A stretch of 36,657 bases of DNA, taken from Bordetella parapertussis (GTDB lineage: Bacteria > Pseudomonadota > Gammaproteobacteria > Burkholderiales > CAIKXV01). The DNA lies in contig CAMDXD010000001.1 in NCBI GenBank assembly GCA_945877995.1, forward strand, positions 1 to 36,657, in the 5' to 3' direction. This document shows positions 1 through 36,657 of this stretch, piece after piece. The position numbers and the translations under genes were made by a program. Position 1 is the stretch's first letter. Every line of letters starts with the position of its first letter. The notes below the pieces were generated by a model. It was not told where the DNA came from. It saw only the letters and a list, made by a program, of their open reading frames with translations, and made no database searches.

Positions 1-196
1 TGTCGACCACCACCGGCTGTCCGAAGTCTTCGGCCAGCCGCGGTGCGATGGTTCGCATGACCATGTCGGTCGAACCGCCGGTTGCATATGGAACGATGAT
101 CCGGACCGGTTTGGACGGGAACGCGGGCGCCTGAGCCAGGCACCCGGTCGAAGCGACCAACCCTGCAACCAGCAATGATGTCTTCAGATGATCCAT
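1..196 (-). CDS. Bug-family (tripartite tricarboxylate transporter) periplasmic substrate-binding protein, N-terminal fragment running off the window edge
   Basis: Hand reverse-translation from ATG at 196-194, with GGAGGA 8 nt upstream. It gives MDHLKTSLLVAGLVASTGCLAQAPAFPSKPVRIIVPYATGGSTDMVMRTIAPRLAEDFGQPVVVD: a signal peptide plus the VP(F/Y)xxGGxxD motif shared by five other genes here. Absent from the ORF track because it is truncated. Confidence 0.8.
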   Translation of the reverse strand, partial: MDHLKTSLLVAGLVASTGCLAQAPAFPSKPVRIIVPYATGGSTDMVMRTIAPRLAEDFGQPVVVD

Positions 197-274
197 CTGT
201 AATCTCCTCCAGCGCTTGAGTGGACCGGCCAGGAGTCTGTTGCTCCCGTGGATGTTGTCTGGGCCGGTGTCGAT

Positions 275-1441
275 CTACTTCCGCATGAAACTCCGCCCGA
301 TCAGCTGGCGATGTACCTGGTTGGTTCCTTCCCAGATCTGGGTGATCTTGGCATCGCGCATCAAGCGCTCAACGCGATAGTCGCGGATGTATCCGTAGCC
401 ACCGAACAGCTGCACTGCGTCGGTGGTGATACGCATCGCCAGGTCGGACGCACGCAACTTCAGCATCGACGCTTCGATGCCGAAGTCGGACGCCTCGGCG
501 TCGACCAGCGCGGCGACATGCCACAGCCAGCGCTCGCACATGGCAAGGTCGGTGGCCATGTCGGCCAGCATGAACTGGATGCCCTGGAACTCGACGATAC
601 GGCGGCCGGACTGCCGCCGCTCGTTGATGTAGGCGACTGCGTCCTCGAAAGCGGCGCGCGCGATGCCCAGGGCGTGGGCCGCCACGCTCGGGCGTGACTT
701 GTTGAGCGAAGCAAGCAGAATACGCAGGCCGTCGCCTGGCGCGCCGAGCAGGTTCGCCCTCGGCACGCGGCACGACTCGAAGCTGAGGGCGGCGGTGCTC
801 GAGGCGCGCAGGCCCATCTTGTCTTCCTCGCGCACCACCGACAGCCCTGGCGTTCCTTTCTCGACGATCAGCGCGGAGATGGATGCCTTGCTGTCTTCGA
901 TCGTGCTCCACTTGCCGAAGACCAGATAAAGGTCGGCATGGGCGCCGTTGGTGATGAAGATCTTGGAGCCGTCGACCACGATATCGTCGCCGTCCGGCGT
1001 GAACGACGTTCGCATGCCGGTGGCGTCGGAGCCTGCCGATGGCTCGGTGATCGTCAGCGAGGCAAGGCCGCCGTCGACCATCACCGGCAGCAGTCGCTGC
1101 TTCTGCGCTTCGGTTCCGAAGTCGATCAATGGCTTGATCGCATGGAAGTTGGTCGCCCAGATCACGCCCGTGGACGCGCAGGCCTTGGACAGTTCGCGCA
1201 CGCACTCGAGGTAGGCGGTATACGACATCGGCGCACCCCCGTAGGCCTCGGGGATGAACATGGCGTTGAGGCCCAGCGCGTTGATCGCGTCGACGTTGTC
1301 CTGGGGAAAGACACCCGTCCGGTCGATCTGCTGCGCGTTCGGTGCGATCAGGTCGCGTGAGAGTGCACGTACGCTTTCGAGCAGCATCTGCTCGTCGTCG
1401 GAGAGATTGATCGTGCGGTCGAGCCGGGTCAGCACGTTCAT
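275..1441 (-). CDS. Acyl-CoA dehydrogenase
   Basis: 388-aa ORF with ACAD hallmarks (ITEPSAGSD, C-terminal RDAKITQIWEGTNQV). Its ATG at 1441 lies 1 nt from the upstream stop. Confidence 0.9.
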   Translation of the reverse strand: MNVLTRLDRTINLSDDEQMLLESVRALSRDLIAPNAQQIDRTGVFPQDNVDAINALGLNAMFIPEAYGGAPMSYTAYLECVRELSKACASTGVIWATNFHAIKPLIDFGTEAQKQRLLPVMVDGGLASLTITEPSAGSDATGMRTSFTPDGDDIVVDGSKIFITNGAHADLYLVFGKWSTIEDSKASISALIVEKGTPGLSVVREEDKMGLRASSTAALSFESCRVPRANLLGAPGDGLRILLASLNKSRPSVAAHALGIARAAFEDAVAYINERRQSGRRIVEFQGIQFMLADMATDLAMCERWLWHVAALVDAEASDFGIEASMLKLRASDLAMRITTDAVQLFGGYGYIRDYRVERLMRDAKITQIWEGTNQVHRQLIGRSFMRK

Positions 1442-1442
1442 G

Positions 1443-2189
1443 TCAGTGCGCGATGCCTTGTGCGCCGTCGAGATAGATCGTCTCGCCCGTGAGGAAAGGA
1501 ATGTCTTCGGCCAGGAGCGCGCCGATCAGTCGCGCCACGTCCTCCGCTGCGCCGGGCGCCCCGCCGGGGATGCGCCGCTTCAGGTAGTCGTGGAGCGGGC
1601 CACTGTCGAGCACCGCCCGGTTGAGGTCGGTCTGGATGTAGCCGGGCGCGATGTCTATCACGCGAATGCCCTTGCTCGCCCACTCGACGGCGAGGCAGCG
1701 TGTGATGGCACCAACCGCCGCCTTCGACGCGCAGTAGGCGAGGTTGCGCTTGACACCGATCCGGTCGAAGAAAGACCCGATGTTGACGATCATGCCGGAG
1801 CCAGCCTTCAGCAGGTGCGGATAGGCCAGCCGGCAGGCAGCGAACACCGCGGTGGTGTTGGTAGCCATCACCTGCTCGAAGCTTTCCGAAGTCATCTGGT
1901 TGCTGGGCGACTCGACATGGATACCCGCATTGTTGACCAGCGCATGCAGCCCCCCGGCCTCGGAGGCGACGCGATCGAACGCTTGCGCGAGGCTTTGCTC
2001 GTCGGTCACGTCGCATTGAACGCTGAGCAGGCGTCCGGCCAACCCCGCCGGCACTGGCGTCTCCACGCCCAGCCCCTTGCGCGTGAGGCAGGCGACCGTG
2101 AAACCGCGGCGTGCCAGTTCGACGGCAATCGCCGCCCCGATGCCGCGGCTCGCGCCAGTCACTGCAACCACCCGTTCATGCGTCGGCAT
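1443..2189 (-). CDS. Short-chain dehydrogenase/reductase (SDR)
   Basis: The track ORF 1443-2624 is over-extended. The SDR starts at the internal ATG 2189 (MPTHERVVAVTGASRGIG). TGxxxGIG cofactor motif and YCASK (YxxxK) catalytic motif are present. Confidence 0.9.
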   Translation of the reverse strand: MPTHERVVAVTGASRGIGAAIAVELARRGFTVACLTRKGLGVETPVPAGLAGRLLSVQCDVTDEQSLAQAFDRVASEAGGLHALVNNAGIHVESPSNQMTSESFEQVMATNTTAVFAACRLAYPHLLKAGSGMIVNIGSFFDRIGVKRNLAYCASKAAVGAITRCLAVEWASKGIRVIDIAPGYIQTDLNRAVLDSGPLHDYLKRRIPGGAPGAAEDVARLIGALLAEDIPFLTGETIYLDGAQGIAH

Positions 2190-2197
2190 ATTCACGG

Positions 2198-2965
2198 CTA
2201 TCGGTCCTTGAACTCGGGCTTGCGTTTGGCGCTGAATGCATCCATTCCCTCGGCTGCGTCTTCTGTCTGGAAAGCCAGCGTCGACAGATCGGCCTCCAGC
2301 CGCAAGCCATCCTGGAGCGGCATGTCCATGCCTCGGGAGATCGCCGACCGGGCAAGTGCGAGTACTGGCAGGCTGAAGCCGGAGAACTCGCGTGCGAAGG
2401 CAATGCCCTCGGCGAGCGGATCGGCGCCGATGAGGCGGTTCACCAGGCCCACCTGCAGCGCGTCGTTCGCGGTGAGCGTGCGCGCGGTGAGGATCATCTC
2501 CATCGCGCGCGACTCGCCGATCAGGCGTGCCAGCCGTTGCGTGCCGCCATAGCCGGGTATGAGACCGAGCCTCACTTCGGGCAGCCCCATCTTCGCGTTG
2601 GCAGTGGCCAGCCGGAACGTGCACGCCATCGCCAGCTCCAGGCCGCCGCCGAAGGCGAACCCGTTGATGAGCGCGATCGATGGCATCGGCAGGCGATCGA
2701 GCCTGGCGAATGTCGTCTGGCCGAAGAGCGCACCGTCATGCTGGGCCTGCATCGACCGCCCGGTGAGCTCCTTGATGTCGGCGCCCGCGCAAAACGCCTT
2801 CGGGCCGCTGCCGGTGATGAGCAGCGCACGGGCATCGGTGCCCGCGACCTTGTCGATCGCAGCGCCAAGGTCGGCGATCAGCGAGAAGGACAGCGCGTTG
2901 AGCGCCTCCGGGCGATCGATCGTGATCAGGGCGAATTCTTCAATGCGCGTCAGTTGGATCGACAT
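2198..2965 (-). CDS. Enoyl-CoA hydratase/isomerase (crotonase) family protein
   Basis: Internal ATG at 2965 (MSIQLTRIEEFALITIDRPEALNAL). Crotonase motifs FCAGADIKE and NGFAFGGGLELAMAC. Confidence 0.9.
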   Translation of the reverse strand: MSIQLTRIEEFALITIDRPEALNALSFSLIADLGAAIDKVAGTDARALLITGSGPKAFCAGADIKELTGRSMQAQHDGALFGQTTFARLDRLPMPSIALINGFAFGGGLELAMACTFRLATANAKMGLPEVRLGLIPGYGGTQRLARLIGESRAMEMILTARTLTANDALQVGLVNRLIGADPLAEGIAFAREFSGFSLPVLALARSAISRGMDMPLQDGLRLEADLSTLAFQTEDAAEGMDAFSAKRKPEFKDR

Positions 2966-2969
2966 GGCA

Positions 2970-4640
2970 TCAGGCCTCGGTAGCAGCACGTACAGCGGCA
3001 CGCCGGATCGCCTGCGCGACGATGGCACCTGTCCGGGTCATCTCGATGAGTTCGCGCTTGAGCACCTTACCGCTGGCGGTCAGCGGAAAGGCTTCCAGAG
3101 TAACCCAGTACTCCGGCATGTCGTAGCGCGACAGGCCGGCAGCATCGAGGTGTTCCAGCATCGCCTGGGCGTCGACCTGCGCGCCCTGGCGCGGAATCAC
3201 CGCCAGGCAGACGCGCTCGCCCAGCCGGGCATCGGCGATCGGAAACGCCGCCGCCTTCAGCACGCCGGGGTGCTTCATGGCGAGGTTCTCGATATGCGCG
3301 GGGTGGATGTTGTGGCCACCCCGAATGATCAGGTCTTTCTTGCGCCCGACGATCTGCAGGTTGCCATGCGCGTCGAGCCGGCCGAGATCGCCACTCATGA
3401 ACCAGCCGCTCGCGTTGAACGAAGACTCGGTGGCGAACTGGTTGTCGAAATAGCCGAGCGTGAGCAGTGCGCCGCGCGTGCCGATCTCCCCGATCTCGCC
3501 TGGAGCGGCTTCGATGTCGGGGTTCTCGGCATTCCACAGCCGTGTCTCATACCCCGCACAGGCCCGTCCGCAGGTACCGGTCACGACTTCGACCGGATCG
3601 TCAGGCAGCGTGTACTGGTGCGAGCCGTTCTCGGTCATGCCGTACACGTTGAGGGTGGCAATGCCCATGTCGAGGAAGCCATGGCAGAGCTCCGGCGCAA
3701 TGGGTGCACCTGCCATGTAGAAGATGCGTACCGCACCCATGTCACGCAGCCCCCGGCGGCGTGCTTCGGCCAGGATGTCGATGCCGTGGGTCGGCACACC
3801 CATCACGTAGGTAGAGCCGGTTTGCAGGATCCAGTCGAGTGGCTTGACGCCCGGAGGTGGGTCGTTGATCACCAGCTCGAAACCGGCCACCAGTGACTGC
3901 AGCACGGCGACCGTGGCGATATGGTGCGACAGCGGACTCAGCGAGCACAGGATCGTGGACGGGTCATGGCCCCAGTCGCGGACCATGGCGCGGGCATTGG
4001 CCAGGAGCGTGTTGTCGGAATGCATCACACCCTTCGGGGCACCGGTGGTGCCCGAGGTGAAGGCGAGGTAGCAGACCTTGTCCGGGTTGGTGTCCACCGG
4101 CGGCGCGTCGACGGCGTGGTCGCCACCGGCCGATGGCAGTGGCGCCTTCGCATCACGGTCTTTCGAGAAGCGGTAGAACCGCTTCATCTTCGGCAGGCCC
4201 TCGACTGCGGCGAAGATGTCGAAGCGCTCGCCATCGGCGCCGTACTCGGCCTGCGCGAACAGGGCTGCGCAGCCCGTGCGTTCGAGCAGCGACATCACGT
4301 CGGCGCCGGTGTAGTTCTGGTGCAGCGACGGGTTGCACACATAGCCGTTGCGCGAGCAGGCAAGCATGATGACTGCGCATTCGACCCGGTTGGGCAACCA
4401 GATGGCCACCCGGTCGCCGCGGCGCATGCCCGCGCCGTGCAGGTCGGCCGCCAGCAGGTCGACCTGGGCCAGCAGCGTGCGCCACGTGAGGCGGGCGCAG
4501 CTGTCGCGCAATGCAAAGGCGTCGGGGCGTTCGTGCGCGTGCTTCACCAGCAGCGAATAGAGCGTGTCGTCGCACCAGTGGCCCGCTTCGTAGAACGCGC
4601 GCGCAGCAGCTGGGTCGTGCAGGGTCAACAGCGTGGTCAT
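2970..4640 (-). CDS. AMP-dependent acyl-CoA synthetase/ligase
   Basis: Internal ATG at 4640 (MTTLLTLHDP...). Adenylate-forming motifs LAFTSGTTGAPKGV, YGMTE, SGDLG and GRKKDLI. Confidence 0.9.
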   Translation of the reverse strand: MTTLLTLHDPAAARAFYEAGHWCDDTLYSLLVKHAHERPDAFALRDSCARLTWRTLLAQVDLLAADLHGAGMRRGDRVAIWLPNRVECAVIMLACSRNGYVCNPSLHQNYTGADVMSLLERTGCAALFAQAEYGADGERFDIFAAVEGLPKMKRFYRFSKDRDAKAPLPSAGGDHAVDAPPVDTNPDKVCYLAFTSGTTGAPKGVMHSDNTLLANARAMVRDWGHDPSTILCSLSPLSHHIATVAVLQSLVAGFELVINDPPPGVKPLDWILQTGSTYVMGVPTHGIDILAEARRRGLRDMGAVRIFYMAGAPIAPELCHGFLDMGIATLNVYGMTENGSHQYTLPDDPVEVVTGTCGRACAGYETRLWNAENPDIEAAPGEIGEIGTRGALLTLGYFDNQFATESSFNASGWFMSGDLGRLDAHGNLQIVGRKKDLIIRGGHNIHPAHIENLAMKHPGVLKAAAFPIADARLGERVCLAVIPRQGAQVDAQAMLEHLDAAGLSRYDMPEYWVTLEAFPLTASGKVLKRELIEMTRTGAIVAQAIRRAAVRAATEA

Positions 4641-4651
4641 GATGCGTTGCT

Positions 4652-5431
4652 TCAGTGGCCCATCTTGTCCGGATCGGGCTTGCGCTTGCCGCGGAACGCC
4701 TCGCCCAGTTCCTTCGATTCGTCCGTCTCGAGGTAGAGCCTGAGCAGCAGATCGTGGCTCACCCGTGCAAGCCCGCCGACCCCGCCATGCCGAGCGGTGA
4801 AGGCGGCCTTGACGGCCGCCAGAGCGAACGCGCCACGTTCGCACACCTGCATGGCCATGCGCGTGGTTTCTTCGCGCAACTGGTCGTCCGGGACGACCTT
4901 GTTGATCAGGCCCAGCGCGAGTGCCTCCTGCGCCGACAGCCTGGGATTGGTGAACCACATCTCCTTGGCCTTCTTCTTGCCGACGAGATCTTCGAGATAC
5001 CACGTTCCGTACCCCGCGTCGAAGCTGCCCATCATCGGCCCGACCTGCCTGAAGACGGCGCTTTCCTTGGCGATGGTCATGTCGCACATCACCTGCAGCA
5101 CCTGGCCTCCACCGACCGCGAAGCCGTTGACCGAGGCAATGACAGGCTTCTGCAGCCGCTCGATGCTTTCGTAGATCTCCAGCGTCGGCAGCATCCCGGC
5201 GTAGAGGGTCGTGTCTTCCATTCCTTCCTTGCGGCCACCAATGCAGAAGAATCGATCGCCTGCCCCGGTGATCACCAGCACGCGGGTGCGCGTCTCACGG
5301 CGCATGTCGTCGATGCAGTCACGGATCTCGTGGCACATCTGCGCGGTGAACATGTTGCCGTCATCCGGGCGGTTCAGGGTGAGCCAGCCGATGGGACCCT
5401 GTTCTTCATAAAGGATGGTTTCGTAGCTCAT
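4652..5431 (-). CDS. MenB/BadI-like crotonase (dihydroxynaphthoyl-CoA synthase / 2-ketocyclohexanecarboxyl-CoA hydrolase family)
   Basis: Starts at ATG 5431 (MSYETILYEEQGPIGWLTLNRPD) in an ATGA overlap with the upstream stop. VNGFAVGGGQVLQVMCDMTIA and GSFDAGYG resemble the MenB/BadI subgroup rather than simple hydratases. Confidence 0.85.
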   Translation of the reverse strand: MSYETILYEEQGPIGWLTLNRPDDGNMFTAQMCHEIRDCIDDMRRETRTRVLVITGAGDRFFCIGGRKEGMEDTTLYAGMLPTLEIYESIERLQKPVIASVNGFAVGGGQVLQVMCDMTIAKESAVFRQVGPMMGSFDAGYGTWYLEDLVGKKKAKEMWFTNPRLSAQEALALGLINKVVPDDQLREETTRMAMQVCERGAFALAAVKAAFTARHGGVGGLARVSHDLLLRLYLETDESKELGEAFRGKRKPDPDKMGH

Positions 5432-6696
5432 ATGACGTTGGCCTCGCGAAGTTCGGAGATTGTCTTGTCGTCGTAACCCAGCAGGTCTCCAAGCAGCGCG
5501 GCAGTGTGCTCGCCCAGCAGGGGTGGCGCGCTGCGGTAGGTCGAGCGGTTGCCGTCGATGCCGATGCCCAGCCCCACCTGCGGGATGCGCCGGGCATCGG
5601 GAGCCGACGCGCTGTAGAACAGCCCGCGGGCCACCAGTTCTTCGTCGTGCACCAGCTCGTCGACACGGTTCACCGGGCCCGCCGGTACCCCGGCAGGCGC
5701 AAGCAGCGACAGCCAATGGTCGCGCGGCCGGGTCTTCAGGATCTGCTGTATGTCGCTGACGATTCGCAACCGGTGCTCGAGCCGCCCGGCGTTGCTCGCA
5801 TACGCTTCGTTGCCCGCGTACTCGGGGTGGCCGATCGCCTGCCAGAACCTTTTCCAGATGGCATCGTTGCCCAGGCCGAGCGTGAGCGGTTCGGTCGCCG
5901 TGTCGAATACCTGGTACACGGCGATCACGCTGTCCCTGGCCCCGGAGCGCGCCGGCACGCTGCCCGACCCGAGGTAGGGGACGATGCGGGGCGACATGAA
6001 GCGGGTCATGCTCTCGACCATGGCGATGTCGATCTGATGGCCGCGGCCGGTGGCGCGCCGGTCGAACAATGCGCTGACAATGGCAAAGGCCGCGTCCATG
6101 CCCGACACCAGGTCGGCGGCTGGCGTGCCCACTTTCTGCGGCGGATTGTCTGCCTCCCCGGTGAGATCCATCACGCCGCTGTAGCCCTCGGCAATGAGGT
6201 CGTAGCAGGCAAGATCGCTGCGCTGTCCAGACAGGCCGAACCCCGTGATCGACACATGCACGAGGTCGGCGCGTACTGCGGCGAGCGCAGCGTAATCGAT
6301 GCCAAGCTTGCGCTGGACCCGCTCGACCAGGTTGACCACCACGACATCGACATGCCGGACGAGGTCGTGAAGCACGGCCCGCCCCGCCTCGGATGCATAG
6401 TCGAGCGTGAAACTCTGCTTGTTGCGGTTCACACTGAGGAACCAGAGCGACTCGCCATCGAGGAAGGGCGGCCCCCATGCACGGGCATCGTCACCGCGGC
6501 CCGGCCGCTCGACCTTGATGATCTCCGCACCCATGTCGCCCAGCATCATGGTCGCGTAGGGCCCCGCAACAGACGTTGTCAGGTCGAGTACGCGAACCCC
6601 CCGCAGCAGGCCATCGCCTGCCGGGGCAGGTGGCGGCAGGGAATCGAGTGGCAAAGGCGAGGGGGTGGTCGTGGTCGTGGTCGTGGTCGTGGGCAT
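5428..6696 (-). CDS. Family III (CaiB/BaiF) CoA-transferase with an N-terminal Thr9/Pro-rich extension
   Basis: LRGVRVLDLTTSVAGPYATMMLGDMGAEIIKVE N-terminus and an Asp-containing GFGLSGQRSDLACYDLIAEGYSG segment. ATG 6696 is chosen over GTG 6708 because 6708 lies inside the sigma-54 promoter match. Confidence 0.85.
   Translation of the reverse strand: MPTTTTTTTTTPSPLPLDSLPPPAPAGDGLLRGVRVLDLTTSVAGPYATMMLGDMGAEIIKVERPGRGDDARAWGPPFLDGESLWFLSVNRNKQSFTLDYASEAGRAVLHDLVRHVDVVVVNLVERVQRKLGIDYAALAAVRADLVHVSITGFGLSGQRSDLACYDLIAEGYSGVMDLTGEADNPPQKVGTPAADLVSGMDAAFAIVSALFDRRATGRGHQIDIAMVESMTRFMSPRIVPYLGSGSVPARSGARDSVIAVYQVFDTATEPLTLGLGNDAIWKRFWQAIGHPEYAGNEAYASNAGRLEHRLRIVSDIQQILKTRPRDHWLSLLAPAGVPAGPVNRVDELVHDEELVARGLFYSASAPDARRIPQVGLGIGIDGNRSTYRSAPPLLGEHTAALLGDLLGYDDKTISELREANVI
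6665..6692 (-). repeat. Tandem hexanucleotide repeat, (GTGGTC)4.6 on the + strand, which is (ACGACC)n in the coding sense
   Basis: Read directly: gtggtc gtggtc gtggtc gtggtc gtgg. It encodes the Thr9 run right after the start codon of the CoA-transferase. Confidence 0.9.
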
Positions 6697-6708
6697 GGCT
6701 TGCGACAC

Positions 6709-6724
6709 CGCAAGGTCCGTGCCA
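6709..6724 (-). promoter_or_regulatory. Sigma-54 (-24/-12) promoter
   Basis: The minus strand reads TGGCAC GGACC TTGCG, an exact TGGCAC-N5-TTGC match. It lies in the divergent region next to a sigma-54 activator gene, directly upstream of the operon's first gene. Confidence 0.7.
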
Positions 6725-6771
6725 CCGGTGCCGCCGCGAGCTTCGTCCTAGGGACGGCTTGCGAACCGTGG

Positions 6772-6816
6772 CGTGTCCGTGTTCTCATGGAGGACACGGT
6801 GACACACAATGTCCTC
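6772..6816. promoter_or_regulatory. Candidate enhancer (UAS) inverted repeats for the sigma-54 activator
   Basis: CGTGTCC (6772-6778) pairs with GGACACG (6792-6798), and GAGGACA (6790-6796) pairs with TGTCCTC (6810-6816). That gives three TGTCC/GGACA half-sites about 50-100 bp upstream of the -24 element. Confidence 0.35.
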
Positions 6817-6849
6817 AATAAAGACGCAGGCACCGGGCAGGAGGAAAGG

Positions 6850-8442
6850 ATGTCTCTTCGGCAGTCTGGCATCGGCGTGCTGGTCACGGATCGACAGGGT
6901 CTGGTCCTGCATGTGAGCGATCTCATGGAGAACCCGCGGGTGCGCGAGGCTGCGCTTGCGTGGCAGCCCTCGCAGCCCGCAGACATGAACGTGGTCGAAG
7001 TGGACGGCCAGCGGCTGATCCTCATGTACCGCGCCGGCCACGACACGTCGGTGCGCTTCGCCCACCAGGCAGGGGCCGAAGACGCGCTGTTCGACTTCGT
7101 TGCCAGTGTCGACTTCGCCTATGCGATTTTCGAGCATCTGTTGAGCAGCCCGTATGAAGCGATGACCGTGGTGGACGAGCGCGGCTGCGTTCGCTACATC
7201 AGCCCCGTCCATGCGCGCTTCTTCGGGCTTGCGCCCGGCGAAGGCTTCGGGCGCCACGTGACCGAAATCATCGAGAACACACGGCTTCATGAAGTGGTGC
7301 GCTCCGGAAAGGCCGAGATCGGCCAGGTACAGAACATGCGTGGCGTGGCGCGGGTCGTCAGCCGCATTCCGATCGTCTCCGGGTCGAAGACGGTGGGCGC
7401 GATCGGTCAGGTGATGTTCAAGGCGCCCGAGGCCGTGCATGACCTCTCGCGCGAGGTGACGCGGCTTCGCTCCGAGGTCGCGTACTACCGCCGGGAACTG
7501 TCCGACATGAGGCTGCGCGGCAGCATGGTCGACCAGATCGTGGGCACCAGCAGCGCCGTGCGCAAGCTGAAGGCGGATATCGAGCGCGTGGCACCACTGG
7601 ATGTCCCGGTCCTGCTGATCGGGGAGAGCGGCACGGGCAAGGAACTCGCGGCCTGCGCGATCCACGCGCTGAGCACGCGCCACGGCAAGCCGATGGTGTC
7701 GGTCAACGCAGCGGCGTTGCCCTCGGGGCTGGTCGAGAGCGAGCTGTTCGGGTACGAACCGGGCGCGTTCTCGGGGGCCGACCGCAAGGGTCGCCACGGC
7801 CGCTTCGAGATGGCGAACCGCTCGACGCTGTTCCTTGACGAGATCGGCGACATGCCGATCGAGGTGCAGGTCAAGCTGCTGCGGGTGCTGCAGGACGGGC
7901 AGTTCGAACGCGTCGGCGGATCGACCAGCACCCAGTCGAACTTCAGGCTGATCAGTGCCACCCACTGCGACCTCGAACAACTGGTCGGCACCGGCCGTTT
8001 CCGGCTCGATCTGTTCTACCGGATCAGCACGGTCGTGCTGCGCCTGCCGCCACTGTGCGAGCGGCTGGAGGACATCCCGCTGCTCGCCGGGCATTTCCTC
8101 AAGGCCTTCGCGCAGCGCAATGAACGCGTGGCGAAAGACATTTCGCCCGAGGCCTGCGCCGTGCTTCGAACCTTGCCCTGGCCGGGCAACATCCGCCAGC
8201 TCCAGCATGATCTCGAGCAGGCGGCGATCTTCAGCGAGGGGAATGTCATCGGCGCCGACGACCTGCCGCGCCGCGCACCGATACACGCGGGAACCATGTC
8301 GCACGTGCGCGAGACCCTCGATGATGTCGAGTTGAAGATGATCGACGAAGCATTGCTCCGCTGCGACGGAAACAAGAAGCAGGCCGCCATTGAACTGGGC
8401 ATCTCGCGCTCGCATCTCTACAAACGGCTGGGCCGACGTTGA
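6850..8442 (+). CDS. Sigma-54-dependent transcriptional activator (PAS sensor, AAA+ domain, Fis-type HTH)
   Basis: ATG 6850 is preceded by AGGAGGAAAGG. The track ORF from 5506 is an antisense over-extension. PAS-like region, Walker A GESGTGKE, GAFSGA loop, Walker B LFLDEIG, C-terminal HTH NKKQAAIELGISRSHLYKRL. Confidence 0.9.
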   Translation: MSLRQSGIGVLVTDRQGLVLHVSDLMENPRVREAALAWQPSQPADMNVVEVDGQRLILMYRAGHDTSVRFAHQAGAEDALFDFVASVDFAYAIFEHLLSSPYEAMTVVDERGCVRYISPVHARFFGLAPGEGFGRHVTEIIENTRLHEVVRSGKAEIGQVQNMRGVARVVSRIPIVSGSKTVGAIGQVMFKAPEAVHDLSREVTRLRSEVAYYRRELSDMRLRGSMVDQIVGTSSAVRKLKADIERVAPLDVPVLLIGESGTGKELAACAIHALSTRHGKPMVSVNAAALPSGLVESELFGYEPGAFSGADRKGRHGRFEMANRSTLFLDEIGDMPIEVQVKLLRVLQDGQFERVGGSTSTQSNFRLISATHCDLEQLVGTGRFRLDLFYRISTVVLRLPPLCERLEDIPLLAGHFLKAFAQRNERVAKDISPEACAVLRTLPWPGNIRQLQHDLEQAAIFSEGNVIGADDLPRRAPIHAGTMSHVRETLDDVELKMIDEALLRCDGNKKQAAIELGISRSHLYKRLGRR

Positions 8443-8455
8443 AGGCCGCGGGACG

Positions 8456-10516
8456 ATGATCGAGCGCACCGATGGCCCGTTGACCGGCCTGGTGGTCGTG
8501 GAACGCGCCGGCAGGCTGTCGGTCAGTGCCTGCGGCTTCCTGCTTGCCAGCCTGGGGGCCCGGGTGATGCGGGTCGAGCAGGCTGCCGACGCGGCTGCGG
8601 TCGCATCGGCGTCGCCCGCCCTCGAGCGACTGTTGATCGGGGGCAAGACCCGGGTCGAGGCCAGCGGGTTCCGCTGGTCGGAGGCGCTTTCGATCGCACG
8701 CGTCGTCCTGCTCTCGGCCGAAGATTCGGATCCCCTGCCGGGCATGCTGCGCGCAACCATCGACCGCCTGAATGATCCAGCCGCCCCGCCGTCGGCCACC
8801 GGCGGCCACGCCCCCGCTTCGGTCGTCTGCTGTATTTCCGCACAAGGTCTGGGGCACCCGGACCTTCCCGAATCGGCCACCGACGCCCTGGTGCAAGCTC
8901 TGGGGGGGCTGATGGCGGTGACCGGCAAACCCGAGGGCGCGCCGGAGTTTGCACGCGTGCCGATCGGAGAACTGAGCGCAGCGGTGATCGCCAGCATCTC
9001 GGTCGTGGCGTCGCTGCTTTCACCGCAGTCGCAGATGATCGACCTGAGCCTGGTCGAGATCGTTGCCGACCAGCTCAGGTCGCATGTATCGCTGCTGCAG
9101 AACGGGCAAGCCAGCGGGTTCCGCTCCGGCTGTGGCCATCCACTGTGCTGCCCGTGGAATGCCTATCGCGCGCTCGATGGCTGGATACTGATCTGTTCGG
9201 CCACCGACGAGCACTGGACCGCGATCGTCGAGTCGATCGGCGAGGGCGCGCTCGCCCGCGATCCACGCTATGCGACGCGTTCGGCGCGCCTTGCGAACCG
9301 GGCTGACGTCGACCGCCTGCTGGAACACCGCACGCAGGGCCGTACCGTCGCGGATCTGCTCGAGACGCTCGGCGCTTCGGGAGTGCCGGTGGGGCCGGTC
9401 GTCCCGATAACGGAGGTTGCCTCGGACCCCGTGCTGCTGGTCAGCGGCAGTGTCGAGCGCTATCGCGCCGAGGCGGTGTCGCGGGTGCCCGTGCGCATCC
9501 GGCCAGCAGGCCTCGACCTGGCAAGGTCGCAGCAGTCCGAACCGGCCTTCGCCGGGCAGCCCGGCGCGCAACGGCATGCGCTCTCGGGTATCCGGGTGGT
9601 TGAGCTGACCGTGTATGCGGCCGGACCCCTGGCCGGGTTCGGGCTCGCCAGCCTCGGTGCAGACGTGACGAAGATCGAATCGCCGGATGGCGAAGCGTGC
9701 AGGCAGTGGCAACCCCAGTTCGACGGTGTGAGCGGCTATTTCGCCAACTACAATGCCGGCAAGCGCTCGCTCTGCCTTGACCTGCGCCACGAGCAGGACC
9801 GCCAGCGACTCTGGGCCCTCCTGGACCAGGCCGACGTGTTCCTGCACAACCTGCGGCCGGGCGCGGTCGAGCGGCTCGGATTCGGCATCGACCCGGTCGT
9901 GCGTCGAAACCCGCGCATCGTGTATTGCGCCATTTCGGGTTACGGCAGCGACGGTCCTTCCTTGCCGGCGCTCGATACCGTGATACAGGGCCATGGCGGG
10001 TTGGCGTCGGCGGTGGGCGACGGGTCGGTGCCGCTTCGCATCGGCTATTCGATCGCCGACCAGCTGACCGGGCACTTCGCGGCCACCGGCATCATCGCGG
10101 CATTGCACGCCGTCGCCCGCACCGGACACGCCCAGCATGTCGACATCGCGATGGCCGATGCCATCGCCTGGCTGACACACCTGGCCTGGGCCGACGCAGA
10201 CGCGTTGCCACCGACCCGCGTGGTGCGCACGAGCGACGGCTGGGTAGTGGCCGCCTCGGCAGACGTGCCCGCAGCGTCGCCCCTGACACGGGCTGCACTC
10301 GTGCAGGCGCTGACAGGGTCGGGCATCACGGCAGTGCCGGTGCTCGAAGCCGGCGAAGTACTCAGGCAGCCGGCACTGACCGCCCGCGGTTCGCTGCAGT
10401 CGGTGCAGGCGCCGCTCGGACATTGCATGATCGACGTATTCGCAGCCCCGTTCGGCATCCCGGTATCGGTACCGACCCGAATGGCCCGGCTCGGAGAAGA
10501 CAATCCAACCGCATGA
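8456..10516 (+). CDS. Tandem fusion of two family-III CoA-transferase domains in one 686-aa polypeptide
   Basis: Start at ATG 8456 (MIERTDGPLTGLVVVE). N-terminal half: LTGLVVVERAGRLSVSACGFLLASLGARVMRVE...ATDALVQALGG. C-terminal half: LSGIRVVELTVYAAGPLAGFGLASLGADVTKIE...ALDTVIQGHGG. Each half repeats the CaiB/BaiF N-terminal signature and the Asp-containing segment. Confidence 0.8.
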   Translation: MIERTDGPLTGLVVVERAGRLSVSACGFLLASLGARVMRVEQAADAAAVASASPALERLLIGGKTRVEASGFRWSEALSIARVVLLSAEDSDPLPGMLRATIDRLNDPAAPPSATGGHAPASVVCCISAQGLGHPDLPESATDALVQALGGLMAVTGKPEGAPEFARVPIGELSAAVIASISVVASLLSPQSQMIDLSLVEIVADQLRSHVSLLQNGQASGFRSGCGHPLCCPWNAYRALDGWILICSATDEHWTAIVESIGEGALARDPRYATRSARLANRADVDRLLEHRTQGRTVADLLETLGASGVPVGPVVPITEVASDPVLLVSGSVERYRAEAVSRVPVRIRPAGLDLARSQQSEPAFAGQPGAQRHALSGIRVVELTVYAAGPLAGFGLASLGADVTKIESPDGEACRQWQPQFDGVSGYFANYNAGKRSLCLDLRHEQDRQRLWALLDQADVFLHNLRPGAVERLGFGIDPVVRRNPRIVYCAISGYGSDGPSLPALDTVIQGHGGLASAVGDGSVPLRIGYSIADQLTGHFAATGIIAALHAVARTGHAQHVDIAMADAIAWLTHLAWADADALPPTRVVRTSDGWVVAASADVPAASPLTRAALVQALTGSGITAVPVLEAGEVLRQPALTARGSLQSVQAPLGHCMIDVFAAPFGIPVSVPTRMARLGEDNPTA

Positions 10517-10529
10517 AAGACCTGGAAAC

Positions 10530-11741
10530 ATGAACGGCAACCTTCCACTCTCCGGCGTGCGTATCGCCGACTTCAGCCGGCTGCTGCCGGGGCCCTTCGC
10601 CACGCAGATGCTGGGCGCACTGGGGGCAGACATCATCAAGGTCGAAGAGCCGGTCACGGGCGACCCCAGCCGCCATAGCTATCCGCGGTACCGCGAGAAC
10701 AGCGTCTATTTCCATGCGGTCAACACGAACAAGCGCAGCATCGAAATGGACCTGCGCAGCGACCAGGGCAAGGAACAGGCGCGCCGGCTGATCGGACACT
10801 GCGACGTCGTGGTCGAGTCGTTCCGGCCGGGGCTGATGCGCAAGCTGGGCCTCGACTACGCCAGCGCGAAGGCGATCAACCCGGGCATCATCTACTGCTC
10901 GATCAGCGGCTTCGGACAGACCGGGCCGCTGTCGCATGTCGCCGGCCATGACCTGGTGATCCAGGCGATGACCGGCCTGATGGGCTGCGCCCCCGACGGA
11001 TCGGCGCCGGTGCCGGGGCTGCAGGCGGCCGACTTCGCCGGCGGTCTCTACGCGGTGATCGGCATCCAGGCGGCGCTCGCCCGCCGCGCCAAGAGCGGCG
11101 AGGGCTGTGAAGTCGATCTGGCGATGTTCGAGACCCTGCTCGACCTGTGCCTCATTCCGCTCAGTTCGGCGTTTTCCAGGGCAGCCGGCGGGTCGGGCGA
11201 GCCGCGGATGGAAGCCTTCGGGGGCAATCCGAGGTACTCGACCTACCGGACGAAGGACGGGCGATACGCCGCAGTGACGCTGCTGGAAACGAAGATATGG
11301 AAGGAGTTCTGCACCGCCATCGGTCGCCTGGACCTCGTGCACGCAGACGAGGCGCCGGCCGATCGCCTGAGCACGCACGGCGAGCGCGGGCTTGCGTACC
11401 GCGCCGCACTGGCGCAGTACTGCGCCTCGTACACATGGGACGAGATCCTGTCGCACATGGAGCGCACCGGCATTGCGATCTGCCCGGTGTGCAGCCCGCA
11501 GGATGCGATGGACCTCGCGCATGTAAGCGCACGCGGATCGATCGACCACTTCGACCATCCACAGGAGGGACGGATACCGCACCTGGTCAGTCCGTTCGCC
11601 ACGGCAGGGCTCGCTCTGCGGCATCCGGTGCCCGCACCCTCGCTCGGACAGCACACCGCGCAGATCCTGCGCGAGCTGGGTTATGGCGAGAGCGAGATCG
11701 CCGCCTCGATCACGAAAGCGAAGAAGGAAGCGCATCAATGA
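10530..11741 (+). CDS. Family III (CaiB/BaiF) CoA-transferase
   Basis: 403 aa. LSGVRIADFSRLLPGPFATQMLGALGADIIKVE and GFGQTGPLSHVAGHDLVIQAMTG. Confidence 0.9.
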   Translation: MNGNLPLSGVRIADFSRLLPGPFATQMLGALGADIIKVEEPVTGDPSRHSYPRYRENSVYFHAVNTNKRSIEMDLRSDQGKEQARRLIGHCDVVVESFRPGLMRKLGLDYASAKAINPGIIYCSISGFGQTGPLSHVAGHDLVIQAMTGLMGCAPDGSAPVPGLQAADFAGGLYAVIGIQAALARRAKSGEGCEVDLAMFETLLDLCLIPLSSAFSRAAGGSGEPRMEAFGGNPRYSTYRTKDGRYAAVTLLETKIWKEFCTAIGRLDLVHADEAPADRLSTHGERGLAYRAALAQYCASYTWDEILSHMERTGIAICPVCSPQDAMDLAHVSARGSIDHFDHPQEGRIPHLVSPFATAGLALRHPVPAPSLGQHTAQILRELGYGESEIAASITKAKKEAHQ

Positions 11742-12532
11742 AGAACTCATCACACCCGGACGACCTGGTGCTCGTGCGCATGCAGGACCATGGCACAGCA
11801 GGTCGCATCGCCTTCGTCACGATCAACAACCCCACCAAGCGCAATGCGCTCGGCATGGCGGGCAAGCGCGCGATCGCGGAAGCGTTCCTGAGTTTGTCCC
11901 TCGACGAAGACCTGCGCGCCGTGGTCCTGACTGGCGCTGGCGAAAAATCCTTCATCGCCGGGGCAGACCTGGCGGAGATGAAGGACCTGACCGTCGACGA
12001 GGCGCGGGAAGAGCACACGCTTACCCACTATGCGTGCGACTCGATCCGGCGTTGCCCGGTGCCTGTCATCGCGCGCATCAACGGCTACTGCTTCGGTGCC
12101 GGAATGGAGCTCGCCGCCTCGTGCGACCTGCGGGCATCGTCCGAGCATGCGAAATTCGGCATGCCGGAGGTACGCGTGGGCCTGCCGTCCGGGATGGAAG
12201 CAGCGCTGCTGCCGGCGCTCCTGGGCTGGGGCAAGGCGGCCGAGCTCGTGCTGACCGGAGACATCTTCGAGGCGAAGGAAATGCACCAGTTCGGCTTCCT
12301 GCAGAAGCTGGTCCCTGCAGGGGAACTCGACGCGGCCATCGAGCAGTGGCTGCAGTCGATACTGGTGAGCGGACCGCGCGCCGTGCGATTGCAGAAATCG
12401 CTGCTGCGCGACTGGGAACGGATGTCCCTGTCCGACAGCATCCGCAGGGGCATCGAAATGTGTGTCGAGGCCCGTCGCACCGATGAGCCGTCCAGGCTGA
12501 TGGCCGCGTTCCTTGCACGCAAGAGAACCTGA
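11738..12532 (+). CDS. Enoyl-CoA hydratase/isomerase family protein
   Basis: ATG 11738 is in an ATGA overlap with the upstream stop. SFIAGADLAEM and NGYCFGAGMELAASCD. Confidence 0.9.
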   Translation: MKNSSHPDDLVLVRMQDHGTAGRIAFVTINNPTKRNALGMAGKRAIAEAFLSLSLDEDLRAVVLTGAGEKSFIAGADLAEMKDLTVDEAREEHTLTHYACDSIRRCPVPVIARINGYCFGAGMELAASCDLRASSEHAKFGMPEVRVGLPSGMEAALLPALLGWGKAAELVLTGDIFEAKEMHQFGFLQKLVPAGELDAAIEQWLQSILVSGPRAVRLQKSLLRDWERMSLSDSIRRGIEMCVEARRTDEPSRLMAAFLARKRT

Positions 12533-12587
12533 TTCGCTGAACGGATCACGGGCCTGGTCTACAGGGCCTGGATCAGAGGAGGAATCG

Positions 12588-13568
12588 ATGAGCAAAGTGT
12601 CATCCGCCGCCACGGCGGGTCTGCTGGTCGTCGCAGGGCTGGTGGCCGACATCGCCAGCGCGCAGACGAGCTATCCGATGAAACCGGTCAGGCTCATCGT
12701 TCCTTTCCCACCGGGTGGAAGCACGGATATCGTCGGCCGCGTCGCTGCGCAGAGCCTCTCTGAACTCTGGGGGCAGCAGGTGACGGTGGACAACCGGGGC
12801 GGCGCAAGCGGCCAGATCGGGGTCGAGCTCGCGGCACAGGCGCCCCCGGACGGCCATACGCTGGTCATCGGACATATCGGTACGTTCGGCGTCAACCCGT
12901 CGCTGTTTCCCAAGCTCCGCTATGACGCCATCAGGGATTTCGCGCCCATTTCCCTGATCGCACGCGTGCCGAACATGCTCGCCGTACATCCCTCGCTGCC
13001 AGTGAAGACGGTCAAACAGTTGGTGGACATGGCCAGGCAGCGCCCGGGGACGCTCAACTACGGCTCCAGCGGCAGCGGCAGCAATCCGTTCCTGTGCGTT
13101 GAGTACTTCAAGATGCTCACGCGCACCGACATCGTCCATGTCGCCTACAAGGGCACCGGACCGATGCTGACCGACCTGATCGCCGGCCATATCTCGCTCA
13201 CCATCAACGGCGTGCCGCCCCTGCTTCCCCACGTCAAGTCGAAGCGGCTCAATGCCATCGCCGTGGCGAGCGACAAACGGCTCAGCCTGTTGCCCGACCT
13301 GCCGACGATCCGGGAATCGGGTGTCCCCGAATACGAGGTGACGCAGTGGTACGGCATGCTCGCGCCCGCCAGCACGCCGCGGGTGCTCGTGAACAGGATC
13401 AACGCGGACATCCAGGCCTTCCTCGCGCGGCCCGACACTTCTGCACGGATGTCGGGTGAAGGTGCGATCCCTTCGGGCAGCAGCCCCGAAGAGTTCGGCG
13501 CACTGATCCGCGCGGAAATCGAGCGCTGGGCCAAGGTCGTCAAGGCCACGGGCGCCAAGCCCGACTAG
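12588..13568 (+). CDS. Bug-family periplasmic substrate-binding protein
   Basis: ATG 12588 after GAGGAGG. Signal peptide then KPVRLIVPFPPGGSTDIVGR, and a C-terminal EFGALIRAEIERWAKVVKATGAKPD typical of the family. Confidence 0.9.
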   Translation: MSKVSSAATAGLLVVAGLVADIASAQTSYPMKPVRLIVPFPPGGSTDIVGRVAAQSLSELWGQQVTVDNRGGASGQIGVELAAQAPPDGHTLVIGHIGTFGVNPSLFPKLRYDAIRDFAPISLIARVPNMLAVHPSLPVKTVKQLVDMARQRPGTLNYGSSGSGSNPFLCVEYFKMLTRTDIVHVAYKGTGPMLTDLIAGHISLTINGVPPLLPHVKSKRLNAIAVASDKRLSLLPDLPTIRESGVPEYEVTQWYGMLAPASTPRVLVNRINADIQAFLARPDTSARMSGEGAIPSGSSPEEFGALIRAEIERWAKVVKATGAKPD

Positions 13569-13593
13569 TCCAACCCAACCGGAGATCAACTCG

Positions 13594-14457
13594 ATGATCG
13601 TCGATTCGCAGGTACACATCTGGGGGGCAGACACGCCCGAGCGACCGTGGCCCGTCCCGCCCGCGGGGCTGAAGGCGGTGCCTGTCCACAACAATGGCAT
13701 CCCGTTCACGCAGGAGCACGTGCTGGGTGAAATGGATGCGGCGGGGGTGGGTCGAGCGATCATCGTGCCGCCTTCGTGGGAGGGTGATCGCAACGACCTG
13801 GCCCTTGCAGCGGCAGCGGCGTATCCGGGCCGGTTCGCGGTGATGGGCCGGCTGGATATCCAGCGCAGCGACGCAAGGTCACAGATCCGGGACTGGCTCA
13901 AGCGGCCCGGCATGCTGGGCTTGCGCTTCGCACTGCACACGCCGCTGCTGGAGCGTCCGTTCGTGTCGGGAGAGCTTGACTGGGTGTGGCGTGAGGCGGA
14001 AGCGGCGGGCGTCCCGGTGATGATCCTGGTGCCCCACCGACTGATGCCGTCGGTAGCCCGGGTCGCCGAGCGACATCCCGGGCTGAAACTGGTGATGGAC
14101 CACCTCGGCCTGGTGCACGGCAAGGATGAAGAGGCCTTTGCCGACATGGGCAAGCTGCTCGAGCTTGCGAAGTATCCCAACGTCGCTGCAAAGGCGTCGA
14201 TCACGCCTTTCTTCACCACCGATGCCTATCCGTTCCGGAATCTGCACGAACCCCTGCGCCGCGTATTCGATGCGTTCGGGCCAAGGCGCATGTTCTGGGG
14301 CTCGGACCTGTCTCGGCTTCCCTGCCCGTACCGCCAGGGCGTGACGATGTTCACCGAAGCGCTACCCTGGCTGAGCGGAGAGGACCTGGACTGGGTCATG
14401 GGGCGTGGCGTGTGCGAATGGCTGGGCTGGCCAGCCGTATCGACAGGAGCACGGTAA
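13594..14457 (+). CDS. Amidohydrolase-2 (TIM-barrel metal-dependent hydrolase, lactonase/decarboxylase-like) family protein
   Basis: 287 aa. The N-terminal MIVDSQVHIW and the later VMDHLG and WGSDL segments resemble the PF04909-type family. Its stop TAA overlaps the next ATG (TAATG). Confidence 0.8.
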   Translation: MIVDSQVHIWGADTPERPWPVPPAGLKAVPVHNNGIPFTQEHVLGEMDAAGVGRAIIVPPSWEGDRNDLALAAAAAYPGRFAVMGRLDIQRSDARSQIRDWLKRPGMLGLRFALHTPLLERPFVSGELDWVWREAEAAGVPVMILVPHRLMPSVARVAERHPGLKLVMDHLGLVHGKDEEAFADMGKLLELAKYPNVAAKASITPFFTTDAYPFRNLHEPLRRVFDAFGPRRMFWGSDLSRLPCPYRQGVTMFTEALPWLSGEDLDWVMGRGVCEWLGWPAVSTGAR

Positions 14458-14999
14458 TGGAAGAGCGCGTTTTCCTGCTCAGTCCCGAGGCGCCGGCGCC
14501 CGATTCGGAAGTGACGGCACCGGCATCGACGCGCCTGCCATCGGAGGGCCTGAGGATCGGCTACCTCGACAACGGCAAGGGCAACGCAGACCACCTGCTG
14601 CGGTTCATCCGCGAATCGCTGCACGGTCGACTCGACGTTTCATCGAGCGTTTCGCGTCGCAAGCAGAGCGTAAGCCTCGCGGCAGGCAACGAGTTGATCG
14701 ACCAGTTCGCGCGGGAGGCCGATCTGGTGATCACCGCGATGGCGGATTGAGGATCGTGCACGTCGTGGAGTGTCCACGACATGTGTGAACTGGCCAAACG
14801 CGGTGTCCCCGGGGTCGTGGTCTGCAGCACACCCTTCGCGAAGCTGGCCGTGGCACAGGCCCGGATCTTCGGCGCACCCGATCTTCCGATGGTGGTCATC
14901 GAGCATCCGCTGGGCGGCCTGGCCGACGCGCAGATCCGCGAGCGCGCGCACCACGCAGTTGGGCAGGTCATGGACCTGATCGAGAGGATGCGGGCATGA
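14457..14999 (+). CDS. UxxC selenoprotein (U-G-S-C motif, Sec98 encoded by in-frame TGA 14748-14750), 180 aa, possibly GrdB/PrdB-like
   Basis: Track ORFs ending at 14750 and starting at 14781 share one frame. The only stop between them is TGA, and the 30 nt after it read GSCTSWSVHD in frame. The downstream piece has no RBS. A SECIS-like hairpin starts 5 nt after the UGA. ATG 14457 and the stop at 14999 both overlap neighbouring genes. Confidence 0.8.
14755..14787 (+). promoter_or_regulatory. Bacterial SECIS-like recoding hairpin
   Basis: Upper stem GUCGUGGA (14762-14769) pairs perfectly with UCCACGAC (14773-14780) around a GUG loop. Below a C61/A81 mismatch the lower stem is A60-U82, C59-G83, G58.U84, U57.G85, G56.U86, C55-G87. 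The apical loop sits 20-22 nt after the UGA. Confidence 0.7.
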
Positions 15000-16108
15000 G
15001 CACCAACCGCACGTTTTCGCGCGGAGCCCACGCAGGGATCGACACAGTCAATGACTACGTGGCCATCAACGACCTCTTCCACGAGCGGGGCTGGACGGAT
15101 GGTTTTCCAATCATCCCGCCGACGGAAAAGCTGGTCGGGCAGATGCTCGCCTATTGCGACAGGCCATGGGATCGCCCGGTAGCGAAGATCCCTCCGCGAT
15201 ATGGCGAAGCTACGCCGGTGCGGCTGGCCACGAACGCCGTGATGGCGGGCTGCCGGCCCGAGTACTTCCCGGTCGTCGTCGCGGCGATCGAGGCACTGTG
15301 CGAAGAGCCGTTCAACCTGTACGGCCTGCAGGCCACGACGCATCCCGTCTCGCCGTTCATCATCGTCAACGGGCCGATCGCGAAGGAACTCGGCATCAAC
15401 AGCGGCTGCGGCGCGCTGGGCTCGGGCTGCCGCAGCAATGCCACGATCGGCAGGGCCGTGCGCCTGTCGCTGGTCAACATCGGCGGCGCGCAACCCGGCA
15501 CGGGCGACATGGCGACGTTCGGCTCGCCGGCGAAGTACAGCTACCTGGCCGCGGAGAACGAGGCCGAGAGCCCGTGGGAGCCGCTCCATGTCGAACGCGG
15601 CTTCCCGCCGGAAGCCTCGACCGTCACGGTAATCGGAGCGGAGTGCCCCCACAACGTCAACGACCACCAGAGCATCACCGGTGCCGGCATCCTGCAGATG
15701 ATCGCAGGCACGATGGCGACGACCGGGAACAACGACGTCTACAATATCGAACCGCATCCTGCGGTCATCATCGGTCCGGAGCATGCGAGGACGATCGCCG
15801 CGGATGGCTATTCCAAGGCGGACGTCAAACGTTATCTGTTCGAGAATGCAACATTGCCGCTGCAACGCTTCTCGCGTGAAAACATCGAACGCCGTTTCCT
15901 GGTGACACACAAGGAGCGCTACGGCGATGCCGGTTCGGCCGTCCCCGTCCCGATGTTCCAGCGTGCGCAAGACCTGCTGGTCGTCGTGATCGGCGGCCCC
16001 GGGAAGCACTCGGCCACGGTGCCCACCTTCGGCGTGACCGTCCCGATCACACGTGCCATCCAGACGGTTGGCGGCGCCTTCGCCACTTCCGTGGAGCAGT
16101 TCAAATGA
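14996..16108 (+). CDS. Protein of unknown function (370 aa), translationally coupled partner of the selenoprotein
   Basis: ATG 14996 is in an ATGA overlap with the selenoprotein stop, and its own stop overlaps the next ATG (16105). I recognise no catalytic family. Notable segments: ERGWTDGFPIIPPT and the Gly/Cys-rich GINSGCGALGSGCRSN. Confidence 0.8.
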   Translation: MSTNRTFSRGAHAGIDTVNDYVAINDLFHERGWTDGFPIIPPTEKLVGQMLAYCDRPWDRPVAKIPPRYGEATPVRLATNAVMAGCRPEYFPVVVAAIEALCEEPFNLYGLQATTHPVSPFIIVNGPIAKELGINSGCGALGSGCRSNATIGRAVRLSLVNIGGAQPGTGDMATFGSPAKYSYLAAENEAESPWEPLHVERGFPPEASTVTVIGAECPHNVNDHQSITGAGILQMIAGTMATTGNNDVYNIEPHPAVIIGPEHARTIAADGYSKADVKRYLFENATLPLQRFSRENIERRFLVTHKERYGDAGSAVPVPMFQRAQDLLVVVIGGPGKHSATVPTFGVTVPITRAIQTVGGAFATSVEQFK

Positions 16109-17319
16109 CCAGCACGCGCAGCCCGCTGCAGGGGATCACCGTCCTCGACCTCGGGCAGATCTACAACGGCCCCTACGCAACCTTCCTGATGGGCATGGCA
16201 GGTGCCCGGGTGATCAAGATCGAGCCGCTCGAGGGCGAGTCGATGCGCCAGAGAACGCTGATCGGCGGCGCTGCGCTACCGTTCGCGATGCTGAATTCGA
16301 ACAAGCAGGCGGTGACGCTGAACCTGAAGACCGCGCGCGGGCGCGAGCTGCTGATCTCGATGGCCCGCCGCGCAGACGTCCTGCTGGAAAATTTCCTGCC
16401 GGGAAAGCTGGACAAGCTCGGCGTCGGCTATGACGTCCTGAGCGAGGCGAATCCCCGGCTCATCGTGGCATCAGGGTCGGGGTATGGCAGCACCGGGCCG
16501 TACCGAGACTACCCAGCGATGGACATCTCGATCCAGGCGATGTCCGGCGCGATGGCGGTGACCGGATTCCCCGACGGGCCGCCGACGAAGATCGGCCCTG
16601 CACTCTGCGATTTCTCCTGCGGTATCCATCTGTATGGTGCGGTCGTGACGGCGCTTTACGAGCGGGAGAAGACCGGGCGCGGGCAGAAGGTGGAAGTGGC
16701 GATGCTCGACGCCATCTATTTTTCCCTGGCATCGAGCCTGGGGCTCTACTTCGCCTCGGGAAATTACGGCGGGCCGGTCGACTTCCCGCAACGTACCGGT
16801 AACACCCATAGCGGAAAGGCCGCCGCGCCCTACAGCGTCTACCCGGCGAAGGATGGCTACATCGCCATCCTGTGCACCAACAACAAGCACTGGGTTTCCC
16901 TTACCAGGGTGATGGGCCGGGAGGAACTCGCAGCCGACCCCCGCTTCGACACGCCAAAGAAGCGGGCGAACCTGAGCCATGAAGTCGACGCCGTCGTGGG
17001 CGCCTACGCGGCACGCTTCCAGCGCGATGAACTGTTCGCCCTCCTGTCGCCGCACCACATCCCCTGTGCCCCGGTGCGGGACCTGGCCGAGGTCACCAAC
17101 GACCCGCACCTGCACCAGCGGGGCATGCTGGAATGGATGGACCATCCGAAGTACGGGCGGATCGCCGCCGCTCGCAGCCCGCTCCGGTTCGAGCACCAAC
17201 CGCCGCCCGAACTCAAGCCCAGCGCCGAGCTCGGGGAGCACAACAGCGAGGTGTATGAGGGATGGCTGGGGCTTTCGAAGGAAGAGGTCGCGGAACTGAA
17301 GCGTGACCGGGTGATCTGA
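16105..17319 (+). CDS. Family III (CaiB/BaiF) CoA-transferase
   Basis: 404 aa. LQGITVLDLGQIYNGPYATFLMGMAGARVIKIE and GYGSTGPYRDYPAMDISIQAMSG. Confidence 0.9.
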   Translation: MTSTRSPLQGITVLDLGQIYNGPYATFLMGMAGARVIKIEPLEGESMRQRTLIGGAALPFAMLNSNKQAVTLNLKTARGRELLISMARRADVLLENFLPGKLDKLGVGYDVLSEANPRLIVASGSGYGSTGPYRDYPAMDISIQAMSGAMAVTGFPDGPPTKIGPALCDFSCGIHLYGAVVTALYEREKTGRGQKVEVAMLDAIYFSLASSLGLYFASGNYGGPVDFPQRTGNTHSGKAAAPYSVYPAKDGYIAILCTNNKHWVSLTRVMGREELAADPRFDTPKKRANLSHEVDAVVGAYAARFQRDELFALLSPHHIPCAPVRDLAEVTNDPHLHQRGMLEWMDHPKYGRIAAARSPLRFEHQPPPELKPSAELGEHNSEVYEGWLGLSKEEVAELKRDRVI

Positions 17320-17422
17320 TCACCCGGCGCATCTCATCACGATTGCGTGCCGCGACGCGCGGTGAAAGGACAGCCGCATGCAAGACGGCGCCAGGGGCTG
17401 ACCACAGACTCCGCGGCCAGGA

Positions 17423-18424
17423 CTACTGCGGCCGTATCCCCGCCGCCTTCATCACCTTGCGCCACTTCGCCAGCTCGCTGCGCAGGTATTCGCCGAACTG
17501 CTCGGGCGTGCTGCCGACGACCTTGCCGCCAGCCGCCTCCAGCGCGGCGCGCAGGTCGGGCGCGTCGCGCAGCATCGCGACGATCTCGGCATTGAGCCGC
17601 TGCACGATCTCGCGCGGCGTGCCGCTGCGCACGACCACCGCATGCCAGGACTCTGCAGCGAAGCCCGGATAGCCCTGTTCCGCGACCGTGGGCACGTCGG
17701 GCAACGGCGCGAAGCGGCCGGGCGAGGACACCGCGAGCGCACGCAGCCGCCCGGCCTTCACCTGCTGCACCATGATGATCGGCGTGAGCATGCCCATCGA
17801 CACATGGCCGGCCATGATGTCGCTCGCTGCAGGGTTGTCACCCTTGTAGGGGACATGGGTGAGCTTCATGCCTGCGGCCAGGCTCAGGTACTCGGCCACC
17901 AGGTGGGTCGCGGTGCCCTGGCCGGTGGTGGCGTTGGTGAGTTCCAGCGGCTTCGACCGGGCGAGTCGCACCAACTCAGGCAGCGAACGCACCGGCAGCG
18001 AGGGGTTCGCCACCAGCACGAACGGAAAGGTCGCGACCAGGGTGACCGGCGCCACGTCCTGCAACGGATCGTAGACCGGCTTCTCCTGGCCAGCCGGGGT
18101 GGTGGCGAGCACGCCGGCGGCGCCGACGAACAGGGTGTAGCCGTCAGATGGCGCCTTGAGCAGCGCCTCGACGCCGATCATGCCAGCGGCACCGGGCCGG
18201 TTCTCGACCAGCACTGGCCGGCCGAGCGCATCACCGAGCCGCACGGCGATCATCCGGCCGGTCGTGTCGACCGCACCACCCGCAGCGAACGGAACGATCA
18301 TGCGCAAGGGCCTTGCCGGCCACCCCGCCGCAGGTCCCTCGGCTGCCAGCACGGCCGACGGCACAGCCGACGACAGACCTGCGCCGGCCAGCAGGCCGAT
18401 CGACAACAGCACGCTTCGCTTCAT
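17423..18424 (-). CDS. Bug-family periplasmic substrate-binding protein
   Basis: 333 aa. Signal peptide then RPLRMIVPFAAGGAVDTTGR, and a C-terminal EQFGEYLRSELAKWRKVMKAAGIRPQ. Confidence 0.9.
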   Translation of the reverse strand: MKRSVLLSIGLLAGAGLSSAVPSAVLAAEGPAAGWPARPLRMIVPFAAGGAVDTTGRMIAVRLGDALGRPVLVENRPGAAGMIGVEALLKAPSDGYTLFVGAAGVLATTPAGQEKPVYDPLQDVAPVTLVATFPFVLVANPSLPVRSLPELVRLARSKPLELTNATTGQGTATHLVAEYLSLAAGMKLTHVPYKGDNPAASDIMAGHVSMGMLTPIIMVQQVKAGRLRALAVSSPGRFAPLPDVPTVAEQGYPGFAAESWHAVVVRSGTPREIVQRLNAEIVAMLRDAPDLRAALEAAGGKVVGSTPEQFGEYLRSELAKWRKVMKAAGIRPQ

Positions 18425-18473
18425 CTTTCTACTCCCCGAGCGGCGGTGCTCTGGTCGGCACCGCGCGCTGCCC

Positions 18474-19373
18474 TCAAAGGTACTGCCGGTACCAGTCGAC
18501 CGTCTCTCTCATCACGACCTCGAACACCTCGGCGTTGATCTCCTGGTAGACCTCCTTGTGGTCCATGCCCGGGATGATGAACAGCTTCTTCGGCTCGCCC
18601 GCCTTCGCATGCAGCGTGCGTCCTTCCTCGACCGGCACCATCGTGTCGCGCTCGGTATGGATGAACAGCGCGGCACGCGGCGAGATCCGGTGCACCACGT
18701 CCTCGGGACGGAAGGTCATCGCGGCGTCGACGCTCTCCAGCGGATAGCCTTCCGGGTACTGGCCCTCGTAGCGCTGCCCTTCGGCATAGGCATCGGCCTG
18801 GCGCTGCGTGATGCCCGGCCCCTGCGGGAACAGCACCTGGTAGGGGAGCCGCTTCGACTGCCCGGTCATCACCCGGCGGATACGGTCTTCCTTCAGCTCG
18901 TCCATCAGCCTGAGCATCTCCCAGGTCGGGCGCTTGCTGCGCGTCCAGCGCTCGCCGTTGGCCGGGCCCGCGACATCCACGACGCACCGGACCCGCTCGT
19001 CGATGGCCGCTGCATAGGTGACGGTGGCCCCGCCAAAGCTCACCCCGAACAGGCCGACCCGGGCCGGATCGACTTCCGGCCGCTGCTGCATGAAGGTGAC
19101 CGCGTTGACGATGTCGCTCACCTGCTCCATCGGGATGTTGCGGGTGCGCACGCCCTCGCTGTCGCCGAAGCCACGGTGATAGAAGATCAGCGCCACGTAA
19201 CCGTGCGCGATCAGGTGGCGGGCGAAGGCTGGCATGTAGACGTCCCGGCGGCCCGAGTTGCCGTGGACGCAGATCACGGCCGGGCGCCGCTCGCCCGGCG
19301 CGAGGCCGTCAGGCACGTAGATGCGGGCCGAGATCTTCAGGCAATCGCTGTAGTAGAACAGGTCTTCTTGCAC
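18474..19373 (-). CDS. Alpha/beta hydrolase (dienelactone hydrolase/esterase-like)
   Basis: 299 aa. Nucleophile elbow GVSFGG (GxSxG) after VICVHGNSG. Confidence 0.85.
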   Translation of the reverse strand: MQEDLFYYSDCLKISARIYVPDGLAPGERRPAVICVHGNSGRRDVYMPAFARHLIAHGYVALIFYHRGFGDSEGVRTRNIPMEQVSDIVNAVTFMQQRPEVDPARVGLFGVSFGGATVTYAAAIDERVRCVVDVAGPANGERWTRSKRPTWEMLRLMDELKEDRIRRVMTGQSKRLPYQVLFPQGPGITQRQADAYAEGQRYEGQYPEGYPLESVDAAMTFRPEDVVHRISPRAALFIHTERDTMVPVEEGRTLHAKAGEPKKLFIIPGMDHKEVYQEINAEVFEVVMRETVDWYRQYL

Positions 19374-19467
19374 GGCAGTTCCTCCGGTGACGACGGGGAA
19401 GATACGACAACTGGCTGCCGGGTGGCGCCCTGACGTGCAGCACGCAGGTCGATCGTGCGGCGGGACA

Positions 19468-19980
19468 TCACTCCTCCGGACGGGACGGCCCCTTGCCTGT
19501 CGCCTGCAGGATGACGGATATCAGATGTGCCGGCGGAGCGAAGCGTTCCGACAGGCGCAGGGTGCGCGCGAGGCACTGGTCGCAACGGGAGACGTGGCAG
19601 ACATCGACGAAGAAGTCGGCGGGCGCACGCAAGCGCTCGTCGAGCGCGCAGGCGAGCAGGGCGTGCAGCGCATCGTCGGCCGGATGGCGCGGAACAGACG
19701 CCCGGCGGCTGGCGGATCCGGTCACGTGCTGGTCATTGACGGCCGCCGCTGCAAGCGGCACCTCGGGCGCTTCCACGGCCAGTTCGTCGACGATGCCCAG
19801 CTCCGGCTGCAGCGGCAAACTGCGAAACAGGCCCACCATCAGCGCGAGTTCGAGCAGCGCCTCGCGGCATGCCCGACAGCCCTGGACGTGGAAGCTTTCA
19901 ACGGTCATGCCGCTGCCCTGCGGGTTGTCGAACAGCAGCGCGTCCAGCTCGGCGGAATCCAGGTGGCCACGCGTCTCCAC
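19468..19980 (-). CDS. Cytoplasmic zinc-binding anti-sigma factor (ZAS/ChrR-type anti-sigma domain)
   Basis: From the GTG start at 19980 the residues are H6, H31, C35 and C38 (HVQGCRAC, an HxxxCxxC motif). There is no transmembrane segment. A second Cys cluster CHVSRCDQC is present. The gene lies directly downstream of the ECF sigma gene. Confidence 0.7.
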   Translation of the reverse strand: METRGHLDSAELDALLFDNPQGSGMTVESFHVQGCRACREALLELALMVGLFRSLPLQPELGIVDELAVEAPEVPLAAAAVNDQHVTGSASRRASVPRHPADDALHALLACALDERLRAPADFFVDVCHVSRCDQCLARTLRLSERFAPPAHLISVILQATGKGPSRPEE

Positions 19981-20000
19981 GCGCTACCCCTGCGGTGCAG

Positions 20001-20510
20001 TCATGCCAGCAACCACGGGCGTTCGCCCAGCTTCGACGACAGACCGTCGCGCAGCGCGCGCGTGCCCCGTGACACCCGCTGCGCCGCATTGGCCTGCGAC
20101 AGGCCGAAGATGGCGGCGATCGACTGCTGGCCCATCGCGTACTGGTAGCGGCTGGCGACCGCTTTCTGCTGGCGGGGCGGCAGCTTTTCGTAGCTGTGGA
20201 CGATGAGGGTCCGCACTTCGGCGAGCAGCGTATCGGCCTCGGGATCGTTCGGGGGAAGCAGATCATGGGCCGGACGGAGCCGGGCACGCGCGAACGACAA
20301 TGCTTCGTTATTCACGACCTCGAGCAGCCTCACGAAGACCCTCCGGGTCACGTCCTCGGCATCGTAGCGCCCGAGGCAGGCGTCGCGGCAGGCGCTGCAG
20401 TAGATGAAGCGGACATACTTGCGTACGAAACGATCGATGCCGCCCGGATCGCTGGCGATGACGGCTTCGATGAGGGCGCGGTCGGCGTCCACGTCAGAAC
20501 GAGTAGACAT
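20001..20510 (-). CDS. ECF-type sigma-70 family RNA polymerase sigma factor
   Basis: 169 aa. A region-2-like N-terminus and a region-4 HTH (LPPRQQKAVASRYQYAMGQQSIAAIFGLSQANAAQRVSRGTRALR). Confidence 0.85.
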   Translation of the reverse strand: MSTRSDVDADRALIEAVIASDPGGIDRFVRKYVRFIYCSACRDACLGRYDAEDVTRRVFVRLLEVVNNEALSFARARLRPAHDLLPPNDPEADTLLAEVRTLIVHSYEKLPPRQQKAVASRYQYAMGQQSIAAIFGLSQANAAQRVSRGTRALRDGLSSKLGERPWLLA

Positions 20511-20623
20511 TCAGCTGGGAACGAAAATTTGAGTACCTGTGACATTTTGCAATGTTTTCTGCCCGAATGTGTGGTGGGCTCAGATCAGCAGTTACGCAGG
20601 CTCACGCCAACGCCCTCGACATT

Positions 20624-20639
20624 TGGAATATGCTTTGCA
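20624..20639 (+). promoter_or_regulatory. Weak sigma-54-like -24/-12 element upstream of the nitrile-hydratase-family operon
   Basis: TGGAAT ATGCT TTGCA has GG and TTGCA at the consensus spacing. The predicted start near 20650 would leave GGGAGAGG as the RBS before ATG 20664. It is an imperfect match in an AT-rich stretch. Confidence 0.3.
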
Positions 20640-20663
20640 GCAGAACGTATGGGAGAGGCGGCA

Positions 20664-21023
20664 ATGAGCGAAGCAGCAGAGAAGCGCCTGGCGGCCGACA
20701 TCGGCGGCGACCCGGCCGGCCCGGTGGACACCGCCGATCACGGCATGAAGTTCTGGGAAAAGCAGGCGAACGCGATGCGTTCGACGCTGGGCCGCAAGGG
20801 CATCACGCGCACCGACGAACTGCGCCGCGCGGCGGAAGAGCTTGGCGAGCGCTACGCCGGGCTGGCCTACTTCGAGCGTACGACCAGCGCACTGCGCACC
20901 ATCCTCATCGAGAAGGGCCTCATCACCGAGGACGAACTCGTGGCGAAGATGGCCGAAGTGCGGGCGCGCTTCGACGTACCAGGCGGTACGCAGCCCTCGC
21001 CTGCGCAGCGGAGCGGCCAATGA
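20664..21023 (+). CDS. Nitrile hydratase family beta subunit, N-terminal-half-like subunit
   Basis: 119 aa. The helical segment ERYAGLAYFERTTSALRTILIEKGLITEDEL resembles the NHase beta N-domain. An alternative ATG exists at 20649. Confidence 0.65.
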   Translation: MSEAAEKRLAADIGGDPAGPVDTADHGMKFWEKQANAMRSTLGRKGITRTDELRRAAEELGERYAGLAYFERTTSALRTILIEKGLITEDELVAKMAEVRARFDVPGGTQPSPAQRSGQ

Positions 21024-21358
21024 ACACGACCTCCGCGGCCTCCGACACGGGGGTGTCGGCCTACACGCCCGCGCCCGGGCATCTCTACAACGTAGGCGAC
21101 CGGGTGCGGATCCGGCGCAACTATCCGCCCGGCCATCGCCGCACGCCCAACTACATCAAGGGCAAGACCGGCGTCATCGAGCGCATCTGCGGTGCCTTCC
21201 CCAACCCCGAAGAACTCGCCTACGGGTTCGCGGGCGAGCCGAAGAAGGTCCTCTACCGTGTGCGCTTCATGCAGAACACCGTGTGGCCCGACTACCAGGG
21301 GCCCGCACGCGATCTCATCGAGATGGAAGTCTTCGAGCACTGGCTCGAGCCGGCCTGA
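21020..21358 (+). CDS. Nitrile hydratase family beta subunit, C-terminal (SH3-like) half subunit
   Basis: ATGA overlap with the preceding gene. GDRVRIRRNYPPGHRRTPNYIKGKTGVIERI...YRVRF...LIEMEVFEHWLE matches the NHase beta C-terminal pattern. Confidence 0.75.
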   Translation: MNTTSAASDTGVSAYTPAPGHLYNVGDRVRIRRNYPPGHRRTPNYIKGKTGVIERICGAFPNPEELAYGFAGEPKKVLYRVRFMQNTVWPDYQGPARDLIEMEVFEHWLEPA

Positions 21359-21394
21359 AGCGGTCCGGAACCCTACCCGCCAGAGAGTCACGAC

Positions 21395-22099
21395 ATGCAC
21401 GATCATCCGTTCGACCACTACGCCAACCGTCGTCCGGGTCATGGCCATGGCCACGACCACGACCACGATGCGCACCATCCAATCGAAGAGCGCGACGACG
21501 GCCCTCCCTCGGAATACGAGATCATGAGCCGCGCCATGCAGGAATTGCTCGAGGCGAAGGGCCTCATCACCGCCGATGAAGTGCGCGAGCGCATGGAGGT
21601 GTTCGACGAAGCGTTTCCGTACCGGGGCGCGATGGTGGTGGCGCATGCATGGACCGATCCGGCGTTCAAGCAGCGCCTGCTCGCCGACGGCAAGGCTGCC
21701 ATCTCGGAACTGGGCATCGGCATGGAGGCCGAGCGCCTGATCGCGGTCGAGAACACCCTCGAGGTGCACAACGTCATCGTGTGCACGCTGTGTTCATGCT
21801 ATCCGCGAACCCTGCTCGGCATGCCGCCGACCTGGTACAAGAGCGACAACTACCGCGCACGGGTCGTCTATGAGCCGCGCGCAGTCCTGAAAGAATTTGG
21901 CACTGAACTGCCCGACGACGTGACCATGCGCGTCCACGATTCGAACGCCGACATGCGCTACATCGTAGTCCCCATGCGCCCGGCCGGCACCGAAGGCTGG
22001 AGCGAGGAGAAGCTAGCCGAGATGTTGACCCGGGACACGCTGGTGGGCGTGACCGTGCCGCGCGTTCGGAAGGATTTGCCTGGCAGCCCTGCTGCTTGA
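21395..22099 (+). CDS. Nitrile hydratase family alpha-type (metal-binding) subunit, cobalt-type, with a His-rich N-terminal extension
   Basis: Claw-setting motif VCTLCSCYP followed by GMPPTWYKSDNYRARVV. The N-terminus MHDHPFDHYANRRPGHGHGHDHDHDAHH is His/Asp-rich. Confidence 0.9.
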   Translation: MHDHPFDHYANRRPGHGHGHDHDHDAHHPIEERDDGPPSEYEIMSRAMQELLEAKGLITADEVRERMEVFDEAFPYRGAMVVAHAWTDPAFKQRLLADGKAAISELGIGMEAERLIAVENTLEVHNVIVCTLCSCYPRTLLGMPPTWYKSDNYRARVVYEPRAVLKEFGTELPDDVTMRVHDSNADMRYIVVPMRPAGTEGWSEEKLAEMLTRDTLVGVTVPRVRKDLPGSPAA

Positions 22100-22133
22100 C
22101 GAGGCACGCCTTGCGTGGGCAGCCTGGCGACTT

Positions 22134-23129
22134 CTAGTCCGGCTTGATGCCCACGGCTTTCACGATATTCGCGAACTTCTCCTGTTCCGCCAGAACGTAG
22201 GCGCGGGTGCGCTCGGGCGTCATCACCATCGCCTCAGCGGTGAGCTGGGCCATCCGCTCCTTTACTTCCGGGCGAGCCAGCGCCTTGTTGATCTCTTCGT
22301 TCAGGCGGGTGACCACCGCCGCGGGCGTGCCGGCCGGTGCAAACAGGGTATGGAACTCCTGTACGTCGTAGCCCTTCAATCCCTGTTCGTCCAGCGTGGG
22401 CACCGACGGAAGGTAGGGAGAACGAGTCAGTCCGGTCACACCCAGGACCCGCAGCTTGCCTGCCTGGATGTAGGGCAACGAAGTGAGCAGGTTGACGACG
22501 TTTATCTGCAGCTCGTTGGCCATCTGGGCGGTGACCGCGATGGAACCCGTCTTGAACGGCACATGCACGATATCGATGCCTGCAAGGCTCTTGAACAGCT
22601 CCCCTGCAAGGTGCGTTATGCCGCCGGTGCCGCCTGAGCCGAACAGGAGTTTGCCCGGCTGCGCCTTGGCAAGCGCGACCAGCTCCGCAACCGTGTTCGC
22701 TGGCACGGCGGTGCCGACCAACAGCGTATTGGTGATCGTGGCAATCGCTGCGACGGGCACCATCGTACGCAGGTCATACGGAACGTTGAGGTAGACGCTG
22801 GGCGCGATGACCTGGCTGTTGCCTACGGTCACGAGCGTATAGCCATCGGGCGCGGCTTTCACTGCAGCTGCCATCCCGATGCGTCCTGCCGCACCCAGAC
22901 GGTTGTCGACGATGACCGGCTGCCCCATCTGTTCGCCGATCTTCTGGCCGATCAGGCGCGCAAGGACGTCGTACGAGCCGCCTGGGCCATACGGCACGAT
23001 GATCGTGAGGCGCCGAGCTGGAAAGCTTTCGGCGGCGAAGACGACAGGCGACAGGAAAGCCGCTGAAAGCGGCATGAAAGCCAGGCATCGGCGTACTGCG
23101 GCGCTCAGTCGTGCATGTCTGTTGCTCAT
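22134..23129 (-). CDS. Bug-family periplasmic substrate-binding protein
   Basis: 331 aa. Signal peptide then RRLTIIVPYGPGGSYDVLAR, and a C-terminal EKFANIVKAVGIKPD. Confidence 0.9.
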   Translation of the reverse strand: MSNRHARLSAAVRRCLAFMPLSAAFLSPVVFAAESFPARRLTIIVPYGPGGSYDVLARLIGQKIGEQMGQPVIVDNRLGAAGRIGMAAAVKAAPDGYTLVTVGNSQVIAPSVYLNVPYDLRTMVPVAAIATITNTLLVGTAVPANTVAELVALAKAQPGKLLFGSGGTGGITHLAGELFKSLAGIDIVHVPFKTGSIAVTAQMANELQINVVNLLTSLPYIQAGKLRVLGVTGLTRSPYLPSVPTLDEQGLKGYDVQEFHTLFAPAGTPAAVVTRLNEEINKALARPEVKERMAQLTAEAMVMTPERTRAYVLAEQEKFANIVKAVGIKPD

Positions 23130-23171
23130 CGCGCTACCCTCCTTGAAGTCGGAAACTGCAGGACAGACCCA

Positions 23172-24560
23172 TCAGTCGACGGACGCCAGCGCTTCGATCT
23201 GGACATGCGCGCCGGCCACAGGGCCCGGGCCTTGTATGCACACGAACTCGATGGCTGGCGCGCAGTGCGCCTGGAGGAACGCCTCCCGGATCTCTTCATG
23301 GATCCAGATGTCACCCGAGTTGCGAACATAGACCGTGGTCTTCGTGAGCTGCTCGAGTGCCACGTTGGCATTCACGCAGATGCGTTGGAGCAATCGCCAT
23401 GCAGCCCAGCACTGGGCCGCGAAACCGCGACTGTTCTCGTAACGCGCAAGGTCGCCCACGGCGCGGCGACCTGTCTCGTCATCCAGGCCGTCGACCGAGT
23501 CGACCAGTCGTCCGGCCTCGTTCAGCCCAAGCACGCCAGCGAAGAAACAGAGCGGTCCTGCACGCATGGCCGCCGGACCCGCGAATGGCTGGCGCACAGG
23601 CCAGGCGACAGGGTGAACGTCGAATCCAACCGCACGCCTGGCAGCGGTCAGTTCGATCTCGAGCAATGTTCCGCGGTGCCCGACCTCGTTGAACCCGGTG
23701 ACAGACAAGGCAGGCGACGTGTCGGGATAGAAGTGCTTGTGGACGCGGTGGAACGTTCCGTAGTCACGTAGGTCCTGCAGGAACACGCTCATGTGCAGCA
23801 CGTCGGACAGGGCTAGTCCCTGGGCCGTCAGGTTCTCGAGGATCTGCGAATAGACATACCAGGCCTGTGCGGCCATCGGACCTTCGCGGCTGTCGGGGTG
23901 GCTGCGTCCGGTTGCGAGGAATCGGCCCTCGACCGGCACGTCTTCGAATCCCCGCACGACCGGCTTGCCCGGCTCGCTGGTCTTGATCGGGATATGCCCG
24001 GCCAGGAACACCAGCGGGCCACACGCAACGCTCTGCGAATAGTAGGAAGCGGACGGCAGCGTCTGGTTGTCGTATGCGCGCACGGTGGAACGCTCCGAGA
24101 ACAGCGGATGCTCGCCGGGGACCACCGACAACGCGTCATAACCCAACCAGCGGGAGAAGCGACCCGTGACCTCGGCGACCCCGAGGCCGCTGCTCGGCGC
24201 CGGAACTGTCTCCCAGTGCTTTCGCATCCGCTCATGCACCGGGAAAAAACGCTTGTCGCGCTGCCAAGTGTGTCGACGCAGGATCTGGGTCATGTCGCTG
24301 CCGGCCGCGCGCAACACCTGGTCGAGGTTGGCATGCACCGACCAACTGTCGACGGCAACTTCGCGCTCGGTGCATTCAGCGATATCGAAAGTGTTCCAGT
24401 TTGCGCGCAACGATTCGGGCATCTGCTGGATGCCCTGGGCTGCGTCGCAAAAATCGCCCCGGACCCCGCTCAGGAAGACGATGCCGTTCGATACGATCGC
24501 AGCGGGATAGCCGCGCACGATGGGTGTAACGTTGGCGACAGTAATGCGACGGCGCGCCAT
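23172..24560 (-). CDS. Triple RidA/YjgF/L-PSP-domain fusion protein (462 aa)
   Basis: Three successive RidA-like modules, each opening with a buried strand-turn (AAIVSNGIVFLSGVRG, SVACGPLVFLAGHIP, AMRAGPLCFFAGVLG) and each about 130-160 aa long. Confidence 0.8.
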   Translation of the reverse strand: MARRRITVANVTPIVRGYPAAIVSNGIVFLSGVRGDFCDAAQGIQQMPESLRANWNTFDIAECTEREVAVDSWSVHANLDQVLRAAGSDMTQILRRHTWQRDKRFFPVHERMRKHWETVPAPSSGLGVAEVTGRFSRWLGYDALSVVPGEHPLFSERSTVRAYDNQTLPSASYYSQSVACGPLVFLAGHIPIKTSEPGKPVVRGFEDVPVEGRFLATGRSHPDSREGPMAAQAWYVYSQILENLTAQGLALSDVLHMSVFLQDLRDYGTFHRVHKHFYPDTSPALSVTGFNEVGHRGTLLEIELTAARRAVGFDVHPVAWPVRQPFAGPAAMRAGPLCFFAGVLGLNEAGRLVDSVDGLDDETGRRAVGDLARYENSRGFAAQCWAAWRLLQRICVNANVALEQLTKTTVYVRNSGDIWIHEEIREAFLQAHCAPAIEFVCIQGPGPVAGAHVQIEALASVD

Positions 24561-24586
24561 CAGTTGATCCTCCAGTGCGCGGAACG

Positions 24587-24607
24587 CTGTTCATCGCATA
24601 TGAACAG
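24587..24607. promoter_or_regulatory. Perfect 8-bp inverted repeat (candidate operator or 5' UTR hairpin) upstream of the triple-RidA gene
   Basis: CTGTTCAT-cgcat-ATGAACAG, located 27-47 nt upstream of ATG 24560 on the minus strand. Confidence 0.3.
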
Positions 24608-24659
24608 GATCCAAGCGTCATGCATCGTTGCAGAATGACGTTCAGGCGTCAAATGGGCC

Positions 24660-24939
24660 TTGGTCCCGATGATGGCCAGCCCCTCTGAACCAGTGTCGGC
24701 GTTACCTGCCGACGACCGCCGTCGCATGCTCGATATCGGGCCCGTCTGGGCAACCAACTTCAGGCTTCATCGCCAGATGGTCCTCGATGTCTATAGCCCC
24801 CCTTCTGGAGCGCTCCGACAAGGACGGGGTAGTCGCGGTGCGTGATATTCCATACGGGTCTCATCCAGGACAGCGCCTGAGTTCGACGCGCGGCAAGGCA
24901 ATGCCGATCGTCCGGCTGCGCAACCATAATCACTCTTGA
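24660..24939 (+). pseudogene. 5' remnant of an alpha/beta-hydrolase (esterase/lipase-like) gene, frameshifted at a C6 run and truncated
   Basis: Frame 0 reads ...LDIGPVWATNFRLHRQMVLDVYSP up to the C-run 24797-24802. Frame +1 then continues LLERSDKDGVVAVRDIPYGSHPGQRL... and stops at 24937-24939. The catalytic core is absent. Confidence 0.45.
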
Positions 24940-24985
24940 AGAGATACTCGGTCGGGACATCCTCGACTTCGTTTTCCGGCGTTGA

Positions 24986-25813
24986 TCAGCTACAGACGGT
25001 GAAAACGATACCTTCGGGGTCGGCGTAGTAGTACTCGCCGAACGACGGATGCCTACCACTGTCCAGGCCGGACACTATGGATCCACCAGCCTGTACGAGA
25101 CAGGACTCGAACGTGCGCAGGTCCGGAACCCGAAAGCCCAAGTGGTGAGTGCCGGCGTAGTCCGCGCCTCTTTCGACGCCTATGACAGCATGCTTCTCTG
25201 CGCAACGCACGAAGGCAATCCGGAAGCAGCCATCGGACACGTCCACGCGTGCGGCTGAGGCAACGGGTGTCGGACGCTCTTCGCGAAAGCCAAAGGCCTT
25301 GCAGAAAAAGACTGCCGATCGTGCCGGGTCCGCAACCGTTACCGTGACCTGGCAAAGAGTGGCTGCACCCGCGTCGGACCGATCCGCCAGACGGTGCAGT
25401 CTCTTGCCCACGCGCTGAGTCGGCGTACCTGTCCAGCCTCCGAAAGAAAGATCGAAGATCGCACCGTTCGGGTCGCGGTACTTGCTCTCGAAGTTGCCTT
25501 CCTGTTCGTCGCCCAGATTGAAGTGAAACCGGGCGCCAGCCGCCTCGCACCTGGCCTGCGCATCCTGCAGGTTCTCGACTTGAATCCCGAAGTGGTGCGC
25601 GCCGAGGAAGCTCCCGCTATTGGCGATGCCGGCCATGGCATCCGAGCGGTAGTGCAAAAGTGCCAGATGGCGCTCGCCGTCGATGAAGTAGCAGTAGTCG
25701 GCGCGTACTGTACTGCCGCGTTCGGTCTCGACGAGGCCGAACAGCGTGGTGTAGAACGCCGCTTCTCTGTCGATGTTCGCGACGCACATCGCCACATGTC
25801 GCACGCCCGGCAT
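24986..25813 (-). CDS. Two-domain VOC (glyoxalase / extradiol dioxygenase-like) family protein
   Basis: 275 aa with two repeated VOC modules (MPGVRHVAMCV...GAHHFGIQV and LCQVTVTV...GTHHLGFRV). Confidence 0.85.
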   Translation of the reverse strand: MPGVRHVAMCVANIDREAAFYTTLFGLVETERGSTVRADYCYFIDGERHLALLHYRSDAMAGIANSGSFLGAHHFGIQVENLQDAQARCEAAGARFHFNLGDEQEGNFESKYRDPNGAIFDLSFGGWTGTPTQRVGKRLHRLADRSDAGAATLCQVTVTVADPARSAVFFCKAFGFREERPTPVASAARVDVSDGCFRIAFVRCAEKHAVIGVERGADYAGTHHLGFRVPDLRTFESCLVQAGGSIVSGLDSGRHPSFGEYYYADPEGIVFTVCS

Positions 25814-25825
25814 ACGCCTGTTCCT

Positions 25826-26128
25826 CTAATCCGGGACCACGATGACGACCTGATCGCCGACGACTTCGACCGGGAACGTCTTCACCGGCTTGCCAGCATT
25901 GCCGATGCCGCGCCAGACATCTACCTTGAAGCCATGCAGTGGGCAGTTCACTATCGTGCCGTCGAATTTCCCCTCGGCGAGAGAACCTCCAGCGTGTGGG
26001 CAGCGGTTGTTGATGGCTGCGAAGCGATCGCCGACGCGGAACAAGGCAACCTTGAGTCGCTCTCCAGCTTGAAGTATCGCTGCCCCGCCGTCCGGTACGG
26101 CACTCTTCTCGATGGTCAGCTTCGGCAC
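25826..26128 (-). CDS. Small Rieske [2Fe-2S] protein (NirD/ferredoxin-like)
   Basis: 100 aa. CPHAGGSL...CPLHG is the CxH...CxxH Rieske ligand pattern. Confidence 0.9.
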   Translation of the reverse strand: MPKLTIEKSAVPDGGAAILQAGERLKVALFRVGDRFAAINNRCPHAGGSLAEGKFDGTIVNCPLHGFKVDVWRGIGNAGKPVKTFPVEVVGDQVVIVVPD

Positions 26129-26150
26129 CGGCCAACTCCGACGAAAGGGA

Positions 26151-26846
26151 TCATTTGAGGTCCTTCGTACGCGCCCAGATATCGTCGAACATCAGGGAAG
26201 CAATATCCATGTAGTTACCGGCAGTCTTCAAGACGAGTTCGCGTTCTGCATCGGTCTTGACGAACCGCTCGAGCAACTGGCGTCCGGCGTCGCCGTGATC
26301 TTCGTCTGCCTTGTCATGCACGTACCAGTAGGCGAGTGCCTCGTCGTTCAACCCGAACTGTTGCTTGAGGTTCTCGGCAATTCGCCCGTAGAGGCCGGGA
26401 ATCTGCGCTTCGCCACCAAGCATCACGGCAGCCACGCCCTCGATGAAACGACTGCACACATCGGAAAGATACAACCTGTACAGCAGTGCACTCGGGCAGT
26501 ACGCGGTTTCGTACATCTCCTGCTGACCAATGCCGAGGCCCTTCCCGTAATTCAGATACAACTTGTGGTGCGAGACACCATTCGCGTAGAGCCGGCCGGT
26601 CGCTTCCTCATAGGCTACCTCGGCCAGCCGCTCCCGCCATTCCGCATCCGGACAGGAGACATAAAGTCGGCCATGGTAGTTGTGGTTATGCAGAGTGACG
26701 ATGCTGTGCTGTTTGCAGATGTATCGAACCTGCGCCAGGTTGTGCGTTCCCTCGACAAGGCCCTTCCAGATCGGGTGGGTTCCCTTGCCCCGCTTCTTGT
26801 GCATCGACGCAATGCTCTGCAGCACGTCGCTGGCCGTAAGACTCAC
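26151..26846 (-). CDS. Heme-oxygenase-like fold protein (PqqC/TenA/CADD superfamily), possible di-metal oxidase
   Basis: All-helical sequence with AYEEATG...SHHKLY, GGEAQIP and VHDKADEDHGD (HxxxDxxH). The likely start is GTG 26846, preceded by AAGGAG. The track start at 26876 is also GTG but has no RBS. Confidence 0.7.
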   Translation of the reverse strand: MSLTASDVLQSIASMHKKRGKGTHPIWKGLVEGTHNLAQVRYICKQHSIVTLHNHNYHGRLYVSCPDAEWRERLAEVAYEEATGRLYANGVSHHKLYLNYGKGLGIGQQEMYETAYCPSALLYRLYLSDVCSRFIEGVAAVMLGGEAQIPGLYGRIAENLKQQFGLNDEALAYWYVHDKADEDHGDAGRQLLERFVKTDAERELVLKTAGNYMDIASLMFDDIWARTKDLK

Positions 26847-26904
26847 GCTTGGCTCCTTTCCTGAGCTGTCATGCACCTTGAAGTGCTATCTCCATGCTGC
26901 CTGT

Positions 26905-27966
26905 TCAGTCGACGCGCAGGTTGATGCGCCTTGCCAAGGCTTCATTCAACTGGACTTCCTTGCGGAAGAACTGCTCGAACTGCACGGCAGTACTGGGGCT
27001 TACAGTAAATCCGAGGCCTTCGATTCGCGCGCGCACGTCCGGCTGGGTCAGCACTTCCGAGATGGCCCCGTTCAATTGAGCAATGATCGACGTTGCCACG
27101 GCGCGTTGGGTGACGACTCCTACCCATCCTTCCTTCGCGAAGTCGGGGAAGCCGCTTTCGGAAACGGTAGGTACGCCCTTGAGCGCAGTCGACCTTGCAG
27201 CCGATGTCACCGCAAGAACGCGAACCCGTCCCGACTGCACGTGCGGCGCGACATCCGGGTGGTTGAGGACTGCGAAGCCGATCTGTCCGCCAGCTAGCGC
27301 TGTGACTGCAGGCGCCGAACCCTGGTATGGAATGTGGACCACATCGACATTGGCAACCTGCTTCAACAGTTCCACCACCAGATGCTGGCCGGTGCCAGCG
27401 CCTGATGTTCCGGCTGAGAGTTCACCCGGTCGGGCGCGCGCCATTGAAAGCAGTTCCATGAACGTCGAGGGCGCTGCCCCCGCGGAGGACACGAAGACGT
27501 ACGGCTGAGTCGCGATTCGCCCGACAGCGGCGAAATCCTTCAACGTGTCGTACGGGAGCTTCGACCGGATCGCGGGATTGATGGTCATGCTGGCGAGACA
27601 AACGAGCAGCGTATACCCGTCGGCCGGTGCACGGGCAGCCATTTCGGTGCCGATAACGGTGCCACCGCCCGGACGATTGTCGACGACAACGTTCTGCCCA
27701 AGTGCTTTGCCGAGCGGCGTAGAAAGCGTACGCGCGATGACATCAGACGAACCCGCAGGCGGAAACGGCACGATCATGCGCAGCGGGCGCGAAGGGAAGG
27801 ATTGCGCAGCCACGGACGATATGGCGAACGGCATCGAGCCAAGGACCACAGCAAGGGCAGCAGCTGTCAACGACCCGGGCGGGATGAGCGAAAGCGGTGA
27901 AGCATTTCGTCGGCGGTGATGCATCGCATCCCAGGGCGCAGTGCGCATGTTGCCAATGTTGCTCAT
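26905..27966 (-). CDS. Bug-family periplasmic substrate-binding protein (start codon uncertain)
   Basis: RPLRMIVPFPPAGSSDVIAR after a signal peptide, with an HRRRNA segment upstream. Three in-frame ATGs lie near the 5' end and none has a strong RBS. Confidence 0.85.
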   Translation of the reverse strand: MSNIGNMRTAPWDAMHHRRRNASPLSLIPPGSLTAAALAVVLGSMPFAISSVAAQSFPSRPLRMIVPFPPAGSSDVIARTLSTPLGKALGQNVVVDNRPGGGTVIGTEMAARAPADGYTLLVCLASMTINPAIRSKLPYDTLKDFAAVGRIATQPYVFVSSAGAAPSTFMELLSMARARPGELSAGTSGAGTGQHLVVELLKQVANVDVVHIPYQGSAPAVTALAGGQIGFAVLNHPDVAPHVQSGRVRVLAVTSAARSTALKGVPTVSESGFPDFAKEGWVGVVTQRAVATSIIAQLNGAISEVLTQPDVRARIEGLGFTVSPSTAVQFEQFFRKEVQLNEALARRINLRVD

Positions 27967-28196
27967 GTTTCGACTTGCCGAAGGCTCCGGCCAGGCGATG
28001 AATCAACAACCAACTGATGGTTTACATCATAGCCCACCGTTTGGTGGTCCACAATCAGGCGCATTTCAGGCGCTTCCTGGTACACATGAACTTGACTTGG
28101 TACCACCAAGGACATTGTCTACCCTAAGAATGCAGCAATGAAACACGGACCGATCCCGCGCTCCATGCGTGCCCTCGGCAATCGCCGCAACCACGA

Positions 28197-29486
28197 CTAG
28201 TCGCTCGGGACGTAAACCCACGGGTCGACGATCACGCTGCACGCGGGCACGGGGTGCGGTCCCGGCACGCCGACCGCGGTAAACGGTATCGGCGCATCGC
28301 CCAGCGCCGCCTGCCACGCCCGGTGCATCGGGTAGAACTCCGTGAGATCCGTGTGGAACTGGTGGATGCGCACCACGTTCTCGATGGACGTGCCCGCTGA
28401 CCGGCAGACCGTCGCGAGGGCGCTAACGATGTATTCCATCTGCGCACGCGCGGAGCCGCCGAAGTAGGGCAGACCGCGCGCATTGCGCATCGCAGCGATC
28501 GGACCCTCTGCATCGACCGCAATCAGCGCAGACACCGCGAGCAGATCGCCTGCCCGCACGCTGGCCGCTCCGAAGGTCATCTGCGTCGGAATGAAACCGT
28601 CGATCACCTGCTTCTTCGTCGTGCCTGTGTCGGTCACCGCCATGAGGTTGACCTCGATGGTGCCCGGAACGAGTCCGAAGCTGGAGGTGGGGATGATGGA
28701 CAACGCGCACTGGCGGGCGCCGAAGTGGGCGTTCCAGACGTCCAGGAAATGAGGCGTGTCTTCGACGTCGCTGAGGTAGACCTGCGCCTTGATTGCATTG
28801 CCCAAGGACGAGCCGGCGGCAGAGAGAGCGGGGATGAATTTCTCTCGAATCAGGTACTCTGTCTGCCGCCTGATTTCGTAGCCACCCCAGCGCGAGTGGG
28901 CGGGTACATGCGCGCGTGGATCGGGGTTGCTGTCCACGCCGCGGGCAACCTGGCCTGCGATGAAGACGAAGTCTCCTGTGGTCACCGCCGGCACGAATCC
29001 CGAGAAAGAAGGAGAGGTGACTTGCGGCGTTGACACACGTCGGGGTTCACGGCCGCCACCGGGGACCACGGCCAGGAGCGAAGCGGAGATGTCCGCACCG
29101 CCGGTGAGCAGCCCTTCCATCAGCACCGACGTGCTGGGCGGAATGTAGTCGCCAAAGGCCGCACGCCGCGCGAGGTGGTATGGATCGACTGCTTTCCATG
29201 TCGGGTAATACTGATCGAGACGGACCGTATTGGCGAAGCTGGTGCCCGCCTGCGCCAGCAGATCCTTGAAGCGAGCGCAGATGAAGTCGCCCTCGCGCCG
29301 ATGCCGGGGCAGCCCGTGGTAGGGCATGTCCGGCGGGCCGGACACCGCAGGGTGCATGCCGACGGCGTAGTCGACCGCTTCGATCCCGGTCAGGAACACC
29401 CAGTTACCCGCCCGTACGGCGGGTGCGTAATGGATATCGGTCGAAGGAATGCGGACTGCACCGATCGGCGTGACTTTCGCGGCCAT
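28197..29486 (-). CDS. Triple RidA/YjgF/L-PSP-domain fusion protein (429 aa), paralog of 23172-24560
   Basis: Three RidA-like modules (AVRAGNWVFLTGIEA, AVTTGDFVFIAGQVA, SVRAGDLLAVSALIA). It lies 9 nt downstream of a Bug gene. Confidence 0.8.
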   Translation of the reverse strand: MAAKVTPIGAVRIPSTDIHYAPAVRAGNWVFLTGIEAVDYAVGMHPAVSGPPDMPYHGLPRHRREGDFICARFKDLLAQAGTSFANTVRLDQYYPTWKAVDPYHLARRAAFGDYIPPSTSVLMEGLLTGGADISASLLAVVPGGGREPRRVSTPQVTSPSFSGFVPAVTTGDFVFIAGQVARGVDSNPDPRAHVPAHSRWGGYEIRRQTEYLIREKFIPALSAAGSSLGNAIKAQVYLSDVEDTPHFLDVWNAHFGARQCALSIIPTSSFGLVPGTIEVNLMAVTDTGTTKKQVIDGFIPTQMTFGAASVRAGDLLAVSALIAVDAEGPIAAMRNARGLPYFGGSARAQMEYIVSALATVCRSAGTSIENVVRIHQFHTDLTEFYPMHRAWQAALGDAPIPFTAVGVPGPHPVPACSVIVDPWVYVPSD

Positions 29487-29495
29487 GTGTTCCCC

Positions 29496-30485
29496 CTAGC
29501 GTTCGGCTTTCGCGCCACTGTCACGAATGATCGGCGCCCAGCGTGCTATCTCGTCAGTCAGAAATCGCCTGAACTCTCCAGGCGTGCTTGAACGCGGTTC
29601 GCCCCCCAAGCTCTCGATGCGTTCGCGTACGTCCGGCATGCCCAGCGCTCGAACGAACTCGGCATTGAGCTTCGCGACAATGTTCGCCGGCGTCTTGGCA
29701 GGTACCGCGACGCCGGTGTAGCCCACGGCATAGAACCCAGGTACGCCTGCCTCGACGAATGTCGGCACTTCCGGAAGGATCGTGCTGCGTGCGGGTGCAG
29801 CGATTGCAAGTACGCGCATGCGATTGGCGCGAACGTGGGTCATTGCCGCTGGCATGTTGACGAACATGGCATCCGTGCGGCCGCCCATCATGTCGTTGAG
29901 CGCTGGCACGCTGCCGCTGTAGGGAACGTGCACGGCCTTGAACGACTGCAGGCGGCGCAGCAGTTCCATCGCAAGATGGCCTGAACTGCCGATGCCGGGA
30001 GAGGCATAGGTGAGTCCCTCGCTGCGACCTTTCGCGTATGCAATCAGGTCCGGCACTGTCTTCACCGGCACCTTCAGGTGTGTCACCAGCAGGTTGGGAT
30101 AGGCCGAAATCAGGGATACGGGCGCGAAGTCGTTTCGCGTGTCGTAACCCAGCTTGTCGTAAATCGAGACGTTCAGCGAAAACGGCGTCGACAGGAAGAC
30201 CAGCGTGTAGCCATCCGCATTCGCTCGCGCCCCCAGCGCATAGGCAATGGTGCCGTTGGCCCCAGGCCTGGCGTCGATCACAATCGGCTGGCCTAGCGCG
30301 TCGCTCACCTTCTGGCCCACGAGGCGCGCGAGGATGTCCGACAATCCACCCGATGGGAAGTCGATGATCCAACGGATTGGCCTGTCCGGATAGCCGGTGA
30401 CCGGGTTGGGAAGCGTCGCGGCTGTCGCGGCTACGGCACTTCCCAGGAGCACACAAAAGCCTGTGGCGCACCATGCAGACCGCAT
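29496..30485 (-). CDS. Bug-family periplasmic substrate-binding protein
   Basis: 329 aa. Signal peptide then RPIRWIIDFPSGGLSDILAR, and a C-terminal EFRRFLTDEIARWAPIIRDSGAKAER. Confidence 0.9.
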   Translation of the reverse strand: MRSAWCATGFCVLLGSAVAATAATLPNPVTGYPDRPIRWIIDFPSGGLSDILARLVGQKVSDALGQPIVIDARPGANGTIAYALGARANADGYTLVFLSTPFSLNVSIYDKLGYDTRNDFAPVSLISAYPNLLVTHLKVPVKTVPDLIAYAKGRSEGLTYASPGIGSSGHLAMELLRRLQSFKAVHVPYSGSVPALNDMMGGRTDAMFVNMPAAMTHVRANRMRVLAIAAPARSTILPEVPTFVEAGVPGFYAVGYTGVAVPAKTPANIVAKLNAEFVRALGMPDVRERIESLGGEPRSSTPGEFRRFLTDEIARWAPIIRDSGAKAER

Positions 30486-30784
30486 CGTTTGCTCCCCGAG
30501 CGTTAACCCACCGAAAACGAGTCTGTACCCCCAAGAGGACGCGTGTCAATCGACATGCGGCGCATCGCGGCACGGGCTGATCGTTCGGGCAGATGACATC
30601 GCGCCTCGCGAACGTGCGATGCGGCTCGAAACATCCGGCTTCTCGGCAGGCCAGAAATACGCCTGTCGTTCGCGGCAGATTAGTTTCTTTTCGGAGTTTC
30701 GGACCGTACGACCATCGGAGAAGCTTCCGGACCACCGTTGATGTATTACGCGCCGCGTAACGACCTTTCCGGTGATCCAGTCGT

Positions 30785-31502
30785 TCAGCTGAAAGGAGAC
30801 TTTGGCGCTGTATGCAGGCTCGAGTCCATCACAGCCTCGACCGGCCGGCGCAATGACCGAGGCAGCGTCGGCCCACCGCCTAAGCGCACGACGAGGTCCG
30901 AGCGCAGGCCCGCGAGACCCAGCGCGGCGGCGAACGACGAACATACGGCCGCCGCGCCTACGAACACCGCGATGCCCGCCGAGTTGCGCACCTGGCGCGC
31001 GATCTTGTCGTTCTCGCCGTTGGCGATGAAGAACCAGCCGAAGGCCAGGTCGCCAAGCCACGCCGGGATGGCGGGATTGCCCGCGGACACACCGAACAGG
31101 CCGTCACGCGTGCGCACGGCGTCGGTGCCGTTGAAGCGGATCCAGGACTTGAACTCGCTGATGAAGGTCGGGTCCACCAGTTGGGCGGTGTTGCCCAGGA
31201 CCACGTACTCCAGCACGCACTCCATCGCGATGCGATCGGTCATCAGCAGCAGGCGCGAGCGACACGCGCACGACGTCATTGGCGGCATCGAAGCTCGGCG
31301 CCGCCGCCAGCCTGTGCGCCAACGCTGCCTGCACCAGGTTCTCGGTTGCACAGCCCAAGGTCACGAACAGATGGTGATCGTCGGGATCGACGACGGGGGT
31401 TTGCCGCGCCGGATCGGGCCTGATCGTGATGGCCTTGTTCTCGACCGAGAACTTCCAGCACTGCGTGTTGTGGCTCGACGGTGCCAAGGTCGCGCAGTGC
31501 AC
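30785..31502 (-). pseudogene. Nitroreductase-family (Acg-like) FMN oxidoreductase, frameshifted and probably internally deleted
   Basis: The N-terminal part (HCATLAPSSHNTQCWKF...VRVSLAP) is in the frame of ORF 31104-31502. The C-terminal part (LLMTDRIAMECVLEYVVLGNT...DLVVRLGGGPTLPRSLRRPV) is in the frame of ORF 30785-31351. The frames switch near 31245-31260. Confidence 0.6.
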
Positions 31503-31588
31503 CAGTTCCCGCGTCAGCGCTGCGCCCTCTACACCGGCCAGAAATCCGCATGCAAACCGCGTACTTCGGGACCCGTTACTGCCGGCGA

Positions 31589-32095
31589 TTAACTAATAAC
31601 GCCGCATGCGCCGCGCCCGCCCGCATTGCCGGTAGGGTCTGTCTTGAAATCGTCCGTGCCCAGGTGGACGATTACCGAGCGGCCGATGATGCCGTTAGAC
31701 GCACTCTTGTTCACGCTGATGCCGTGTACCGTCAAGTTAACGGTCGCTTTTCCGGATTCGTTGAACACGAGGTTCCCGAGGTCGCCGGCATGCCCTGCAC
31801 CGGGCGCGCCGTGCTGCGTCTTCGTCGGGTTGAAATGCCCGCCAGCGCTCATGGCGTCGGGCGCGCTGCAATCGCCCTTATCATGAATATGAAATCCTTT
31901 TGCGCCAGGCGTATGCCCCGTGATTTCCCCGGTGACGCGCACTTGGTCGCCAACCTGAACAAACGTGAGATTGCCGGAAATCTTGGTGCCACTTGCAGAG
32001 CGAAGGGCGACGGTCGCCGTCGGACCGATTGACTCCGGCGCGGATGCGCAAGCAGAAAGTAGCAATGTAATGGCGGCGAAAAAAGACGTTCTCAT
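31589..32095 (-). CDS. sodC: Cu,Zn superoxide dismutase, lipoprotein form
   Basis: ATG 32095 after AAGGA. Lipobox LLLSAC. FHIHDKGDC, GGHFNP, HAGDLGN and the C-terminal GGRGACGVI are SodC hallmarks. Confidence 0.9.
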   Translation of the reverse strand: MRTSFFAAITLLLSACASAPESIGPTATVALRSASGTKISGNLTFVQVGDQVRVTGEITGHTPGAKGFHIHDKGDCSAPDAMSAGGHFNPTKTQHGAPGAGHAGDLGNLVFNESGKATVNLTVHGISVNKSASNGIIGRSVIVHLGTDDFKTDPTGNAGGRGACGVIS

Positions 32096-32124
32096 GGCTA
32101 AATCCTTGTTTGAACTGAAGTGAG

Positions 32125-32205
32125 TTTCGGTGAGTCTGTTTTGCATGTGCGTTCCCCCGTGGTCCCGTGGTCCCGTGTTCAGGGCGACGGGATGCGCGAC
32201 CCTGA
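32125..32205. repeat. Direct repeat copy 1 (about 80 bp), containing an internal CCCGTGGT tandem triplication
   Basis: tttcggtgagtctgttttgcatgtgcgttcccccgtggtc...tcagggcgacgggatgcgcgaccctga aligns with 34220-34286. The first 40 nt have 2 mismatches. This copy carries 13 extra nt made from the CCCGTGGT tandem at 32156-32177. Confidence 0.8.
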
Positions 32206-32610
32206 GGTATTCGCCCACACCCGAAGGGCGCAGTGCTTCGCGATCGAATCGAAGTCCTTGTCCGTGCTCAGAAGCGTAAGTTCATGACGAAGGCAGAGCT
32301 GCGCGATCAGCGCATCGATCGTGCCGACCTGGATTCCAGACCTCCGACACGTGTTGCGCAGCTGCGCCGCTGCGACATGGTCTTCTCGCGTCGGCTGAAC
32401 GAGCGGCAATGCTGCAAATCGCTCGACGATACGGGCGCTCGCTTTCGGGCCTGAGAATCCCTGAAGGAGCTCCTGCAAGACCAGGCCTGTCGTAACGACG
32501 ACGTCCGCGCCAAGGAGCGCCTCCTTGAGATGTTGAACCTCGATCGCGGAGGACTCTGCGTCTCGACGCAGCGCCAGGGACCAGACGCTGGTATCGACGA
32601 GCAGGGTCAA
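32179..32610 (-). CDS. vapC: PIN-domain toxin of a type II TA system
   Basis: 143 aa starting MTLLVDTSVWSLAL, with the acidic PIN residues D6 and E..D. The TTG start is in a TTGA overlap with the vapB stop. The last 8 or so codons are supplied by repeat copy 1. Confidence 0.85.
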   Translation of the reverse strand: MTLLVDTSVWSLALRRDAESSAIEVQHLKEALLGADVVVTTGLVLQELLQGFSGPKASARIVERFAALPLVQPTREDHVAAAQLRNTCRRSGIQVGTIDALIAQLCLRHELTLLSTDKDFDSIAKHCALRVWANTSGSRIPSP

Positions 32611-32807
32611 GATCGCGACCGTTCAGCCTTGTAGTCGAACGCGTCGTTCCACTCGAGCTTTCCCATCAGATCGACCACGCGCCGCTGCTCGCGGCGCGCG
32701 ATGAACTCCTGAAGCGCCATCGTGACGACGGCCTTCTTCGTGCGTACACCGCTGACCTCGACTGCGCGGTCAAGCAGCTCGGGATCGATTGCGAGGTTGG
32801 TGGCCAT
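32607..32807 (-). CDS. vapB: VapB-type antitoxin
   Basis: ATG 32807 after TAAGGAG. The 66-aa product MATNLAIDPELLDRAVEVSGVRTKKAVVTMALQEFI is typical of a small VapB. Confidence 0.8.
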   Translation of the reverse strand: MATNLAIDPELLDRAVEVSGVRTKKAVVTMALQEFIARREQRRVVDLMGKLEWNDAFDYKAERSRS

Positions 32808-32894
32808 GTGTGACTCCTTACACATCAGTTTACACAGAACTCGCCCCCTGAAGGGCGGGTTGCTCTGCTGCGACATGACTCCAGCCTGGCTGGC

Positions 32895-33197
32895 TCAAGC
32901 CGCCTGCACCTCTATACGCACCGTTCCGCCGATCGCAGTGGCAATGTTCACCAGCGCATCGATAGAGAACCGCGACAGCCGCCCCCGGAGCAGGTCGTTC
33001 ATGCGCGGCTGCGTCACGCTGCAGCGCGTTGCTGCCTCGGCCTGGGTCCATCCGTGCCCATTCACGATAGATGCAATCTGGCGCATCAACTCGGCGCGCG
33101 CGCGCAGGTTTGCCGCCTGCTCGGGCGTGTCGGCAATGGCGTCCCACACGCTCGCGAAGCGCTTCGGGTCGCCGACCCTTTCCCTCGCTGCCTTCAT
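32895..33197 (-). CDS. higA: XRE-family HTH antitoxin (HigA-like)
   Basis: 100 aa. HTH segment GWTQAEAATRCSVTQPRMNDLLRG. The start abuts the higB stop. Confidence 0.8.
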   Translation of the reverse strand: MKAARERVGDPKRFASVWDAIADTPEQAANLRARAELMRQIASIVNGHGWTQAEAATRCSVTQPRMNDLLRGRLSRFSIDALVNIATAIGGTVRIEVQAA

Positions 33198-33518
33198 TCA
33201 CTGTTCCTTCGATTGCGACCATCGCACTCTTGCCAGCGCGATGTCGCGCTTGCTGGTCTCTCGCGTCTTCTTCTGGAATGCATGGAGCACGACCACCTCG
33301 GCTCCTGATCGCGCCGTATAGATCACCCGAAAGACGCCGGCTTCGTCCCGGACCCGGATCTCTTCCACGCCCTCGCCGATCGATGGCATCGGCTTGAAGT
33401 CGTCCGGCTGCTCCCCGCGTTGAACCTTGTCGAGCTGATAACCCGCGTCTTGACGTGCGTCGTCGGGGAACGCACGCAGCCGCTTGAGAGAGTCTTCGAG
33501 AAAGCGGATGCCCTTCAT
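33198..33518 (-). CDS. higB: RelE/ParE-superfamily toxin (HigB / Gp49-like)
   Basis: Internal ATG 33518 (MKGIRFLEDSLKRLRAFPDDARQ...FRVIYTARSGAEVVVLHAFQKKT). Toxin-first gene order is typical of higBA. Confidence 0.8.
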   Translation of the reverse strand: MKGIRFLEDSLKRLRAFPDDARQDAGYQLDKVQRGEQPDDFKPMPSIGEGVEEIRVRDEAGVFRVIYTARSGAEVVVLHAFQKKTRETSKRDIALARVRWSQSKEQ

Positions 33519-33525
33519 CTGGATG

Positions 33526-33541
33526 ATATCCGTTTGGATAT
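33526..33541. promoter_or_regulatory. Candidate HigA operator palindrome
   Basis: ATATCC-gttt-GGATAT, immediately upstream of the higB start and overlapping a TATATC -10-like hexamer on the minus strand. Confidence 0.35.
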
Positions 33542-33707
33542 ACGCCTTCAATCCCCGGCGTGACGCCGGAACGTCAGGACGGGTGCTGGGGAACAAAAAG
33601 CCGCCACCCAGGAACGAACCTTCCCGCGCGGCGTGCCTGCACATCCTGCTGGCCGGCGCGGCGGACGTCCCTGCCGGCAAACATGTGATGCCGCTCGAAA
33701 CGCCCCG

Positions 33708-34241
33708 TCAGACCCCGCCACCCCCACCCGCATCCCCAGCTGCCCCCTGCGCCCGCTGCACCTGCCTGTCCCCCACCTCCCACCGCAGGTCCGCCTTCGA
33801 CCCGGCGCGCCGCATCTTCACGTTGCTCGCCAGCGACCGGTAGAGCGCCCGGGTCGCCACCTCGCCGTCGGCGCACGACAGCGCGAAGCCCGCGTCAATG
33901 CCCACCTGCGCCCCGGCCGCGATCGCGTCCTGCTTCGCGCCCAGGTAGACGAACTCCCAGCCGTACACGTAGGACTGGTGGCGGATGCGCTGGAACACCT
34001 GGTCGCGGGTGTAGTCGGGGCTGGCGTTCTCCAGGCCGTCGGTGATGATCACGAAGATCACCTTGCCAGGGCGCTCGGCGGCCGGCATCGCGGCCAGGCG
34101 CGCACCGAGCTCGTCGATCGTGCGGCCGATCGCATCGAGCAGTGCCGTGGTGCCGCGCGGCACGTAGGTGTCGGTGCGCGCGGCCTCCATCGAGCCGGAG
34201 CGGTCCAGCACGACGGCGATTTCGGTGAGTGTGTTTTCCAT
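33708..34241 (-). CDS. von Willebrand factor A (vWA)-like protein, apparently internally shortened
   Basis: MIDAS start VVLDRSGSM, later GTTALLDAIG and VIFVIITDGLEN. Only about 14 residues separate DxSxS from the GTT(A) segment, too few for a full vWA fold. Confidence 0.65.
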   Translation of the reverse strand: MENTLTEIAVVLDRSGSMEAARTDTYVPRGTTALLDAIGRTIDELGARLAAMPAAERPGKVIFVIITDGLENASPDYTRDQVFQRIRHQSYVYGWEFVYLGAKQDAIAAGAQVGIDAGFALSCADGEVATRALYRSLASNVKMRRAGSKADLRWEVGDRQVQRAQGAAGDAGGGGGV

Positions 34242-34286
34242 GTGCGTTCCCCCGTGGTCGTCAGGGCGGCGGAATGCCGGCCCTCA
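34220..34286. repeat. Direct repeat copy 2 (about 67 bp)
   Basis: tttcggtgagtgtgttttccatgtgcgttcccccgtggtcgtcagggcggcggaatgccggccctca. It covers the first 7 codons, the RBS and the upstream region of the vWA gene. Confidence 0.8.
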
Positions 34287-34354
34287 CACACAGGACGCAG
34301 CGAGTCGGGGATCTGTGACAGCGGCGTGCTGACCTGACCCCACCTGGATTGTTG

Positions 34355-34369
34355 TAGGATTAAATCCTA
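34355..34369. promoter_or_regulatory. Perfect 15-bp palindrome, candidate ParD operator and promoter
   Basis: TAGGATT-A-AATCCTA lies 19 nt upstream of the parD ATG in the only AT-rich stretch of this intergenic region. Confidence 0.4.
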
Positions 34370-34387
34370 TGCCCGTCCGGAGTCATC

Positions 34388-34666
34388 ATGCGATCGACAC
34401 AGCAGTTCAGCATCACCCTGCCCAACGAGATGGCCGAGGCCGTCCGGGCGAAGGTCGCCGCAGGCGAATACGCGACCGAAAGCGAAGTGATCCGTGACGG
34501 GTTGCGTGTGCTTCTGGCGCGCGACCGCGCCGTCGAGGACTGGTTGTGCAGAGAAGTGGGCGCCGCCTATGACGCGCTCAAGGCCGAGCCTTCGCGAGCG
34601 CTCGATGCGGAGGCCGTGAAGGCCCGGCTATCTGCCGCGCACCAGAAGGCATCAGCGAAGGGGTGA
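34388..34666 (+). CDS. parD: ParD-type ribbon-helix-helix antitoxin
   Basis: 92 aa. MRSTQQFSITLPNEMAEAVRAKVAAGEYATESEVIRDGLRVLL is a typical RHH ParD N-terminus. Confidence 0.85.
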   Translation: MRSTQQFSITLPNEMAEAVRAKVAAGEYATESEVIRDGLRVLLARDRAVEDWLCREVGAAYDALKAEPSRALDAEAVKARLSAAHQKASAKG

Positions 34667-34986
34667 AGACATACCGTGTCGTCTTCGCTCCCGAGGCCGT
34701 CGATCAGCTCGAAGCGTTGTATCGCTACGTCGCCGAACACGCCTCAGCGGCTATCGCGTCACGTTTCACCGATGCGATCGTCGCCGCTTGCGAGAGCCTG
34801 GCTCTGTTTCCGCTGCGTGGCGTAGCGCGTGGGGACATCCGCCCGGGGCTCAGGCTTACTCACCACGACCGACGAACCATGATCGCCTATGCGGTCGACG
34901 AAGATGCCCGCACCGTTTCCATCGTGGGCATCTTCTATGGTGGACAGGACCACGAAGGCGCCCTCTCTGCCGAAGGCGACGACTGA
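34663..34986 (+). CDS. parE: ParE-type toxin
   Basis: GTG start in a GTGA overlap with the parD stop. 107 aa with ...LEALYRYVAEHASAAIASRFTDAI...FPLRG...VSIVGIFYGGQD. Confidence 0.85.
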   Translation: MKTYRVVFAPEAVDQLEALYRYVAEHASAAIASRFTDAIVAACESLALFPLRGVARGDIRPGLRLTHHDRRTMIAYAVDEDARTVSIVGIFYGGQDHEGALSAEGDD

Positions 34987-35027
34987 CACCGTCACGCGGG
35001 CGAATGTTCCGTCAGACCCCGCCGCCC

Positions 35028-35056
35028 TGCAGCGGGCCTGATCGGTTTCCCGGCGC
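35028..35056. repeat. 29-nt direct repeat, copy A
   Basis: tgcagcgggcctgatcggtttcccggcgc matches 35760-35788 at 28 of 29 positions. Confidence 0.7.
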
Positions 35057-35217
35057 AACGTTCAGGCCGGAGACCATGCGGTCGATCCGCTGGGCCGTCG
35101 CATTACAGGGCTCGTCAGCGCGCTTCGAGGCAACCGACTCGGAAGCGATCGACTTCCGAGCAGCTTCCGAGTCCTTCGTACCGATCCGCCGGTTGAACAA
35201 GAAGGACCTCGACATCC

Positions 35218-35415
35218 TCACCCGAAGTCGCCTCGTCGACCCGCGGCCACCACGAGTTGTTTCCGTCGGCGCCAGTATGCCGGCTTACGCCTGAATGGCG
35301 CGACTGCCACTACCACCAGCGAACGAGGTGTTTCCCGGTACACGATCGAAAACGGAAAGTCTTTGGGAAAGACTCTGCCTGTTTCACCGAGCCAGTTCGC
35401 GTCGCACCTGGGCAA
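35218..35415 (-). pseudogene. Decayed RelE/ParE-family toxin remnant
   Basis: The conserved C-terminal core FPFSIVYRETPRSLVVVAVAPFRRKPAYWRRR is present. Only about 20 residues precede it and the sole in-frame start is TTG. The GTG that overlaps the antitoxin stop opens a different frame that terminates after 25 codons. Confidence 0.45.
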
Positions 35416-35614
35416 ATGCTTCGTCCGCAGGAATCAGCTCGACAGTGCCGGCCTCGATCTCATCGATGCGCCGGCGAAGCTCTTCGTCCCACGCAGCGGC
35501 CACTTCGGCTTCCTGCGGGTCGAGACTTTCGAGCAGTTCTTCGGCAAGGCGCGCGCGCTCTTCGGGAAGGAGCACTTTGGCTATGGCGGCCAGTTCGGCG
35601 ACGCGATCGCGCAT
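35384..35614 (-). CDS. Small 'addiction module component' antitoxin
   Basis: ATG 35614. MRDRVAELAAIAKVLLPEERARLAEELLESLDPQEAEVAAAWDEELRRRIDEIEAGTVELIPADEAF matches the pattern of small antitoxins that pair with RelE/ParE toxins. Confidence 0.7.
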   Translation of the reverse strand: MRDRVAELAAIAKVLLPEERARLAEELLESLDPQEAEVAAAWDEELRRRIDEIEAGTVELIPADEAFAQVRRELAR

Positions 35615-35759
35615 GTTGCACTCATGGTTGCTCAGCAAAACGCCAGCGTATCACTACATCTTCACGTCCCGCAGCGGCGAGGAGGCATACATAGCCGCAA
35701 TTACTCCGATCATCCGCGCCGCGCCGGCCACCCCAACCTGCGCGAAATCGAGAAGGTGG

Positions 35760-35788
35760 TGCAGCGGGCCTGATCGGTTCCCCGGCGC
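35760..35788. repeat. 29-nt direct repeat, copy B
   Basis: tgcagcgggcctgatcggttccccggcgc. See copy A. Confidence 0.7.
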
Positions 35789-35860
35789 GCCATCCACTCG
35801 TCCGTCCACAGAACGTGACCATCCATAGCGCCCTAGCATGTCGTTGCCGTGCTGCGACAA

Positions 35861-35881
35861 ATGTGCTTAAATAGTGCACAT
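35861..35881. promoter_or_regulatory. Inverted repeat in the promoter region of the Xre/ParS-type antitoxin gene
   Basis: ATGTGC-ttaaatagt-GCACAT, 9 nt upstream of the predicted start, enclosing a TAAATA -10-like hexamer. Confidence 0.3.
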
Positions 35882-35889
35882 AAAAGGCA

Positions 35890-36318
35890 TTGCTATTGCG
35901 AGATTCTGTCGTGACCGATACCGCCGTTCTTGAACCGTCAGTGCCGGGCGGAACCTTCCAGCACTTCGTAGAGTTCCTGCGCGAGGCAGACACGTCCGCG
36001 CCGGTGCTGTCGCCCAAGCGCTTCAGCCAGGCCATGCACATCGACCTGCAGACGCTGGCCGAACAGGCGCACGTACATCGCAACACGATCAGCCGCGCAC
36101 CGGGGTCGCGTGGCGTCCAGGACTTCCTGCGCGAGGCCCTGCGTGTCATCAAGGCGGCGACCGACCTGAACGGGGACCTGAACAAGGCGCTGTTCTGGTA
36201 TCGCAACGAGCCGCTGACCGTGTTCGGCTACAAGACCGCTGAGCGGCTGGTCTCGGAAGGGCGGACCGATGACCTGCTGCGTTATGTGGCGTCCCTCGAG
36301 GCTGGCGCGACGGGATGA
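35890..36318 (+). CDS. Xre/MbcA/ParS-type antitoxin (DUF2384-like toxin-binding C-terminal domain)
   Basis: 142 aa. The C-terminus ALFWYRNEPLTVFGYKTAERLVSEGRTDDLLRYVASLEAG is characteristic. The start is uncertain (TTG 35890 or GTG 35911). Confidence 0.75.
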   Translation: MLLRDSVVTDTAVLEPSVPGGTFQHFVEFLREADTSAPVLSPKRFSQAMHIDLQTLAEQAHVHRNTISRAPGSRGVQDFLREALRVIKAATDLNGDLNKALFWYRNEPLTVFGYKTAERLVSEGRTDDLLRYVASLEAGATG

Positions 36319-36400
36319 TCCTGACCGAGCTGGGCCCGGTCACGGCGTACCGCATGCACACGCCACGATGGGCGACGGCGCCGACCAGTGGCGCACGTCG
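36315..36400 (+). pseudogene. RES-domain toxin, 5' remnant only (about 27 codons)
   Basis: ATGA overlap with the antitoxin stop. MILTELGPVTAYRMHTPRWATAPTSGA resembles RES/MbcT N-termini. After that the frame becomes low-complexity and runs antisense to a convergent gene. Confidence 0.5.
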
Positions 36401-36415
36401 AACTCTTCCCCATCC

Positions 36416-36657
36416 TCAAGCCCGCTCAACCCGCCAGACATCCGCACCCGCCTCCCGCACCATGCGCACACGCGCAGCATTCGGAATGCGCCCGCCGAAC
36501 AGCGCTGCCAGTTCTGCCGTCAGCCGATTGGCGGCATCGTCGTGCGGTGTTTCCGCAACCTTGTTGAGCGCGACCTTCACGAACTTGCCGTAGAGGGTGC
36601 GGTCATTGATGCGGACGACATGCCATCCCACGGGCAGCCCTTCGCGGTTGTTGCCGA
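36416..36657 (-). CDS. C-terminal part of a protein of unknown function, continuing beyond the window
   Basis: The frame is open from the window edge to the stop at 36416 (...GNNREGLPVGWHVVRINDRTLYGKFVKVALNKVAETPHDDAANRLTAELAALFGGRIPNAARVRMVREAGADVWRVERA). I recognise no family. Confidence 0.35.
   Translation of the reverse strand, partial: GNNREGLPVGWHVVRINDRTLYGKFVKVALNKVAETPHDDAANRLTAELAALFGGRIPNAARVRMVREAGADVWRVERA

Follow-up and report, generated by a model that had tools for sequence, protein, structure and literature searches.

A UGSC-family selenoprotein gene coupled to a 370-residue partner of an unnamed family: a candidate two-subunit redox enzyme

Introduction

In the stretch of DNA analysed here (36,657 nucleotides, hereafter the window), a short reading frame containing a TGA triplet lies in a string of co-directional genes that includes CoA-transferases, a hydratase and a periplasmic solute-binding protein. 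The locus raises the question of whether this frame encodes a selenoprotein and, if it does, of which enzyme that selenoprotein is a part. The features on which the argument depends are the following.

10530-11741, + strand: second family III CoA-transferase, upstream, co-directional and in the same gene string
11747-12532, + strand: enoyl-CoA hydratase, upstream, co-directional and in the same gene string
12588-13568, + strand: TctC/Bug periplasmic solute-binding protein (PF03401, E=3.5e-58), in the same co-directional string
13594-14457, + strand: Amidohydro_2 metal-dependent hydrolase/decarboxylase/lactonase (PF04909, E=2.4e-27)
14457-14999, + strand: UGSC-family selenoprotein gene (180 aa, Sec at residue 98, motif AD-U-GSC and later HPLGG; NF041046 and PF24696)
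14748-14750, + strand: in-frame UGA Sec codon (TGA at the homologous codon in 75/75 loci)
14762-14780, + strand: SECIS hairpin GUCGUGG-AGUGU-CCACGAC (predicted fold and covariation)
14996-16108, + strand: partner protein of 370 aa, unnamed family, next to UGSC or fused with it (without a match in Pfam, NCBIfam or PDB)
16105-17319, + strand: family III CoA-transferase, CaiB/BaiF/Frc-like (CoA_transf_3, PF02515, E=5e-112)

Results

The frame of the selenoprotein gene (+3) is open from the ATG at 14457 to the TGA at 14997-14999, the sole in-frame TGA being that at 14748-14750, and its read-through product of 180 aa contains, in this order, VITAMAD-U-GSC-TSWSVHD, GVPGVVV and VIEHPLGG. The gene overlaps its neighbours on both sides, as the preliminary description of the locus had pointed out: the amidohydrolase stop and the UGSC start share one nucleotide in TAATG (14455-14459), the end of the UGSC gene and the start of the partner gene share ATGA (14996-14999), and the partner stop and the start of the downstream CoA-transferase overlap by four nucleotides in a further ATGA (16105-16108). 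The CoA-transferase encoded by 16105-17319 scores below every NCBIfam equivalog cut-off. No tRNA genes were found in the 36.7-kb window.

If the TGA at 14748-14750 were a genuine stop, the frame would fall into two small unrelated ORFs of 97 and 72 aa, and the automatic annotation of the source contig does split the UGSC gene into two genes of exactly these lengths. This reading is effectively refuted. The two halves give contiguous matches to one Pfam model, TGA stands at the same codon in all scorable homologous loci (75/75) together with a covarying SECIS, and full-length homologues containing Cys exist. The SECIS stem, of 7 bp, begins 11 nt past the UGA and is capped by an apical loop with G-U; among 71 distinct sequences (alignment A4) 99.6% of the stem cells are paired, and compensatory double changes are seen in four of the seven pairs, an outcome reached by none of 500 shuffles. 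Rfam contains no family matching the hairpin. Actinobacterial, haloarchaeal and other Cys forms have a Cys codon (TGC or TGT) at the Sec column, and Cys-form genes encoding the identical peptide do so with other synonymous codons, the SECIS hairpin being gone. The interval 14457-14999 is thus a genuine selenoprotein gene, as initially proposed, and its Sec decoding signals are established. Since public gene calls cut UGSC genes at the UGA, the family is systematically mis-annotated.

The selenoprotein had also been put forward as new, and this part of the proposal does not hold, since the protein passes the curated cut-offs of both NF041046 (144.3 bits for a cut-off of 125) and PF24696 (163.1 bits for a cut-off of 25). 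UGSC is the sole Pfam family that matches it up to E=1, and its AMAD-U-GSC-TSWSVHD segment falls, in an alignment with 29 homologues, on their invariant ADCGSCTSWSVHD. Judged by its sequence, it is a member of the catalogued UGSC family, from which nothing distinguishes it at the protein level: a length of about 180 aa and the invariant AD-U/C-GSC-TSW and HPLGG motifs are common to both, and the Sec form of the family has a SECIS, as the window gene does. The family, which is abundant in aquatic and soil bacteria, was described in 2007-2008 as the UGSC-containing protein by Zhang and Gladyshev (PMC1976440, PMC2398784). PMC2398784 reports 255 Sec and 21 Cys forms in the GOS survey, proposes a 'likely Trx-like fold' and already mentions a 'UGSC/Unknown_1' fusion. 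In 2026 the family was still on the list of the functionally uncharacterised (PMC13188914).

UGSC is directly upstream of the partner gene in about 76 of 80 GTDB loci, which were picked via the partner, and the partner is present in 49 of the 52 evaluable metagenome loci, which were picked via the SECIS/UGSC DNA pattern, the remaining three having no upstream sequence. The pair also occurs in haloarchaea. Cys forms with the reversed gene order are found in Actinobacteria, Roseovarius and Variovorax, and natural in-frame fusions of UGSC with the partner are frequent, with either an internal TGA or Cys. This co-occurrence bears out the original treatment of the two genes as one module. Pairing or fusion of UGSC with the partner is obligate, and such constant adjacency or fusion makes it very probable that the two constitute one enzyme. 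The systematic association of UGSC with a partner of 350-370 aa appears in the searchable literature only as the 'UGSC/Unknown_1' fusion; I infer that Unknown_1 is the partner family. Some tandem paralogues of the partner, and some fusions of two partners, have no UGSC of their own, and degenerate fusions with neither redox residue (M-G-T-S in Sporomusa and Vibrio, other motifs in P0174 and P0184) keep Cys86 of the partner, which indicates that the partner can work without a redox-active UGSC domain.

The other genes of the string do not follow the pair. Of 80 genome loci about 10, and of 80 metagenome loci 1, have a CoA-transferase near it, amidohydrolase-superfamily genes lie beside it elsewhere only occasionally, and, since the window contains at least four TctC genes, adjacency of a TctC gene to the pair is not clearly above background. 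No third conserved gene hinting at a substrate was found among the neighbours of the pair loci. The CoA-transferase/Bug/amidohydrolase operon, earlier read as a clue to a CoA-activated acid, is peculiar to the window and a minority of loci, so that a CoA-activated substrate cannot be deduced for the module generally. In the window the module has probably been drawn into an operon for the CoA-dependent breakdown of organic acids, a context that does not belong to the conserved module.

The partner is outside characterised families, as had been supposed. It has no Pfam or NCBIfam match even at E<=10 and no significant PDB match, by sequence or by structure, and 63 diverse members of its family yield no recurrent weak family match. 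The family comprises at least 7995 relatives, forming 5288 clusters at 50% identity, and all its annotated homologues found on plasmids bear the RefSeq label 'hypothetical protein'. The Gly/Cys-rich loop of the window's partner, NSGCGALGSGC, previously suggested to be the redox counterpart or a processing site, has the family consensus NSGHNAFGPG, in which the Cys is not conserved. The nearly invariant cysteine is Cys86, present in 359 of 376 partner domains, directly preceded by the invariant Gly85 and predicted to lie between two helices, outside any beta-turn. R153, E187, N148, D35 and T115 are conserved at 95% or more; W194 and H263 are also conserved, and H116, H219, D223, H224 and H338 less strictly.

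Likeness to selenoprotein B is detectable around the Sec residue. The window protein matches positions 333-406 of the GrdB profile TIGR01917 with E=3e-5, and 18 of 30 UGSC family members match this profile at E<0.01. Its scores are far below membership, however, at 23.1 bits for a cut-off of 602.2 (TIGR01917) and 16.3 bits for a cut-off of 65.45 (TIGR01918). By hhalign, Sec falls on Sec, ADCGSC being placed on AACPVC of a GrdB read from GOS (E=0.12, a single sequence). The Sec region of UGSC appears to be a remote homologue of the Sec-bearing part of GrdB/PrdB; the resemblance first noted stands for this segment but does not extend to membership of the family. In both groups U-x-x-C stands between a beta-strand and a helix, and a strand with G(I/V)P and a loop of the PLG type come later; both have, or in the case of UGSC probably have, a second, larger subunit, and in both trxB is at times in the cluster. 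They differ in size (180 aa for UGSC, about 240 for PrdB and about 430 for GrdB) and in company. The partner, for which kinship with the pyruvoyl proproteins GrdE/PrdA had been envisaged, has no similarity to them (Pfam, E<=10; 63 diverse members), GrdA/C/D are not present, and UGSC is found mainly in aerobic Proteobacteria, Actinobacteria, Chloroflexi and haloarchaea rather than in organisms that live by Stickland fermentation.

A Sec/Cys pair at the end of a strand and the N-terminus of a helix is a classic redox-active geometry. The structural model of a UGSC-partner fusion is a single compact body predicted with confidence (pLDDT 90, pTM 0.91), in which the UGSC motif comes after strand 87-91 and helix 96-111 starts inside the motif. 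Its top PDB matches are the flavodoxin domain of a flavodiiron protein, CpaE/CheY-like domains, a GH3 C-terminal domain, TIR and lumazine synthase, and no thioredoxin fold is among the 50 matches listed. On this model, the UGSC domain is best explained as a flavodoxin-like alpha/beta domain.

Discussion

I consider it reasonably probable that the products of 14457-14999 and 14996-16108 are the two subunits of one selenol/thiol redox enzyme, recycled by a flavoprotein of the thioredoxin-reductase type. The UGA at 14748-14750 is read as Sec through the hairpin at 14762-14780, and the small subunit thereby carries Sec98 and Cys101 (U-G-S-C), which would act as a redox pair at a strand end and helix N-terminus. 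That the two proteins form a physical complex, how the redox cycle runs and with which reductant, and which way the reaction goes are what I infer, as follows. The large subunit, with Cys86 and its conserved Asp/Glu/His/Arg set, would be the catalytic or substrate-binding part. During turnover the selenol would attack or resolve an intermediate carried by either the large subunit or the substrate, and a Sec98-Cys101 selenenylsulfide would form, which the thioredoxin system or a TrxB-like flavoprotein dedicated to the enzyme would reduce again. Four lineages have a dedicated trxB gene beside the pair: Roseovarius sp. THAF8, Variovorax sp. SRS16, L078 and L068. Several observations weigh against this reading: only 4 of about 94 loci have an adjacent trxB, some fusions have lost both redox residues, the GrdB scores are far below the cut-offs, and no third conserved gene hints at a substrate. 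The grd operons contain trxB/trxA genes, to which trxB beside the pair is a parallel. TrxR-coupled two-Cys/Sec enzymes in general (for example AhpC/AhpF, MsrA/B, ArsC) share with UGSC a nucleophilic Sec or Cys together with a resolving Cys where a helix begins, and, in some genomes, a dedicated thioredoxin-reductase-like gene nearby; neither in sequence nor in fold was any kinship to them detected, and the partner has no PDB relative.

The resemblance to selenoprotein B would go further if the partner were a PrdA/GrdE analogue that cleaves itself, for example between Gly85 and Cys86, into a pyruvoyl enzyme; an amino-acid-like substrate would be bound as an imine and Sec98 would reductively cleave its C-N (or C-X) bond, as in D-proline and glycine reductase. 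PanD and PSD are cleaved at Gly-Ser sites, which Gly85-Cys86 recalls, and the remote UGSC-GrdB homology around Sec and the trxB linkage, as in grd operons, point the same way. I nevertheless judge a reductase of this type improbable: the partner has no similarity to Gly_reductase or PrdA even at E<=10, the predicted position of Cys86 between two helices is not a beta-turn, Cys86 is kept in homologues that have neither Sec nor Cys, and the genes around the pair are those of CoA-transferases, hydratases and TctC, with no grdA/C/D or prd genes near.

The partner could alternatively be the enzyme proper, a non-redox and possibly metal-dependent isomerase, hydratase or lyase using Cys86 and His/Asp/Glu residues, with UGSC as a structural or redox-sensing accessory whose Sec-Cys pair is a switch. 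Such a division of roles would suit the fusions in which the UGSC domain is M-G-T-S or Cys-less and all core residues of the partner are kept, as well as the tandem paralogues and double-partner fusions without their own UGSC, and several of the conserved His, Asp and Glu residues could bind a metal. Selenocysteine, however, is costly and usually retained for catalysis. Its strong preference over Cys (75/75 loci here; 255 vs 21 in PMC2398784) tells against an accessory role, and a dedicated trxB suggests stoichiometric turnover, not sensing, so that I regard a non-redox partner enzyme as rather unlikely. The default in the literature, a generic thioredoxin-like thiol-disulfide oxidoreductase of antioxidant defence whose 370-aa neighbour is functionally unrelated, draws on the UxxC motif and on the 'likely Trx-like fold' proposed in PMC2398784. 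It is very unlikely, since adjacency and fusion across phyla and domains are incompatible with an unrelated neighbour and the domains to which the model is similar are flavodoxin-like, CheY-like and GH3 C-terminal ones, with no Trx fold among the 50 matches listed.

Through its pairing with a very large unnamed family, its remotely GrdB-like Sec region and an occasional dedicated TrxB, UGSC is no longer just a name in a catalogue but a two-component enzyme that can be put to the test. A wider proposal, which I advance only tentatively, is that the selenol/thiol enzyme suggested here may be a widespread two-subunit selenoenzyme (more than 5000 clusters, in bacteria and haloarchaea) with a catalytic fold that has no solved relative, bringing selenoprotein-B-like reductive chemistry to aerobic environmental bacteria and acting on a substrate class new to selenium. 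Because cultured strains have Cys forms, the Sec machinery is not needed for its study; Roseovarius sp. THAF8, Variovorax sp. SRS16 and Natrinema are candidate hosts. The partner gene is also carried by Paracoccus versutus.

Sec decoding of the UGSC gene

The preliminary description placed in the window a selenoprotein gene translationally coupled on both sides, and this observation is confirmed. The gene (hereafter UGSC) and its decoding element are as follows.

14457-14999, +, UGSC gene, from ATG 14457 to TGA 14997-14999, frame open save for a single TGA at 14748-14750
14762-14780, +, SECIS hairpin GUCGUGG-AGUGU-CCACGAC, 7 bp, beginning 11 nt past the UGA

Read-through yields a product of 180 aa that contains, exactly as first read, AMAD-U-GSC-TSWSVHD, GVPGVVV and VIEHPLGG. 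All the couplings were found as well: TAATG joins an amidohydrolase gene to UGSC, one ATGA joins UGSC to the ORF of a 370-aa protein (14996-16108, +; hereafter the partner), and another joins that ORF to a CoA-transferase gene. By family, the flanking genes are TctC/Bug (PF03401), Amidohydro_2 (PF04909) and family III CoA-transferase (PF02515).

The signals for Sec decoding are present, and it is effectively excluded that TGA 14748-14750 is a genuine stop codon. The homologous codon is TGA in 75/75 related loci. Over 71 distinct sequences, 99.6% of the cells of the SECIS hairpin are paired, and compensatory double changes occur in four of its seven pairs, a result matched by none of 500 shuffles. 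Actinobacterial Cys-form genes served as a control: they encode the identical peptide CGSCTSWSVHD, with the synonymous codons AGC, AGC and GTG where the Sec form has TCG, AGT and GTC, and cannot form the hairpin. No Rfam family covers the SECIS element, and scans for tRNAs and for promoters and terminators returned nothing informative.

The selenoprotein is real; it is not, as had been proposed, new. On NCBIfam NF041046, 'UGSC family (seleno)protein', the 180-aa product reaches 144.3 bits, above the cut-off of 125, and on Pfam PF24696 it reaches 163 bits; it thus belongs to a family already catalogued. This family was named in 2007 as 'UGSC-containing protein', 'a selenoprotein of unknown function' (PMC1976440). 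The Global Ocean Sampling study (PMC2398784) places it among the most abundant selenoprotein families, with 255 Sec against 21 Cys forms, commoner in non-marine samples; it also records a 'UGSC/Unknown_1' fusion and a guess by the authors at a Trx-like fold. A 2026 review still counts UGSC among families whose biological functions are largely uncharacterised (PMC13188914). The interest lies in the function of an abundant selenoprotein family and of its large unnamed partner, which has no solved structural relative.

In the public gene calls of the source contig (ENA metagenome assembly ERZ27280294, contig k141_312431; L084:2462-3004 corresponds to window 14457-14999), UGSC is broken at the UGA into genes of 97 aa and 72 aa, each matching PF24696. 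Many database entries for Sec-form fusions of UGSC to its partner are proteins of 410-450 aa that begin after the UGA. The split gene and these late starts together indicate that the family is systematically mis-annotated.

Obligate pairing of UGSC and its partner

Co-occurrence of the two genes was assessed in two samples, 80 GTDB loci chosen via the partner and 52 evaluable metagenome loci chosen independently via the UGSC SECIS DNA pattern. UGSC lies immediately upstream of the partner in about 76 of the 80 GTDB loci (counting L075 and L079, in which the gene order is reversed); two others end at a contig edge and one, L020, is without UGSC. Most of these loci share the ATGA overlap of the window, tblastn start offsets being allowed for. 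The partner was present in 49 of the 52 metagenome loci, and in 24 of the 49 the two are fused in frame; in the remaining three, the stretch upstream, in which a partner in the other gene order would lie, is missing from the sequence. Translation bore out the fusions that contain an internal TGA. Cys-form fusions are common, one in Actinophytocola being annotated 'UGSC family (seleno)protein', and in Actinobacteria, Roseovarius and Variovorax Cys forms occur in the order partner then UGSC.

The pair is also found on haloarchaeal plasmids. In that of Natrinema caseinilyticum (L088:4325-7736), downstream of a Cys-form UGSC and partner come overlapping genes for DUF6282 and NAD(P)-binding proteins, and an MFS transporter. 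The haloarchaeal pair indicates that the module spans both domains, probably as a result of transfer.

Pairing of UGSC with its partner is thus obligate. Its occurrence in both orders, as a fusion, in Sec and Cys forms and in two domains of life makes the case that the two constitute one functional unit about as strong as genomic evidence gets.

The Sec-bearing domain

A resemblance of the Sec region to selenoprotein B of the GrdB/PrdB type had been suggested. The window's UGSC protein matches profile positions 333-406 of TIGR01917 (GrdB) with E=3e-5, and TIGR01918 with E=0.004; both scores are far under the cut-offs. When 30 diverse family members were scanned singly, 18 matched TIGR01917 at E<0.01. 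In a profile alignment with one Global Ocean Sampling GrdB read, ADCGSC is paired with AACPVC, which brings the two Sec positions into register (E=0.12 for this one sequence). Judged from these profiles, the likeness is a true but distant homology of the domain that bears Sec, and does not amount to family membership.

Structure was modelled on a natural Cys-form fusion of 541 aa (P0172) in place of the window's own UGSC and partner, with a pLDDT of 90.0 and a pTM of 0.91. The UGSC part of this confident model is an alternating beta/alpha domain in which the C/U-G-S-C motif comes after strand 87-91, and helix 96-111 starts inside the motif. Its PDB neighbours are flavodoxin-like (a flavodiiron flavodoxin domain, CpaE/CheY-like, a GH3 C-terminal domain, TIR, lumazine synthase), with no thioredoxin fold among the matches listed. 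The invariant DNxKxNA, AD-U-GSC and HPLGG each follow a predicted beta-strand, which would put them along the edge where folds of this kind usually have their active site.

The partner family

The partner has at least 7995 relatives in 90% clusters, or 5288 clusters at 50% identity, called 'hypothetical protein' by the naming sources, including RefSeq for every annotated plasmid match. That it could not be assigned to a family was borne out: it has no Pfam or NCBIfam match even at E<=10, and remote-homology scans of 63 diverse members taken singly, as well as two PDB profile searches, were all negative. Models were built of the partner by itself (pLDDT 80.5) and as part of the fusion, and Foldseek of the two gave no partner relative; for the partner alone against the PDB, the best E was 0.97 and TM was below 0.2 in all matches listed. 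GAPDH-like C-domains, YjgF and SelD, weak Foldseek candidates, were dismissed on these values (E near 1, TM <0.2).

Among 376 partner domains, Cys86 (in NAVMAGC) is kept in 359, D35, T115, N148, R153, E187 and W194 at 95% or more, H263 at 91%, and H116, H219, D223, H224 and H338 at 75-84%. The loop NSGCGALGSGC, once put forward as redox counterpart or processing site, is not conserved among homologues.

In five loci (L056, L060, L074, L077, L078), two or three tandem partner paralogues stand behind one UGSC gene, and three proteins of about 700 aa (P0193, P0255, P0256) consist of two partner domains without UGSC. Some fusions have neither redox residue left: P0174, P0184 and two in which GD-M-G-T-S replaces GD-U-G-S-C, in Sporomusa termitida (pSPTER, L090:4314-6038) and Vibrio europaeus (pVEu, L092:3323-5008). 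All four retain Cys86 and the remaining partner core. The M-G-T-S fusions, both adjoining aconitase X and a DUF126 small subunit, may represent a subfamily that is not redox-active and serves another role.

Neighbours of the pair

In the 80 genome loci, the two genes closest to the pair on either side were clustered (272 proteins), and a Pfam census covered the immediate neighbours (135 proteins); neither revealed a conserved third gene. The sole recurring neighbour in this search was TctC (25/135). Its enrichment was rejected, as TctC makes up about one in eight genes across the loci by a rough estimate, which is near its frequency among the neighbours, and the 36.7-kb window holds at least four:

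12588-13568, +, TctC/Bug
17423-18424, -, TctC/Bug
22134-23129, -, TctC/Bug
26905-27966, -, TctC/Bug

Given this background, adjacency of a Bug gene says little on function. The amidohydrolase, sporadic in a handful of distant lineages (window, L081, L082, DUF6282 in Natrinema and L060) and in fewer than 10% of loci, was rejected as a core gene, as was the family III CoA-transferase. The latter is linked to the pair in about 10/80 genome loci and 1/80 metagenome loci, so that the CoA-transferase operon, to which a functional meaning had been given, is incidental. Many betaproteobacterial loci have the pair flanked by housekeeping genes, among them recN, NAD kinase, fur and bamE.

Among recurrent neighbours the most informative is a trxB-like gene, which encodes an additional, dedicated thioredoxin-disulfide reductase. 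It occurs in Roseovarius sp. THAF8 (TrxB WP_152498374, adjoining the Cys-form pair WP_152498376/WP_152498375), Variovorax sp. SRS16, an alphaproteobacterium (L078) and an Acidimicrobiales locus (L068). The linkage is occasional and spans four unrelated lineages; by my estimate, chance would give far fewer than one such case in about 94 loci.

L093:5811-6791, trxB-like gene beside the pair
L091:1104-2051, trxB-like gene beside the pair
L078:8003-8998, trxB-like gene beside the pair
L068:8272-9270, trxB-like gene beside the pair

A proposed two-subunit redox enzyme

I propose that UGSC and its partner are the two subunits, elsewhere fused, of a selenol/thiol redox enzyme. The partner, as large subunit, would supply the substrate site, with Cys86 and acid/base or metal-binding residues, and the UGSC domain would contribute Sec98 as nucleophile or resolving residue. 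Cys101 and Sec98 would then form a selenenylsulfide, and this pair of residues would be regenerated by a dedicated TrxB or by the thioredoxin system, the trxB-like product being a candidate for this reductant. Such a scheme presupposes a physical complex and a relay between the subunits, and would work in the reductive direction on a substrate bound by the partner.

Other readings were weighed against this one. The pair might be a true selenoprotein-B-type pyruvoyl enzyme, the partner cleaving itself at Gly85/Cys86. It might also be an enzyme that does no redox chemistry, UGSC serving it as a module for regulation or structure; the Cys-less variants favour this and the strong preference for Sec opposes it. 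The fold and the UGSC-partner pairing speak against the literature's reading of UGSC as a generic Trx-like oxidoreductase. The redox enzyme is the reading to which I commit. The present analysis brings the function of the family within experimental reach. The interpretation in the preliminary description was partly right, in the real selenoprotein, the GrdB-like Sec region and the conserved partner; it erred on newness, CoA context and Cys loop.

Surroundings in the window

In the window the pair lies in an organic-acid catabolic island that is typical of a Bug-rich betaproteobacterium. A co-directional string runs CoA-transferase, CoA-transferase, enoyl-CoA hydratase, TctC, amidohydrolase, UGSC, partner, CoA-transferase; upstream lie a sigma-54 activator, an acyl-CoA dehydrogenase and an SDR. 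All the CoA-transferases score below the NCBIfam equivalog cut-offs.

~4655-5400, -, enoyl-CoA hydratase
5506-8442, sigma-54 enhancer-binding activator
~9300-10516, +, family III CoA-transferase
10530-11741, +, family III CoA-transferase
11747-12532, +, enoyl-CoA hydratase
16105-17319, +, family III CoA-transferase

Nitrile hydratase subunit genes, beta (20552-21358, +) and alpha (21395-22099, +), follow the operon at a distance of about 3 kb. Two unusually long frames, of 462 aa (23172-24560, -) and 429 aa (28197-29486, -), carry a RidA/L-PSP domain (PF01042); their starts may be over-extended in GC-rich DNA.

Follow-up and report, generated by a model that had tools for sequence, protein, structure and literature searches.

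The in-frame TGA at 14748-14750 is very probably a selenocysteine codon, and the gene that contains it, as judged from its sequence, is a member of the UGSC family of selenoproteins. The gene is ordinary for specialists, yet in nearly every case it lies beside, or is fused to, a member of a large protein family that has no name. Taken as a whole, the best explanation, in which a UGSC selenoprotein is decoded with the help of a SECIS element and works with the protein encoded downstream as a two-subunit enzyme of reductive chemistry, is highly likely. The selenoprotein finding itself is not new, as the family has been catalogued and has both Pfam and NCBIfam models. What is new here is the pairing or fusion with the partner protein, the non-thioredoxin modelled fold, and the weak likeness to GrdB. 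The features concerned lie within the window, the whole 36,657-nt stretch of DNA that was analysed, and are as follows:

12513-13568, forward strand: TctC-type (Bug) periplasmic solute receptor (PF03401, 197 bits); the operon probably begins with this gene.
13594-14457, forward strand: amidohydrolase_2 gene (PF04909, 96.9 bits), the translationally coupled upstream neighbour.
14445-14449, forward strand: AGGAG, a Shine-Dalgarno-like site 7 nt ahead of ATG 14457, read off the sequence.
14457-14999, forward strand: UGSC-family selenoprotein gene of 180 codons including the predicted Sec98, with the stop TGA at 14997-14999 and one internal TGA.
14748-14750, forward strand: UGA as predicted selenocysteine (Sec98), position 1 of the U-G-S-C motif, from the TGA/Cys column in related loci.
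14754-14788, forward strand: full local hairpin with lower stem (seven lower pairs, three of them G-U, and a C14761/A14781 mismatch), from folding.
14762-14780, forward strand: conserved core of the predicted SECIS, an 8-bp stem (GUCGUGGA/UCCACGAC) with the apical loop GUG at 14770-14772, from folding and codon conservation.
14996-16108, forward strand: 370-aa partner protein, member of an unnamed family; the start codon overlaps the UGSC stop (ATGA).
16105-17319, forward strand: family III CoA-transferase (PF02515, 375 bits), its start overlapping the partner stop (ATGA).

The start codon at 14457 overlaps the stop of the upstream gene (TAATG, 14455-14459). As the initial annotation had stated, positions 14457, 14748 and 14781 share one reading frame, TGA 14748 is the sole stop before the TGA at 14997-14999, and the 30 nt 3' of the TGA, read from the sequence, encode GSCTSWSVHD; the TGC codon of Cys101 is at 14757-14759. 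The gene at 14457-14999 carries the U/C-G-S-C motif, whose first position is Sec or Cys. The ribosome would read the UGA at 14748 as selenocysteine, giving a 180-residue product.

The read-through product scores 144.3 bits against NF041046 (NCBIfam, UGSC family (seleno)protein; curated cut-off 125), matching profile positions 2-146 of 147, and 163.1 bits against PF24696 (Pfam; cut-off 25). The separate halves score 42.7 and 56.4 bits on NF041046, both under the cut-off of 125. NF041046 is the NCBI 'UGSC family (seleno)protein' model that the annotation had named, and its remark that the function of the family is not established agrees with the literature, which first covered these proteins in 2007-2008 (Zhang & Gladyshev, PMC1976440, PMC2398784). 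The window gene resembles other members in its end-to-end match, its motif column, and a predicted SECIS directly after the UGA. Since the family has curated models, annotation with NF041046 should name the gene. The comparative checks put forward in the annotation all favoured its reading. The alignment to homologs, one of these checks, places Sec or Cys at position 98 with conserved sequence on both sides: across 165 related loci, the column of TGA 14748 holds TGA in 126 and a Cys codon (TGC or TGT) in 39. All 85 of the closest loci have TGA at this column and conserved flanks on either side, and in full-length homologs an invariant Cys, within ADCGSCTSWSVHD, is aligned to the TGA.

The hairpin that follows the TGA has an upper stem of eight perfect base pairs (14762-14769/14773-14780) and a lower stem at 14754-14760/14782-14788. 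The eight-pair stem, the GUG loop, and the C/A mismatch are as first described; the lower stem, counted earlier as six pairs, has seven and is lineage-specific only. The minimum free energy (MFE) of 14745-14800 is -18.1 kcal/mol (elsewhere given as -17 to -18). In the published consensus bSECIS model (PMC13188914, Fig. 2), an apical loop of 3-9 nt is carried on an upper stem of 4-16 bp; one of the first two loop nucleotides is a G, as a rule with G or U after it; 16-37 nt separate the UGA from the apical loop; and the MFE is -7.5 kcal/mol or lower. Here, a 3-nt GUG loop is carried on eight perfect pairs, the loop reads G-U-G with its U supplied by an AGT codon, the UGA and the loop are 19 nt apart (14751-14769), and the MFE is -17 to -18 kcal/mol. 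The hairpin at 14762-14780 is thus a predicted bacterial SECIS that agrees with the model on all four counts, in line with the earlier suggestion that its geometry is that of a bacterial SECIS. Rfam gave no match, either for the full window at the gathering threshold or for 14600-14950 with E values of up to 10 allowed.

The SECIS of E. coli fdhF has a bulged U. Like this element and the consensus bSECIS, the UGSC hairpin is a stem-loop that lies within the gene, immediately 3' of the UGA, with a small apical loop starting G-U, an 8-bp upper stem, a 19-nt spacing, and a stable fold. In contrast to fdhF, the UGSC loop is just 3 nt long, the fold is without a bulged U, and the sequence is unrelated. 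By analogy with fdhF, the mRNA stem-loop 19 nt 3' of the UGA would recruit SelB-GTP-Sec-tRNASec to the ribosome.

Taken alone, the hairpin is unexceptional for GC-rich sequence (z = -1.13 versus dinucleotide shuffles), so its significance rests on comparative data. Codons were compared between 101 TGA forms and 18 Cys forms that all encode the identical peptide GSCTSWSVHD, a comparison that ignores kinship. The TGA forms use ACG in 100 of 101 sequences, and TCG, AGT for Ser, and GTC for Val in all 101, whereas the Cys forms have AGC for Ser in 18 of 18, GTG for Val in 12 of 18, and ACC in 5 of 18. The loop U contributed by AGT, a rare codon at this GC content, is thus found in all of the TGA forms (101/101) and in none of the Cys forms (0/18), and the 8-bp stem with its GUG loop is frozen at synonymous sites in the TGA forms only. 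Relative to their own synonymous recodings, the TGA forms have a mean folding z of -1.88 and the Cys forms one of -0.32 (Mann-Whitney p = 5e-10). The upper-stem pairs are kept in 99-100% over 99 distinct sequences; the rare stem changes are one G-C to A-U and four G-U, all still paired, and there is a single break. Across 119 non-redundant Sec loci from at least two deep clades the core is almost invariant. It occurs once in the window (0.03 expected), and the frozen 19 nt would make a simple and specific probe for Sec forms in raw assemblies. The case for the predicted SECIS rests on this conservation and on the Sec/Cys contrast, with kinship ignored.

The lower stem is different. Family-wide it folds no better than synonymous recodings (z = -0.09, p = 0.9), and in the same register it is mostly unpaired in other family members. 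The entire 33-35-nt hairpin was dropped as a conserved element because of this negative test for selection on the lower stem.

The hairpin might instead be a by-product of a conserved peptide and GC-rich codon bias, or serve some other purpose, for example in pausing or in the stability of the mRNA. When synonymous recodings are drawn with weights from local codon usage, about 12% of them fold equally well, the stem is kept in some Cys forms (L096-L098, L102, L104), and a covariation analysis of the hairpin gave observed values equal to those of shuffles. Covariation is nearly absent, however, because the stem is frozen, and the stems that some Cys genes keep are in line with a published proposal that Sec-to-Cys conversion leaves SECIS remnants behind (PMC1794560). 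A by-product of peptide and codon bias is also at odds with the constant loop U despite the rarity of AGT, with a GTC fixed in the TGA forms only, with a peptide that drifts in several Cys forms (to TAYSV and SAFSV), and with the agreement in geometry. This explanation is improbable, and a predicted SECIS is the preferred reading of the hairpin.

Even less probable is that TGA 14748 is a real stop, left by pseudogene formation or by a Cys codon that was misread in sequencing or assembly, so that only a 97-residue fragment is made. TGA is one substitution away from TGC and TGT, it is the most frequent ordinary stop in the window, where it ends 15 of 23 genes, the UGSC gene and the partner gene included, and gene callers split the UGSC gene in public data. 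The same TGA is, however, present in the 126 independent loci, which come from many assemblies, and it is followed by the Sec-specific hairpin. The 82 downstream codons also hold the frame under purifying selection: GC3 is 0.80-0.81 on both sides of the TGA (0.81 over the downstream codons), and synonymous to non-synonymous ratios are alike upstream and downstream, which indicates equal selection on the two sides. A window-wide scan with a composition filter for other frames split by TGA passed three further sites and yielded no selenoprotein candidates; one site is antisense to the amidohydrolase gene, and the other two are stops between same-frame neighbour genes.

Comparably remote is the production of two polypeptides, a 97-aa N-terminal piece and a 72-aa piece starting at ATG 14781. 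Databases call both pieces as genes. The 72-aa frame had been described as lacking a ribosome-binding site; a GGAG (14767-14770) does lie 10 nt before its ATG and could serve as one, but this GGAG is buried in the stem. Moreover, the best-conserved motif in the family is encoded by the ten codons that separate the TGA from this ATG, the other Sec clade is without a Met after HD (it has S, L, T, or A there), and Cys homologs and fusions are single chains. When selenium is limiting, insertion of Cys or of a near-cognate residue at Sec-UGA codons has been reported for other selenoproteins, but decoding of this UGA by near-cognate Trp/Cys read-through or by a reassigned code is very unlikely: the standard genetic code applies here because 15 of the 23 window genes end in TGA, the UGSC gene and its partner among them, homologs invariably have Cys, which commonly stands in for Sec, at the aligned position, and the dedicated hairpin would be left without an explanation.

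None of selA, selB, selC, or selD was found in the window by tRNA search and scanning of the open reading frames, and tRNA-Sec searches of 54 related loci found none. Betaproteobacteria are reported to be among the lineages that commonly carry the Sec-decoding trait (PMC1794560).

The protein encoded immediately downstream belongs to a family of more than 8,000 homologs. The partner itself has no Pfam or NCBIfam match, and scans of 57 of its homologs against both collections, with E values of up to 1 allowed, returned nothing consistent. The partner gene adjoins the UGSC gene on the same strand in 136 of 155 loci, and gene order is inverted between clades; a reciprocal check succeeded in three of three cases. 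In some Cys forms the two are fused in proteins of about 530-590 aa (e.g., P0180, with 43% identity over 321 aa, E = 3e-83). Systematic pairing with a 370-aa protein is not described in the UGSC literature, save for a 2008 remark on fusion to 'Unknown_1', which may or may not be the partner domain. Partner residues N148, R153, and D171 are invariant, E187 is kept in 15 of 16 sequences, and Cys86 is often conserved. The AF2 model of the partner has a pLDDT of 83.7; a class I fumarate hydratase fold, the best match with a probability of up to 0.95, was rejected at a TM score of 0.26 and an rmsd of about 17 Å. The UGSC protein and its partner would act as a two-subunit enzyme, or as a single fused chain in some Cys relatives, and the partner would probably form the substrate pocket from these five residues.

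Gene neighbours beyond this pair vary. The amidohydrolase-UGSC arrangement recurs in loci L001, L002, and L170 and is not general, the CoA-transferase neighbour is also found in loci L002 and L165, and amidohydrolase_2, TctC, and CoA-transferase genes accompany just a minority of loci. Operon context was therefore set aside as a clue to the substrate. From the TctC receptor, amidohydrolase_2, and CoA-transferase in this operon, the substrate could plausibly be an imported organic acid, a guess that is weak because the context outside the UGSC-partner pair varies.

The fold was modelled on a natural Cys-form homolog with about 40% identity to the window protein. In this AF2 model (pLDDT 90.4), Cys98 lies between a strand (90-96) and a helix (99-114) within alternating beta-alpha units. 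Matches in the PDB are to flavodoxin-like, P-loop GTPase, and PTS-IIB folds, with TM scores of about 0.45-0.5, and none of the 50 PDB fold matches listed is a thioredoxin fold. The modelled UGSC fold is (beta-alpha)5, flavodoxin/Rossmann-like and not thioredoxin-like, and thus differs from the 'likely Trx-like' fold of the UGSC literature. Thioredoxin-fold UxxC/CxxU selenoproteins (Trx-, Prx-, DsbA-, and SelW-like) share with UGSC a U-x-x-C at a strand-to-helix junction and the existence of Cys homologs; the predicted UGSC topology, unlike theirs, is doubly wound beta-alpha-beta. PDB sequence searches with the UGSC and partner family profiles produced noise only (E >= 0.25). The product would be a five-strand alpha/beta domain with Sec98 and Cys101 at the strand end and helix N-terminus, a typical position for a redox pair, where they would cycle between selenol/thiol and selenenylsulfide.

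The chemistry is most likely reductive, loosely like that of the U-x-x-C subunits GrdB and PrdB of glycine and proline reductases. UGSC residues 84-163 weakly resemble GrdB profile positions 333-406, and weak matches to TIGR01917 (GrdB; E <= 0.01) fall near the Sec region in 18 of 30 UGSC members. The scores are those of a non-member of GrdB/PrdB, 23.1 bits versus 602.2 for TIGR01917 and 16.3 versus 65.45 for TIGR01918, and no pyruvoyl proprotein subunit (GrdE/PrdA) was recognised beside UGSC, where the partner matches no Pfam or NCBIfam model. The GrdB/PrdB proteins (TIGR01917, TIGR01918, PF07355) of glycine, betaine, sarcosine, and D-proline reductases are alike in having U-x-x-C, listed as UxxC for PrdB (PMC2398784), and a larger second protein. 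In contrast to them, UGSC is only 180 aa long, no grdA-, grdC-, or grdD-like genes were seen nearby, and the host belongs to a betaproteobacterial lineage, not to a clostridial one. It is possible, at somewhat less than even chances, that UGSC and its partner are subunits (or fused domains) of an unrecognised Sec/Cys-dependent enzyme in which UGSC is related to the domain of GrdB/PrdB that bears Sec but stands as a protein of its own. In that case, one of the most abundant environmental selenoprotein families would be a substrate reductase and not a thioredoxin-like thiol oxidoreductase, and the substrate site would lie in the partner family, for which Pfam has no model.

By itself the TGA finding matters little beyond annotation. 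The near-obligatory partner, the natural fusions, and the non-thioredoxin modelled fold offer a handle on UGSC function and could make an old question testable. The closest relatives in the public protein collections searched are fragments of 93-136 aa and 72 aa, and the sizes and contexts of the family are under-counted because its relatives are stored in this form. In aquatic metagenomes UGSC ranks with the leading selenoprotein families, making up 8.2% of selenoprotein genes in GOS data (PMC9402790). It is reported to be most frequent in waters other than the sea, in keeping with the Burkholderiales MAGs from freshwater and soil that were found here.

Read as a single frame, the UGSC gene (14457-14999, +) includes ATG 14457, TGA 14748-14750, and ATG 14781, with TGA 14748 as the only stop codon ahead of TGA 14997-14999, as the initial annotation had proposed. 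The read-through product has 180 residues and reads ...ADLVITAMAD-U-GSCTSWSVHDMCEL... around the TGA, also as described there; GC3 is 0.80-0.81 both 5' and 3' of this codon. With Cys substituted for Sec, it scores 163 bits against Pfam PF24696 and 144.3 bits against NCBIfam NF041046, the 'UGSC family (seleno)protein' model (cut-off 125 bits), where the match spans positions 2-146 of the 147 in the profile. The proposal that the TGA joins two ORFs into one UGSC selenoprotein is supported; the separately annotated fragments (42.7 and 56.4 bits on NF041046) each fall below the cut-off that the read-through product exceeds. The genetic code is standard, because TGA terminates 15 of the 23 window genes. 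By sequence comparison, the gene is a member of the UGSC family and its TGA occupies the Sec/Cys column. The UGSC family was reported in 2007-2008 (Zhang & Gladyshev, PMC1976440, PMC2398784), has been counted in later surveys with its function described as unknown, and already has Pfam and NCBIfam models; the initial interpretation is right, the finding is not new, and the window contributes one more family member.

In a homolog search covering 5.8 billion proteins, the full-length relatives (about 175-180 residues; Acidimicrobiia and Embleya) carry Cys at the TGA column (ADCGSCTSWSVHD), and nearer proteobacterial relatives are fragments in the protein collection that end exactly at ...AMAD. 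DNA was retrieved for 164 related loci; taken together, 126 loci have TGA at this column (Sec forms) and 39 have TGC or TGT (Cys forms), an alternation of TGA and Cys that agrees with the selenocysteine reading. TGA is present in 85/85 sequences of the betaproteobacterial set (the window, L001-L004, and L005-L084), 74 with UGSC and 11 with a UGAC variant. When the window is compared with L006, L002, and L001, synonymous and non-synonymous codon differences are balanced alike 3' of the TGA (28:21, 18:28, and 22:28) and 5' of it (15:22, 18:22, and 16:26). The nearest relative (94% identity) is a Lake Loclat MAG, and the window host is an uncultured freshwater-type betaproteobacterium.

The paralogous UGAC subgroup (L017, L030, L042, L043, L058, L060, L062, L064, L066, L079, L081) reads U-G-A-C where other members read U-G-S-C; it retains both the TGA and the hairpin core but has no adjacent partner gene. 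The matched region lies near 6001-6540 in most of these loci, and a TctC receptor gene follows the UGAC gene in at least four (L017, L042, L043, L058). The UGSC module is multi-copy in some genomes, since several MAGs carry two loci on separate contigs (L063/L074, L035/L046, L062/L077, L065/L078, L056/L076, L064/L082).

The sequence 3' of the TGA folds into a hairpin with the following parts:
14754-14760 / 14782-14788, lower stem, seven pairs (three G-U)
C14761/A14781, mismatch
14762-14769 / 14773-14780, upper stem, eight perfect pairs
14770-14772, apical loop GUG

Folding thus reproduces the eight perfect pairs, GUG loop, and C/A mismatch of the initial annotation, and the predicted fit to bacterial SECIS geometry holds on four of four points. 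The consensus (PMC13188914) describes an apical loop of 3-9 nt with G within the first two positions and then usually G or U, a stem of 4-16 bp, a UGA-to-loop distance of 16-37 nt, and an MFE no higher than -7.5 kcal/mol; here the loop is GUG (3 nt), the stem has 8 pairs, 19 nt separate UGA and loop, and the MFE is -17 to -18 kcal/mol. The upper part of the 33-nt hairpin originally described therefore stands; its lower stem, given as six pairs, has seven and no family-wide support. With the upper stem fixed, the lower stem shows no excess stability over synonymous recodings (z = -0.09, p = 0.9), and other members, in the register seen in the window, leave it mostly unpaired, so the conserved element is the 19-nt core rather than the whole 33-nt hairpin. 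By itself the hairpin is ordinary for a sequence of 65% GC (z = -1.13); the window contains a single copy of the core, where 0.03 matches would be expected, and no Rfam match is reported for the element. The downstream piece was said to have no ribosome-binding site of its own, which is correct only in part: GGAG at 14767-14770, 10 nt upstream of ATG 14781, is a Shine-Dalgarno-like site, but is buried in the stem. This GGAG probably explains the separate 72-aa ORF of gene callers.

Comparative data give the stronger evidence: in genes for the identical peptide GSCTSWSVHD, Sec and Cys forms diverge markedly in their codons.

Codons within GSCTSWSVHD in Sec forms (n=101) and Cys forms (n=18)
Thr: Sec, ACG 100, ACA 1; Cys, ACG 13, ACC 5
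Ser (first): Sec, TCG 101; Cys, TCG 16, TCA 1, TCC 1
Ser (second): Sec, AGT 101; Cys, AGC 18
Val: Sec, GTC 101; Cys, GTG 12, GTC 6
His: Sec, CAC 98, CAT 3; Cys, CAC 17, CAT 1
Asp: Sec, GAC 99, GAT 2; Cys, GAC 18

The loop U comes from the AGT codon, and GTC completes the second pair beneath the loop; in some Cys forms the peptide itself has drifted (CGSCTAYSV, CGSCSAFSV). Relative to synonymous recodings of the same sequences, Sec forms are more stably folded (mean z = -1.88) and Cys forms are not (-0.32), a contrast with a Mann-Whitney p = 5e-10 that is not corrected for shared ancestry. The rare stem changes mostly preserve pairing (one G-C to A-U double change in L006, four G-U, a single break), and formal covariation in the upper stem is nil because six of its eight pairs never vary. 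These comparisons identify the stem-loop as a Sec-specific, conserved element with SECIS geometry. Five Cys forms (L096, L097, L098, L102, L104) retain the 8-bp stem through the GTC codon, with AGC for AGT giving a GCG loop; these stems may be SECIS remnants after Sec-to-Cys conversion. Neither tRNA nor sel genes occur in the window, and there is no tRNA-Sec among 54 related loci; Sec machinery is assumed in the source organism, an assumption supported by the retention of TGA, hairpin, and downstream frame in many independent genomes. [quoted passage not shown]

The UGSC gene is part of a run of translationally coupled genes:
12513-13568, +, TctC receptor
13594-14457, +, amidohydrolase_2, TAATG overlap with UGSC
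14457-14999, +, UGSC gene
14996-16108, +, 370-aa partner, ATGA overlap with UGSC
16105-17319, +, family III CoA-transferase, ATGA overlap with the partner

The partner family has more than 8,000 database relatives, and no Pfam or NCBIfam model matched the partner or 57 homologs at E up to 1. Partner and UGSC genes are adjacent in 136/155 loci overall: the partner follows UGSC on the same strand in 69 of 83 non-redundant betaproteobacterial loci (those without a partner are almost all the UGAC paralog), adjoins it in 34/36 other Sec loci (32 upstream, 2 downstream), and precedes it in 33/36 Cys-form loci. Between the two clades, partner sequences are 40% identical over 340 residues (E = 8e-80). 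Conversely, three of three partner homologs picked without reference to UGSC, from three unrelated genomic contexts, are preceded directly by a TGA-split UGSC gene. An exhaustive profile search gave 2,871 cluster representatives at E <= 1e-3, and the best 150 of these include about 15 long proteins (485-591 residues), 14 of which align along both domains. An N-terminal UGSC and C-terminal partner architecture is pairwise-confirmed in the two tested, P0180 (43% identity over 321 residues, E = 3e-83) and P0244 (33% over 371 residues, E = 2e-53). The partner is thus genetically linked to UGSC and sometimes fused to it, and adjacency with inverted gene order together with natural fusion is strong evidence that the two act together. 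In such fusions Pfam recognises the UGSC part only. Few positions are fixed throughout this diverse set: within UGSC, N39, K41, U/C98, and G99 are invariant, and C101 and D108 are present in 15/16; the partner keeps DGxPxxPP, a TT pair, and NAVMAG followed by Cys in 13/16, with N148, G152, R153, A154, D171, and W194 invariant and E187 in 15/16. A second fusion type, P0166 (285 aa), joins UGSC to a NifU-like domain at the C-terminus (PF01106, 28.7 bits), a hint that Fe-S or CxxC redox chemistry may be involved.

A Cys-form homolog, P0001, was modelled with AF2 (pLDDT 90.4, pTM 0.86) as an alternating beta-alpha sandwich whose redox Cys follows strand 90-96 and precedes helix 99-114. Structural matches to this model in the PDB reach TM 0.45-0.5 and are of generic kinds (flavodoxin-like, P-loop GTPase, PTS-IIB); none of the 50 listed has a thioredoxin fold, so the 'likely Trx-like' assignment made in 2008 is unsupported. 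The partner model is also confident (pLDDT 83.7, pTM 0.85), and no convincing structural relative was found (top match class I fumarate hydratase, TM 0.26). Residues 84-163 of the window protein match positions 333-406 of the GrdB model TIGR01917 (E = 3e-5), a match that recurs in 18/30 family members. UGSC is not itself a GrdB, because the scores fall far under the GrdB cut-off; it is plausibly a distant relative of the U-x-x-C domain found in GrdB/PrdB, the selenoprotein B subunits of reductases.

In the proposed mechanism, Sec would be inserted at UGA 14748 in a SelB-dependent manner, and Sec98 and Cys101 would form a selenenylsulfide redox cycle. UGSC and the partner would constitute a two-subunit enzyme with the substrate bound by the partner; more speculatively, it might reduce an imported organic acid in a GrdB/PrdB-like reaction. 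The additions to the known family are modest (partner linkage, fusions, a non-thioredoxin fold, and Sec-specific freezing of the SECIS core), and they bring the function of this abundant selenoprotein family within closer reach.

Some UGSC-partner pairs have housekeeping rather than catabolic surroundings (L003 30-210; L013, L027, L033, L070, L084; L168/L169 3465-5113); one group lies directly after tRNA-Ala(GGC)-tRNA-Glu(UUC), and another between an SMC_N-family (RecN-like) gene and fur/bamE/dapB. The window has four family III CoA-transferase paralogs (5428-6708, -; 8390-10516, +; 10530-11741, +; 16105-17319, +) and three TctC/Bug receptors (12513-13568, +; 17423-18424, -; 22134-23129, -). 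ORF 8390-10516 (708 aa) may be a tandem or fused CoA-transferase form, since its best CoA-transferase match begins only at residue 398. Nitrile hydratase beta and alpha genes (20552-21358, +; 21395-22099, +) adjoin a divergent sigma-70 region-4 (ECF-like) regulator gene (20001-20510, -), and in two otherwise unassigned, unusually long proteins (23172-24560, -, 462 aa; 28197-29486, -, 429 aa) a RidA/L-PSP domain covers just 80-110 residues, approximately.
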